Assembly (NCBI GenBank): GCA_038087875.1
Contig: CM075987.1
Location: forward strand, 21,516,001 to 21,580,000
From: Malacoraja senta
Lineage: Eukaryota
Direction: 5' to 3'
Length of the DNA stretch: 64,000 nt
Of the stretch, positions 1 through 64,000 are shown one piece after another (the first letter of the stretch is position 1; each line of letters begins with the position of its first letter). The notes under the pieces were generated by a model. The model searched no databases. It was given only the letters and a program-made list of their open reading frames with translations, and had not been told where the DNA came from. A program made the position numbers and the translations under genes.

Positions 1-132
1 CAGATCAGATTGTTTTAATATTGAATCCAGACTATTTGTAGAAGCTCATTGTTCACGGAATCTAGTAAAAATCTATGATAAACATATTACAATTTTGTCT
101 TGATTGAGTCGATGATTCTTCTTTCTTTCTAG

Positions 133-258
133 AACCTGTCCAGGGAGCAGGCCGATTATTGCCTCTCGCACATGAAGCCATATACAGATAGCAAAGGCAG
201 AGAGATTCCTTCGGCCTTCGACTATGTGGAATTTACACGATCGCTGTTTGTGAACTAA
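133..258 (+). CDS. sptan1: Spectrin alpha chain, non-erythrocytic 1: last coding exon (gene continues upstream of the window)
   Basis: Polypyrimidine tract plus AG at 131-132, then NLSREQADYCLSHMKPYTDSKGREIPSAFDYVEFTRSLFVN* matching the alpha-II spectrin C-terminus; candidate ATTAAA polyA signal at 423-428. Confidence 0.96.
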   Translation, partial: NLSREQADYCLSHMKPYTDSKGREIPSAFDYVEFTRSLFVN

Positions 259-745
259 GCTTCCAAAATCTAGGCTTACCTGCTAACAGTTATTCTGCAT
301 GACCCTGCCTAACTTCCATGCACCTATAAACTGTGCAGCAAGACTACAATTAATCGGTTTGCTTGTGCTTTGCCTGAAAACTTTTTTTTACTCTGTACTC
401 TTTACTGTAGTGTGCTGAAAACATTAAACACTTACTGATTCAAACTGAGAAATGGTGATATTATTCTATGACTGGGGTAACACTTTGCATTGGATTTTCT
501 TCCTTAGCCAACATATCTTTTATTTTCAGATTTTCACAAATAATACAATTGAATATACATTGCCACCCATCAACTTGCAGCTGCCCAGAGGTGAGATGGT
601 GGGTGGTTGGTGGGTGGGTGGGGGGAAATAATGTGGTGGTATGCTGCAGGAAGAAAATGGTAGCTAACAAGAGCAAGGGAAATTAGTTAATGCACAAGAC
701 ACTTTGTATAAAATATATTTTTAGGGTTTCATTTGTAATAAGTGT

Positions 746-1000
746 TGACATACAGCATGGAAACTGGCCCTTTGGCCCACCGAACCCGCCCCGATCCGCG
801 ACCACTATACACTAACACTATCCTACACATACTAGGGACAATCTGCAATGTTACCAAGCCAGTGTGGGACGAAACTGGACTTCTCGGAGAAAACCCACGC
901 AGGTCAAGGAAAGAACAAAATCCGTAGACAGCACCCGTAATCAGGATCGAACCCGGGTCTCTGGCGCTGTAAGGCAGCAACTCTACCGCTGCACCATCAT
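746..1000 (-). mobile_element. tRNA-derived V-SINE (HE1-like), internally deleted copy
   Basis: Reverse complement resembles the copy at 13511-13810 (tRNA-like head, GGTTTTCTCCG central domain, CR1-like tail). Confidence 0.75.
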
Positions 1001-1199
1001 ACCACCTACTCTGGATACTTTTATTAATGCTTAGTTTAACAGTTCTGGAATGCAAACAGTGGTATTACATTGAAACTAATAGGAAACAGGTGTTTTAAGA
1101 GTTTGCTTAGCACACGTACAATAGACTCATTATCTTCTATGCGTAGTTCTTGTAACTTTGTTACACATGGGTGAGGATGCCATTGCATTTGTTTTGCTA

Positions 1200-1590
1200 A
1201 CCAGATGGGGAGAAGACCCTCTGAGCATTTGACAGCTCTGGGCCTGTACTCACTCACGAGTTTAGAAAGATGATGGGGGAATCTCATTGAAAATGACCAA
1301 ATAATGAAAGGTCTGGATAAAGTAGATATGGAGAGGATATTTCCGCAGCTTCATAATAAAAAGACATGCCTTTAGAAATGAGATGAGGAATTTCTTTAGC
1401 CAGAGGGCGGTGAAACCAAAATTCATTGTTACAGACTGTGGAGGCATCGTAAAGGTTCTTGAATAGTAAAGGTGTTGAAGGTTATGGGGAGAAAGGAGGA
1501 CAATGGGGTTGAGAAGGAAATATAGATCAGCCATGATTGAATAGTGGACTCAATGGGCTGAATAGCCTAATTCTGTTCCTACAACTTATG
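1200..1590 (+). mobile_element. Old CR1 LINE 3' fragment
   Basis: Degenerate match to the 3' ends of the other CR1 copies here (ggcctgtactcact...tttagaa...agatcagccatgattgaat). Confidence 0.65.
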
Positions 1591-3132
1591 AGTATTGCAA
1601 TAACCAAGCAGATTCTGGATCAAAGTGTAAGCCAAAAGATTAATAAAATGGACTCCAATAAAGGTAATATTGGTCAAAACCATCTAGTAGCACTTGCTCA
1701 CCAATTTAGCCAGTTTGGGTTTTGCCACGAGCTGCAAAATGTGGACCAAGGAGCTAAATATTAGAGCTGAGGGAAAACACGTGCTCACATTGTATCTAGA
1801 CACAAGATGATTGAGTGTCAACAAGGAACCCTGCTAAAAACTGACCTCAATAGTCATCAAGCAAAGAACGATGGCTATGGTAGGTGGCAACGATTCAACC
1901 AGTTCCAGAATATCAATAATAATTCCCACCATTGACCTTCTGTCATAAAATCAGGGCAATTGTTTCTATGTCTCCTAAGTAACCGAACAAAACTATTAAA
2001 TTCAAATCAGTACAAGTCAGGATACTTGAATGGGCTAGAGGTGGTTGTAGTCTGCCCTGCAAAGCCATGGTGACCAGTCTAATCCTGAAACTGGCCAGAG
2101 AATGGATTTGCCCAAAAGCTACTAACCAAAATCTAGCAGTCATTGTAATAAGAACTTACTTTTTTAAACTTTGCTACTGCTAGGCAGTGCTGTATGGCCA
2201 ATTGAATCCAACAGTCACAATGTCATGAGATTGAATAAACGGCCAGTTTCATAAGCTTCAACAAACACAATTTTAGTTAATATTAAATTAAATACTCAGA
2301 CAACACATAAATTGAACATTTGATATTTTTAATAAAATTATTACATCTTGAAATGCGAGGAAGTTACAGCTCAGATCATTTTGTTCTTCACAGCAATCTT
2401 CACTTATTACAACACTGAAATTATTTAGACCTAATCCAAAGAGAAATCTTGAAGTGTATTTAGTGCAAGGTCAGTTTATAATTCCATTAGATTTTTACCC
2501 ATTCCACCAATTTCTCTTGATTGGCTTAACTCTGAAAAGCAGCATAGCACAAAGCCTTGAAAATCAAGAATAAACGTGCTAAAATGTTAGGGTGGAAATT
2601 CCAAACGGCTTTCAGTTTTGTAATGAACCGACAGGAAATTGTCATTATGCCAGCGAGTATTTTTCTCACCCAGTGATTGAGTGGTTTTCAATGGGAGGAG
2701 GTTGTAATTTTGAACTGGATTCCACTTCTCTCATGAAATACATGTAGATATTTAGGGATCTTGACCGTCCTGATCCAGATCTGCAAAGCCCTGCAAATCC
2801 CCTTTTCTTACCAGACATGCAAGCAAAAGTAAAAATCAATCAAATGGTAATAAGAGGATTCTCCATAATGCTGGATGGGAACACCCAATTCAAAACGGCT
2901 GGATGAGTTGCCACTCATGTATGCTTGACCCAAGGAATTACACTTCTTGTTCATAAATACTTTATTGGCCTTAAAAAAATATTACGAATACGTGTTAAGC
3001 TGTAAATAAATCAATATTAACATTTTTAATAATCTTAAGAAAATATGCTAAATCAGTTCATGATGTATAATCTCACAATCCTAAAGAGATGGGGTAAATT
3101 TCCCCAAAGCATCTCATTAGGTCTTTAGTCAA

Positions 3133-3371
3133 TCAATCTGCTACTTCATTAGCAAGCTGCTCGAGTAGATTCATCTCTCTTGGTCCTTGCTTCATCAGTT
3201 CAGCACTCAGCTGCCAGATTTTGACACTTCCTTCCGCATTACCAGCTGCAAGAAGTTGTGGTTGTTTTGGATTAAAAGCCAGGCAGTAAACTGGTTGGTT
3301 CTCTGCACACTGCTCAATAGAAACCGAGGGACATAGAGAACTCTGCCCCAGGTCAAAAATCAACACCGTTC
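3133..3371 (-). CDS. dync2i2: Dynein 2 intermediate chain 2 (WDR34), coding exon 8 (last)
   Basis: Acceptor cag|, phase 1; TVLIFDLGQSS...VYCLAFNPKQPQLLAAGNAEGSVKIWQLS...LANEVAD*; AATAAA on the minus strand at 2961-2966. Confidence 0.93.
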
Positions 3372-3479
3372 CTGTTGGAATAAGAAACAAAATTTCCACT
3401 CAATCTTTAAAGGTAAAATATCTCTCAACATAATAATGCATTTCTGCTGACCCACTTTAGTACCCTGTTCTCACCTTCT

Positions 3480-4450
3480 TCCCATGGCCCTTGTTCCCTT
3501 TGGCATACCTTCTGGCTGCACCATATATTTACTGACTTCATTTAATGACTATTGTTTTCTATGGGAGAAATTGCCATAGGTTCATCACCCTCTCATGAAG
3601 TAGTTTTTCCTAATTTCAAGTCTCTTATCCTGAGGCTAGCTCTGAACACTGTCAGGAACATTCTTTCTAGTCCTGTTGGAGTTTTATAGGGGTTTCAAAG
3701 GTCTTTTATTGTCACGTGTACAAATTACGGTACAGTGATTTTCATTCTCTCATTCTTTTATACTCCAGTGAATTTAGGCTCAACCATACCAATCACTTCT
3801 AATGAGTAGGTGCTGCCATCCCAGAAATCAGTAAAGGGAGCATTTGTTGCACACCCTCCATGACCAAGTGTCCTTTCTTTGATGTGGAGACCAAAACTAC
3901 ACACTAAGCTCCAGATGGGGTCTTACCAAGCCCATTACAGCTGCAGCAACACATCTTCGCTCCAGTTCTCAAATCTTGCAATGGAGACCAATGCTGCCTT
4001 TGATGCCAAACGTTAAGGTGCAGCAAGAAGATTGCCTTGTTAACTAATTACTGCACTTAAACTTTTGTTTTCATTGACTGCTGTATTATGAAACAGAGGT
4101 CTTCTTGCACATTCTCATTTTCACAATTATCACCATACAAATAATAGCATCCTATTTTTACAACCAAATTGGATAATCTCAGTTATCCACATTAAACTGG
4201 ATATGCCATGCATTTACCCACTCATCTAACGTATAAATCACATAGGAATCTCTTTGCTTCCACTTCAAACCTCACGTTTCCTCCCAGCACACTAACCTTT
4301 GGTACAGGACCTTTTCAATAGCCTTTTGATAAATTCAAATGCACCACATCCACTAGTTCTACCTTATCTATTTGACTAGCTACATCCTAAAAAATTACAA
4401 CTCCAGTAATTTGTTCATTTCCTTTTCTTTACCCATGCAGACTCTATAAT
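3480..4450 (-). mobile_element. Old degenerate CR1 LINE fragment
   Basis: Reverse-complement similarity to CR1 RT/3' region (ggagaccaaaactacaca, ccaaattggataatctc); no intact ORF. Confidence 0.55.
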
Positions 4451-5370
4451 GCCCTTCCTAGCGTTCAAGTTGGATATAAGATAAATGTCGACTGACATGA
4501 GACAACAATCGCAAAAGCCCAGGCTCATTACAAAGTTTATGGAGGCAATCTCCCATAATCTGCAAAAAGGTTCTCCTTTATTTAGTACATTAAACAGTAA
4601 ATACCAGAAAAGATCCAACCTGCTGTTAACCGGTGATCAAAAGCTTGATAAAAGTTATAGATTTCAAAGGATATCTTAAAAGAGGGAGAAAGGAGAGGAA
4701 TGGGAATTCAGAGGCTAGAAGCTAAGCAATTTAAAGCACAGTTGTTGATAAACAAAAGTTCCCAAAAGACCAAAACTGGATGAAGAGATTTGAAGGGGAG
4801 GAAGTTACCATGATAGGGAAGGTGAAGGCATAAAGGGATTTGACAACCTAGATAAAATCTCAGGTCAGTGTACATCTCGCAGTACAGGAGTGACCCGAAA
4901 GCCTTCGTGAAAAATATCACTTGGATTTATATATAGCATTTCTTACCAATTGGTTGCAATGGGAGGAATCCAGAGCTAACATGCTTCAGGTTCTGTTTCT
5001 TAATCCAGAATGTATGTCACAGGAATGTGGTACCAGAATGGTTAAATTACTGACTCAGCATCAATAATCTGGACCATTATTCTAGGGACAGGAGTTTAAA
5101 TCCCACCCATGGCAACTGAGGAATTTAAACTCAAGTAACCTATAACAAAGCATCGATCATGAATCTACAGGTTATCATTTAATAAAAAGTCAGTTCAAGA
5201 AATGAAATCCACTTTTTCGAACCCAATCTGCCCTATAGCCTAACTCATTAACATAATTGACTCTTGACTGCTTCCTCATTTCGGGATAGTACCTCTGCAT
5301 CAAATGAATGAATAAACAAAAAATTCCCACCAAAGCTAAACCCAAACTTTTAAAGCATCACAGCACTTAC

Positions 5371-5528
5371 CCTCTCCTGTGGCTGCAGCAAATACAAGAG
5401 GCCGGACTGAAGACCAGCAAACACTGAAGAGATAAGTTTGAGATAGCTGAAGAGAAAGAACTGGCTTGGCTTGCAACATGGAGTACAGATGAACGTGTCC
5501 ATCAGTGCCAGCAGTAAGAAAGAGGTTT
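5371..5528 (-). CDS. dync2i2: dync2i2 coding exon 7
   Basis: [61 protein letters not shown] boundaries; phases fit neighbouring exons. Confidence 0.93.
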
Positions 5529-5920
5529 CTGCGAGAAGAAGAACATTGAAAATATATGCATTGGATAAATACCCAATTTTACAGATAATGTATAGGACTA
5601 GTTCAATTTACCAGAAATCTGTATTCTTATTTTCACACCATATCCTAAAATACCTGAAAATTGTTCCAATGATAGAAATATAATAGCCATCTTGTGTATG
5701 CACAATGATCAGATAATCCATTCATTGGACATTGAGATTACAATCAGATCACCCAGGTTCTTATTTAATGGCAGAGCAAGCTTGAGGAATCAAGTGACCC
5801 ATTTGCTCCTAATTTGTATTATCTCATGGAATAATTTCAATCACCTAAATGAGGGGAGGCTTCAAAGTCCAATTTTTATATCCCTTCTGGTAATCCACCA
5901 TTCATTGTTCATAAACAGAC

Positions 5921-6147
5921 CTGTGAAATGGTGAGCAAGCAACAGCATGTACAGGACCACAGTGCGGGGAGAAGGTGAACAGGGCCGGCGCCTTCAATGG
6001 AATGGAACCAGAGCTCAGCGATGCAAGAGTCAGAACCTCTGTTGAACACTTCAGCACGTAGCCGCCCTCCACACCAGCAATGAACACAGTCTTGTCCAGA
6101 TGAGAGAAAGAGAGAGCAGTCACACCAAAAGAAGTGCTCCCACGTAC
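5921..6147 (-). CDS. dync2i2: dync2i2 coding exon 6
   Basis: VRGSTSFGVTALSFSHLDKTVFIAGVEGG...FSPHCGPVHAVACSPFHR; AG/GT boundaries. Confidence 0.92.
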
Positions 6148-6945
6148 CTGGGGATGAGTTAAAAGATATAAAAAGGCTTTAAGAAAAAGGTTTACTTTGT
6201 ATAACTGGTCAACTCAAGCTTCTATAATTATAGATTCCAAGTATAGCTTTCCTATACAAAAAATGTTGGAAACACTCATCGGGTCAAACGACACATGTAG
6301 AGCATGAAACTGATTTTAAATTTCAGGTCAATTTCTGGTGCTCTCATCAGTTTCTCCCTTCACAGATGTGTTGGTGAATCTAATGAGCATTTCCAAATTT
6401 TGTTTTTTTAATTTCAAATTTTACACAACTGCAGCATTTCTCTTTTAGTTTTCAGAATGGCTGATTTCCTGAATGTGATGTTTTGCTTTTCTTTTCAAAC
6501 TTGGTTATAAACTGCCATGTTGAAGAAGAATTGATAAAAAAGGAAAAAATATTCACCTACCACCAAGTCTTTTCCAGTCATATCTACCCTGTAGGGTTAT
6601 CTCAAGTCAAATGGATAATGTCTCGGCTCATAATTATCAGATCCCTAAATTTGAGTCCAAATACTAGTGTAGATCTACAAATGTAGATCTGAGCACATGA
6701 GGTAAAAAAGTAATACAATGATTTTCTAGACGACAGGTATCAGCAAGCATCTTGGCTTTGATTAACAAGCAAACGTGTCTCCATTGGAATAACTGAAAAG
6801 CTTGCAGCCAGGTTGTTGAGGTAAAATTCTGACGATATTCTGCTTCTGTGGTTGCCAAATTTCAGACGTGGAAGCAACAATCTGCCAGCTTTGGGAGAAC
6901 CTCAACTCAATTTCAACATCGAATAACATTACAGAGACTGCTCGC

Positions 6946-7110
6946 CTTAAGTTTGATATTGCGTGGCATCTGCTGAACGACAAGAGCAAATCCATCCTGC
7001 AGTACTAATTGACCTTTGCCATCCATCCCCCAGATGAGAATCTTTCCATCCGTACTCGCACTTAGAAGATTAATTCTGTTGCTGCGACTCAAACTCTGGT
7101 TCCACTGCAC
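6946..7110 (-). CDS. dync2i2: dync2i2 coding exon 5 (GC donor)
   Basis: VQWNQSLSRSNRINLLSASTDGKILIW...QQMPRNIKLK; ends AAG|GCGAG in phase 0, matching the next exon. Confidence 0.88.
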
Positions 7111-7774
7111 CTGTTTTGGGAGGGAACAGACATGTTTTATACTTAAAACTCACCACAGGTTAAACATTAGTGAAAGAAAACAATGTGACTCTTCCTCGTC
7201 CTCTCAACAGTGTATAGTGGATAATATTATTCCAATAAAAACCAGACGTCCATCACCATCATCTTGTGCTCATCCAATTCTAACTGTAATCAATTTGCAC
7301 TGAGACCCCTTCACCCATTGCCCCTATAATCACCGACTCTCTAGGTTCCAGGTACAGAAATGTCCAAATCTTAGATTATCATCCTGATTTTCATAACATC
7401 CCTTGGCCTCAAGCAACTTATTGCTTCCACCCTAGCATTACACTCTCCATGCCTGCTCTCAACTATTCCCTTCACCACACTTACGGCAGCCATGCCTTCA
7501 GTTGCCTCAGCCCCAAGGTGAGCAACTCACTCTGCCTATGTTTTGTTTTAAATTCCTCCTTAAAATAATTTCATGGGCTTGAAAAAACAGAATTTCCATC
7601 ACACTAAATATTCTAGCAATGGTGATGTCAACACAAATGCTGGGGTGGAAAGTGTGAGGCACTGAATTTATATTTGCTTCAATCACATTGAAGATCTGGA
7701 CTATAATCAAAGCAATATTAAAGCAGCAAAAGGAAAGCCAAGATGTTGAAAATGGCCCAGACTAAATCGTTTAC

Positions 7775-7884
7775 CTGATAAACAGGCTCACGGTGAGTAT
7801 CTTCAGATATTCCTGATCTAGCGATTAATGGATCATCAGTTTTACTGCAGTTCCACACTAACACCTCCCCATTGTAAAGCCCAC
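7775..7884 (-). CDS. dync2i2: dync2i2 coding exon 4
   Basis: [42 protein letters not shown] boundaries. Confidence 0.93.
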
Positions 7885-8199
7885 CTGAAGAAAACATATA
7901 CATTTAGATCACAATCTTTTCTTCTCCTTAGTTTATTAATACAGATGTACAAAATATCATGACACATCAACGTATTGGCCAGTAAGTTGAATTCTAGGTC
8001 AGACCCAGGCTGGACTCATAGGATACAGCCCAGTTTAAGTTGAGTGCAACATAAACTACAGAACTGGATAATCTTGCTGTAAGATATTGCATCTTTGGAA
8101 TGTGGGAGTCTTTTTATAAAGTCATGCCACCTGTCTTCATGAATCTGCAGGAGTTTCCACTGTACACTTTATCTATGGGGTGTCAGGATTTTGATCCAG

Positions 8200-8900
8200 T
8201 GGAGATGAAGGAACATAACAAAAACAAGAGCTGGAATAGGCTATCGAACTCTTGAAGCTGTTCCAACACTCAAGAATCGAATCTTGGCTTCAATGCCACG
8301 TTTCTGCATTGTCCCCATGCCTTCTTTCCTGTAGGGTTCAAATCCCTACTAATCCCTGCCTTGAATATGCTTGGTGATTGTATCGTCATGCTCTCTGGGG
8401 TATGGAATCCCAAAGAGTCAAAGCCCTCAGAGAAATATCTCATCTCCATCGTAAATTGGTAGACAGACCCTCATTCTGAAACAATGCTCACTCATTCCAG
8501 ATAACTACACTAGGTGAAACATCCTCTGCACCATTCTGTTAAAACTTCTCAAATATACATTTAAATAAAATTCCCATTCTTCTGCACTTATATTGTAGGG
8601 GCACCCTCTTCATATGTCACCAGCTTCATCCCAGGGTTCAACTCAACAAACTGTCACTGTACTGTCTGCAATGCAAGTGTATCCCTCCTTAAATAGAGAA
8701 ACCAAAATTGTAAGTAATACTTCAGGTGCTGTCTCACCAACGCTCTGTAAATTTCAATTAAAGGTTCCCTACTTTTACACTCCATACCAATAGCAATAAA
8801 GGGCAACATTCAATAATCCATGCTAAGTATTTTTCACAAACACATACCGACTCTTGTTTTTCATGCACTAATACGCAAGAATCACTGCTCCTCCATAATG
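8200..8900 (-). mobile_element. Old CR1 LINE 3' fragment
   Basis: Degenerate reverse complement of a CR1 3' end (ccttaaatagagaaaccaaaattgtaagtaatacttcaggtgctgtctcacc). Confidence 0.5.
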
Positions 8901-10087
8901 AACAACTTGGAAGTAGTGAAAGTATGGAATGGAATACTTTGTCACATGTGACTAGGCACAATGAAATTCTTTGTTTGCATACCCAATGTATACAAATAGC
9001 AGCCACCTACAGCGCTGACAAAGTTACAAAGCACGCCGGCTCCTCCTTTTGTTCTTCCCCCCCTCCCCCACAGCGGTTCCCCACGTCGGGTCCCCATTGT
9101 CCTTTGTTCTCCCCCCCCACCTCCTTCATAGCAGTCCCCCCACACTGGGTCATCCATTGTTCTTCCCTTCCCTCCCTCCCTCACTGTGGTCCTCCACTCT
9201 CTCATTGACCGTTGTAGCGAGTAGTCTGGATGGGGAATGTGAATGGCTTGGCAGCATCCAGAGATGAAGGTAGCAGAGTCCTGAAGGAATAACAGCCAGG
9301 GTGCTTCAGCAGCTGGTAGTGAATGAATTTAAATGAGCGATGAACCTACCTGACCTTCACAAAAGCACTGTAGATGTGACCACAGTGCTCTTAAAGAGAC
9401 AAAGCCCCATCTTCACATTGAACGAACATGTTGAATGGAATAGACTAGGAATTTATTTGGTAACTCAGAACTAAGTATTCACAAGGAATTGAAGAAAGAT
9501 CTATCATCATCTGTAAATTTATCCTATCACTACAATCTAGCCAGGAGATGAACCCAGCTTTAAAGAGCAGCGCAGAAGGGCTTGCCAGGAATACTTAAAA
9601 ATGAGGTGCCAACTTTGTGAAGTTGCAACACTGGGATTACATGTTAACTCACTACCAACAAATAACATCAAAGCACTACAGTGCTGCCATGCTGAGAAAT
9701 TGGATGGTGTTGATGTTCACAGAGAACTGGGTTCATGCAATGATAGCTAATAATCGTCTAATAGCCTGTCTCTCCCCTTTGTTGACCATCAGTGACTTGT
9801 GCATGTATGTTGGTTTTACTGCTGCAAGAAAGAATTTCATTGTTCCATTTTCACTACATATGACAATTAAACACTCTTAACTCCTCCAGTGGTAGTAATG
9901 ATGTACTGCACAAACTACAACTTAAATTATTATATTGCATAAGAGCATTTTGAAATATTGTGTTGTCTCTTTGAGATCTTCAAGTACCTAATATTTCAAT
10001 AATGTTATATTAAATTGCAATAATTACTGTGTATGCTTTGGGGAATTTTCAAAAAGTGTTGACCAAGACACCATCCATTCTCAATGT

Positions 10088-10885
10088 GGGTGTGGCGGCG
10101 CCTATCGGCAGCGGCTCGACTACAGTCCGTATGTCTTTTTTTTTTTGGTCTTGTTAAATGTACATCTTGAGTTTAGTTTTTACTATTTTTTTAGCTGTGT
10201 ATATGTGGGGGGTGGGGGGTGGGGGGCTGTGGGGGAAACCGTTAATCTCTTCCCTGTACGGGGACACGACTTTTTCCCTGTCGGGTCTCTGATGTCGTTG
10301 GGCCTAACATCGAGGAGCCGGCGGCCTTTGGCCGGGACCAACCTGAGGGCTCCAGTCGTGGAGCCTGCGGACCTGACATCGCGGAGCTGGCCGACTTCGG
10401 AGCGGGAAGAGCTGTGGTGGCGCGCGGCTGCGACCCGACTTCGGAGCTTCGGAGGCTCTGGCCGCAGGCCCGGTAACATCGGGAGCTCGCAGGTCCCTGG
10501 TGGGAGACCGCTTTTCGGAGCTCCCGCAACGGCAACTTCCCCCGCTGGAATCGCGGGGTTTAAAGGACTCGGAGCGGGGCCTAGCATCGCCCCGCGTGGC
10601 TTAAACGGCCACAGGAATTACCATCGCCCTCCGGGAACATCGGGAGCCCCAGTTGCCTCGACAATGCAGTTGAACTGTTGGACCACGGGAGAAGAACAAA
10701 GGGAAGAGACAAGACTTTGCCTTCCATCACAGTGAGATGTTGGAGATCCACTGTGATGGATGTTTATGTAAACTGTGTTAAGTGTGGGTCTTGGGGTTTT
10801 TTGTAATGTAAAACTGTAGAAAAAGCAATTTCCTTCAAACCAAGTTGTTTGAATGACAATAAAAGGCATTCTATTCTATTCTATG
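10088..10885 (+). mobile_element. GC/CpG-rich non-autonomous retroelement with AATAAA and (ATTCT)n tail
   Basis: Abrupt CpG-rich block inside an AT-rich intron ending in aataaaaggcattctattctattct; overlapping ORFs have no recognisable domain. Confidence 0.55.
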
Positions 10886-12991
10886 TATTTGTTCAAAAAG
10901 ATATGCAGTAAAGGGATGGAATGTACAAATGATATGGCTCACAGCAATCACTGACAAAATGAGGAAAATCTGATATTAGGGTCAAGTGCAGTAAAGCATA
11001 AAAATCCAGAAACGGCTTTCAGTGATTGCCAGCTCCTCCATTAGGGGCAGGCTGTAGCTTTGGTGTATTTAGCATAAATCAATACAATCAAGACGACGTT
11101 AATTATATATTATATTTTGTTTAAAAAAACACCTCGATAATGATTTTATTGAAATACATTGTCAGGCAGCCATATTTCCGACGTGACCTATTCAGATTAT
11201 GAATAGTTCTCATGAACAAAGTCCTGTCGTAATCGGGGGAGAACCAGTAGTGACGCGACTGGGCCTTTCACGGTGCTGTGCTGTTTTAGTGATGCAACAA
11301 CTCGTACCGAGGACACTTCTCTGGAGGATATGCCATTAGGAGTGAGAGACGTCACATCCAGAGTATAAATACTGGTTCAGACCAGATGGATCTGCATTCA
11401 TGCTGCAAATATTTTCCAGTACTTCGAACAACTTACCCACCCAGTCTCTATTCCTCATGATCGAGTGCACATATAATACAGAAGATACAAGAAATAAATA
11501 AAATTGGACATGCAGCACAGACCTCTTCCATCATTAGTAAGATATGACCCTTGGCGCTTTTCTGCCTGATTCTCATAACCCTAGTAGCACCAAAAATCTA
11601 CCCAACACAGTCCTGAAAGTACTTACTGATTGTCTAGGAATGAGAATTCCAAAGAAGCATTTCAGAAAATAAATTCCTCCTCATCTCAGCTTCAGTGGCC
11701 AACTCTTATCTTGATACGGCGCACCTAATTCAGGGTTGTCCCATACGGAAATAGCCTCATGGCTTCCAGTCAATAAACCCCCTCGGAATGGTATGTTTCT
11801 TCTCTCAAACCGCAAATTCTCCCAAACCATAATTTTATACCTTTTCCGAAGCTTCATCATGATTTGTCCTGGTGCATTTCTTATGCTCCAATACAAACTT
11901 TCAAAAGCATTAAAGTACTTTCTGAAAATTGTTCAACAATCGTGCACAGCACTTCAAATCTAGTTTGATTAGGGCATGGAAACCTCAGCATAATCTCTGT
12001 AGGTTAACCCAGTATGAAACAAAAGCAAATGTTAGCTCAGTTCAATTCAAAATTTACCTTGCAAGAAAAACAATGAACGATTTCTTAACCAGTAAGAACT
12101 GGAGCATAATTTTAGTCTCCAATTCATTTGCATCATCAACCTAAATCCAATTCACGTGCTAGAAAATATTTTGATCAACAAGCAATTGACTAAATTAGAT
12201 TCAATAATGAGCCAATGTCAACAAATGGTTCATATTGGCTATTGACCTCCCCAGCATTGAAGACATCTCGACAGGATGTGCTGCCTCAAAACACAGCTAA
12301 AATCTGTGCTACCCTGGTCACAGCTGGTACCCTAGTACCTTAGCTGCTACCAAGGGGAAAGTGGTACAGGAGCCAGAGAACCATAGCTCTTCTTCCCATC
12401 AACCATCAGGCTCTTGAACAATTATGCACAACTCTAACCACAAACCTCAGCACCAAACTACTAGGGACCAATCATATGTTTGCACTACATACTTTGGCTT
12501 GCACTATTATGGCCTGGTTACCTAATGTAATTAATAATTTATTGTATTATTGTTTGGTGTATATTTATTTATTGCACAAATATGTCTATAAAGCTGCAGC
12601 AAATAAGAATTTCATTGTTTTGGACCCACTGATAATTACACACTCTAGAATCTTTAACTCTTTTGTATTGATTTACTCTACTGTATTTCAGTTTAAAACC
12701 CCATGCCACTAAAATCTTTGGGAACAGGGGAGTTCATCCCTAACACCTCAACTAAATAAACTCCAACCAACATCAAAACAGAGACATTGGCACATTACTA
12801 TTAGCAGGAATTTGATTTGTTAAATAGTAGATCTACCCACTTGGTTGCAATGTGCATCAAACAATTTTGTATACGTGCAAGTCTTTAGTTCATCTACTTC
12901 CTTCAAAATCTGAGATTAGTTCAATGGTCCAATTATAGTTCCCCTTCGATGGAGAGATACAAACTTCAAAAATCAAAACCAAAATTCATAC

Positions 12992-13149
12992 CAGCAATCA
13001 AAGAAGGTTCTGTTGGGTGAAATGCCAGGCTCATGACAGCACTGGAAACATAAATCACAACATTTGGTCGGTTTGGGTTCAATCCTCTGCGATCCAGATT
13101 CCAAGTACACACGTAAGACTTCTCTGTGCTCCAGTCACCATCTTGTAAC
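12992..13149 (-). CDS. dync2i2: dync2i2 coding exon 3
   Basis: [58 protein letters not shown] boundaries. Confidence 0.94.
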
Positions 13150-13510
13150 CTGTAATTATTAAATATTATTCTGGGTAACTCTAAAAGCATGTTACAAACA
13201 TATATAGGTACATTTACTGGTGGTCTCCAAATTAATAAACACTAATAAAAATAAATAATTTTACTAATTGTGAAAATCATTCATTTTTGTATGCATTTTT
13301 CACAAAAAATAGTGACAGGAAGAACAAATTTGGGCATTTTTCCACCATACTGCATGAACCGGAAGCTGCCAGCCTATATTAATTCATTAACAAAGATCAT
13401 GTGGCATTAAGACTTACAAAAACTTATATTAGAAATTCCTTCAGTACTATTCTGGTCATTATATTAAATGGTTATACACCAATGGAGTTTTTTTTAAAAA
13501 GCACAATTAT

Positions 13511-13810
13511 GGGCAGCACAGCAGTAGTGTTGCTGCCTTACAGCGCTTGCAGCGCCGGAGACCCAGGTTCGACCCAGACCACGGGTGCTGTCTGTACGGA
13601 GTTTGTACGTTCTCCCCGTGACCACGTGGGTTTTCTCTGAGATCTTTGGTTTCCTCTCACACTCCAAAGACGTACAGGTATGTAGGTTAATTGGCTTGGT
13701 ATATGTGTAAATTGTCCCTAGTGTGTGTAGGATAGTTTTAATGTGTGCAGGGATCGTAGGTCGGCGCGGACTCGGTGGGCCGAAGGGCCTGTTTTCGCAC
13801 AGCATATCTC
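13511..13810 (+). mobile_element. tRNA-derived V-SINE (HE1-like), near full length
   Basis: tRNA-like head with B-box ggttcgaccc, central gtgggttttctctgag...ggtttcctctcacactccaaagac domain, 3' tail gggccgaagggcctgttt shared with CR1 3' ends in this window. Confidence 0.8.
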
Positions 13811-14804
13811 TAAAAATTAAACTAAAATGAGATTCCACAGATCAGAAAAGAATGAATAGCTTGCATCCCAAAACTCGTTAAAAGAGATGGCCAAGAATGA
13901 CCAATTTTACTAACCCAAAGAGCAGAGAACTGGTACTCATTATAACAGATGTTGAGGCAAATAAGATGGATCTATTTAAGGGGAAGCTAGACAAGCAAAT
14001 AAAACAAGGTAAATGACTTGATCTTTTAAAACTATTCTTCTGCTCCTGACATCAGCCAACATAGTGAGTACTTTCAATAACAATTCAAAACAGACTCCAA
14101 CAATGCACTTCAATACAGTTTCACTCAGGATTGTCCTGGCATGCAATTCCATTAATTGTTCCATTTGTCTGTCTGTCTTCCATCAGATCTCCAAGAAGAC
14201 AGGCTTAAATGATTTGCTAGCCTTTCAGCAACTTTGAGTGATTTAACATTTCCCTTGCAGTTCTAATTGATAGTATGCACTGATCACAGTATCCAAACAA
14301 ACATTTTCCAAATTTAGTTTAAATGAACATTATATGCCAGATGTGCTAGATCCAAGCAGACATCTGATATTCTTCCATTTCCTAGATGTTAAGAGCATGT
14401 AGCATAGTAAAAGCATATATAGCGTAGTAAATTCATATTTTTATACATCAAGTGTATCTGTCTCCATCTTTCCATCAAGAAACAATACACGGCACTTGCC
14501 AAAGTAGTTTCACAGTGAACTTCCAGTATCAATGGTCTAAACAATGGTACCAATAGCTGCCTATGCATTCCACATATCATTCCTAACTGAGAGCATTTCC
14601 TACACAGAAATTGTTCCAAGAATCTTGATGGAAGTGAATAATTGGCTTGCTTGATTTGTGAGATCTTATCGTTGTGCTTCTCGACTCACTGACACATTCA
14701 GCAATAAGATCACCCAAACCAGGCCAGCAAGTATTCATCTCAGTCAAGAACATTGATCACCAACAATGAACAGATAGGATGATCTTAGTTATTTGTCACA
14801 ATAC

Positions 14805-14914
14805 CTGCCATATGAACAAGCAATAACAGAGCCGGTAGCATTCCACGACACGCCAGTGACATGCAGCAGTCTCTCACAGGCTTCTGGATAATGCAGGGTA
14901 TATAAACAAGAAAC
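14805..14914 (-). CDS. dync2i2: dync2i2 coding exon 2
   Basis: Not in the ORF track; reads [36 protein letters not shown](R) between tag| and |gtat, phases 0 and 2 fit. Confidence 0.92.
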
Positions 14915-15519
14915 CTACAGCAGGAATTAAACAAAAAATAATTGTTAAACTTCCTCCGAGTCAATAAAAGGAAAGTATATCCTCGTACTCGAGGATCTTA
15001 CTGTATTTAGTCATTAATCAGTCAAATGGTAAGATGTCTATCATTGTCAACAAAGAAAGCAGAACAGAGAAGACCTAGTGAAGGGAAGGGACAATCCAAT
15101 CCATTGTAAACCATTCTTACGGCCAAATTAAATTCGCTAACAGTGGAAAGAGATTACAAATTCCATAGCTCCATGTTAGACGGGCACAGCACTGGAGTTC
15201 CAAGAACTAATGTTCATGAGCAAGGATGCCACAATTTCCAGTAGTCCAAGAACCTGTGCAAGGGCATTGCAAATTTTAGTTGCTGAATACTTTGTTTTTA
15301 ACATCTTATGGAAGTGCCATTTGTAAGAGTAGGGATGGTGGTGTCCCAATCCAGCAGCATGTTCTAAATACCTAGTTGTCCTGGCAATGCCCAGCAATGG
15401 TCACATACAGGAAACGGTCTACATTCTCCTGCAATACTCCTCAAAATAAAACAACTGATGTTATTATCTCATATGCAACTGATGCATATCATCACATCGT
15501 TAGATGCTGAACTTAAAGA

Positions 15520-17770
15520 AAGGGGACTGAAGGTATGAGACAGGAATTGGCTAGGATAGACCGGTAAATTATACTTCAAGGCTTGACAGTGGAGATGCAA
15601 TGGCGAAGATTTAAAGACCGCAAGGATGAATTCCAAAAATTGTTCATCCCTGTCTGGCAAAAAAATAAAAACGGGAAGGCGGCACAACCGTGGCAAACGA
15701 GGGAAATCAAGGATAGTGTTAAATCCAAGGAAAGGGCATATAAATTGGCCAGAGGAAGCAGCAAACCAGAGGACTGGGAGAAATTTAGCTCAACAGAGGA
15801 AGACAAAGGGGTTAATTAAGAGGGTGGGGGGGGGGGGGGGAAGAGCATGAACAAAAGCTTGCGGGGTATATAAACACTAACTGTAAAAGCTTCTTCAGAT
15901 ATGTAAAAAGGAAAAGTAAAAAGTAAAGACAAATGTAGGTCCCTTACAATCAGAGACAGTTGAATTTATAATGGCAAACAAGGAAATGACAGAACAGTTA
16001 AACTTTGGTTCTGCCTTCACTAAGGAAGACACAAACAATCTCACAGAAATACCAGGGGATCGAGGATCTAGTGGGAGGGAGGAACTGAAGGGAATCCACG
16101 TTAGTCAGGAAATGGTGTTAGGTAAACTGTTGGTACTGAAGGCAGATAAATCCCCAGGGCCTGATGGTCTGCATCCCAGAGTACTCAAGCAGGTGGCCCT
16201 AGAAATCGTGGATGCATTGGTGATCATTTTCCAATGTTCACTCGACTCTGGATCAGTTCCTATGGATTGGAGGGTAACCTATGAAACTCCACTTTTTAAG
16301 AAAGGAGGGAGAAAACGGGGAATTATAGACCAGTTAACCTTTCATTGGTAGTGGGGAAGATGCTTGAGTCAATTGTTAAAGATGTTATAGCAGCGCATTT
16401 GGAAAGCAGTGACAGGATCGGTCAAAGTCAGCATGGATTTATGCTTGGCTAAACTTCTGGAATTTTTTGAGGATGTAACAAGTGGAATAGATAAGGGAGA
16501 GCCAGTGGATGTGGTGTATCTGGACTTTCAAAAAGCCTTTGACAAGGTCCCACACAAGAGATTAGTCTGCAAAATTAGAGCACATGGTATTGGGGATAGG
16601 GTATTGACATGGCAAAGAGCAGGAATTAAACGGGTTCTTTTCAGAATGGCAGGCAGTGACTAGTGGGATGTCGCAAGGCTCGGTGCTGGGACCCTAGTTA
16701 TTAACAATATATATTAACGATTCAGACAAGGGAATTAAATATGACATCTCCAAATTTGCAGATGACACAAAGCTGGGTGGCAGTGTGGGCTGCGATGAGG
16801 ATGCTATGAGGCTGCAGGGTGACTTAGATAGGTTGGGTGAGTGGGCAGATGCAGTATAATATGGATAATTGTGGTTATCCACTTGGTGGGCAAGAACAGG
16901 AAGGCAGATTATTATTTGAATGGTCCGATGACATTCCATCTCTGTCCCGCCCACTCCCCTAACATCAGTCTGAAGAAGGGTCTCGACCCGAAACATCACC
17001 CATTCCTTCTCTCCAGAGATGCTGCCTGTCCCGCTAAGATATTCCAGCATTTTGTGTCTACCTTCCATTATCTGAATGGTGTCAGATTAGGAAAAGGGAA
17101 GATGCAACAAGACCTGGGTGTGCTTGTACATCAGTCACTGAAAGTAAGCAGGCAGTGAAGAAAGCTAATGGCAGGTTGGCCTTCATTGCGAGAGGATTTG
17201 AGTTTAGAAGCAAGGAGGTCCTACTGCAGTTGTACAAGGCCCTGGTGAGACCGCACCTGGAGTATTGCTATTGAGGGAGTGCAGCGTAGGCTCACCAAGC
17301 TAATTCCCAAGATGGCAGGACTGACATATGATGAAAGAATGGGTCAACTGGGGTTGTATTCACTGGAATTTAGAAGGATGAGAGGGAATCTTATAGAAAC
17401 ATATAAAATTCTTCTGTGATTGGACAGGCTAGACACAGGAAAAATATCTCCGATGTTGGGGGAGTCCAGAACCAGGGGTCACAGTTTAAGAATAAGGGGT
17501 AGGCCATATAGGACTGAGATGAGGAAAAGCATTTTCACTCAGAGAGCTGTGAATCTGTGGAAATCTCTGCCACAGAAGACAGTGGAGGCCAATTCGTTGG
17601 ATGCTTTCAAGAGAGTTAAATTTAGCTCTTAGGACTAAACGAATCAAGGGATATGGGGAAAAAGCAGGATTTTAGATGATCAGCCATGATCATATTGAAT
17701 AGCGGTACTGACTCGAAGGGCCGAAAGGCCTTCCCCTGCACCTATTTTTCTACGTTCTATGATTTCTATG
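15520..17770 (+). mobile_element. CR1-clade LINE, 5'-truncated and frameshifted
   Basis: ORF2 fragments KSPGPDGLHPRVLK, DVVYLDFQKAFDKVPH, KFADDTKL and CR1 3' UTR. Confidence 0.9.
16925..17066 (+). mobile_element. Short Penelope-derived insertion nested in CR1, 14-bp TSD
   Basis: ctgaagaagggtctcgacccgaaac...gcattttgtgtcta unit flanked by attat(t/c)tgaatggt at 16911-16924 and 17067-17080. Confidence 0.7.
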
Positions 17771-18586
17771 CTTGACTGAAAGTGCTCAGCTGCACTTTAC
17801 ATGTTACTCTGTAAAGTCGTATTTTAATCATGTAACACTGTAAGCAACAGCTAATATACAGCTTATACTTTTTTTTTTAAATTGATGAAATGGCTCTTTA
17901 AATCTTTATTAATTTATGCCAAGAACAAGCTATCACAATTATAAAGTTACACACCTCAGGCAAAAAAAATCCACATACTCCAGCATGTCACTCCAATAGT
18001 TTTAAAGTTTTGGTGCCGCTCATTAAATGCAAAAGGATAGGAATAGGGTATTTGTTCCTGAGCCTACTCTGCTCTACAGTTACATCACAGCTAACTACTT
18101 ACACAGACTAAAGAAATATCACCAATAATGTCCCTCAAAAACTATCCCTATAAAGCAGGCACATAGCCAACATCTGTATTCTCAACATAGGCAGCAATAA
18201 AGAGAATGATTTTCCTGCATCCACCCATTGCATTGTACATTGCATGCAGATCCAACTGTCAACACCCCCAACAAGATCACCACTCCCAGGACAATCATGC
18301 CAGAAATCTTCTGGTAGTCAAAAGAAAATGCAACAAAAACACATGAAAGAAAAAAAAACATCACAAGCTGGAAAGAACCACAGCATCTATTGAGCAAGAA
18401 CCTGCTTCAAAGAAATGCCTCGCCTTTGAAGCTGGAAAGTGAGGTGGAATGGAAAGAGGAAAAAGATTTCCCAAAGTTCAGGTAAACGTGTGCAATTTCT
18501 ACAGGTAGAAATTAATCCTGAACACAGATCTACGTCACCTTGGGATCCAATGAAGCACAAACTCAAATCAAGAGACAATCATGACG

Positions 18587-19310
18587 GACATACATAGAAA
18601 ATAGGTGCAGGAGGAGGCCATTCGGCCCTTCGAGCCAGCACCGCCATTCATTGTGATCATGGCTGATTGTCCCCAATCAATAACCCATGCCTGCCTTCTC
18701 CCCATATCCCTTGATTCCACTAGCCCCTAGAGCTCTATCAAACTCTCTCTTAAATCCATCCAGTGACTTGGCCTCCACTGCCCTCTGTGGCAGGGAATTC
18801 CACAAATTCACAACTCTCTGGGTGAAAAAGTTTTTTCTCACCTCAGTCTTAAATGGCTTCCCCTTTATTATAAGACTGTGGCCCCCGGTTCTGGACTCGC
18901 CCAACATTGGGAACATTTTTCCTGCATCTAGCTTGCCCAGTCCTTTTATAATTTTATATGTTTCTATAAGATCCCCCCTCATCCTTCTAAACTCCAGTGA
19001 ATACAAGCCTAGTCTTTTCAATCTTTCCTCATATGACAGTCCCGCCATCCCAGGGATCAATCTCGTGAACCTACGCTGCACTGCCTCAATCACAAGGATG
19101 TCCTTCCTCAGATTAGGAGACCAAAACTGTACACAATACCCCAGATGTGGTCTCACCAGAGCCCTATACAACTGCAGAAGAATCTCTTTACTCCTATACT
19201 GAAATCCTCTTGTTATGAAGGCCAACATTCCATTAGCTTTCTTCACTGCCTGCTGTACCTGCACGCCAACTTTCAGTGACTGGTGTACAAGTCTCGCCGC
19301 ACCTCCCCTT
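18587..19310 (-). mobile_element. CR1 LINE 3' fragment (fairly young)
   Basis: 195-aa open C-terminal ORF2 (LYRALVRPHLGYCVQFWSP...FFTQRVVNLWNSLP) plus 3' UTR. Confidence 0.9.
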
Positions 19311-19869
19311 TACTTTGCATAACAATCTCAAGAAAATTACTTAAATGAGGTCCTATCCACAAAAGTGATGGTTAACTGACTTCATGGATACTTGACTGAT
19401 TAGGCTGTTACTTATTTTACATCAAAGCAGACCTCAATGGTCTCAAGGAGTGGAACTACATCTTTTAAAACTCATCAGAAATCCCATCAAAAGACCCAAA
19501 CTAATAAACTTATGACAAATCAGCAATTTAAAACCAAAATACTGTAAATGCCGCAAATCTGATCTGAATTTTACAAAACATTTTAAACACTCAGCACACT
19601 CAGCAATTCAGCAAGGGACAGATTAAACATGACAGAAAAAGGAAAAGTCATAAATAAATGCCAAGGATGCAGACAAGTGTGGAGTGGACATGAAAGAACA
19701 AAAGGGAAAGTATCAGATTAAGTGGGTTTAAATTACAAAAGAGACGATGACATAATTCAAAAAGAAGATGGTACTGCATCCTAAAATTTAAATATGGTCG
19801 CAAAATAATTCTCTTGAAAAACACCGGGGCTTGATGAGAATGTCAAGGGCTCCAAGAGCTAATTAGTAC

Positions 19870-20160
19870 CACCTATTTATCCCCTCCACTCATCCCTTTC
19901 CCCCTCCTGCCAATTTTGTCTCTCTAGCGTTACAACCTGCAACTCTTCAAACCCGTCTCGCAACCTCCTTCTTTTCTGATCTTTGGCCTTTGTTCAAACC
20001 AGCTGCCTATCAAAATCCCCCTCCCTTGCCAATGTCAACGTATTACCTGCCATGCAGGTCCAGTCTCTCCCTTTTCCAGCTTTTTCTCATCCCCATATAA
20101 TCAGTCTGACGAAGGGTTTCGACCCGAAACATCACCCGTCCATGTTCTCCAAGAATACTG
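19870..20160 (+). mobile_element. Penelope-like terminal repeat fragment
   Basis: Pyrimidine-rich tract followed by ctgacgaagggtttcgacccgaaacatcacc, shared with 37440-38410. Confidence 0.55.
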
Positions 20161-22309
20161 GGGAATTTCAACTTAAATAGTGAACATTCTTGTAAACCTT
20201 TACTGTACTCGTTCCAGCTTAATGACTACTGCTATTATAACTTGGAAAAATAAATACTTGTACTTTGGGATATGCTTTGTAACTGTGGAATATTTTTTTT
20301 GAAGTGTTTCTATAGCCCTAAAACACAAGATAGACCGAGAGCTTCTGAATGGATGACCCTTGCGTACAAATTTCTTGAAAGCCTTTGGATATGGAAGTCT
20401 GTGAGACATAGCTGCAGCAAGAACCCAGGTGGTAGTGAGATGGGAAAAGAATGCCAGGGTATTTCTCCATGGATGTGAGAGATTGTGGGATGGGACAAGA
20501 AAGAGACCAGAATTTTCCACTTGTCTGATGTAATTCTGACTCCAAAAAAAGTTAATAAAAGTTGCATACCTTAAGGTACTTTTAAGTTGGGGGGTTTTTG
20601 GAACCTGACTGGAATTATTTTTTATTAAATAAGCAACATTTATAAGCAGCATCAGCTTTTTAACATTTTAACCAATTATCTCTTGCGCGAGGATTGGTGT
20701 CATATCAGCATTGAAACTAAAATTTTGTGGGCCTGATAGGGCTGTGAAAATGTTCACATTTTTACTTCTCAATTAATTCAAAACCACACTTTCCTTGACG
20801 TTAAAATTACATTACGTATACAAGGTTCCAGGACCAATTATGGTACAAAAAATGATATCCATAAATGATCTTGTTAAGCAGACAAAATCACTAGTTTTGA
20901 TTCCCTATATTTTAAACAAGGAGATTGTTATTGGACTGCTATCCTGTCAGAAACTAGTCTGGTAAATGCTAGCAAGTTAATTTCTGTGGCTAAAGTTCAG
21001 TATCTGTTTACGTATAATTTACATTGCACATATTTAATCCGACTAGTCCTGAGGTAATTCAGACAATTTTGCCCTCCCCACAAAAGATTTATCCACCTAT
21101 GTTCTAAGATATCAAAGACTTGTGCAGCATTTTATGCCAAATCTATAAAAGCAACCTTGTCATGGTGTTTGGTTTTGCAGTTTGTTTCCATGAACTGTTT
21201 TTACTTTTGGCGCAGTCCCAAAGAAAGCTCAGACCAATTTCAAATTTAATTGAACGCCCTGCCAGATGTCTGTACTTGCCTTTTCATCGCATTACAGTGC
21301 AATTTAGTTAGTGCCCAAGTTAATTTGTGGTTAAATAAAATTAAGTTCTGCATGGTGTCATCATGTCTCCTTTGTTCATCCAAAAAAAGGATCTGTAAGT
21401 TTACATTTCTGCTTCCCAATAATTCTTTGACTAACTTGATTTGAAAGCAAAGACTGGCACATGCATAGCACTTTTCCAAAGCATTTGGTCAATTGAGAAT
21501 CTTTGAGTTATTCTTATAATGGAGCACTGATATGCTGAAAGGTTGTGGTACTGAAAGAGATTATAGTGGAATGTATTGTGTTTGATCCCACAAACTTATT
21601 CTTCTCCCTATTAATGTTGGAAATACAACCTTGGTGTTATAAAAGACAAACCTCTTCCCATTTCTTTATGATGAATTTTATATTTGAACATTTATTCCCC
21701 GATTCAGACTCAACTCAAAATCCTCATCTATGACTTCTAAACTTGACTGTTCCAATACATTTTTCCTTTGTATAAATTTGCAGGTATATGAATTAGGAGC
21801 TGACTACACACTGTAATTTTAAAAATCTTGTTTTGAGTGATTGAAAGATACAGCATGGAAACGGGTCCTTTGACCCACCGTTTTGCCAGCACCTTTGGAA
21901 TTTCTACCCTGCAGGTGGAACAGTGTGTACGCAGGTCTGAAGAAGGGTCTCGACCCAAAACGGCACCCATTCCTTCTCTCCAGAGATGCTGCCTGTCCCA
22001 CTGAGTTCAGCTTTTTGTGTCCATCTTTAGTGCATACGCAGGGTTGTGATGAGAGAGTCTGGCACCTTGTCATGAGTAACAACAATGTCAGACTGTTGCC
22101 CGACCAGTTTGTTGAACAGCACTCCTAATTTTGACACCATTCCCCAGATGTTTAAGGAACTCCACAGGTCAAGCGAGCTGGAAGCAACTTTGTTGTATCT
22201 TAATTTGATACCTAGGCCAATACCAGGTAGTCTATCTGCAAAACTCTCTCTTAATGTAGCAGTAACAGTGCAAAAAAGGTTTGTCCAGTTATTTTAGGGT
22301 CAAACATTC

Positions 22310-22800
22310 TTAATGGAAATAGAAACAAGGGACTGCAATGCTGGAATCATGAGCAAAAAGCTGGAGGAACTCAGCAGGTCAGGCAACATCTGTGGAGGGA
22401 ATGGACAGATAATGTTTTGGGTCGCGATCCTTGTTCAGTTCAGTGTTGGATTAGGGAGGGGAAAGCTGGAAAAGAGAAGTGGGAGCAGGACAAAGGCTGG
22501 CAAGTGGGAAGTGGATATCAGTGAAATGGGGGTGATTGGCAGACGGGTGACAGAGATAGAAATAGAGACAAAGATTGGAGGTGAAAAGAAGATAAAAGGT
22601 GTCAGCTAAGGAAAGAAGAGAAGGTGTGGAATATAATGGCAGAGGGAGAGATGTAGGAGTAAAGGGCTATGAGGAACAGGAAAGAGGGAGGATAAAAAAG
22701 AAAAATGGTGGACTCGGAGATGGGAGAAGCATACGGAGAAAGGGAAGGATCAGGGTGGTAGTGGAGGGGGAAGAGGGGGTAGAGGTGACACTTGAAATTT
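22310..22800 (-). mobile_element. Penelope-like terminal repeat fragment
   Basis: ctggaggaactcagcaggtcaggcaacatctgtgga plus purine-rich tract; reverse complement of the family at 37800-38410. Confidence 0.5.
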
Positions 22801-23941
22801 TTGTTCAAACACTCTTAATGATAATTTGGAGTCACACGGAAGTTACACTAGACAGGGCTGGCAGATTCCCTATCTGAACGACACAAGTGAATCAGATCTG
22901 TTTCTACCATCGATTTGATCATATTTGTGGTCACCGTCACTAAGATGTTATTATTTTTCCAAATTGATTGATATTAATTGAATTTAAACTTCACAGCAGC
23001 ATTGTGTGATTTAAGTCATGTCTCTCAATATTATTTCAGGTCTTTGGATTGCTAGTCCATGAATTTAACTCCCGTATCACTGTACATTTGTTTAACTTCA
23101 TTATTGAAGACCTTTTTTGCAAACTACCTTCAGGCTTTACGACCAATAAAATCTAACTGAAGTTGGATCAGAATCATTATATAGAAAATGCCAATGCCAA
23201 AGATTATGACATAAGATTATGCAATAAATTTGCTTAGATTATCTGCTTTCGTATTGCTAATGGAGCGACAAATATTGACCACGACATCGGTGTTGAGAAG
23301 AGCTAGCTTCTTTTACATTAATCATAGAAAACAATGAAGATGTTTGTTATAATGTTGCAAACATGTATATGCCATTCAACAAATGTATGCAGAAGTGGAA
23401 CAAGTGCAAATAGAGATTTGTCACTTAAAGAAGGTGTGTATGTCTCTGTGATATTCTGAAGCCGTTAAGGCAGTGTAATAAATCATTTATATCCTAGACA
23501 CATTACCTTCAAATTCGCATTAAAACACAGGAACAAATCCTTTCCCACCACGATCAAAATACCACAATCAATCATATTTCCTCATCTATTTTAAAACATA
23601 CAGGAAATAATTAAAGTTTGCAAATATAAATTAACTGGATGAAAGATACGCGTCATGCAGTGTCTGAAGCGTCTCAATCCGAAACGTCACCCATTCCTTT
23701 TCTCCAGTTACTCTAGCATTTTGTGTCTATCTTCGGTGTAAACCAGCGTCTACAGTTCCTTCCTCCACATGCAGTGTTTGTTTATGTACAAGCAAGGACA
23801 GGTTCATGTCAAGAATATCCTAACCAACATATGAACATTTAGTTGTCTACATACATTTTGATATAATTGAATTCACAATTATATTGTACGTAAAACTACA
23901 CAGGTCTTGAAATATCCTGCTCCTAATTCCCACTAACTCAC

Positions 23942-24277
23942 TGTCTGTGGCTGGTCTACCCAGTTAACTTCAAATCCATCAAACGCGTGGCTCTGGATAT
24001 TCTTCCTTAACTCCTTGATCACCATCGGCTCCACTTGCCGCAGGAAGCGGGCTAGGCGTGGGAAATCAACCGATGGTTCGATGCTGCGATCCGCGACAGA
24101 GAGGTCTCGACGGTCGGAAAGCTCTGTCTGCGTACTGATCTCCGCGCTGCGTCGTATCTGCACTGAGGCTTCGGCGCGCCGAACCTCCACTGTTTGACAA
24201 ACTGCGTCACAGAACTCGGGAGTTTTTCTCCAGCGCGACTCCACCGTCACGGCCTCTTGCGCCTCGTCGGTGAACAT
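23942..24277 (-). CDS. dync2i2: dync2i2 coding exon 1
   Basis: ATG in gccATG context; [10 protein letters not shown]...[34 protein letters not shown]|gtgagt; the eight exons total 1503 nt = 500 aa + stop. Confidence 0.93.
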
Positions 24278-24823
24278 GGCCCGTCGAGTTATAAAATCAA
24301 ACGAAATCTAAACCGATTTTAATTTATTTCTCGACAGAAATGTCCCCAAGCCTAGAACTCATCCGCCTCCCCCACACACACAAAAAAAACCCTCATACAC
24401 AGAGCATGAGCTAATATTCGACACGATCCAATCAGTGCGCCCTGTCACCATGACGACCTGGTCCAATTGGTGCCCGCTGCTTCGTGACGTCACCGCCGCC
24501 CTCGCGCCGCCGCCGAGATGGGCCAATGGAAGGCGACGCTGAAGGGTATGTCGGAGCAAGGGCGGCGCGCCGCGCCTGCGTGGTGGCGGCGGCGGCGGCT
24601 CGGAGTGCTGTGGTGTGTGTGTGTCTGCGCGCGCGTGCGTGTGGAGCTGCTGGGCTCGAGCGTTTTTTTTCCACTGTGATAGAGGCGCGAGACCCACTCT
24701 GAGCCTTCGAGAGGGGGAAAGAGAACGATAAAAGGGAAGATTAAACAAAAAAAAAAGCGCATCTAGAGCTTTTCATCTTTTTTCCCCTCTTTTTTTATTT
24801 CCCCCCTCTTTCCTCCTTCCAAG
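24278..24823. promoter_or_regulatory. Bidirectional CpG-island promoter/5' UTRs between dync2i2 and set
   Basis: Head-to-head start codons 546 bp apart; CCAAT at 24428, palindromic CCAATTGG at 24463, full CRE TGACGTCA at 24485-24492, CCAAT at 24522; dense CpG. Confidence 0.82.
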
Positions 24824-24896
24824 ATGTCGGTCCCAGCGACAAAGATGAGTAAAAAAGAGGTGAACTCGAACCATGATGGAGCAGACGAGACCTCAG
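24824..24896 (+). CDS. set: Protein SET (TAF-I beta type), coding exon 1
   Basis: MSVPATKMSKKEVNSNHDGADETS(E)|gtaa, the SET-beta N-terminus. Confidence 0.95.
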
Positions 24897-26623
24897 GTAA
24901 TGTCGAGACGCGTATTTTTTGGGCTAAATGTGTTTATTATGTGTAATGCTGGTGAGTTTTGTTTGGAGGTTTATGCAAGTTGTGTGAAGGCCTGTTTTGA
25001 GTCGGTATTAATGTATGTAATGTGTGTATGTGCGCGGAATGGCGGTCCCACGCTCCCCCTCTCGGTCAGGCTGGAGAGGAGCTGAAAGGCAGCGCGGGAG
25101 GGTAACTCATTCACTCCGGCGCCATGTTTATCAACTCGCGTACAGACGGGAAAAAAAAAGAGAATCTCTCCTCCTCCTCCCTCATTGTGTAAGGCGGCCG
25201 CCATGATACCAGGAAAGAGAAATGGAGCCGCCGCGGCCTGCTCTTCGTCCGGAGGCGAGTTATCCACCACCACCCCTCCCCTCCCTCTCCCCTATATTTC
25301 TCCACACGCAAGACAACCGCCTCCACGCGAAGCCAAGAGCGGGCAAGGGCAATGTGCTGCGAGGGAGGTTCCGACTGCAGCTCCCCGCTAGTCTCTGCAA
25401 CGCTTGGGGCGGATTGGAGACTGCCGACTGGGGGAATCAGAGGCCTAACCACGCGGCCTGATGTTAAAGGGATTATCTGCTCCTTGTTACTGGGACTGAG
25501 GCGATTTGAACCGCGAGCGCCGGAAATGGAAAGCCACAATACTACTTTAGACCATTCCTCTACACATGGGGCATTAGTGGAGATTACATTTATTGAGGCC
25601 CGCGTTGGTTTTGAGACTTTTGTCACTTCCCTTTTAAAGAAAAAAGTATACATGTTCTTAAAAAATAAACTAAGCGTAAATGTCTGAGGGTGGGAAAGTC
25701 AAATACATTTCTAGAATTTTGATGCAGGAGTGAATTGAATACACAAACTAGGACCAAAAATCGCATTATAAGACACGACCCGAAACGTTGCCTATTTCCT
25801 TCGCTCCATAGATGCTGCTTCACCCGCTGAGTTTCTCCAGCATTTTAACCGATTTTAATTGATCAGTTATGTTTCAGCGATTTTTCGCTGCAATTCATTT
25901 ATTTTATAGTATTGGACTGATTGGGGAAGTAGTTGGGGAAGGAACCACGCGGCCGGTAATTTAGCGGGGGTTCATTCAACACAAAGGGAAGCAGCACTGA
26001 AACGTGGGTCGCAGGCGATTTGTTGACGTTTCTTGGTTTAAATCCGATATAATTGCGATCGGATTGGGATGGAGGGAGGAGTCTCGGACTAATGTGTATC
26101 TGACATCTATTTATGAATGTAATGTTCTTTATGTTATTTTTCCGATTCTGGTCAATTTCGAAAAAAGAAACGAATTGCGTACTTACTTGGAGTATCGTCT
26201 AGACGCAGATTTGGCTAAAATTCTTTCCCGGTTTTTAATACTCGAATGTTGTGTATAAAGGCAAATTCGTAGAATATTATGTCGTCCTTTCGAGCTTGCC
26301 CATTGCCTTCGAAGATTTAATATTTTTTAGTACTTGCATAAGTCCGTGTCCAATGATGCTTAATCAAGAGTTTACTCGCTCTGCTTTCAACACAAGTTTG
26401 AGGGTAGCATTCATTAACTTGTATTTGAAAGGGAGATTGTTTTCAATTGGGATTTAATAAAAGCATATTTGATGTAATTTTTTGTTTAGAATTGCCAAGG
26501 AATTCATTTAATTCAGAGCAAGTTTTGACGTTAAAGCCAGCGTTAACATTTTTTTAATATCTGCTAGAATTGTGTTTTTCTGAATTTTAAGAAAATCTTT
26601 AAAAAACACCACTTTCCTTACAG

Positions 26624-26681
26624 AAAAAGAGCAACAGGAAGCCATTGAACACATTGATGAAGTACAAAATGAAATAGACAG
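26624..26681 (+). CDS. set: set coding exon 2
   Basis: EKEQQEAIEHIDEVQNEID(R); AG/GT. Confidence 0.96.
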
Positions 26682-27991
26682 GTAACATTAAGGATACTCT
26701 AATTTTGCATTTTGGCTTCATGGAGTAAAAACAAACGAAGTTGTATTGACAGTTCATTGTTTGAAAATGTTTCCACTACATTTGATTCTGATGTTCCTGT
26801 GATTTGTAGTAAAATAGCTTTCAAAGCTTTCCTTAGTCATTAAAAACTATTGTAAATCACATAAGATGGCTTTTAAAGAATTATTTATATAAAATAACAG
26901 TTGTACTAGAGGATCTGTCTATTAATGTTATTGTGTTTTTATCAGTTTATTTGGGGTGCTTTCTCTGATTTTCAATATTTACTATCTGCTGATGATAACT
27001 TAACTCTTGGGTTCCCTCTGAATCCGTTTCATTACGTTGTGGGCATATTGTTGGTCTCTGTTTCAAAGGCTCTTAAGTCAAAGACTCTTATTAGGTGTTC
27101 CAGAACCGAATGATAATTCCTTTGCTGGATATGTCACATCCATGACAAATGGAAATGTTGAATTGTGACCTGTTACCAGAATTTTAACACGTCTTTTAGT
27201 TCTTTATGAGGACATGTTCAATTGGTTTGTTGTTAAACATTTTTGCTTTGATTTGCTTCTGATGTCCACATTAGTGTTATTTTATCTTGCCTTTTTATGT
27301 TCACTTGGAATTAATTGAATAGTCCAGCAATGACCCAATACAGTAAACTCACTGTCCTTTACTTGCTTGCCCTGCTTGGATTCCTTCTTTCTGTCAAGTT
27401 GATGTGCGCATGACTATGCAACAGTTGTAATTTAAATATTGTCTTGTTTGGCTGTTGTAAAAATTCAACCCCATTACATTCTAGGCAGCTTGATACAAAG
27501 TCTGTTCACCTATTCTATTTAGAAATTAAGTGTAAATCTTAGAATTCTTTGAATTTAAAAATTTCATGTTTGAAATGTGAGATTCTGGCGAAAAAGGGTG
27601 GTTATGAAACAATTACAGTCCATTTAAATAGTCATATAAACTTGTGGATTATGACTAGTTGTCAATCATTTGGGATGGTGAAAAAGTGGGGGGGGGGGGG
27701 AAGTGAAATAATTGCTGATATAAGGGAGAACTTTTAAGTTCAGTGGATAACTTGTTATCTTGGCAGAGGTTCGGGCAACAGTTGATTTTGGCATCTAATG
27801 AAGGATAAGTAGTTCTAAGTTCTCAGTTAATCTAGCTTCACCTGCTTTTTCAATGGTGCTGAGAGTGACCTGTAGTAAGTATGCTGGAAGGGGAACAGAT
27901 TTGTATGGTAAAATGTATGTCTTGAACTTAATGTATATTCCTCCTTATATCTCAAATATCTTACTACTAATGATACTTACGAGTTCTTTAA

Positions 27992-28159
<168 letters not shown>

Positions 28160-29427
28160 TAGTGAAATGAAGTAAGTTAATCGTAATTCTTAATTGTGAT
28201 ACTTTTAAGATTGTTATATGGGTGTGTGTTTCAAGATTGAGTGTGGTGTAAACTTGGAAAAATTAAATTTTCATGTTCAAGTTTTACTGCTCAGCAGAAA
28301 GTCATTTTTCAAATGGCCTATGTTCTGTTTGTTACTATCTAAGTGGTGTAATACTTTAATTTAAAACTAATGTTTGATGTAACTGAATTTTGTAGCATTT
28401 GTAATTGCTTGCCAAGGGATGACTCTCCTTGATGACATCTGGAGGGGACCATTGCTTGTTGCACTGTAACAGCTTGATAATTTCAAGCATTGAGAATTTA
28501 GTATTTATGTGGAACTAGCATCCCTGGATTATGCTGCTTCTGAGTCTAGATGTTTTTGTTTCCCACGGTAGATTTTAGCTTTGTGCCATTGGCATGCACT
28601 ATATAATTAAATTTTGCTGTCATCTTTTTGTAAGTTTAACGTTTTCCCAACCTTTAGATTAAATTCGGTAGTAATCATAAAGCCATGTTAAGTTATCTTC
28701 AGCTTAAATCTAAATTTGATTACTCAACACTTTTTGGGTAGTTGAATTAATTATTCTGACTGCTTTTCCATCTATAGTGAAGATTATCTGAATGAAAATT
28801 GTTTGCTCATTTTACGGTACAAGGTAGTGAAATAACCTGCTTCATGAGGGGTTTCAGAACTTCTGTGGAAGTTCTGATTGTTTCTGTGGTGAAATTGGTA
28901 GCACTTGGATGACACATAAACATCCAGGTTATTTGGCAAAGGGAGAAGATAGCAGCTATGCCTTTTCCATCCATTGCCTGCCCCCCCCTTGCATTCCTGA
29001 CAGGAAGTCCTAAAGCTTTGATGTGCTGGGGCTGAAAATTATGTCTACATTCTAGCATTGTTGGCAAATTGAACATTTTTTAATGTAGTTTTAATAGTAG
29101 CAATACATGCTTGTTTCTAAATTGTGGTTATACGATTTTTTTGAAATGCTTGCTTATTCAATAACACTTGCAATTATGTGAATAAACGTGCTTGCACGAA
29201 GAGCCATTCTCCAATGTGCAATTAAAATTGAAAAAATTAAAATGTGTTGTGGGAAATTCCTGTATCTGAATGGAAGATGTTAGCTGTGGAATTCTGTCAC
29301 TTGTTAACTTAAACTTTTAGACGTGGATGCATGTTGGCATGTATTATTTTTGTCATTAATTGTTGAACTCAAATCCTGTGATCGTATTGACTAATATACA
29401 CATTGTTAATTAATTCTGTGGGCTTGA

Positions 29428-29688
<261 letters not shown>

Positions 29689-30550
29689 TAACCCACAACA
29701 ATGTTACATTTTTAGTATAATTTATACACATGGGTTATTTTCTTTTTTCCTATGACTTGAAACTACAGCATACAGTTTAAAAGATGTAAGCTGTGTGAAC
29801 ATTGGATTTTTGAGTACCAGTTGTAAATGTTATAGTTCTATTTTTGTAGTAAAGTTTGGATTTTAACCAAACCTGCTTGGCACTCGTCCAAGCTTTTCTG
29901 GAGCTTGTAATAAAATTGAAATTTTGGGTATTGATCCAGATTTGATCTCCAATTAGGAGTAAATTAATTATTCCAAGGTTTGGCACAAATAGGGACACTC
30001 ATTGTTTTGGAGGGTGAGTTTTCTGTATTGGCTAATGTGCCAAATTGCTCTATCAGAAACTCATGGGTAGAGGACACGCCTTCTATGTTGAGTTAGCAGA
30101 CAAGTCTACTCTAGTTGTGGTGTTCGAGTCTTTGAAAGTCAAGATTCATTACGTGTTCTCGCTCAAATAATAATGCATTGGTATTTCGCCTATTGTGGAT
30201 GGTTTAAGGTAGTAAATTTGAAGTAAATGAGATTTGATTTTTGTGCAGGTCAGGCAGAATTTTATATTAGTATAGGCATTTTGTATTAGGACCATTATTC
30301 ATTTGCTGCTGGTGTTTTGGGGAAATTACTCGGTGAATTGTCCACGTTAAATTATTTCTATTTTTCAATACACATGGTGCACCGGATTCAGAATTGCTTT
30401 TTGTATAGTTACGCTACGAGTAATGGGTCTTGCAATAGTTATGACAACTTTGTATGAGGTGATTTTAGTTTGCTCTTGCCCAGGTTTTGCTTTCAAAATT
30501 TTGACGCCCCCTGCTTCTTAATTGTGTTAATCACAGAAGACAACTAATAG

Positions 30551-30685
<135 letters not shown>

Positions 30686-31314
30686 TGACCAATCAGTGGA
30701 TATAGACTAAGAAGATGCATGTTAAACAAAAACAGAAAATTGTGGAAAAAATTAGCGGGTCGGGCAGCATCTGTAGAAACATTCTTATTGTTATGGGTGG
30801 CCTTTTGGTTTAACTTAAGATTGGGAATTAAAGTTAAATTTCTGCAAGTTAATGGAGAACTGAACACTATCTTCTGATTGACATTTGTTTCCTTTGAGAA
30901 GTACTTCATACTACTCGCAAGTTGTTTACAAGCTAAATGTCCAGTCCTATGTCTTTTGGCTCCATTAATTTATATTATGGACATTGATTTGTCTTTAATG
31001 TAGAGTTTTATAGAGAGGGTGATCAGTGATTTGTTTTTTAATAATTCTAGTACTGCTATGGTGCATTGTATCTAAAATAGTTTGCAACTGCTTGTGAGGT
31101 TGCTTCTGGTCCTTGAAGGGCTTCCTTTTATACTTATGTTTAAATTTGAAGAATTGTGTTGCAAGGGATGGAAAGGATCATGTACAAACTTGATTGTTAA
31201 ATTTAATTTTGCTTTTAATATTGTTTTATAGTGCTGATTGAACTATGTAGATTAGGTACTTTATTTAATAGAGCCTGCAGAATGCATCAGAGCACATATT
31301 AGATGCTCTGGTAA

Positions 31315-31731
<417 letters not shown>

Positions 31732-32185
31732 TAAGAGCTAAAGGATTTCTGCTTTGCAGACAGCTGACCCACAGGGAACTTGGCTTTCTATACAAAATAG
31801 CATGTTTGCCAGTTGTCGATCATAAGTATCCCACGTTGGCTACAGCTGATCAGTAGTCTGGCTATTGCTGGACTCCTCTTCTCCCTATGCCCCACCCCAA
31901 TTCAGTCACCATGGTTGACAGTCGTTTTGAATTCTAGATGTTAAAACATTTAATTACTAGCTGCTTTGCTTCAGCTGAATTTGCCAATAGCTCCTTAATC
32001 TGTCTCAGCTGCAGTCACTGCTTTGTTAAACTATTACAGTAGCAAGCTTGTATTTGAATGATTATCATTTGATGCTGTAAATGTGTTGCATCAGCTTCTG
32101 CTTTATTTTACTTTGCACTGAACTCTATGTTAATTTAAAAAAAAATTGTGTAGTCCCATTATTGAGGTTAACAATGTATTCCCAG

Positions 32186-32332
32186 GTTCCAGACATGGAA
32201 GATGAAGAAGGAGATGGTGAAGATGAAGATGAGGAAGAGGAGGAGGGTTTGGAGGACATTGATGAAGAAGGAGATGAGGATGAAGAGGAAGATGAGGAAG
32301 AGGAGGAGGAAGGGGAAGAGGAAGAGGCAGAG
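32186..32332 (+). CDS. set: set coding exon 7 (acidic tail)
   Basis: VPDMEDEEGDGEDEDEEEEEGLEDIDEEGDEDEE...EAE; AG/GTAAG. Confidence 0.95.
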
Positions 32333-32511
32333 GTAAGATCTGTTTGCTTCTGGTGCTTATGCTTCATGCTTTTTCTCTGCACTAAATGTCGACATCAAAA
32401 TTTACCATTAAGCTCGTGTCCTGGAATAGAAATATTTAAAGTTGCTCAGTTATCAGTTGCTCTGGAGCAGAGTTTGGCATTTGTACTTACTTTTGTTCTT
32501 TTTCTTTTTAG

Positions 32512-32535
32512 GAGGAGGAAGGCGAAGATGACTGA
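32512..32535 (+). CDS. set: set coding exon 8 (last)
   Basis: EEEGEDD*; exons total 834 nt = 277 aa + stop. Confidence 0.93.
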   Translation, partial: EEEGEDD

Positions 32536-33298
32536 TTTGTTTGCTGTTGACATTCACCTCTTCCCCCTACTTTTTTTCTCTTTAGTCCCTGGGAGCAAGT
32601 TGCTGTCTCTTTGTGCTCAGTTTCCTTGTTCTCCTGAGGTCCTTAAACCATTATACACAATTGGGATGAGTTACATGCGCAAACTACAGTGGCAATCTCT
32701 TTCTGCCATTTTCCACGAACTGATATGAATTGTCCTCCAACCAGCTGATCAGCAGGCAGATATCCATAGTAATGTGATTTTTTTTTTACTTTTTATTTTA
32801 ACCCCATCACCACCAACAAACGCAAATTCCCTCTGCTGGAAGCCCAGAACTTCTCTCTGCCTTTTGTGCTGTGACCATAGATGATTTGAATAGGCTTTTT
32901 TCCTACCTGTTCTGGCCCAGAGATTACACTGTTTCCATGTATTGTGGACAAATAGCAGTTACCATCAAGTCCTTGTTTCCTTCTCTCTTGTAACAAATCG
33001 GGGTGTGATTGACGCACCTGAGGTAGATGCAGCTGGTTGGGTTCTACTGGGTGGGTTTGTTGGGTATTTTGAGGACGTGGCTGTACTTAGCACGTTGATG
33101 CATTGTATATTTTTACAACATCCCGTGCAACTAAAGCCAATACTTTTAAATATTAATCGATTTGAGCCCCACAGCAGACGGTGACAACCTGTAGAATCTT
33201 ATTGGAATCTACATTCTCTAATGTAATTTTTTTTTGTTTCACTGGAAAGGAAAATTGCTCAGTTTTAAACGTTAAAAGTGTACCAGTTGCTTTGTTAC

Positions 33299-33304
33299 AA
33301 TAAA
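33299..33304 (+). terminator. Polyadenylation signal of set
   Basis: AATAAA about 760 nt after the stop, followed by a GT-rich downstream element (gtgtgtggtgagtttt). Confidence 0.7.
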
Positions 33305-33440
33305 ACTAAATGTGTACACAAAAAGTGTGTGGTGAGTTTACTTTTCACCTGGAATGTTCTGAGAGCTTGTTATCAGACATCTTGAATAGTTATTTTATAA
33401 CATTTAGAGGAAATTCTATGGAACTGAAGTAATATCTGAC

Positions 33441-33536
33441 GACGTCTGAAGAAGGGTCTTGACCCGAAACGTCACCCATTCCGTCTCCAGAGATGCTGCC
33501 TGTCCCGCTGAGTTACTCCAGCATTTTGTGTCTACC
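33441..33536 (+). mobile_element. 96-bp Penelope-derived insertion with hammerhead-like core and 11-bp TSD
   Basis: taatatctgac direct repeats at 33430-33440 and 33537-33547; contains CTGAAGA-A-GGGTCttGACCC-GAAAC-GTC. Confidence 0.75.
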
Positions 33537-36500
33537 TAATATCTGACAATTACCGTCCAAATTGTTGTTCAAAAGTGGCCATTCCAAATTAATTTTTTTG
33601 CATTGAATATTCTTTATAACCAAATAAGTTACAAAAGTTGAAAACAAGTCGAAAACCAGTCATGTCATCTGCTGAATGTGATTTTATTTTTGGTATTGCA
33701 ATTTGATATGCAATTTATTTAAATGCAGTATAGGCATAAGAGCAATTAATGTATTTGGTCCTACTATTGTACACTAAGTGTTTCTAGCCTGGTCTGTGTT
33801 CAAATATATGTAAACAGCCCAAATGTGTGTAATTAGATTCCTTTTCTGTATTTAATAGATATTAGATTGTAACTAAAACAGAATAAGATTGCAACTTGGC
33901 ATTCCCTTTACTCAAGCAGGTCCAGTGCTGCATTGCAAGTTTGATAACCATATTCTGCATTGGACAGTTGGCTAATTAATGGTGTCTCTTAAATTCCAAG
34001 ATTTGTTTTGACTTCTAGTTAAGTTTAAGTTGTGTGTTGTCTTGGCAATAGCTATATATCTGATGGCTTGTTTTGTTGATCTAAAATTCGCCATGGGTAC
34101 CATGCCAACTGCGATTAGCCCCATTTTACAGATTGTGTATAGATAATTATCTGAACCTCAGTTGGGCTTGACTATTGAATTTGAATTAATGGTACAATAC
34201 ATATACTGGATTTGATGTGTTCTTGAATACATTTTTTTCTGGTTATGTTATTCGTGATTTTTTTCATTTGGGATTCAATTATCCGATCAGTAATGTGACA
34301 CCACTGGGAGCTTAGTTTTCAAAATCCTAAATGCAAGTATTTTAAGCTCAGTTAGTTTAATTTTCTTGTTGCTATTTCATGAATTTATTTTTTTCGTACT
34401 AAATAATAACCATTTTGAATTGCTATTGTGCAGTGAAAAGGTTGGCCTCCGAATACCAAACTGTTTTGTGGTTTGAACTTGTCCCAATTCCATTAATCCT
34501 GATTCATGCCGTTTTGGTTGGTTTTTTTATTTTTTGTTTTTTTTTATTTTGCGTTGACCTTTTCCCACTTGTTTGACTTTTCAATTGCTGAGTGGGAAAT
34601 TATATCACTTGCATTTAACGGTTATAAAATAGGCCATTATGTATCGCTATACTGCCTTGTTCCTAAACCTTGCCAGAATGGTGCCTAAATTTGGCTTTGT
34701 ATATTTGTTCTGCAAATGATCTACATTTCAATGAAATTGCAACAGTATTATGAGAATATCTGCTTAACACCTGCCCAGTCTCCCTTAGACAGTATATAAC
34801 TGGAGCAACTAATGACAGTTTCACGGGTACAAATTAAATTTCTGCTGGTGTGTAGTATATCTTCAGGAGTATTGTACATTAGCATGTTTTTCCCCCACTG
34901 GGGATATACATTTTTTTTAAAGAATCCTTCAGTTGAGGCTGTCTTTGCCACTCCATTGTTGAAGGATAATTGTGGTCAAGCCCCTCAGCAAGCTTTACCA
35001 GCCATACCATTTGTCTTCATTCGGCAACTTAATGGAACAAAATAATAATTCGACCACCAGCTAGCAGAAGGGATATGTTCCTATAATTTATGGTTCTGGA
35101 GGTATTTTAATAAAGATGGTATAAAATTTACTGATAACCAGAGCTGTCTAGATTTTTGGAATTTGTTTACATGTCTGTCCTGGCATGTAACATCTTTTTG
35201 CTTGATGTTCTGGAGAGGAAGGTGTATAAACAATATTTTAGAATATTCCACTGGTTTGTAGACACCCATGTACTGGGGTTTGTTTCACATGGCAGCCTGA
35301 GGTGTCGGGACTTCATCTTTAAAACTTTGTTTTTTAAACAAATGGTTCTCATCTGTCCTGTTATCAACAATAAAGTTTGTATACATGTTTTGCCACAGTG
35401 CTGTACATTGTCTTTACTGCTCTGAATGTACAATGCCAATAGCATTATCCAATATGTTAGCTGGACACTAAGTCGTTTAATATTTGACATAACTTTGTCA
35501 TTTAGCTAACGAGAATATTTTGCTGTTGATAGCTTCGGATAGCAGCAATCAGTGACCAAAATTGCTTTTTTACTGCATTTTGAGAATTGGCCAATGGCTT
35601 TTGATAGAACTATAGTTGAGACTTATCAACATTAGGTCAGAAAAGAAATCCATCCTAAGAAATCAAGCACTGTTTCTCTAAAGCGAGATGACTGTCCCCT
35701 CAAAACGAGATGACTGTCCATCTCAAGGGGTTATCCATGAATAAACTTGTTTCAAACTGCTTTGGAACGGTGTGTGTAATGTACATTGTTTAAATCTAAA
35801 GTACAATTCATTTCTGTCACTAGAAATGGTGCTCAACTGCAGAGAACTATAAAATCCAATGAAAGGCAAACACCAGGAACTATTCATGAAGGGGATTCTG
35901 CAAATTGATTGAAGATTTGTTATTGTCATGTTCTTAATTTTGCCTGTGGAATTGATGGTCTCCTAACTTGAATATATATGAAAATAGATGATAATTGCCT
36001 GATCAGCCTAAAACCAATCTCTTTGTTCTCTAGTGTTGATCTTGTGTCCAATGCTGTGGAGTCCTAAAGTACTATATTTTTGTTATTGATTTGTCAACTT
36101 CCTAAATTATTTCAAATGTGATGGCCCACGTCAGAATAAACTGGCAACAAAGTGATGCTGGAACATATTTGTTGAAAGTAATGTATATTTCCTAACATTG
36201 TAGTTTGTGCTAGAGTTCTGATTTCTTTCAAAATAGTGGGGAAGAAGAGGAAGAAAAATACTTTCACTGAGCCCTACCACTGACTCAACATCAAAAGAGT
36301 AGTGGTAGGGCTACTCTTTGGGTGTAAAACACTTTCATCTTGTCTAAACATTTCCTGTATTAAAAGGGTCTGTTTTTGTCAAATATGACCACAGCTAAAA
36401 ACTAGTTTTATCCTTGTGCCACATCGCCAGTGGTGGTGGCAAGAGTAAAATCTAGTTTCATAGAGGTCCACAATAAGAGCATTTTTTTATTATTCCCATT

Positions 36501-36731
36501 CCCTTTTTAATTCATGACAGACCTTTCAGCTAATGAACATTAAAAGTTGTCAAACAACATTTAAATGTGTAAGAACTGCATATGCTGGTTTAAACCGAAG
36601 ATAGATACAAAAAAGCTGGAGTAACTCAGTGGGACAGGCAGCATCTCTAGAGAAATTTTCATCTTGTGAAAGCATAGTCAATTATTCATCAAACAATGTT
36701 TATTTTTAATTATAAAAATTAAACATGGATT

Positions 36732-36885
36732 TTATTGTTGGTATGACTTGGGCACCATAAGAAGTGTAGCAGCAAAGTTCTCTTGCAGAAGTCTGTCTAT
36801 AATCAGGGCAATAAATGTCTCTTCAGATTCTTCAAATTCTTTATCTGTAACGTGTTGAGGCCAAATATTGGGCTGAAATGACCAC
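36732..36885 (-). CDS. Secreted cereblon-like CULT-domain protein, last coding exon
   Basis: Polypyrimidine tract and atcag| acceptor, then WSFQPNIWPQHVTDKEFEESEETFIALIIDRLLQENFAATLLMVPKSYQQ*, continuing the CULT motif SH(I/L)G-W-x-F...F-x-(A/G)-L. Confidence 0.8.
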
Positions 36886-37439
36886 CTGATGAAACGAACA
36901 ATCCACAAACATGAAACAAAAAGTGAAGAAAGCAAACAGCATTAACCCCTCTTCCTGACCATTATACAATAGCAACAGTAGTGACGAGCTTTGCATATTC
37001 GTGATCAAAAGTTGAGACCAGGCCAAAGGAAGAGATCTGAGAAAGTTGGAGAAAGATATAATTTAGAATCAAAGAATGAGCGGAAGGGTTCCAGAACTTG
37101 AAATGTGGACAGCTATATGGATGACTAAACCCGATAGGATTTTAAAAAAGTGTTGTTCCAGAGCCTAGCTTTGGGCAAATTTACATGGAGGGTTGTATCT
37201 TGGGATAAGACCATGAAGATAGTTACAGACTGGAAAAATTGAAGTATTGGTAAATTCGTAGCTGAGTGGTTGGAGAGCATAAATTTTAAGTGAAAGATAT
37301 CTGCTACAGCCCCAGAAATCATGGACCTCTCCCCATATTCCAGGAGCCATCACAACAAATGTTACCATCAATGACAAAATTGACCATCACTTTAACACAG
37401 CACAATTCAAGAAATGGGTACTTCAAGGTCTCAAAACTC

Positions 37440-38410
37440 AAAGATAGAAGTGCTGAAGTAACTGGGTCAGGCAGCTTCTCTGGAGAACATGGATGGGTGA
37501 CATTTTGGGTCAGACAGATTGTGGTGGGGGAAAGGGGGGGCGGGGGATACAGCGAGGGGGTGTTTTGATAGGTAATAATATGGTTCAACAAAGGCCAGAG
37601 ATGAAAAGACAGTGGAATGAAAATGAATTGTGAAGGCAGGAAGAAAGGAGGGGGAAAGGGGAGAAAATGGGTGTAAATCCAAGTGGAGGGGTTGGGCAGG
37701 CAGGATAGATAGAGAAATTGAGAGTTGGGATAGCGTCTTTGCAAGAGGGAGGAGGTGTATCCAGACAGATCTGTTGCATCAGCTACTAGATGATGCCTTT
37801 GATTCTAGTACATCCTAGATGTCATCTTTAGTAAAATATAATCTGCGTTTGGTGTTCCCGATGTGGCCTCCTTTATATTAGCGGGACCAAGCATAGACCT
37901 GCACTCAGTTTGCCAAGGCCTGCTGGATCACCCAGTTGCTAACCATTTTAACACTTTACCCCCTCCCATACTGACTTTCCATGATAGGCCTGCATTGACA
38001 GAGTGAGGCCACGTGCAAGCTGGAGAAACCACCTCGTTCTGCTTGTAGCTTACAACTTAAATGGTATGAACTCCAGTTGTATGTAACTAACTCAAACAAT
38101 CACTATTTATTTATCTATTTCCTTCCCCCTCTTTTCCCTATGCCCCACCTGAATTCACACCCATTTCTCCTATTCCCCAGTCTCTTCACCTGAATTTCCC
38201 TAACTTCACAATTCTTACCACTTCAATTGTTATCTCAAACTTTCTTTTCATCTCTGGCCTTCATCTGCCTATCACCCCGTCCTCACCTGTATCTGTTTGG
38301 CTTTGTCGTGCCCCCACCTCGCTTCCAGCTTTTTTTCCCCATTCATCCCGACGGACAATCTGAAGAAGAATTACTCCAGCAGTGTCTTTTGTAAACCAAC
38401 ATCTCTAGTT
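37440..38410 (+). mobile_element. Degenerate Penelope-like element (GIY-YIG remnant with inverted upstream terminal repeat)
   Basis: 37810-38080 resembles decayed GIY-YIG coding sequence (C-S-R-C-G-L-L-Y-I, H-F-N, Q-S-E-A-T..K-L-E); 37440-37750 is an inverted copy of the downstream terminal repeat. Confidence 0.65.
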
Positions 38411-38429
38411 CCTTATATCTACAAAACTC

Positions 38430-39115
38430 AATCCGTCAGCTTTGATCCCCATCGCATATATTTCTGAGACATGGATGACTAGTTTTACCAGGGAGTACAA
38501 ATACCTTGGAGTGTACCTGGACAGTAAACTGGACTGCTCCAGGAACGTTGAGGCCCTGTACAGGAAGGGACAGAGCCGGCTGTACTTTTTGAGAAGACTC
38601 CGCTCCTTCGACATCTGCACTAAGATGTTCTACCAATCGGTGGTAGCCATGCCATGTTCGCTGCCGTGTGCTGGGGCAGCAGGGCGAAGGGGTGCGGACT
38701 CCAATAGGATCAACAAACTCATCAGGAAGGCTGGGGGCGGAGTTGGATTCATGGTGGTCTTGGAGGGGAGGATGCCCCTCAAACTGGAGCATCCTGGACA
38801 ATACAGCTCACCCCTCCATGACACACTGGTCAACTGAGGAGTACCTTCAGCAACAGACTGGTTCCACCAAGATGCAGGACAGAACACCACAGGAAATCCT
38901 TGTTCCCTGTGGCTATCAAACTTTACACCTCCTCCCCCTTCTGTCGTGGGGTAGACTGGACTGACTCCCGTCCCTCCCTCCCTCCCTCCGTCTCAATCTT
39001 TGCACATCACCCATCCCTTTACATTCGTCACTTTAATTTCATGTAGTTTGTTGTTTTTTTTTAATGATCGTTGGCAGATCGATTTCCCTCCTGGGATAAA
39101 TAAAGTTCTATCGTA
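38430..39115 (+). mobile_element. Rex1/L2-like LINE 3' fragment
   Basis: EYKYLGVYLDSKLDCSRNVEALYRKGQSRLYFLRRLRSF, then 3' tail gggataaataaagttctatcgtatc. Confidence 0.8.
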
Positions 39116-39179
39116 TCATACCTTAGCAGATAAAGTCAGTGAGTTGTGTATGGGTGCAGGAGGTAGCACCAATGCAGTT

Positions 39180-40391
39180 GTCAAATGTGGACACATTGGT
39201 GATCATTTTCCAATGTTCTATAGATTCAGGATCAGTTCCTGTGGATTGGAGGGTAGCTAATGTTATCCTACTTTTTAAGAAAGGCAGGAGAGAGAAAACA
39301 GAATTATAGACCAGTTAGCCTGACATCGGTGGTGGGGAAGATGCTGGAGTCAATTATAAAAGATGAAATAGTGGGCACATTTGGATAGCAGTAGTCCGAG
39401 TCAGCATGGATTTACGAAGGGGAAATCATGCTTGACTAATCTTCTGGAATTTATTGAGGATGTAACTGGGAAAATGGACAAGGGAGAGCCCAGTGTACCT
39501 GGACTTTCAGAAAGCATTTGATAAGGTCCCATATAGGAGATTAGTGGGCAAAATTAGAGCAGATGGTATTGGGGGTAGGGTAGGCATGGATAGAAAATTG
39601 GTTGGCAGACAGGAAACAAAAGTAGGGATTAACGGGTCTTTTTCAGACAGGCAGTGACTAGTGGGGTACCGCAAGGCTCGGTGCTGGGACCGCAGTCATT
39701 TACAGTATATATTAATGATCGAGGTGAAGGGATTAAAGTAACATTAGCAAATTTGCAGATGACGCAAAGCTGGGTGGCAGTGTGAACTGTGAAGAGGATA
39801 CTATATATGAGGATGCAAGGTGACTTAGACAGGTTGGGTGAGTGGGCAGATGCAATTTAATGTGGATAAATGTGAGGTTATCCACTTTGGGGGCAAAAAC
39901 AGGAAGGCAGAGTATTATCTAAATGGTGTCAAGTTGGGAAAAGGGGACTGTCATAAGGCGGGACTGTTATATATTGATAGAATGGAGGGGCTGAGCATGT
40001 ATACTCTGAATTTAGAAGGATGAGAGGTGATCTTATTGAAACATAAGATTATTAAGGGTTTGGACACGCTAGAGGCAGGAAATGTTCCCGATGTTGGGGG
40101 AGTCCAGAACCAGGGGCCACAGTTTAAGAATAAGGGGGTAAACCATTTAGTACGGAGATGAGGAAAAACATTTTTACAGAGAGTTGTGAGTCTGGAATTC
40201 TCTGCCTCAGCTCAGAAGGCGGCTGGAGGCCGGTTCTCTGGATGGTTTCAAGAAAGAGTTAGATAGAGCTCTTAAAGATATGCGGAGAAGGCAGGAACAG
40301 GGTGCTGATTATGGATGATCAGCCATGATCATAATGAATGGCGGTGCTGGCTCGTAGGGCCGAATGGCCTACTCCTGCACCTATTGTCTAT
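39180..40391 (+). mobile_element. CR1 LINE, truncated and degenerate
   Basis: RT motifs (YLDFQKAFDKVP, KFADDAKL) with frameshifts and CR1 3' UTR. Confidence 0.88.
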
Positions 40392-41421
40392 AAGCAAAAT
40401 TTGGGATGCCTTTGAGAATTGTCAATCCGTGCACCATGAACACAAAGCAGCCAGCACTGGGAAAGCACAGAATTTCCATGTTTCCTTACCACATAGGACA
40501 TACCACACCAGTTGCCAAGTAACTTATTAAGTCACACTTGGGCACGTGGAGAACATGCAAATTCCATACATACAACACTGGAGCTCAAGATTGAACCTAG
40601 GTCCCTACAGGGTTTCTTCCATTATGTGGCCATAAGACCACCTACCAAAGACCACCCTTCAGGCACCACCTGTCCCTTTCTATGGAAGAGTCCGTGGTTC
40701 CAACATTGGTATTTCGGCTACCCTCTAAACCCATAAAATTGTAGTGCAACCAAGTCCTCCATCCTGAAAGGATGCTCAAGAAGAAGACACCAACTTGATG
40801 CGTTATATTAGAAAATATGAAAATAGGAGCAAGATTGATCTGTCCCATGCCTCAGCTCCTATCTGCCATTTCCCCATAGCCCCCCAATTCCATGATTTTT
40901 ATAAAGAAAGCCCCAATGATCGTGATTCTATAACTTTCCAGGGCATTCAATTTTAAATGGCATTGAATTTGTAACAAAACTCAGTTTGAGACTCTTCCAC
41001 CCATGATAATTTCTCAACATTATCCTGTATTGCTCATCTCACAATGTTAAACTCCAAAAGAATACAGATGCAACGCTTTAGCCACTTGCAAAAGGACAAC
41101 CTATAGCCAAGGGAATCTTCTTAGGATTGCCTCCAAAACTAATATATCCTTTGTTATGTTATATGTTAAGGGACCAAAACTGTATGCGGTACTTCAGGTT
41201 GGCCTCACTAACACCCTGTACAATTGTAACTCATTAAACGAGCCTGATAACATTTTGGAGATTTATGTACAAGAACACCTAGATCTTCCTTGTAAAAAAG
41301 GACACAAAGTTGCTGGAGTAACTGGGGTGACCTGCTACTTCAGCATTCAGTGTCATTTTTTGTAAACCAGCATCTGCAGTTCCGTTTTTCTAGATCTCCC
41401 CGTCTTTCACTCATTTATACA

Positions 41422-42161
41422 TCTATCTATCTATCTATCTATTATTATTATTATATTACTAAAAGTCTCGTCTTGCTTCTATCTATCTATATATGGCGTA
41501 TATGATCTGGGACCTACGCCAAACGGTACACTGTAGCCCAAACATTTATGCACCACCTTACTCAGTTTTGTCCCGCGGTCGTTCCTATAAAGTTTCATTC
41601 AGATTGATATATTTCACGAGAAATTTTACATTTTAAAACTTAAAAAGTCAAGATTTGAGAATAAATTCTTCACTCTGCAGCTATATCTTCAGCTATGACT
41701 TCACAATGCTACATTATTGCAATCTCAGCACACTCAGTCCTGCCAGGTGAGGGAGGGATGAGGGGGGTGGGTGAAGAGGGGGGGAGGGAGTGCTGGGGGA
41801 GGTTGGGGAATAGAGGGAGAGGAGGGTAGTGGGGGAGGTGAGAAGAGATAGTGGGGGGGGGGGAGGAGATAGGGGAAGGTGGGAGGTGGGGGATAGAGGG
41901 ATAGGAGGGGGGGTAAGGAGTGACTGAGGGTAGGGGAAAGGAGATGGACGGAGGGATTGGGGAGGGGAGGAGGAGAGGGGAAAGAAGAGAGAGGGTGAAT
42001 ATGAGGGTGAGGTAGTTGGGGGATGAGGGGAAATGAGCTGCGCCTACGCAGTTGGGAGCTATGGGTGAGTGGTGGAATATTGCGTTGGGGGAACGGGTGA
42101 GTGGTGGAATATTGCATTGGGGGAACGGGTTGCGTTGGTGCATCTGTAGAAGTTAGTCTAG
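41422..42161 (+). mobile_element. Putative non-autonomous Helitron
   Basis: A|TC start with (TCTA)n, CTAG|T end, no TSD, internal G-rich tract; the expected 3' hairpin is missing. Confidence 0.5.
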
Positions 42162-43785
42162 TTCTTTCTATTTAGAGGTCTGCCTTTTGATTCCTCTTAA
42201 CAAAGTTCAAAACTAACACTTTTCCATAATAAACTAATTTGTCAGGTTTTTACTCTTTGAATCTATATCCTGTTGCATCAGTTTAGTTTGTCACATGTAC
42301 CGTGGTACAGTGAAAAGCTTTTTGTTGCGTGCTAACCAGTCAGCAGAAAAAACAATACATGATTACAATCAATCCATTTACAGTGTATAGATATATGATA
42401 AGGAAATAACGTTTAGTGCAAGATAAAGCCAGCAAAGTCCAGTCAAGGGTAGTCAGAGGGACATCAAAGAGGTAGATTGTAGTTCGTCACTGCTCTTTGG
42501 TTGTGGTAGGATGATTCAGTTGCCTGATAACAGCTTGGAAGAAACTGTTCCCAAATCTGGTGGTGTGCACTTTCGCACTTATATACCTTTTGCCTGATGG
42601 GAGAGGGGAGAAGTGGGAGTGGCCAGGGTGCGACTCGTCCTTGATTATACTGCTGGCCTTGCCGAGGCAGCGTGAGGTGTAAATGGAATCAAGAGAAAGG
42701 AGGTTGGTTTGTGTGATGGCCTGGGCTGCGTCCACAATTAGCTGCAATTTTTTTACGGCCCTTGATGAAGCTGTTCCCAAACCAAGCTGTGATGTATCCT
42801 GATAAAATGCTTCCTATGGTGCATCTGTAGAAGTTGGTGAGAGTTCTAGGGGACATGCCAAACTTCCTAAGGCCTTCTAAGGAATCAGAGGCGTAGGTGT
42901 ACCTTCTTGGTCGTTGCTTCAATATGGGTGTTCCAGGGGAAGTTGTTGGTGATATTGACCAAGGAATTTGAAGTTTTCGACCATCTCTACTTCAGCACCA
43001 TCAATGCAAACTCAGGTTTGCATCCTGAATTCGATCACTATCTCCTTTGTCTTGCTGACATTGAGAGAAAGGTTGTTGTATCGACACCAGAATACGAGGT
43101 TCTCAATCTCCTTCCTGTACTCCGTCTCATCATTATTTGATATCCGGCCCACAATGGTGGTGTCGTCTGCGAATTTGAAAATTGAATTAGATTTGTACAT
43201 AGCTGCGCAGTCGTGGGGTGTACAAGGATTAAGAAGGGGGCTGAGAACACATCGTTGCGGAGCCCCCGTGTTGAAGATTATTGTGGAGGATGATTTGTCC
43301 CCTATCCTCACTGATTGTGGTCTGTTGGTCAGGAAGTCGAGGGTCCAGTTGCAGAGATGAGTGCTGATCCCAAGTCCTGCGAGTTTGATGATAAGCTTGG
43401 ATGGTATAATGGTATTGAAGGCAGAGCTGTAGTCTATGGAGTCTGACGTAGGTGTCTCTCTTCTCTCAGTATTCTAGGGATGAGTGTAGGGCGATGGCAT
43501 CATCCGTGGACCTTTTGTGGTGGTAGGCGAACCGCAGTGGGTCAAGGCCGCTGGGTAGCCTCTCAAAGCATTTCATGATGGTGGATGTCAAGGCCACTGG
43601 ACGGTAGTTGTTTAGGCATGAGGTCTTGCTTTTCTTCGCCACTGGGATGATGGTGGTCTTCTTGAAGCAGGAAGAGTAGGGGGAGTAGGGGGAGATTAAA
43701 GATGTCCGTGAATACTCCCGCTAGCTAGTCCGTGCAGCTACTAAGGACACGGCTAGGAACTCCGTCTGGTTCAGTTGCTTTCTGT

Positions 43786-45759
43786 CAAAGATACTAGAGG
43801 AGCCAAGATAGACCACTCCTCCGAAATCCAATGGACTGACGTGTAGTACGTAACGGAACGTCACGGCCGCCATTTGTTTATGCCAAACGCAACTATGCCT
43901 CCCGCTGTGGACTCCGCTCTATCAATCCCTTGTATTGCTTTAACACACACTGTGCACAAAATTAAATTTAACTTATATATATATTTATATGAATGTGTGT
44001 TTGTGTGTGCCTGTGTGTGAGAGGCAAGTTAAGGGCCTGTCCCACCAGCATGCGATTGCATGCGTCTAGCGCGACCAAACGTGGTCACTTGAAAAATCTT
44101 GCAGTCCGAAAATCCCGCGCGCCAACGGCCTGTCGGCCTGCAGGCGCATTGAGGGTGTACGCAGCGTCCCGACGGGCGTGCGCAGCGTCTTGATGTCGTA
44201 CGCAGCGTCTTGACGCCGTTGTGCGAGAGTTGTTTTTTAAATGTGCTATATAAATAAAAGTGACTTGACTTGACATATTTCTCTAGATTCTTTCTTCAGA
44301 GAGGGAGAAGGGGGAGAGGGGAGAAGGGGAAGGGGGAAGAGAGAGAAGGGGGAAGAGAGAGAAGGGGGAAGAGAGAGAAGGGGGAAGAGAGAGAAGGGGG
44401 AAGAGAGGAGAAGGGGGAAGAGGGAGAAGGGGGAAGAGGAGAAGGGGGAAGAGGGAGAAGGGGGAAGAGGAGAAGGGGGAAGAGGGAGAAGGGGGAAGAG
44501 GGAGAAGGGGGAAGAGGGAGAAGGGGGAAGAGGGGGAAGGGGGAAGAGGGGGAAGAGGGAGAAGGGGAAGAGGGAGAAGGGGGAAGAGGGAGAAGGGGGA
44601 AGAGGAGAAGGGGGAAGAGGGAGAAGGGGGAAGAGGGAGAAGGGGGAAGAGGGAGAAGGGGGAAGAGGGAGAAGGGGGAAGAGGGAGAAGGGGGAAGAGG
44701 GAGAAGGGGGAAGAGGGAGAAGGGGGAAGAGGGAGAAGGGGGAAGAGGGAGAAGGGGGAAGAGGGAGAAGGGGGAAGAGGGAGAAGGGGGAAGAGGGGGA
44801 AGGGGGAGGAGGGGGAAGGGGGAGGAGGGGGAAGGGGGAGGAGGGGGAAGGGGGAGGAGGGGGAAGGGGGAGGAGGGGGAAGAGGGAGGAGGGGGAAGAG
44901 GGAGAAGGGGGAAGAGGGAGAAGGGGGAAGAGGGAGAAGGGGAAGAGGGAGAAGAGGGAAGGGGAGAAGGGGGAGAAGGGGGAGAAGGAGAAGGGGGAGA
45001 GGGTGAAGGGGGAAGAGGGAGAAGGGGAGAGGGAGAAGGGGAGAGGGAGAGTGGAACGATAGCACGTTATAACGCGCAGCCGTCCCATTCCGACCAAAGA
45101 TTATAGAGCAGAGCTCCTCTAGTATCTTTGATTCCGACCGCCGCCGCCGAACCCCCCGCCCCACCATTGCACCCAAAGATTATAGAGCGGAGTTCTATAA
45201 TCTTTGATTGCACCCTTCTTTACGGCGGGCTTGTGATCTTTGTTTTTGATGTCTCGACAATTCGAGGGACATAATCAGTAACAGCCGCCGCATTCTCGGA
45301 CTCGAATCGGGCCATATTTTGGAGACCCCTGCCTTACAAGAACAAAACCAAAAATGTACAGAAGTGTTAAAATTATTGTCTTTATTATTGTGGTAAGTAA
45401 AGATCTATTAAAAATAATTCTAATAACTTTCTAATGTACCGGCAAACCTAGTTTCCCAATGGCCGTTGATGGGAGAACAGAAAATAACATCTTCAGGACA
45501 GAATATCGACAGAAAATAATAATAATATTTTCTCACCTTTCTTTTTTATTGGGGAACCTAAAGAATGACAGGTCGGGTCATCTACATTTACGATTAGAGC
45601 AATTGATAGCAGAGCAGTGAGATGAAGATTTAGATGTGGACGCCATGACAGTATGCGGGCAGCCCTATAAAATGCCCTATAAAATGGCGTCGACAATCAC
45701 ACACGTCATACTACGCTTTTTTCGCTGAGTGGCGCATCTTGGCTCCTCTAGTATCTTTG
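43786..45759. mobile_element. Non-autonomous DNA transposon, 24-bp perfect TIRs, 8-bp TSD
   Basis: caaagatactagaggagccaagat (43786-43809) and its exact reverse complement (45736-45759); flanks ctttctgt / ctttccat. Confidence 0.88.
44299..45050 (+). repeat. Pure polypurine minisatellite, about 16-bp unit gagggagaagggggaa
   Basis: About 750 bp made almost only of G and A with tandem unit variants. Confidence 0.95.
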
Positions 45760-46315
45760 CTTTCCATGGGATTATCCTCAGGAACGCCAATCTAACCTCT
45801 GGTACAGTCACCCTGGGGGGAACACATCGGAGTCTGACGGATCAGGTATATCCGCTCTGTTGGCCTATTGCTTGAAGCGAGCATAGAAAGCATTCAGTTC
45901 ATCGGGTAGGGTTGCACTATCACCAATGATGTTGCCTGACTGTGCTTTGCAGCCAGTAATCTTATTCATACCTTCCCACATTCTCTGTGTGTCTGAGTGT
46001 ACATGTCTGTGTGTACATGGTCTCCCACTTCATTAGTGTTAACAACAAATGGGCATACCTGATGCCTGCTCCTGTCTCCAAGTCATTAATACCAGTAGTA
46101 ACTAATTATGGCCAAAAACTGATCCCTGGGTACTCCACGAATTATATCCTTCCAGAGCCCCATGTATTCACATTTACATTCTGTCCCCCTCTCTCTGCCA
46201 TTCTCTCCCTCACATACAATCAGAGTGTTTTGAATTAGAGCAGGTTTGTGAAGGATGGAAGTTGGTCAAGTGGAAAAAGGAGTTATATTTTGCCTTCACC
46301 CTCGAAGGTGGAATG

Positions 46316-46608
46316 TTCTTTGTAAAACATCACATCAGCAGACAATATTTGGAGCTGATTTTAAAAAATTGAATAAGGGGCATGGAGAAATTGAGGAGTG
46401 TGGTTGAGACATGTCAAAAAAATAGTGGAGTAGGCTGGGAGGGTGTTTGAGACTTTGCTTAAATCAAATTAATGCACCAAACACCCGCACAGCCTACTCC
46501 ACTATTTTTGACAGGTCTCAACCACACTCCTAAATTTCTCCATGTCCCTTATTCAAATTTTTAAATCAGCTCCAAATATTGTCTGCTGATGTGATGTTTT
46601 ACAAAGAA
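46316..46608. repeat. Long inverted repeat (arms about 130 bp, spacer about 28 bp)
   Basis: 46316-46449 is a near-perfect reverse complement of 46478-46608. Confidence 0.92.
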
Positions 46609-46654
46609 TTATAATCTTAACATCTACCGAATGTTTCCTCTCAGAAATGGGTAT

Positions 46655-46980
46655 ATTGAGTTTGAGTTTAATTTATTGTCATGTTTACCAATGCACAAAG
46701 ACAATACTTGATTACAATCGAGCCATCCACAGTGTACAAATACATGATAATGGGAATAATGTGAATAACATTTAGTGCAAGCTAAAATCCAATAAAGTCT
46801 GATCAAAGATAGTCAGAGGGTCTCCAATGAGGTAGATAGTAGCTCAGGGCTGCTCTCTAGTTGTTGGTAGGATGGTTTAGTTGCCTGATAACTGCTGGAA
46901 AGGAACTGTCCCTGAATCTGTCCGTGTGCATTTTCATACTTCTATACCTCTTGCCCGATGGGAGAAGGGAGAAGAGGGAG
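46655..46980 (-). mobile_element. Rex1/L2-like LINE 3' end fragment
   Basis: Matches 42281-42620 (gattacaatc...cacagtgta...gttgcctgataac...tctatacct). Confidence 0.7.
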
Positions 46981-47349
46981 ATAATTTCCCATTCTGTCTT
47001 TCTAGCCCTAGGAATCCTATAATTATCCTAAAATAATAATATTATTTGCACAATCTATAATGCCCTGGAGCCATTTGCCAGAGCCTATTTGCCAAATCCT
47101 CGAACTCTTTACACAATAATTTAGGGAGTATCCTCATCATACAAAAAACACCGTTTCAAGAAATCCATAATTGGATTTGCGTTTGCCTTGTCAACAATAT
47201 ATGTATGCACACAGGCACAAATCGCGTTTGATCCATCGATAATCGACGACTTACAAGAAAATTTGCTTTTAATGCATTTGCACAAGTACAATATTTTAAA
47301 GCGCTGTAACTCTGATATCGAAATGAAGAGACGGAAACAAGCTACTTGC

Positions 47350-47713
47350 CTAAATGGCTGTGACATCTGTGACACGTTGCCACTGTCCAAGAATATCCAG
47401 GAAACCAGGAGACCTGGTCGTCCGCCGGCCAGTGCTTGTGGACGGCAGCTCGCTTGAAAGTGAGCACCTGGAAACGAAGGCCATGCGGGTTCTGGAAGAG
47501 CTGCACCGGGACCCTTCGCTCACCGATCAGCGTGTCGTTCCTCTGAGCTAAAGCCAAGGGACTGGCCACAAATTTAAGGTCCCGACTGACAGCCACCTCG
47601 TAACCACATGACCTGCACAGCAAGAGCTCATCCCCCGACTCCTCTTCCTTCCCTTGACTGGCGTTATGACCGCTCACGGCGGAGACCGACATCAACAGCA
47701 ACATCCACCACAT
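47350..47713 (-). CDS. Secreted cereblon-like CULT-domain protein, main coding exon (exon starts at 47743; 3' boundary 47350 or 47346)
   Basis: Signal-peptide-like MWWMLLLMSVSAVSG, CRSC, FQNPHG, SWFPGYSWTVATCHRCHSHLG; in-frame TAG upstream of the ATG; acceptor ctctcag| at 47744-47745. Confidence 0.88.
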
Positions 47714-48649
47714 CTTCCAGGCCGCTTCCCACTCCTACCCCACCTGAGAGAAAAAGTAAAATAAAACGTGTTAATTTCCCCAGAATAAAATTACTTTCAA
47801 ATACACATTTTTTATCGCCGTAGCCAACAAATTATTTCAAATTTGCCTGGGATCCATGGTACTGTAACGCATTTTGCAGCACATATTTTAATTCTCCAGC
47901 CTTTTTAACTATAGCTTTCCTGCAACTTACATTTAAGTGTCTTATAGAAGAAACACATAGCAATGTAAGAGCCTCGGACATTTATCTCCTCCACCCCCTA
48001 CTGGCTGGAGGATTCTATACACTTTCTGCTGTTGAGACAGAATCATTTCATTTCACGGGTTCCATTAATATCACATCCCACTTTTCAAGGTCGTCTAGAA
48101 ACAAAATTCCTTTCAAACATGCAAGGGAAACTTGCATTCGCACACAGCCATGCGGGTTCTGGAAGAGCTGCACCGGGACCCTTCGCTCGCACGTTGCAGC
48201 TAATTAACTACTTTAGTAATTTAGAAAATGGGATAGCCATTTAGCATTCAGGATGACATAAACAGTTAGTATAATAATTATATACAAAATATCTTGTATC
48301 ATAACTTTGGCTGAGAAAGAAATGTTGTTTGGACATTGGGGAAAATTTCTTGCTTTTTATTCTTCAAAATATTGTTCCTGAATCTTACATATCTGCCCGT
48401 AAAGGTAGATGAGACACGAGAACACACAAAATAGGAGCTTTGAGCCTGTTCCGTCATTCACCAATATGTGTGCTGCTTTTCTACCTCAGCCCCATTTTCC
48501 GGCACTATTCACACATCAACTCGATTCCCCTAATGTTTAAATAATCTATCAATTTCTGTTTTCAAAGATTACAATGCCTGAGCATCCAGGGTAGAGAATG
48601 CACCACTATCTGAGTGAAGAAATTCCTTAATCCTGAATGGGGTCCTTCC

Positions 48650-51297
48650 TAAACAATGCAAAAGCAAGGAGAGACATTAGCTTGGATGCTGTAGAATCGG
48701 TATGGGTAGAACTGCAAAATAGCCAAGGGCAGAAAACACTTGTTGGAGTGGTAAACAGACCACCAAACAGCAGTAGGGAGGATGGGGATAGCATCAAGCA
48801 GGAAATTAGGGATGTGTGTAGCAAAGGAACAGCGGTTATCATGGGTGACTTTAATCTACATATAGATTGGGCCAACCAAATTGATAACAGTGCCGAGGAG
48901 GAGGATATCCTGGAATGTATGTAAGATGGGTTTTTAAACCAATACATAGAGGAACCGACCATCCTAGACTGGGTATTGTGTAATGAGGAAGGATTAGTTA
49001 GCGATCTTGTTGTGCAAGGCCCCTTGGGGAACAGTGACCATAATATGGTGGAATTCTGCATTAGGATGGAGAGTGACACGGTTGATTCAGAGATTAGGGT
49101 CCTGAACTTGAATAAAGGAAACTTTGAAGGTATTAGACAGGAATTGGCTAGGATAGACGGGCAAATTATACTTAAAAGGTTGACAGTGGAGATGCAATGG
49201 CGAAGATTTAAAGACCGCATGGATGAACTCCAGAAATTGTTCATCCCTGTCTGACGATATAATAACACTGGGAAGGCGGCACAACCGTGGTTGAAGAGGG
49301 AAGTCAAGGATAGTGTTAAAGCCAAGGAAGAGGCATATCAATTGGCCAGAAGAAGCGGCAAACCAGAGGACTGGGAGAAATTTAGAACAGAGGAGGACAA
49401 AGGGGTTAATTAAGAGGGGGGGGGGAAGAGCATGAAAGAAAGCTTGCAGGAAATAAAACTGCCGAAAAGTTTCTATAGGTATGTAAAAGGAAAAGATTAG
49501 TGAAGACAAATGTAGGTTCCTTACAGTCAGAGACAGGTGAATTCATAATGGCAAACAAGGAAATGGCAGAACAGTTAAACGAGTACTTTGGTTTTGTCTT
49601 CACTAAGGAAGACACAATCTCCCGGAAATATTAGGGGACTGAGGATCTAGTGGGAGGGAGGAACTGAAGGGGATCCTCATTAGTCAGAAAATGGTGTTAG
49701 GTAAACTGTTGTGACTGAAGGCAGATAAATTGCCAGGGCCAGATGGTCTGCATCCCAGAGTACTCAAGGAGGTGTCCCTCAAAATCGTGGATGCATTGGT
49801 GATCATTTTCCAATGTTCTCTCGACTCTGGATCAGTTCCTATACACTGGAGGGTAGCCAATGTAACTCCACTTTTTAAGAAAGGAGGGAGAGAGAAAACG
49901 GGGAGTTATAGATCAGTTAGCCTTACATCGGTAGTGGGGAAGATGCTGGTCAATTATTAAAGATGTTATAGCAGCACATTTGGAAAGCAGTGATGGGTTC
50001 GGTCAAAGTCAGCAAGGATTTATGATGGGGAAATCATGCTTGACTAATCTTTTGGAATTTTTTGAAGATGTAACAAGTAGAATGGATAAGGATGTGGATG
50101 TGGTGTATCTGGGCTTTCAAAAAGCCTTTGACAAGGTCCCACACAAGAGATTAGTGTGCAAAATCAGAGCACATGGTATTGGGGGTAGGCTATTGACATG
50201 GATGGAGAACTCGTTGGCAGACAGGAAAGCAAAGAGTAGGATCTAACAGGTCCTTTTCAGAATGGCAGGCAGTGACCAGTGGGGTGCCACAACGCTCAGT
50301 GCTGGAACCCCAGTTGTTTACAATTTATATTAACGATTTAGACGAGGGAATTAAATATAACATCTCTAAGTTTGCAGATGACACAAAGCTGGGTGGCATT
50401 GTGTGCTGCGAGGAGGATGCTATGAGGCTGCAGGGTGACTCAGATAGGTTGGGTGAGTGGGCAGAAGCATGGCAGTTGCAGTATAATGTGGATAAATGTG
50501 AGGTTATCCACTTTGGTGGCAAGAACAGGAAGGCAGATTATTATCTGAATGGTGCCAGATTAGGAGATGGGGAGGTGCAATGAGACCTGGGTGTGCTTGT
50601 ACATCTGTCACTAAAAGTAAGCATGCAGGTACAGCAGGCAGTGAAGAAAGCCAGTTGGCCTTCATTGCGAGAAGATTTGAGTTTAGGAACAAGGAGGTCC
50701 TACTGCAATTGTACAGGGCCCTGGTGAGACCGCACGTGGAGTATTGCGTGCAATGTTGGTCTCCTAATTTGAGGAAGGACATTATTGCTATTGAGAGAGT
50801 GCAGCATAGGTTCACAAGGTTAATTCCCAGGATGGCGGGACTGACGTACGATGAAAGAATGGGTCGACTGGGCTTGTATTCACTGGAATTTAGAAGGTTG
50901 AGAGGGGATCTTTAGAAACATATAAAATTTAGAGGATTGGACAGGGTTGATGCAAGAAAAATGTTCCCGACGTTGGGGGTGTCCAGAACCAGGGGTCATA
51001 GTTTAAATATAAGGGGCAGGCCATTTAGGACTGAGATGAGGGAAAACCTTTTCACCCAGAGAGTTGTGAATCTGTGGAATTCTTTGCCACAGAAGGCAGT
51101 GGGGGCCAATTCATTGCATGTTTTCAAGTGAGAGTTAGATTTAGCTCTTAAGGCTAATGGAATCAATGGATATGCGGAAAAAGCGGAACGGGGTACTGAT
51201 TTTGGATGATAAACCATGATCATATTGAATGGCGGAGCTCGTTCGAAGGGCTGAATGGTCTACTCCTGCACCTATTTTCTATACTTCTATGTTTCTA
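48650..51297 (+). mobile_element. CR1 LINE, 5'-truncated, frameshifted (endonuclease and RT remnants)
   Basis: IMGDFNLHIDW, LGNSDHNMVEF, PGPDGLHPRVLK, KFADDTKL, CR1 3' tail ctatgtttctat. Confidence 0.92.
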
Positions 51298-52199
51298 TAA
51301 TGTGCCTCCAGTCTTCGGCTCTTCATTCAAAACAAACCCCTTGTATCTAGCCTAACGCCCTGCAAGAATTTTGTAAGCCAGGAAAGTTCACAGTTATGGT
51401 GAACATCGTGCAGCTGACAGGTTGTGGTAAATATTTGGTTCCTGTTGAATGGGATGAGACTGATTGTGTGAGGCACTTTAAAGAAGAGGAAGCGTGAGAA
51501 TGTTGACATTGATTTTTATGCAGTAACGTCGTGTTGGTGCTGCTGTTTTGAAAATAATAGGAGAATGTACGTGGAGATCTGTTCAACAGACATCAATACT
51601 TGATTCTCTCTACTAGGCATGGCCAAGGTGATAAATACACATTTGTTTCCTTTGCTTGGATATTATAATCTAACAGAAATCAGTACTCAATTTCCCCTTT
51701 TTATAGCACTTACCCATGCAATTTTGGGACACAAAAGCTCTTCCCTTCCTGCTAACAAGGGACTTAATCATCCTTTCTAGGTAAAGCAAGAACGCACGTG
51801 CACCACTGCCCTTGGGACTTAATACTATTGTCTTCTTTTCTCTCTACAGAAATACTGTACTTTACTGTTTCAATGTGTCTCCTCTTTTTCCAACCATTTT
51901 TTTTAAAGTGACCAGTCTACTCTGGTAGACTTATTTGGTGGATGTTTTGGTTCGCATCCTGTCACAAATATTCCTCCTGTTCCCTCTACCCTTAGCCCTA
52001 TTTGCGACTTACAACACCTTTCCCCCCTTTTTTTTCACTTCTGATGGAGTCCTTGACCTGAAATGTTGACTGATTCTCTTTTCATGGGCGATGCCTGACC
52101 CTCAGGTGACTTCCAGCTTTTTCTTATTTTTTAACATTATATAATTTTTAAAAATGTTGTTTTTGTTTGTTGTTGAGTGCCATTTGGGCCTCACTGTTA

Positions 52200-52735
52200 T
52201 ACTTTAGTTTAGTTTATTATCACGTGTACCAAGGTACGGTGAAAAGCAAAGGGTGGTGGATGTATGGAACAAAGGGTAGTGGATGTATGGCCAGAGGAGG
52301 TAGTTGAGGCTGGGACCATCCCAACGTTTAAGAAGCAGTTAGACAGGTACATGGATAGGACAGGTTTGCAGGGATATGGACCAAAAGCAGGCAGGTGGGA
52401 CTAGTGTAGCTGGGACATGTTAGCCGGTGTGTATCACTCTGTCTCTAAAAGCTTTTGTTTGGTGCTAACCAGTCAGCAGAAGGACAATACATAATTCCAA
52501 TCGATCCATTTACAGTGTATAGATACATGATAAGGGAATAACGTTTAGAGCAAGGTAAAGCCAGCAAAGTCCGATCATGGATAGTCCAAGGGTCATCAAA
52601 GAGGTAGATAGTAGTTCAGCACTGCTCTCTGGATGTGGTAGGATTATTCAGTTGCCTGGTAACAGCTGGGAAGAACATATCTCAGAATCTGGTGGTGTGT
52701 GTTTTCACACTTCTATACCTTTTGTCTGATGGAAG
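52200..52735 (-). mobile_element. Rex1/L2-like 3' fragment with a nested plus-strand CR1 3' piece (about 52248-52446)
   Basis: Matches 42281-42600; the nested piece is flanked by aaaagc direct repeats. Confidence 0.65.
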
Positions 52736-52789
52736 ATAAAGTTATCCTTACAGTTTTAAAAGAAAATACCTTCTAGCCATCCCAACGGT

Positions 52790-53112
52790 GTCAATCGCGC
52801 CACCTGAGCCGTTGATGAACCACACCCCAGACCGACGAGCTCAATCACCCCATCCACGCTTCGCCCCGCCCTTCGTATCGAATTGGTCGCGGCTGAGATG
52901 ACCGACACCGCGTTGTCCAATGGGCGCACGAAGCGAGCAGCCCGCGCTTTAAATTAGGGCGGGACTCGAGGGGGCGGTTAGAGTGCACGGGGTTTAAAAA
53001 TGTTTTTTAAAAAGCCGTTAGACGGTATGTAAATAGTAAAGGCTTGGAAGGGGAAAAAAATAAAATAGTAAGAAGCAGCAGGAGGAGGATAACTGACAGT
53101 ATCCGAGGCACG
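52790..53112. promoter_or_regulatory. CpG-rich promoter of pkn3, possibly shared with the CULT gene
   Basis: GC boxes in both orientations (ccccgccc about 52864, gggcggg about 52956, ggggcgg about 52971), ATTGG at 52882 and CCAAT at 52917. Confidence 0.7.
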
Positions 53113-53133
53113 ATGGCGGGAGATAGCCAACAG
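53113..53133 (+). CDS. pkn3: Protein kinase N3, probable coding exon 1
   Basis: acgATGG Kozak; MAGDSQQ|gtcagg, phase 0, similar to the short MASDAVQ first exon of PKN1 and in frame with 57881. Confidence 0.65.
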
Positions 53134-53204
53134 GTCAGGAACGGTCGCGGTGGTCTCGGGGACTGGCAGAACTCTTGAAGCGGGGACGGGTATCTCCTCC
53201 CCGA

Positions 53205-53975
53205 AGTTAGACACAAAGTGCTGGAGTAACTCAGCGGGACAGGCAGTATCTATGGAGAGAAGGAATGGGTCACGTTTCGGGTCGAGACCCTTCTTCAGAC
53301 TGAGTCGAGAGAGAGGGAGACTACTAGAGATACGGAAGGGTACAGAGCGTGTAAGGTGCGAAAAGGACTGAGCAGGGCCTGGTCGGCACTGAACCATACA
53401 ATTATGACTTTTGGACAGATATAGATAGGAAGGACGCAAAGTGCTGGAGTAAGTCGGTGGGTCATCCAGCATCTCGGGAGAGCATTGATGGATGGCGTTT
53501 CGGCTCGGGACCCTTCTTCAGACTGACCTCTCCAGGGATACTGCCTGGCCTGTCGAGTTGTTCCACAACGTTGTATTTTTATTTTGTAAACCAGCATCAG
53601 CAATTTCTTGTTTCTACTAGGTATAGGTGGCTATGGGGGGCAGATAGACAGATGGTTGAACGAAAGCCATGAATGAAAAGGAGTGAGTCACAGGATTGGA
53701 GGTAGACACAAAATGTTGGAGTAACTCAGCGGGACAGGCAGCATCTCTGGAGAGAAGGAATGGGTGACGTTTCAGGTCAAGACCCTTCTGAGTCAAAGGA
53801 TCGATGAGTTGTGAATTGTGAAGCTAGAGGAAGGAATGTAGGTGGGAACAATATATGTGCCAGTCCAGGTGGGGCATGGGGAGTGGGGGAAATAGGTTGG
53901 GGGGAGGGAAGAAGTTGAGGGGTTTGGGGTGAAGGGTTGTAATCACCTAAAATTGTAGAATACAATGTTCATACT
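53205..53975 (-). mobile_element. Cluster of Penelope-like terminal repeat fragments
   Basis: Three reverse-complement copies of the ctgaagaagggtctcgacccgaaac unit plus a purine-rich tract. Confidence 0.65.
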
Positions 53976-54469
53976 GTTGGATAGGAAGGGCAAATGGCAC
54001 CAGCCCAATCAATATGCCAATTTGGTTGGCATAGACAAGGTGGACTGAAGGGCCCGTTTCTGTATTGTGCAGCTCAATCATCCGATGAGTTTAGTCAAAA
54101 TAAAACCAGACTTGGCGACTTCCCAATTTTATAAATGGATAATGCTTAGGAGATCAGGTAGAATAAAATTGAGCTAACATTGCGCTACCCTTCCCTTCTG
54201 TGGACTTGCAACAATCCATGATATCTGCTATGCATCTATTCTAGCATCTTAATCATTGCATTATTTAATTGGGACACTTTTGGTTGGTATACTTTCAGCT
54301 GCCCATGCCTAAGTTCTAGGATTTCCTCCCTATCCAACTCTTTCATGCCTCCTTTTTTTTATTATTCTTAAATTCTACCTAATTGGAAGGAACATTTTGG
54401 TCATCTGCCTTAGTAACTCGTTTTTATAGCTTGGAAGCAATGTATTGATGGCTCCACTAACTATCCTGG

Positions 54470-57055
54470 AGGTATGCCAATGGTGTCTTATAGACTGCCA
54501 AATGGGGAGCGAGAATTGGAAGAGCAAATATGTAAGGAGATAGCAGATATTAGTAGTAAGCACAAGGTAGTGATTGTGGGAGATTTCAATTTTCCACACA
54601 TAGACTGGGAAACACATTCTGTAAAAGGGCTGGATGGTTTGGAGTTTGTAAAATGTGTGCTGGATAGTTTTTTCCAGCAATACATAGAGGTACCTACTAG
54701 AGAAGGGGCAGTGCTGGACCTCCTGTTAGGAAATGAGACGTGGCGGAGGTAAGCGTCGGGGAGCACTTCGGGTCCAGTGATCACAATACCATTAGTTTCA
54801 ATATAATTATGGAGAGGGTCAGAACTGGACCTAGGGTTGAGATTTTTGATTGGAGAAAGGCTAACTTTGAGGAGATGCGAAAGGATTTAAAAGGAGTGAA
54901 TTGGGACATGTTGTTTTATGGGAAGGATGTAGAAGAGAAATGGAGGACATTTAAAGGTGAAATTTTAAGAGTACAGAATCTTTATGTCCCTGTTCGGTTG
55001 AAAGGAAATAGTAAAAATTGGAAAGAGCCATGGTTTTCAAGGGAAATTGGACACGGTTCGGAAAAAGAGAGAGATCTATAATAATTATAGGCAGCATGGA
55101 GTAAATGAGGTGCTTGAGGAGTATAAAGAATGTAAAAATAATATTAAGAAAGAAATTAGAAAAGCTAAAAGAAGATATGAGGTTGCTTTGGCAAGTAAGG
55201 TGAAAGTAAATCCAAAGGGTTTCTACAGCTATATTAATAGCAAAAGGATAACAAGGAATAAAATTGGTCCATTAGAGAGTCAGAGTGGACAGCTATCTGC
55301 AGAGCCAAAAGAGATGGGGGATATTGAACAATTTCTTTTCTTCGGTATTCACCAAGGAGAAGGATATGGAATTAGGTGAGGTAAGGGAAACAAGCAGAGT
55401 AGCAATGGAAACTATGAGATTCAAAGAAGAGGAGGTGCAGACACTTTTGAAAAATATGAAAACGGATAAGTCTCCAGGTCCTGACAGGATATTCCCGAGG
55501 ACATTGAGGGAAGTTAGTGTAGAAATAGCAGGGGCTATGACAGAAATATTTCAAATGTCATTAGAAACGGGAATAGTGCCGGAGGATTGGCGTACTGCGC
55601 ATGTTGTTCCGTTGTTTAAAAAGGGTTCGAAGAGTAAACCTAGCAATTATAGACCTGTTAGTTTGACGTCAGTGGTGGGCAAATTAATGGAAAGGATACT
55701 TAAAGATAATATATATAAGCATCTGGATAAGCAGGGTCTGATTAGGAACAGTCAACATGGATTTGTGCCTGGAAGGTCATGTTTGACTAATCTTCTAGAA
55801 TTTTTCGAAGAGGTTACTAGGGAAATTGATGAGGGTAAAGCAGTGGATGTTGTCTATATGGACTTCAGTAAGGCCTTTGACAAGGTTCCACATGGAAGGT
55901 TGGTTAAGAAGATTAAATTGTTGGGTATTAATGGTGGAGTAGCAAGATGGATTCAACAGTGGCTGAATGGGAGATGCCAGAGAGTAATGGTGGATGGCTG
56001 TTTGTCAGGTTGGAGGCAGGTGACTAGTGGGGTGCCTCAGGGGTCTGTGTTGGGTCCACTGTTGTTTGTCATGTACATCAATGATCTGAATGGTGGTGTG
56101 GAAAATTGGATTAGTAAGTATGCAGATGATACTAAGATAGGTGGTGTGGTGGATAATGAAGTAGATTTTCAAAGTCTACAGAGAGATTTAGGCCATTTGG
56201 AAGAGTGGGCTGAAAGATGGCAGATGGAGTTTAATGCTGATAAATGTGAGGTACTACATCTCGGCAGGACAAATCAAAATAGGACGTACATGGTAAACGG
56301 TAGAGAATTGAGGAATGCAGTTGAACAGAGGGATCTAGGAATAACTGCATAGTTCCCTGAAGGTGGAATCTCATGTAGATAGGGTGGTAAAGAAAGCTTT
56401 TGGGGTGCTGGCCTTTATAAATCAGAGCATTGAATATAGAAGTTGGGATGTAATGTTAAAATTGTACAAGGCATTGGTGAGGCCAATTCTGGAGTATGGA
56501 GTACAATTTTGGTCGCCTAATTATAGGAAGGATGTCAACAAAATAGAGAGTACAGAGGAGATTTACTAGAATGTTGCCTGGGTTTCAGCAACTAAGTTAC
56601 AGAGAAAGGTTGAACAGGTCTTTATTCTTTGGAGCGCAGAAGGTTAAGAGGGGACTTGATAGAGGTCTTTAAAATTATGAGCGGGTTAGACAGAGTTGAC
56701 GTGGATAAGCTTTTTCCATTGAGAGTAGGGAAGATTCAAACAAGGGGACATGACTTGAGAATTAAGGGACAGAAGTTTAGGGGTAACATTAGGGGGAACT
56801 TCTTTACTCAGAGAGTGGTAGCTGTGTGGAATGAGCTTCCAGTGGAAGTGGTGGAGGCTGGTTTGATTTTATCCTTTAAAAATAGATTGGATGGGTATAT
56901 GGACGGGAAAGGAATGGAGGGTTATGGTCTGAGTGCAGGTAGATGGGACTAGGGGGAAGTATATATTTTCTTTAAATTATTATTATTTTTTTTAATGTTC
57001 AGCACGGACTTGAAGGGCCGAGATGGCCTGTTTCCGTGCTGTAATGGTTATATGG
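54470..57055 (+). mobile_element. CR1 LINE of a second, younger subfamily
   Basis: VGDFNFPHIDW endonuclease remnant and 355-aa open RT (QHGFVPGRSCLTNL, SGVPQGSVLGPLLF, KYADDTK). Confidence 0.93.
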
Positions 57056-57249
57056 TGTCATATCTAACATGTCAACCTGTGGATGTAACTTGCCGTTTTA
57101 GCAAAGTAAAACTTATTTACACTCGATATCACAAAGGATAGCACCTTAAAATATTACTCCATAATTACTGAACTGATGAAGATACAAGAGACTGCAGATT
57201 CTGGAATTCCAGGCAAAAAACAAAGTGCTGGAGAAACCCAACAGGTGTT

Positions 57250-57570
57250 CGGGGAAGTCCAGAACAAGGGGTCACAGTTTAAGGATAAAGGGGAAATCTT
57301 TTAGGACTGAGATGACAAAAACATTTTTTACACAGAGAGTGGTGAATCTCTGGAATTCTCTGCCACAGAATGTAGTTGAGGCCAGTTCATTGGCTATATT
57401 TAAGAGGGAGTTAGATGTGGCCCTTGTGGCTAAAGGGATCAGGGGGTATGGAGAGAAAGCAGGTACAGGATACTGAGTTGGATGATCAGCCATGATCATA
57501 TTGAATGGTGGTGTAGGCTCGAAGGGCCGAATGGCCTACTCCTGCACCTATTTTTCTATGTTTCTATGTC
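57250..57570 (+). mobile_element. CR1 LINE 3' fragment
   Basis: SRTRGHSLRIKG...FFTQRVVNLWNSLP plus 3' UTR and ctatgtttctatg tail. Confidence 0.85.
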
Positions 57571-57880
57571 AGGCAACTTCTGTGAAGGGAATGGGCAGGT
57601 AACGTTTTGGATTGGGATTCTTTTTGTCATCAGAATTTGGGGGGGGGGGGCTTTTTATTACTAAATTGATGTTAATCTGGTTTAATGAGTGGTAGGTTTG
57701 CTTCTCAGTCAGAAGTTGTTATTAGCATTGTGTAAGGAGTTGATCACAATTTAGGCGTAGTACAACAAAACGGATAATACAATGCTACTTTAAGTAGAAA
57801 CCTGGTATGCTATCTTCATTGAGTGGCAATTTAATTTGCAATATCACTGAAAATACACAACTGTTTGTTTTTTCATTTAG

Positions 57881-58181
57881 AATAAAGTGTCTCAGCTGTT
57901 GATGAGCCAAAGATTAGACCTGACACAAGGAGCTGACTTCTTAGATCCCAACATGCAGCAAAAACTGGAAGGAGTAAAAGGTCTGATTCGGCGTGAAATA
58001 CAAAAGGAACTTAAAATCAAAGAAGGAACAGAGAACTTGCGCAAGGTAATGACAAATAAAAAAAATCTGGCACATGTAGAAAACATTCTAAAGAGCTCGA
58101 ATCAAAAACTGGAACACCTGCATTGGGAACTTCAGGAGCTGAACGCACAAATTGTTGTCATGGATAGAGACAATCTGAGAG
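57881..58181 (+). CDS. pkn3: pkn3 coding exon 2 (HR1a)
   Basis: NKVSQLL...IRREIQKELKIKEGTENLRKV...LHWELQELNAQIVV; AG/GTGAGT; PKN3 rather than PKN1/2 chosen from synteny with set. Confidence 0.88.
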
Positions 58182-59996
58182 GTGAGTGCAAGTCTTGGAC
58201 ATCCTTTTCTGGAATCTGTAGGAATATCATTGTTCAAAATAATGATTAATTCCATTTAAAATTTGTAGTATTTTCCTTCATAAGCAGTTCTGTCGGTTGG
58301 ATACATTTTGTTATATATGCTCTGTTGTTGATCTTGAGTTTGGCTGACTTGGTGGTTCCATGTGCCTGTCACTCTTTGTAGTGTAAGATGTAAATGTAGT
58401 TGAGTTGTGATCTTGACTGGGTAGTTGGTGGGGTTACAGTAGTTGGCTACCTAATAAGGCACAAAAACATACTATTTTATCCAAAAATAATCACGGTGTG
58501 TTTAATAATAATAATGCATTATTGGAACTTTGGGGTATTGTTCAGCTGAAATTGTTGTTTTCTTGATGCGTGGTAAAGTTGTCTCACTGATCTGTTGTAA
58601 TTTAAAGTCAAAGCCTCCCCTTGCACTTCTTCATTAAACCTTGTTCTTTCTCGATGCGTATGCCCACTCCACACATGTCCATTGTACTGAAGTGTGATAT
58701 TGTATCTGAGTTCTGCCATCCACAGGTTAAGGCTCTACAAGCCTTGTGATGGGTAGCAGGTTTCTCTATATTGTGTACGGTTTACAAAGAGCAGGTCTCA
58801 TTCATGTGGAAAGGGAACAGTTAGTAAATAGATGTAGGGGATTTTTAAGAAATGCATTTTATTTCTCTACATTGATTTGTGTACAGGCACAGCATGTCCT
58901 TGGAATTTGCGGTAGTTGTTTGTAATTAGACTATCTTATGGGCGGGCCAAATAACCCATTATAATTATGAACAATTTTAAGAATTTTATTATCTTAGGCA
59001 TTCTGCCATAGTGCAAACACTATGCAAAGTGTAAAACACAAAACGCTGAAGTAACCTAACAAGTCAGGCACCATCTATGCAGAGAGCACAAGGAGCTGCA
59101 GATGCTGTAAAACAATATGAAGTGTATACTTCATGCCACCTTGTATTAATCTGCAAAGATGTGGGTGCATAACTTGTTTGATTCAACAGAGAACATGAAG
59201 GCAATCTAAATATTGGGATAATGTTGGTACAAAGGTAGCTAGACGTCTTGTATAACTGAGTAGTCTATTGCTCAGATCACTTGCTATAATACTTTGCTGC
59301 AGGACATGAAAGTAATTTATGACTGACATTGTAATCCAAGCACAATTCAGGAACAAACTTAATGAAGCTGTTAAGAATTTTGGAAAAACTAATGTTACTG
59401 TATAGCTTAGATTTTCATTTGATTTTTCAATGTTGTGCATTGGTGCTGTGAATTGTTAGTTGATTTGAGTAGGGTTGACAGTATAATAAACCTTCAAATT
59501 TTGCACGCAACTGAAGTAAATGTGGTATATCAAATTAACTGATACACCTAACAATTTATGCTAATACTTCATTAGCTGAATGTTTTTTAACTGGGAGGAG
59601 GATCTTGCTTTGCATCGTGTCTGAGAAGCTTCTGAAAACACTTTGTACAGTGTACATTTTAAACATTTAGTGCAGTGAGCTAAAATAAACAGCATCTTTT
59701 TATGATATTGTTCAGGAGAGTCCTCTTTTAACCTGGTGGGATCTTTATCAGGATTTGAACTTCTGCAATATGCAGGCAATTTTGATGATTTAATGTCTTG
59801 TTGAAAGGTGAGTAAGATTTAAAATTGTAATGTTGCATAAAATGTTGTTATTTTAAAACAAAAATAATTTGTTTGATGCAACGGTTTTATATTATGGATG
59901 AGAGTCTGAGGGTATATTATGGATGAGAGTCTGAGGGTGTGATTTTATGGTGACTAAATGAAGTACCTACCCCAAACTAACATTTAATTTCCACAG

Positions 59997-60151
59997 ATAG
60001 TGAATTATCTCCAGACTCCTGTTGCTGGGAGCAGTATGCATCACCACTGACCAATAGAATCGCAGCTCTAAGGAGACAGCTAAATATTGAGTTGAAGGTG
60101 AAACAAGGAGCAGAAAACATGATCCTAATGTATTCAAATGGATCATCAAAG
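59997..60151 (+). CDS. pkn3: pkn3 coding exon 3 (HR1b start)
   Basis: [55 protein letters not shown]. Confidence 0.9.
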
Positions 60152-60992
60152 GTAAACTCGCTGCACACAAAGTTAACTGTCTGAGGTTTTCGAAGAAGAT
60201 TCAAAATTTAGTAGAGTGCATTAGATAATGTTTCACATTGCAGCTATAGATTTGTTCGTTGAGACACTCCTGGGTATTGCTTTTAATTACTTTGAGGAAT
60301 CTTTAACAGGAAGTTAGATCCAGAGGGTTTGTTTGACAATGTAATTTATTCAGAGTTAATGTAGAAGACAGAATGCTTATTATAAATTGAGCTTTTGAGT
60401 GATAAAATACAAAATGGCAATGAGATTGGCAAAGATCTCCTTGCTTGAGAAATTATATTATAATCTAAAGTTGTAAAATTATAGATCTGACTTTTGATAA
60501 ACTTGATATGTTTAAGTGATAGGTACCTTGTTTTTTGGTTTGGAGATAGTTTGTTAGCCAGTGGTAACTTATTTTTATGCTTCTATGCTGGGGAATTCTG
60601 TCAATTCTGCACCCACTCTCCTCCCACCCCCACCCTTCTTAGTGATTTAGCCATTAGACTGCAGTATTTCACACTAAGAGGTTGTCCAGTTAAAATGTTT
60701 CTGAGTAAAATCAAATTCTGTGGCTTGTTTTTTCTCATTCATGTTCTGAGGGGAAAAACTGTCTGTTATCTCTGCACAGCAATAATCCATGATCTTATTG
60801 GTGTAGTAAGTGTTCCCCTACTTGTTACTGAGGTTCACTGGTAGCAGCTTTTTTTCTTGTTCCCACTTAAATGCAACTACAACAGGCAAAACACATTTGG
60901 CAATGTGAAGTCTGGTATTTTAATGTTAACAAGAAGTGCTTCATCTCAGCATGACATGCTTAAGAAAAGTTTTATTTTGTGTTTGCTGTCAG

Positions 60993-61122
60993 GATCGTAA
61001 AATGTTAGCAACAGCACAGCAGATGTTGCAAGACAGCAAGATAAAGATTGATATAATTAGAATGCAGATCATCAAAGTAACTCGAACTAATGGAACACCT
61101 GAGGATGTCAGTGAAGGTCTAG
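60993..61122 (+). CDS. pkn3: pkn3 coding exon 4
   Basis: [29 protein letters not shown]...; donor CTAG|GTAGGT (weaker in-phase donor at 61116). Confidence 0.87.
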
Positions 61123-61755
61123 GTAGGTACAGAAACTGGAACTGCATGTTAGAAAATGTAACTATTTCATGCAATTTTAAACATCTATTTGCAAATTTTG
61201 TGGGGATACAGAATGTGTTCCATTTTATCCCTTTGTCTCGTGCTTGTTAAAACTGCTTCGGTTGATGAGCATCTGGCTCAGTGCTGAAACTGCAAGTTCA
61301 TGCTGTTGTGCGGAACCTTGTCACTAGTCTTGCTGAAATCCATATATATGTCTACAGCTCTGCCCTCGTCACTCTTTTTGGTCACTCGCATTTAAACTTT
61401 GCCCGTGTCATCTTAAAGCTATGCCCTCTAGTCTTCAAGGGCGTACGTTTCCTTTAAAATCAAATGCCAACAAAAAGCAAGGTTGTCCTTCATTGTCACT
61501 GACTCTAAATCCTAAAAGAACCCTCTCCAGTAGTAATGTAGAAGTTTCTACATCAGAAGGAGTGCAACAATTGAAGAAGGAACCTCACCGCCACTGACTA
61601 GAAGACAATAAGGACATGCACATTTCCCCCAAACGTTTTAAGTGATTTTACTGTCTGTTGACATCTTGGGCAAATATCAGTGGGATTTTTGCTTTATTAA
61701 ATCACATGTTAAACTGATATTGTATGATTTTCTACTTGTTCTGGGTTCAATCAAG

Positions 61756-61895
61756 GGACCATCAGCCCTCTGGAGCTGCGAATTGAAGAACTGAGACATC
61801 ACCTCCGTGTTGAATCTGCAATAGCAGATGGTGCAAAAAATGCAGTGAAATTTCTGGATGGAAGGAAGGATCAAGACAGGAGAGTACTGGCAGAG
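61756..61895 (+). CDS. pkn3: pkn3 coding exon 5 (HR1c)
   Basis: [50 protein letters not shown]. Confidence 0.9.
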
Positions 61896-63518
61896 GTACA
61901 GTTATATTGTTCTTGAACAATTGCACCAGTTGTGCTGAATTAATGTGTATTTTTTATTTTGTGAGGGAACACATGACTTCACTTGGACGTTTTCCATTTT
62001 TTTAACAAGTTTATTAAAAATGGTGGGAATTTGTTAAGGTACAATTATGTCTTGAAGTTGTTTAACACAAACTAAAAGGTTGGAAAGTATCTTGGGGAGC
62101 ATGATTGCAATTAAGTTTATGTGAAAATGTAAGAAAATTCCCTGGGGAAACTGCAAGTATTGCATTAACTGAGCATCCCCTGGAAAGGTAATGAGGGAAT
62201 GATGCATGGGAGCAACTGAAGATTGCTTCGGGGGGGAGGGTTTAAAGAAGGAATTGTCTCCACCTTTACATAATGTATGTTTTCAGTAGTATGATACAAT
62301 AAACTTTATTCATCCCTGGAGGGAAATTGGGGGAAAAAAAGGACAAGCGACTGTTGGCTGGTTGCCGTATGCACAGCGCCTAAACCAGAACGAAAGAACA
62401 AACTCAGTTGATATGGAATTGCACTGATAAGTTTAGTCTTTACTATTTTTTCAAAAAATAACCCTTTTTACTGATCATCCAATTGTAAAAAAAAATCAGC
62501 CTTTAAAGTTTTCAACTTTTGAATTTGGACCAGTATGCTTTATGTGGTGAAGTGTTAATTTCATTATTTTTAAAGCTCTTATACAAATCTTTTGGAAAAT
62601 GGCTGTGTAAAGATTGCTGTGAAATGCTGTAAGATCTTTTATCTGCCTGATCAGGTATATACGGACCATTTTATAATAGATTAAGGTTGGTTTCTCTGCT
62701 GCTAAATCTCCATGATATTGTTGCATTTGGACTCTTTTCACTTCTTTATGCTTCAGTTTCAACTTGTACCACGTCAGCTGCAACAGTCATTTCTGTCATT
62801 ACCCACAGAAGTTCTTCCAAATGGCCAAGTTTCAAAATGTATTGACTTGCATTAAGTCTCTTTATTTTAGCTTTATTCCAAAGTCCCTTCATGAGCCATT
62901 CATTGTAGTTTGCAATGTTTAGTAATGTGGGTGCTGGTCACTTCTACTGAACAGTTACAGAACATGGGAGTTAGAAACAAAGGTGCATATTTTGCTTAAC
63001 TCTGAACACCTCCCTACATGCAATATGTGATATATGAAGTTCTGTGAACATATGGCTTGTATACAAATACACTGCCTGTGTATTTTTTTGTAATCCTCTG
63101 ATACAGTTTTGCCATTTTTCTTTCTCAATCACTTTACAATTAAATTATTAGCGCACTTGGCTTTCTAAGTAGTCTTTTAGACAGCTTCCTCTTCAAATCT
63201 TTTGCCACTTTTTGCTCTTTTTAAAACATCTCCCCAAAAAGCATGGACCATGTTATGCTCTTAAGAATAAAGTTTGGTTCTCTCCCATAAAATGTGATGA
63301 ACTGCCATATGTACTTTGCCAGCAAGAGGCAACAACCACTTCCAATGCTTGAACAGGCACACTGGTGTTGGGCCCAGATATCTGCAAGTAGAATTGTGCC
63401 TCTGTGTACATTTCCCTTTTGAATGGACAAAGAATAAATTGAGCATGGACACAAAGCTGGAGTCTACTTGTAAACAAAATGAAATGGCTCAATTTTTTAC
63501 AATATGTTTTCATACTAG

Positions 63519-63726
63519 GCTCAATCACAATTGCGGGAGTCAGCCCAGAGAATGAACCTGCTTCGCATGTCACTGGAGTGCCGCCTAAAAGAGCTCCCTA
63601 ATGATCATCCCGTTCAGGAAGTTATCAACGAAGAGCTGCAAATGGTGAATTCACCCTCGGTGGCATTAACGCATGTTGGTGCTTCATATCTCTCCATGGC
63701 TTTTATTAAATCGGCAGCACTCACAG
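63519..63726 (+). CDS. pkn3: pkn3 coding exon 6 (gene continues beyond the window)
   Basis: AQSQLRESAQRMNLLRMSLECRLKELPNDHP...FIKSAALTG; AG/GT. Confidence 0.88.
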
Positions 63727-64000
63727 GTAGAGGCTCTTATTTCCACATTTCCAAATGACCAAATAAAATGCTGTTGCACACCCCCCCCTTCCTGGAGGTG
63801 CTGTCACATACCTTTATTCTTAACACGACCTCATTTGGTTATTCCACTGATGTATTTTTATTTGCACTATTTCAGATTGCACCACATACAATTCTGCACC
63901 ATTTTGCTGTCTTGCATTTGTTGTTGTATTTATCATTACTGCTACACTCAGCCTCATGTGACCAAATAATTTAATTGCTTCTTGGCATGTAACAATAAAT

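Follow-up and report, generated by a model that had tools for sequence, protein, structure and literature searches.

In 2015, Lupas et al. (PMC4287342) placed the secreted stand-alone CULT proteins of animals in their group II, naming zebrafish si:ch211-51h9.7 (NP_001121712.1) as the example and giving the family range as 'not occurring beyond fishes'. The sand fly support that they quote consists of salivary cDNAs called 'putatively secreted', the CULT cDNA presumably among them. MsCI4 (Magnetospirillum cereblon isoform 4), a stand-alone bacterial CULT protein, has been solved with thalidomide, deoxyuridine and valerolactam according to its structure titles. A literature search returned binding, secretion, localisation or knockout data for no member of the secreted family, in keeping with the original prediction of a known family without known function.

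The window analysed here, a 64,000-nucleotide stretch of Malacoraja senta contig CM075987.1, almost certainly contains an intact skate orthologue of si:ch211-51h9.7 that belongs to this family. The locus is an annotated orthologue within a family named in 2015 and shows no difference in kind from group II: a signal-like leader precedes a CULT domain and nothing else, with two CxxC motifs, an NPxG tip, three cage tryptophans and a place in the zebrafish clade. MsCI4 is alike in its single domain, N-P pair and three tryptophans, and, like the fish proteins, carries F in place of both H357 and H378. It has neither leader nor sequon; strand 56-63, acidic loop 128-145 and the conserved tail are extras of the fish protein, whose F125 corresponds to Y101 of MsCI4. 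Human CRBN shares the fold of its thalidomide-binding domain and residues N351, P352, W380, W386, V388, C391, C394, H397, W400 and F402, whereas its H357, E377 and H378 are F, Q and V in the skate protein, which adds a secretory leader and glycan site but is missing the LON domain and the DDB1-binding bundle. C33 has just 32 residues in front of it and a stop closes the frame 5' of these, so that, as had been proposed, the protein does not qualify as a CRL4 receptor. The name 'protein cereblon', given in databases to fish proteins of 170-195 aa, is misleading. Yippee/Mis18 proteins (PF03226) also share the beta-tent fold and two CxxC motifs, but the profile match fell short, with P0001, the closest orthologue, scoring 17.2 bits and exon A 14.6 against a gathering cut-off of 26.6.

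Reading of the ORFs and exons in the window gave a minus-strand gene of 172 aa, with its ATG at 47713 and stop at 36734-36732, and placed the two coding exons where they had originally been predicted (exon A 47743-47350, exon B 36885 through the stop codon). An in-frame stop lies nine codons 5' of the ATG, within exon A, and translation ends after residue 172, leaving room for no other domain. The features of the gene model are as follows.

47350..47743, minus strand: coding exon A, 394 nt, with ATG at 47713; encodes residues 1-121 plus one base of the Gly122 codon, its first; 96% identity to P0001
36886..47349, minus strand: phase-1 GC-AG intron of 10,464 nt in the assembly, with donor AG/GCAAGT
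36884..36888, minus strand: acceptor, where the window is short of one base of a three-base run (assembly error), DNA runs X19 and X21 each having one C more behind 36884
36732..36885, minus strand: coding exon B, with W123 and F125 (= W400 and F402), acidic loop, last strand, conserved tail and stop
36699..36710, minus strand: putative ATTAAA / AATAAA polyadenylation signals read in the sequence directly 3' of the stop
48147..48188, minus strand: segment of intron 1, 42 nt, that repeats exon A bases 47480-47521 exactly

The GC-AG intron contains retroelement fragments and a GA-rich repeat, and the 42-nt copy in intron 1 may be a genuine duplication or an assembly artefact.

As assembled, the exon junction is out of frame (364+154 nt = 518), and the GC-AG product of the window's own sequence is a frameshifted 148 aa that loses W400 and F402. 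Comparison of DNA runs with the window over 35800-37400 identified one extra C behind 36884 in X19 (0.98 of sampled words; depth 20.6/20.6, one contig) and the same C in X21, a relative (depth 6.22/6.22, one contig). Counting it gives 519 nt, which equals 172 aa plus stop, and the GC-AG intron then yields HLG/W. At least seven further single-base insertions separate X19 from the window among the rows listed, which is the pattern of long-read run-length errors. In contigs of X2 (probably DNA by its label) and X3 the match ends at 36886, with 29 and 414 letters further upstream, respectively; the length of the X3 extension is consistent with joining to exon A (394 + 20). Among the aligned proteins of skates, rays and sharks, every full-length one reads HLGW, save the alternative isoform P0008 and the truncated P0016. 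The predicted SHLG-W-S-F motif therefore stands in frame once the absent base is counted, as X19 and X21 show, but is out of frame in the window as given. Three other AG sites lie within 75 nt upstream, none giving an in-frame product, and a micro-exon or alternative acceptor is unnecessary because the window is one base short.

Family membership was supported by several searches. The first protein search retained 17 of 22 candidates, the best at 96% identity; annotated skate proteins differ from that of the window by three to six residues; and exon A alone matched human CRBN (E 3.6e-8, query 68-122 on CRBN 344-399). In a midpoint-rooted tree of 29 rows, the zebrafish protein (P0272 in our searches) clades with the skates, in a jawed-vertebrate clade with support of 100/99. 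Together with the fold model, the CRBN match and this clade bear out the proposed stand-alone CULT domain. The ESM Atlas returned only clusters of secreted stand-alone CULT proteins. Two long matches near the top of the searches, P0132 and P0194, were rejected as members, being insect cereblon gene models with repeated fragments. The family extends to sponge, corals and molluscs and, past fishes, to two frogs (Discoglossus and Ascaphus) and a turtle (Platysternon) fragment. These apparent tetrapod survivors, identified from sequence, widen the published range and are an addition of the present analysis. All three have lost N75 and share the pocket changes N351 to D/E, F357 to H/Y and F402 to Y. 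No mammal or bird name occurred among the 120 listed of 145 matches (many of them without a name) or the three matches of a second search, and searches of this kind miss distant relatives.

The gene is flanked by a plus-strand SET-like gene (CDS ~24824-32535; NAP match at E 0.0022, below the curated cut-off) and a plus-strand PKN gene with three HR1 matches above cut-off. Its predicted location between set and pkn3 thus stands as far as a SET-like and a PKN neighbour go, the latter presumably being PKN3; we know of no human gene between SET and PKN3. Exon A begins at an acceptor (47743) and an upstream exon is therefore needed, for which the following candidates were found.

52651..53550, unstranded: CpG island, probable two-way promoter, with CpG o/e up to 1.35, CCAAT and GC boxes
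52771..52900, minus strand: candidate non-coding first exon, donor AAG/GTATTT at 52771, 5' end approximate

Judged from these elements, the CpG-island promoter is probably common to the CULT gene (minus) and the PKN gene (plus; ATG candidate 53113). The probable promoter shared with PKN, the N-glycan sequon and the tetrapod survivors add to the description of the family.

The translated sequence contained every element expected of it: a hydrophobic N-terminus, N17-A-S, N59-D-T, C33xxC36, C114xxC117, NPHG and SWFPGYSWTV.

47669..47713, minus strand: probable signal peptide, residues 1-15, a hydrophobic leader
47657..47665, minus strand: sequon N17-A-S, in most cartilaginous fishes aligned and not family-wide
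47606..47617, minus strand: first CxxC (C33, C36), both invariant in 116/116 rows
47531..47539, minus strand: sequon N59-D-T, on the added strand E56-63 of the model, absent from cereblon
47480..47491, minus strand: NPxG hairpin tip (N75-P76 = CRBN N351-P352), N in 111/116 and P in 101/116
47387..47410, minus strand: SWFPGYSW, with W103 and W109 (= W380, W386), W in 110/116 and 115/116
47363..47374, minus strand: second CxxC (C114, C117 = C391, C394), in 116 and 115 of 116 rows

The skate leader is short, and that of P0125, which is identical to it, had the weakest hydropathy of nine members shown (2.26 over 8 residues); cleavage may follow G15, a guess from the small-residue rule. Across the family a hydrophobic leader was present in 112/118 and 84/96 rows (much longer domain part: 47 and 50), KDEL-like C-termini occurred in 0/126 and 2/132, and the NCBI label of the zebrafish orthologue is 'precursor'. 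The N59 sequon was found in 124/124 rows of set 1 and 100/130 of set 2, the latter with 17 different middle residues, and its family-wide occurrence is a further addition of this analysis. By these proxies (leader, sequon and 'precursor' label) the protein probably carries the secretion signal of group II, and the predicted entry into the secretory pathway is supported at the level of sequence.

A structure model of P0001, which differs from the window's protein at six residues, was built with AlphaFold from 116 sequences. Its mean pLDDT was 89, with blocks at 92-99 across residues 31-160, and it replaced an earlier model on 13 sequences (pLDDT 72). The overlay on the CRBN thalidomide-binding domain that had been called for gave Z 15.3 and rmsd 2.2 over 104 residues (9odr), and MsCI4 gave Z 15.2 with a Foldseek TM of 0.87; structural matches covered residues 26-160 and every one listed was cereblon-type, so that the modelled fold agrees with the prediction. 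The tri-Trp pocket was intact as proposed, W123 being conserved in 115/116 rows (in frame with the absent base counted) and F125 in 107/116. Two other details of the original prediction carry little weight on the aligned sequences, because the family varies there and thalidomide-binding MsCI4 has Ala and Phe. In NPHG, the N-P pair is conserved but the H353 position is no family feature (H in 67 and Q in 48 of 125 rows of set 1, H in 24/131 of set 2), being Q in the three closest skates; Val is indeed present at the H378 position but is no defect, F occupying it in 114/125. The F77/H378 equivalence was taken from alignments, no such passage being found in the available text of PMC4449219 or PMC13366208.

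We are evenly divided over a model in which the protein binds an imide- or uracil-like ring, without catalysis, in the secretory lumen or outside the cell. Secretion, glycosylation and ligand class are inferred, and the ligand and the events after binding are guesses. The signal peptide would direct the chain into the ER, where N59 would be N-glycosylated and the beta-tent fold pinned by the four cysteines; the protein would then leave the cell or act in the secretory lumen. A cage of W103, W109, W123 and F125 could hold, through backbone hydrogen bonds, a ring of five or six members that bears a carbonyl and an NH, of the cyclic imide, lactam or uracil type, while N75 in the hairpin would grip a substituent outside the cage, and the ligand would be carried, sequestered or flagged. 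The protein has no LON or DDB1-binding part and therefore cannot ubiquitylate. Cage conservation leaves the ligand unnamed because the same cage accepts several chemotypes, including steroids (according to a preprint) and an acetyl-type linear motif. The first candidate, held tentatively, is a C-terminal cyclic imide from aged extracellular proteins broken at Asn or Gln; a free uracil- or uridine-type metabolite is a doubtful second. Against the imide, such rings hydrolyse with a half-life near 24 h (PMC11974815). Human CRBN uses H357 to help grip degron backbones, and F at this position in the window's protein counts against the binder model; in its favour, F here (125/126 fish proteins) and at the H378 position agrees with MsCI4. 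Also against the model are the loss of N75 from the three tetrapod sequences, the shortness of the skate leader and the absence of a recognisable uptake receptor or effector domain.

The alternative that survives best, though we consider it unlikely, is that the cage recognises one specific secreted or cell-surface partner by a side chain or a modification (Pro, aromatic, acetyl), the protein acting as adaptor or chaperone and docking through its glycan strand, acidic loop and tail. Family-specific positions off the cage are conserved (S51 in 106, Q71 in 107 and F146 in 114 of 116 rows, P167 in 93/105), as is the tail despite its low confidence in the P0001 monomer model (blocks of 74 and 55), and a linear acetyl-type motif can fill the MsCI4 pocket. 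However, there is no known partner, and Lupas et al. (PMC4287342) argue that a cage almost identical in bacteria and animals points to a widespread small ligand rather than a linear motif.

An extracellular carrier or buffer of 3-keto steroids, with the A ring in the cage, is improbable. A secreted protein would meet steroids, and cortisone, hydrocortisone and testosterone are described as binding the tri-Trp pocket of both human CRBN and MsCI4, with the A-ring carbonyl contacting the backbone NH of W380/W79, but the source is a single preprint, which gives the affinities in micromolar units. The family also reaches sponge, corals and molluscs, which to our knowledge have no vertebrate corticosteroids. 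About equally improbable is a small luminal thiol enzyme like the related MsrB and GFA folds, with redox-active or disulfide-bonded CxxC pairs. The lumen is oxidising and 98/103 full-length set-1 rows have exactly four cysteines. Beta-tent relatives include enzymes, but the four cysteines coincide with the zinc site of all CULT domains (PMC4287342 and our alignment). No additional conserved Cys or clear catalytic residue was seen, H120 varying (H in 104/129 rows of set 2). The binding model would hold equally well with disulfides instead of zinc. A frameshifted pseudogene, suggested by the 148-aa product, or use of a weak GT donor at 47345 (AA/GTAGCT), which would keep the frame by inserting Lys before W123, is very improbable and largely refuted by the extra base in X19 and X21 and by HLGW in the aligned proteins.

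Returning to the ring-binding model, imide binding, off-target activity of thalidomide and disulfide in place of zinc are all plausible. A bolder version, which we think unlikely, is that from sponges to fishes the glycosylated protein acts outside the cell, recognising long-lived secreted proteins that have broken by their C-terminal cyclic imides and marking them for clearance, that the tetrapod pocket changed before the gene vanished from most lineages, and that zebrafish teratogenicity assays contain in it a second protein that binds thalidomide; if true, this imide reader would be the outside-the-cell counterpart of CRBN quality control. The locus offers a handle on the question of which natural ligand preserves the cereblon cage without a ubiquitin system, and a single-domain, secreted and probably easily expressed vertebrate member suits existing MsCI4/CRBN displacement assays. 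In the tetrapod survivors three pocket residues are naturally altered, and their occurrence sharpens the published range of the family. Should thalidomide analogues bind, the protein would be an unconsidered binder in zebrafish toxicity studies that is apparently lacking in mammals.

All motifs listed in the original prediction were found on the minus strand, where two coding exons specify the 172-aa stand-alone CULT protein between its SET-like and PKN neighbours:

Exon A: 47743 (acceptor) to 47350, minus strand, ATG at 47713
Exon B: 36885 to the stop codon at 36734-36732, minus strand, with ATTAAA at 36710 and AATAAA at 36704 downstream
SET-like exons: approximately 24824-32535, plus strand, NAP match below the cut-off
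PKN gene: plus strand, three HR1 matches above the cut-off
CpG island: 52651-53550, with a candidate PKN start and a candidate first-exon donor of the CULT gene on opposite strands

The protein differs from its closest skate relatives at three (Leucoraja, P0125), four (Amblyraja, P0123) and six (Rhinoraja, P0001) positions. A 29-row tree placed the skates in one clade (support 100/99) with zebrafish P0272 (si:ch211-51h9.7, database label 'precursor'), the family example of Lupas et al. (PMC4287342). A profile of 13 orthologues retrieved 145 proteins from 1077 candidates, and the named ones among the 120 listed were nearly all from fishes. An unfiltered search returned 330 clusters at E values up to 1e-10; ten were looked up, the named ones being from a sea star, two corals, an abalone and a sponge, along with two insect cereblon models. 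These last two, moth cereblon gene models (P0132 and P0194), repeat the Trp-cage segment, with 22 and 4 matched stretches respectively, probably as artefacts of assembly or annotation. Many fish members of 165-200 aa carry the database name 'protein cereblon', which can mislead work on cereblon orthology and expression in fishes.

The reading frame is closed upstream by an in-frame stop nine codons before the ATG and inside exon A, so no upstream exon can lengthen the protein. The large intron has a GC-type donor of full consensus (AG/GCAAGT, 47344-47349) that splits the Gly122 codon behind its first base. As assembled, the acceptor leaves a single base ahead of the Trp codon (364 + 154 = 518 nt), and the junction yields a frameshifted chain of 148 aa that lacks W123 and F125. 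Four of 24 sequencing runs were aligned to 35800-37400. Run X19 (0.98 of the sampled words present) and X21, from a relative, each carry one additional C behind 36884 (20.6/20.6 and 6.22/6.22), with a single contig spanning the site in each. The extra base gives 519 nt, 172 residues and the junction HLG/W, matching annotated orthologues; the frame break is an assembly error, one base missing from the window, and it is scarcely conceivable that the gene is a pseudogene. The window may itself derive from X19, in which case that run tests the assembly and is not independent biology. Over the same 1.6 kb X19 differs by at least eight single-base insertions and three small deletions, and such differences in nearby base runs indicate run-length errors in the window; other frameshifts in the M. 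senta assembly are to be distrusted. In contigs from X3 and X2 the match covers exon B and breaks off at 36886; upstream of it 414 and 29 letters, respectively, stay unmatched, where DNA runs continue. These breaks fit splicing, both runs being possibly RNA. P0002, P0126, P0127 and P0012, read-through products from other skates and a mormyrid fish that end in HLGK, have this intron at the same position and in the same phase, the two features compared. The introns also hold an exact 42-nt copy (48147-48188, intron 1) of exon A 47480-47521, 667 nt apart and including the His77 codon, which is either a recent local duplication or an assembly artefact, and a GA-rich tandem-like repeat of about 750 nt (44300-45050, large intron), in which both strands show long open frames of low complexity. 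Fragments of retroelements lie at approximately 38400-40400, 42500-43700, 48600-51300 and 54400-57600.

The original prediction proposed comparing a predicted structure with the cereblon (CRBN) ligand domain, and the fold matches: a model of P0001 from 116 sequences (mean pLDDT 89, pTM 0.79; blocks of 92-99 over residues 31-160, low confidence in leader and tail) aligned at Z 15.3 and rmsd 2.2 over 104 residues, a likeness at the level of the fold. It aligned at Z 15.2 with MsCI4, a stand-alone bacterial CULT protein, and all listed Foldseek matches were cereblon-type. Exon A aligned with human cereblon 344-399 (E 3.6e-8), which sets the CRBN numbering: N75=N351, P76=P352, H77=H353, F81=H357, Q100=E377, V101=H378, W103=W380, W109=W386, V111=V388, C114=C391, C117=C394, H120=H397 and G122=G399, hence W123=W400 and F125=F402. 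Residue conservation was tallied over set 1 (126 rows, mostly fishes, excluding two Ciona rows, tetrapods and one row below 90 aa), in set 2 (132 of 139 unnamed representatives, seven outside 90-340 aa being excluded, which may include true cereblon or bacterial fragments) and in A3, an alignment of 116 chosen full-length rows. The cage is strongly conserved in A3 (W103 110/116, W109 115/116, W123 115/116, F125 107/116, N75 111/116, P76 101/116); in set 1, position 81 is F in 125/126. The predicted NPHG motif is present, but its H varies across the family (set 1: H 67/125, Q 48/125). The Val noted at the H378 position was confirmed; position 101 is F in 114/125 and V in 6/125 of set 1. As MsCI4 has NPAG and F at both 357 and 378, where fish proteins likewise mostly have F, the fish pocket is MsCI4-like and V101 is no sign of collapse.

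Among rows starting with Met, a leader of mean hydropathy at least 2.0 over 8 residues was found in 112/118 of set 1 and 84/96 of set 2, compared with 47 and 50 for the domain part, which is longer. The leader of the skate protein reaches this threshold, as the weakest of nine members displayed. A sequon at N59 occurs in 124/124 of set 1 and 100/130 of set 2, where 17 different residues fill its middle position, a pattern that points to selection for a glycan and is better evidence than leader hydropathy. The strand carrying the sequon (56-63) is missing from cereblon. KDEL-like C-terminal ends were found in 0/126 and 2/132 rows of sets 1 and 2. Caution against over-reading secretion comes from a sand fly study to which Lupas et al. 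refer, the available text of which calls salivary cDNAs 'putatively secreted' and reports PabSP126, by size the likeliest CULT cDNA, without predicted glycosylation sites (PMC2714351).

The literature searched, with subscription journals largely outside its scope, yielded no functional study of the secreted family; the zebrafish accessions appeared there only in Lupas 2015, as did the family itself within the accessible portions of the CULT-domain literature. Expression or proteomic records may exist, for example in supplementary tables. The available text of two sources describes cyclic imides caged by paired carbonyl and NH hydrogen bonds, and C-terminal aspartimide and aminoglutarimide as physiological CRBN ligands (bioRxiv 10.64898/2026.08.28.747849; PMC13366208). 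Lupas et al. report that MsCI4 binds uracil and uridine, and favour a widespread ligand that is also present outside cells (PMC4287342). From these ligand data, there is perhaps an even chance that the skate protein binds an imide or uracil-like ring, without catalysis, in the lumen or outside the cell. Imide ends of damaged proteins would be a tentative choice of ligand, favoured over a free pyrimidine-type metabolite, itself rather unlikely. We know of no clearance receptor for imide marks. This, and their short life of about 24 h in the available part of one source (PMC11974815), count against the damaged-protein reading, and a dedicated extracellular imide reader is doubtful. Binding of a specific protein partner instead of a ring ligand is similarly doubtful. 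Steroids and a linear acetyl-type motif also enter the cereblon-type pocket in the accessible preprint text (bioRxiv 10.64898/2026.08.28.747849). A steroid carrier is improbable, and a thiol enzyme slightly more so.

Three tetrapod gene models, from Discoglossus (P0102, 183 aa), Ascaphus (P0130, 170 aa) and the turtle Platysternon (P0131, 136 aa, mis-named urocortin-3-like and without leader and first CxxC), run counter, as predicted proteins, to the 2015 range of 'not beyond fishes' (PMC4287342). They cluster at 96/94 inside the vertebrate clade of the 29-row tree on long branches, which can attract, and among 272 proteins compared only P0235 (30% identity) otherwise matched them best. The leader, the sequon, the four Cys and the three Trp are retained in both frogs. 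In all three models N75 (E, D, D), F81 (H, H, Y) and F125 (Y) are replaced, and such shared changes suggest an altered pocket more than random decay, three gene models being a thin base.

The SET-like and CULT genes are arranged tail to tail. The other neighbour is presumably PKN3, and human is not known to have such a gene between SET and PKN3. A candidate PKN ATG (53113, plus strand), with a donor behind it that fits the phase of the exon at 57881, lies about 340 nt from a candidate donor (52771, minus strand) for a non-coding first CULT exon; the two genes probably stand head to head with one common promoter in the CpG island.

The gene is an ordinary orthologue in an already known family, the observation being confirmed and one assembly error explained. 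What it adds is small: tetrapod survivors with an apparent common pocket change, a family-wide sequon, a GC-AG intron and a probable common promoter.
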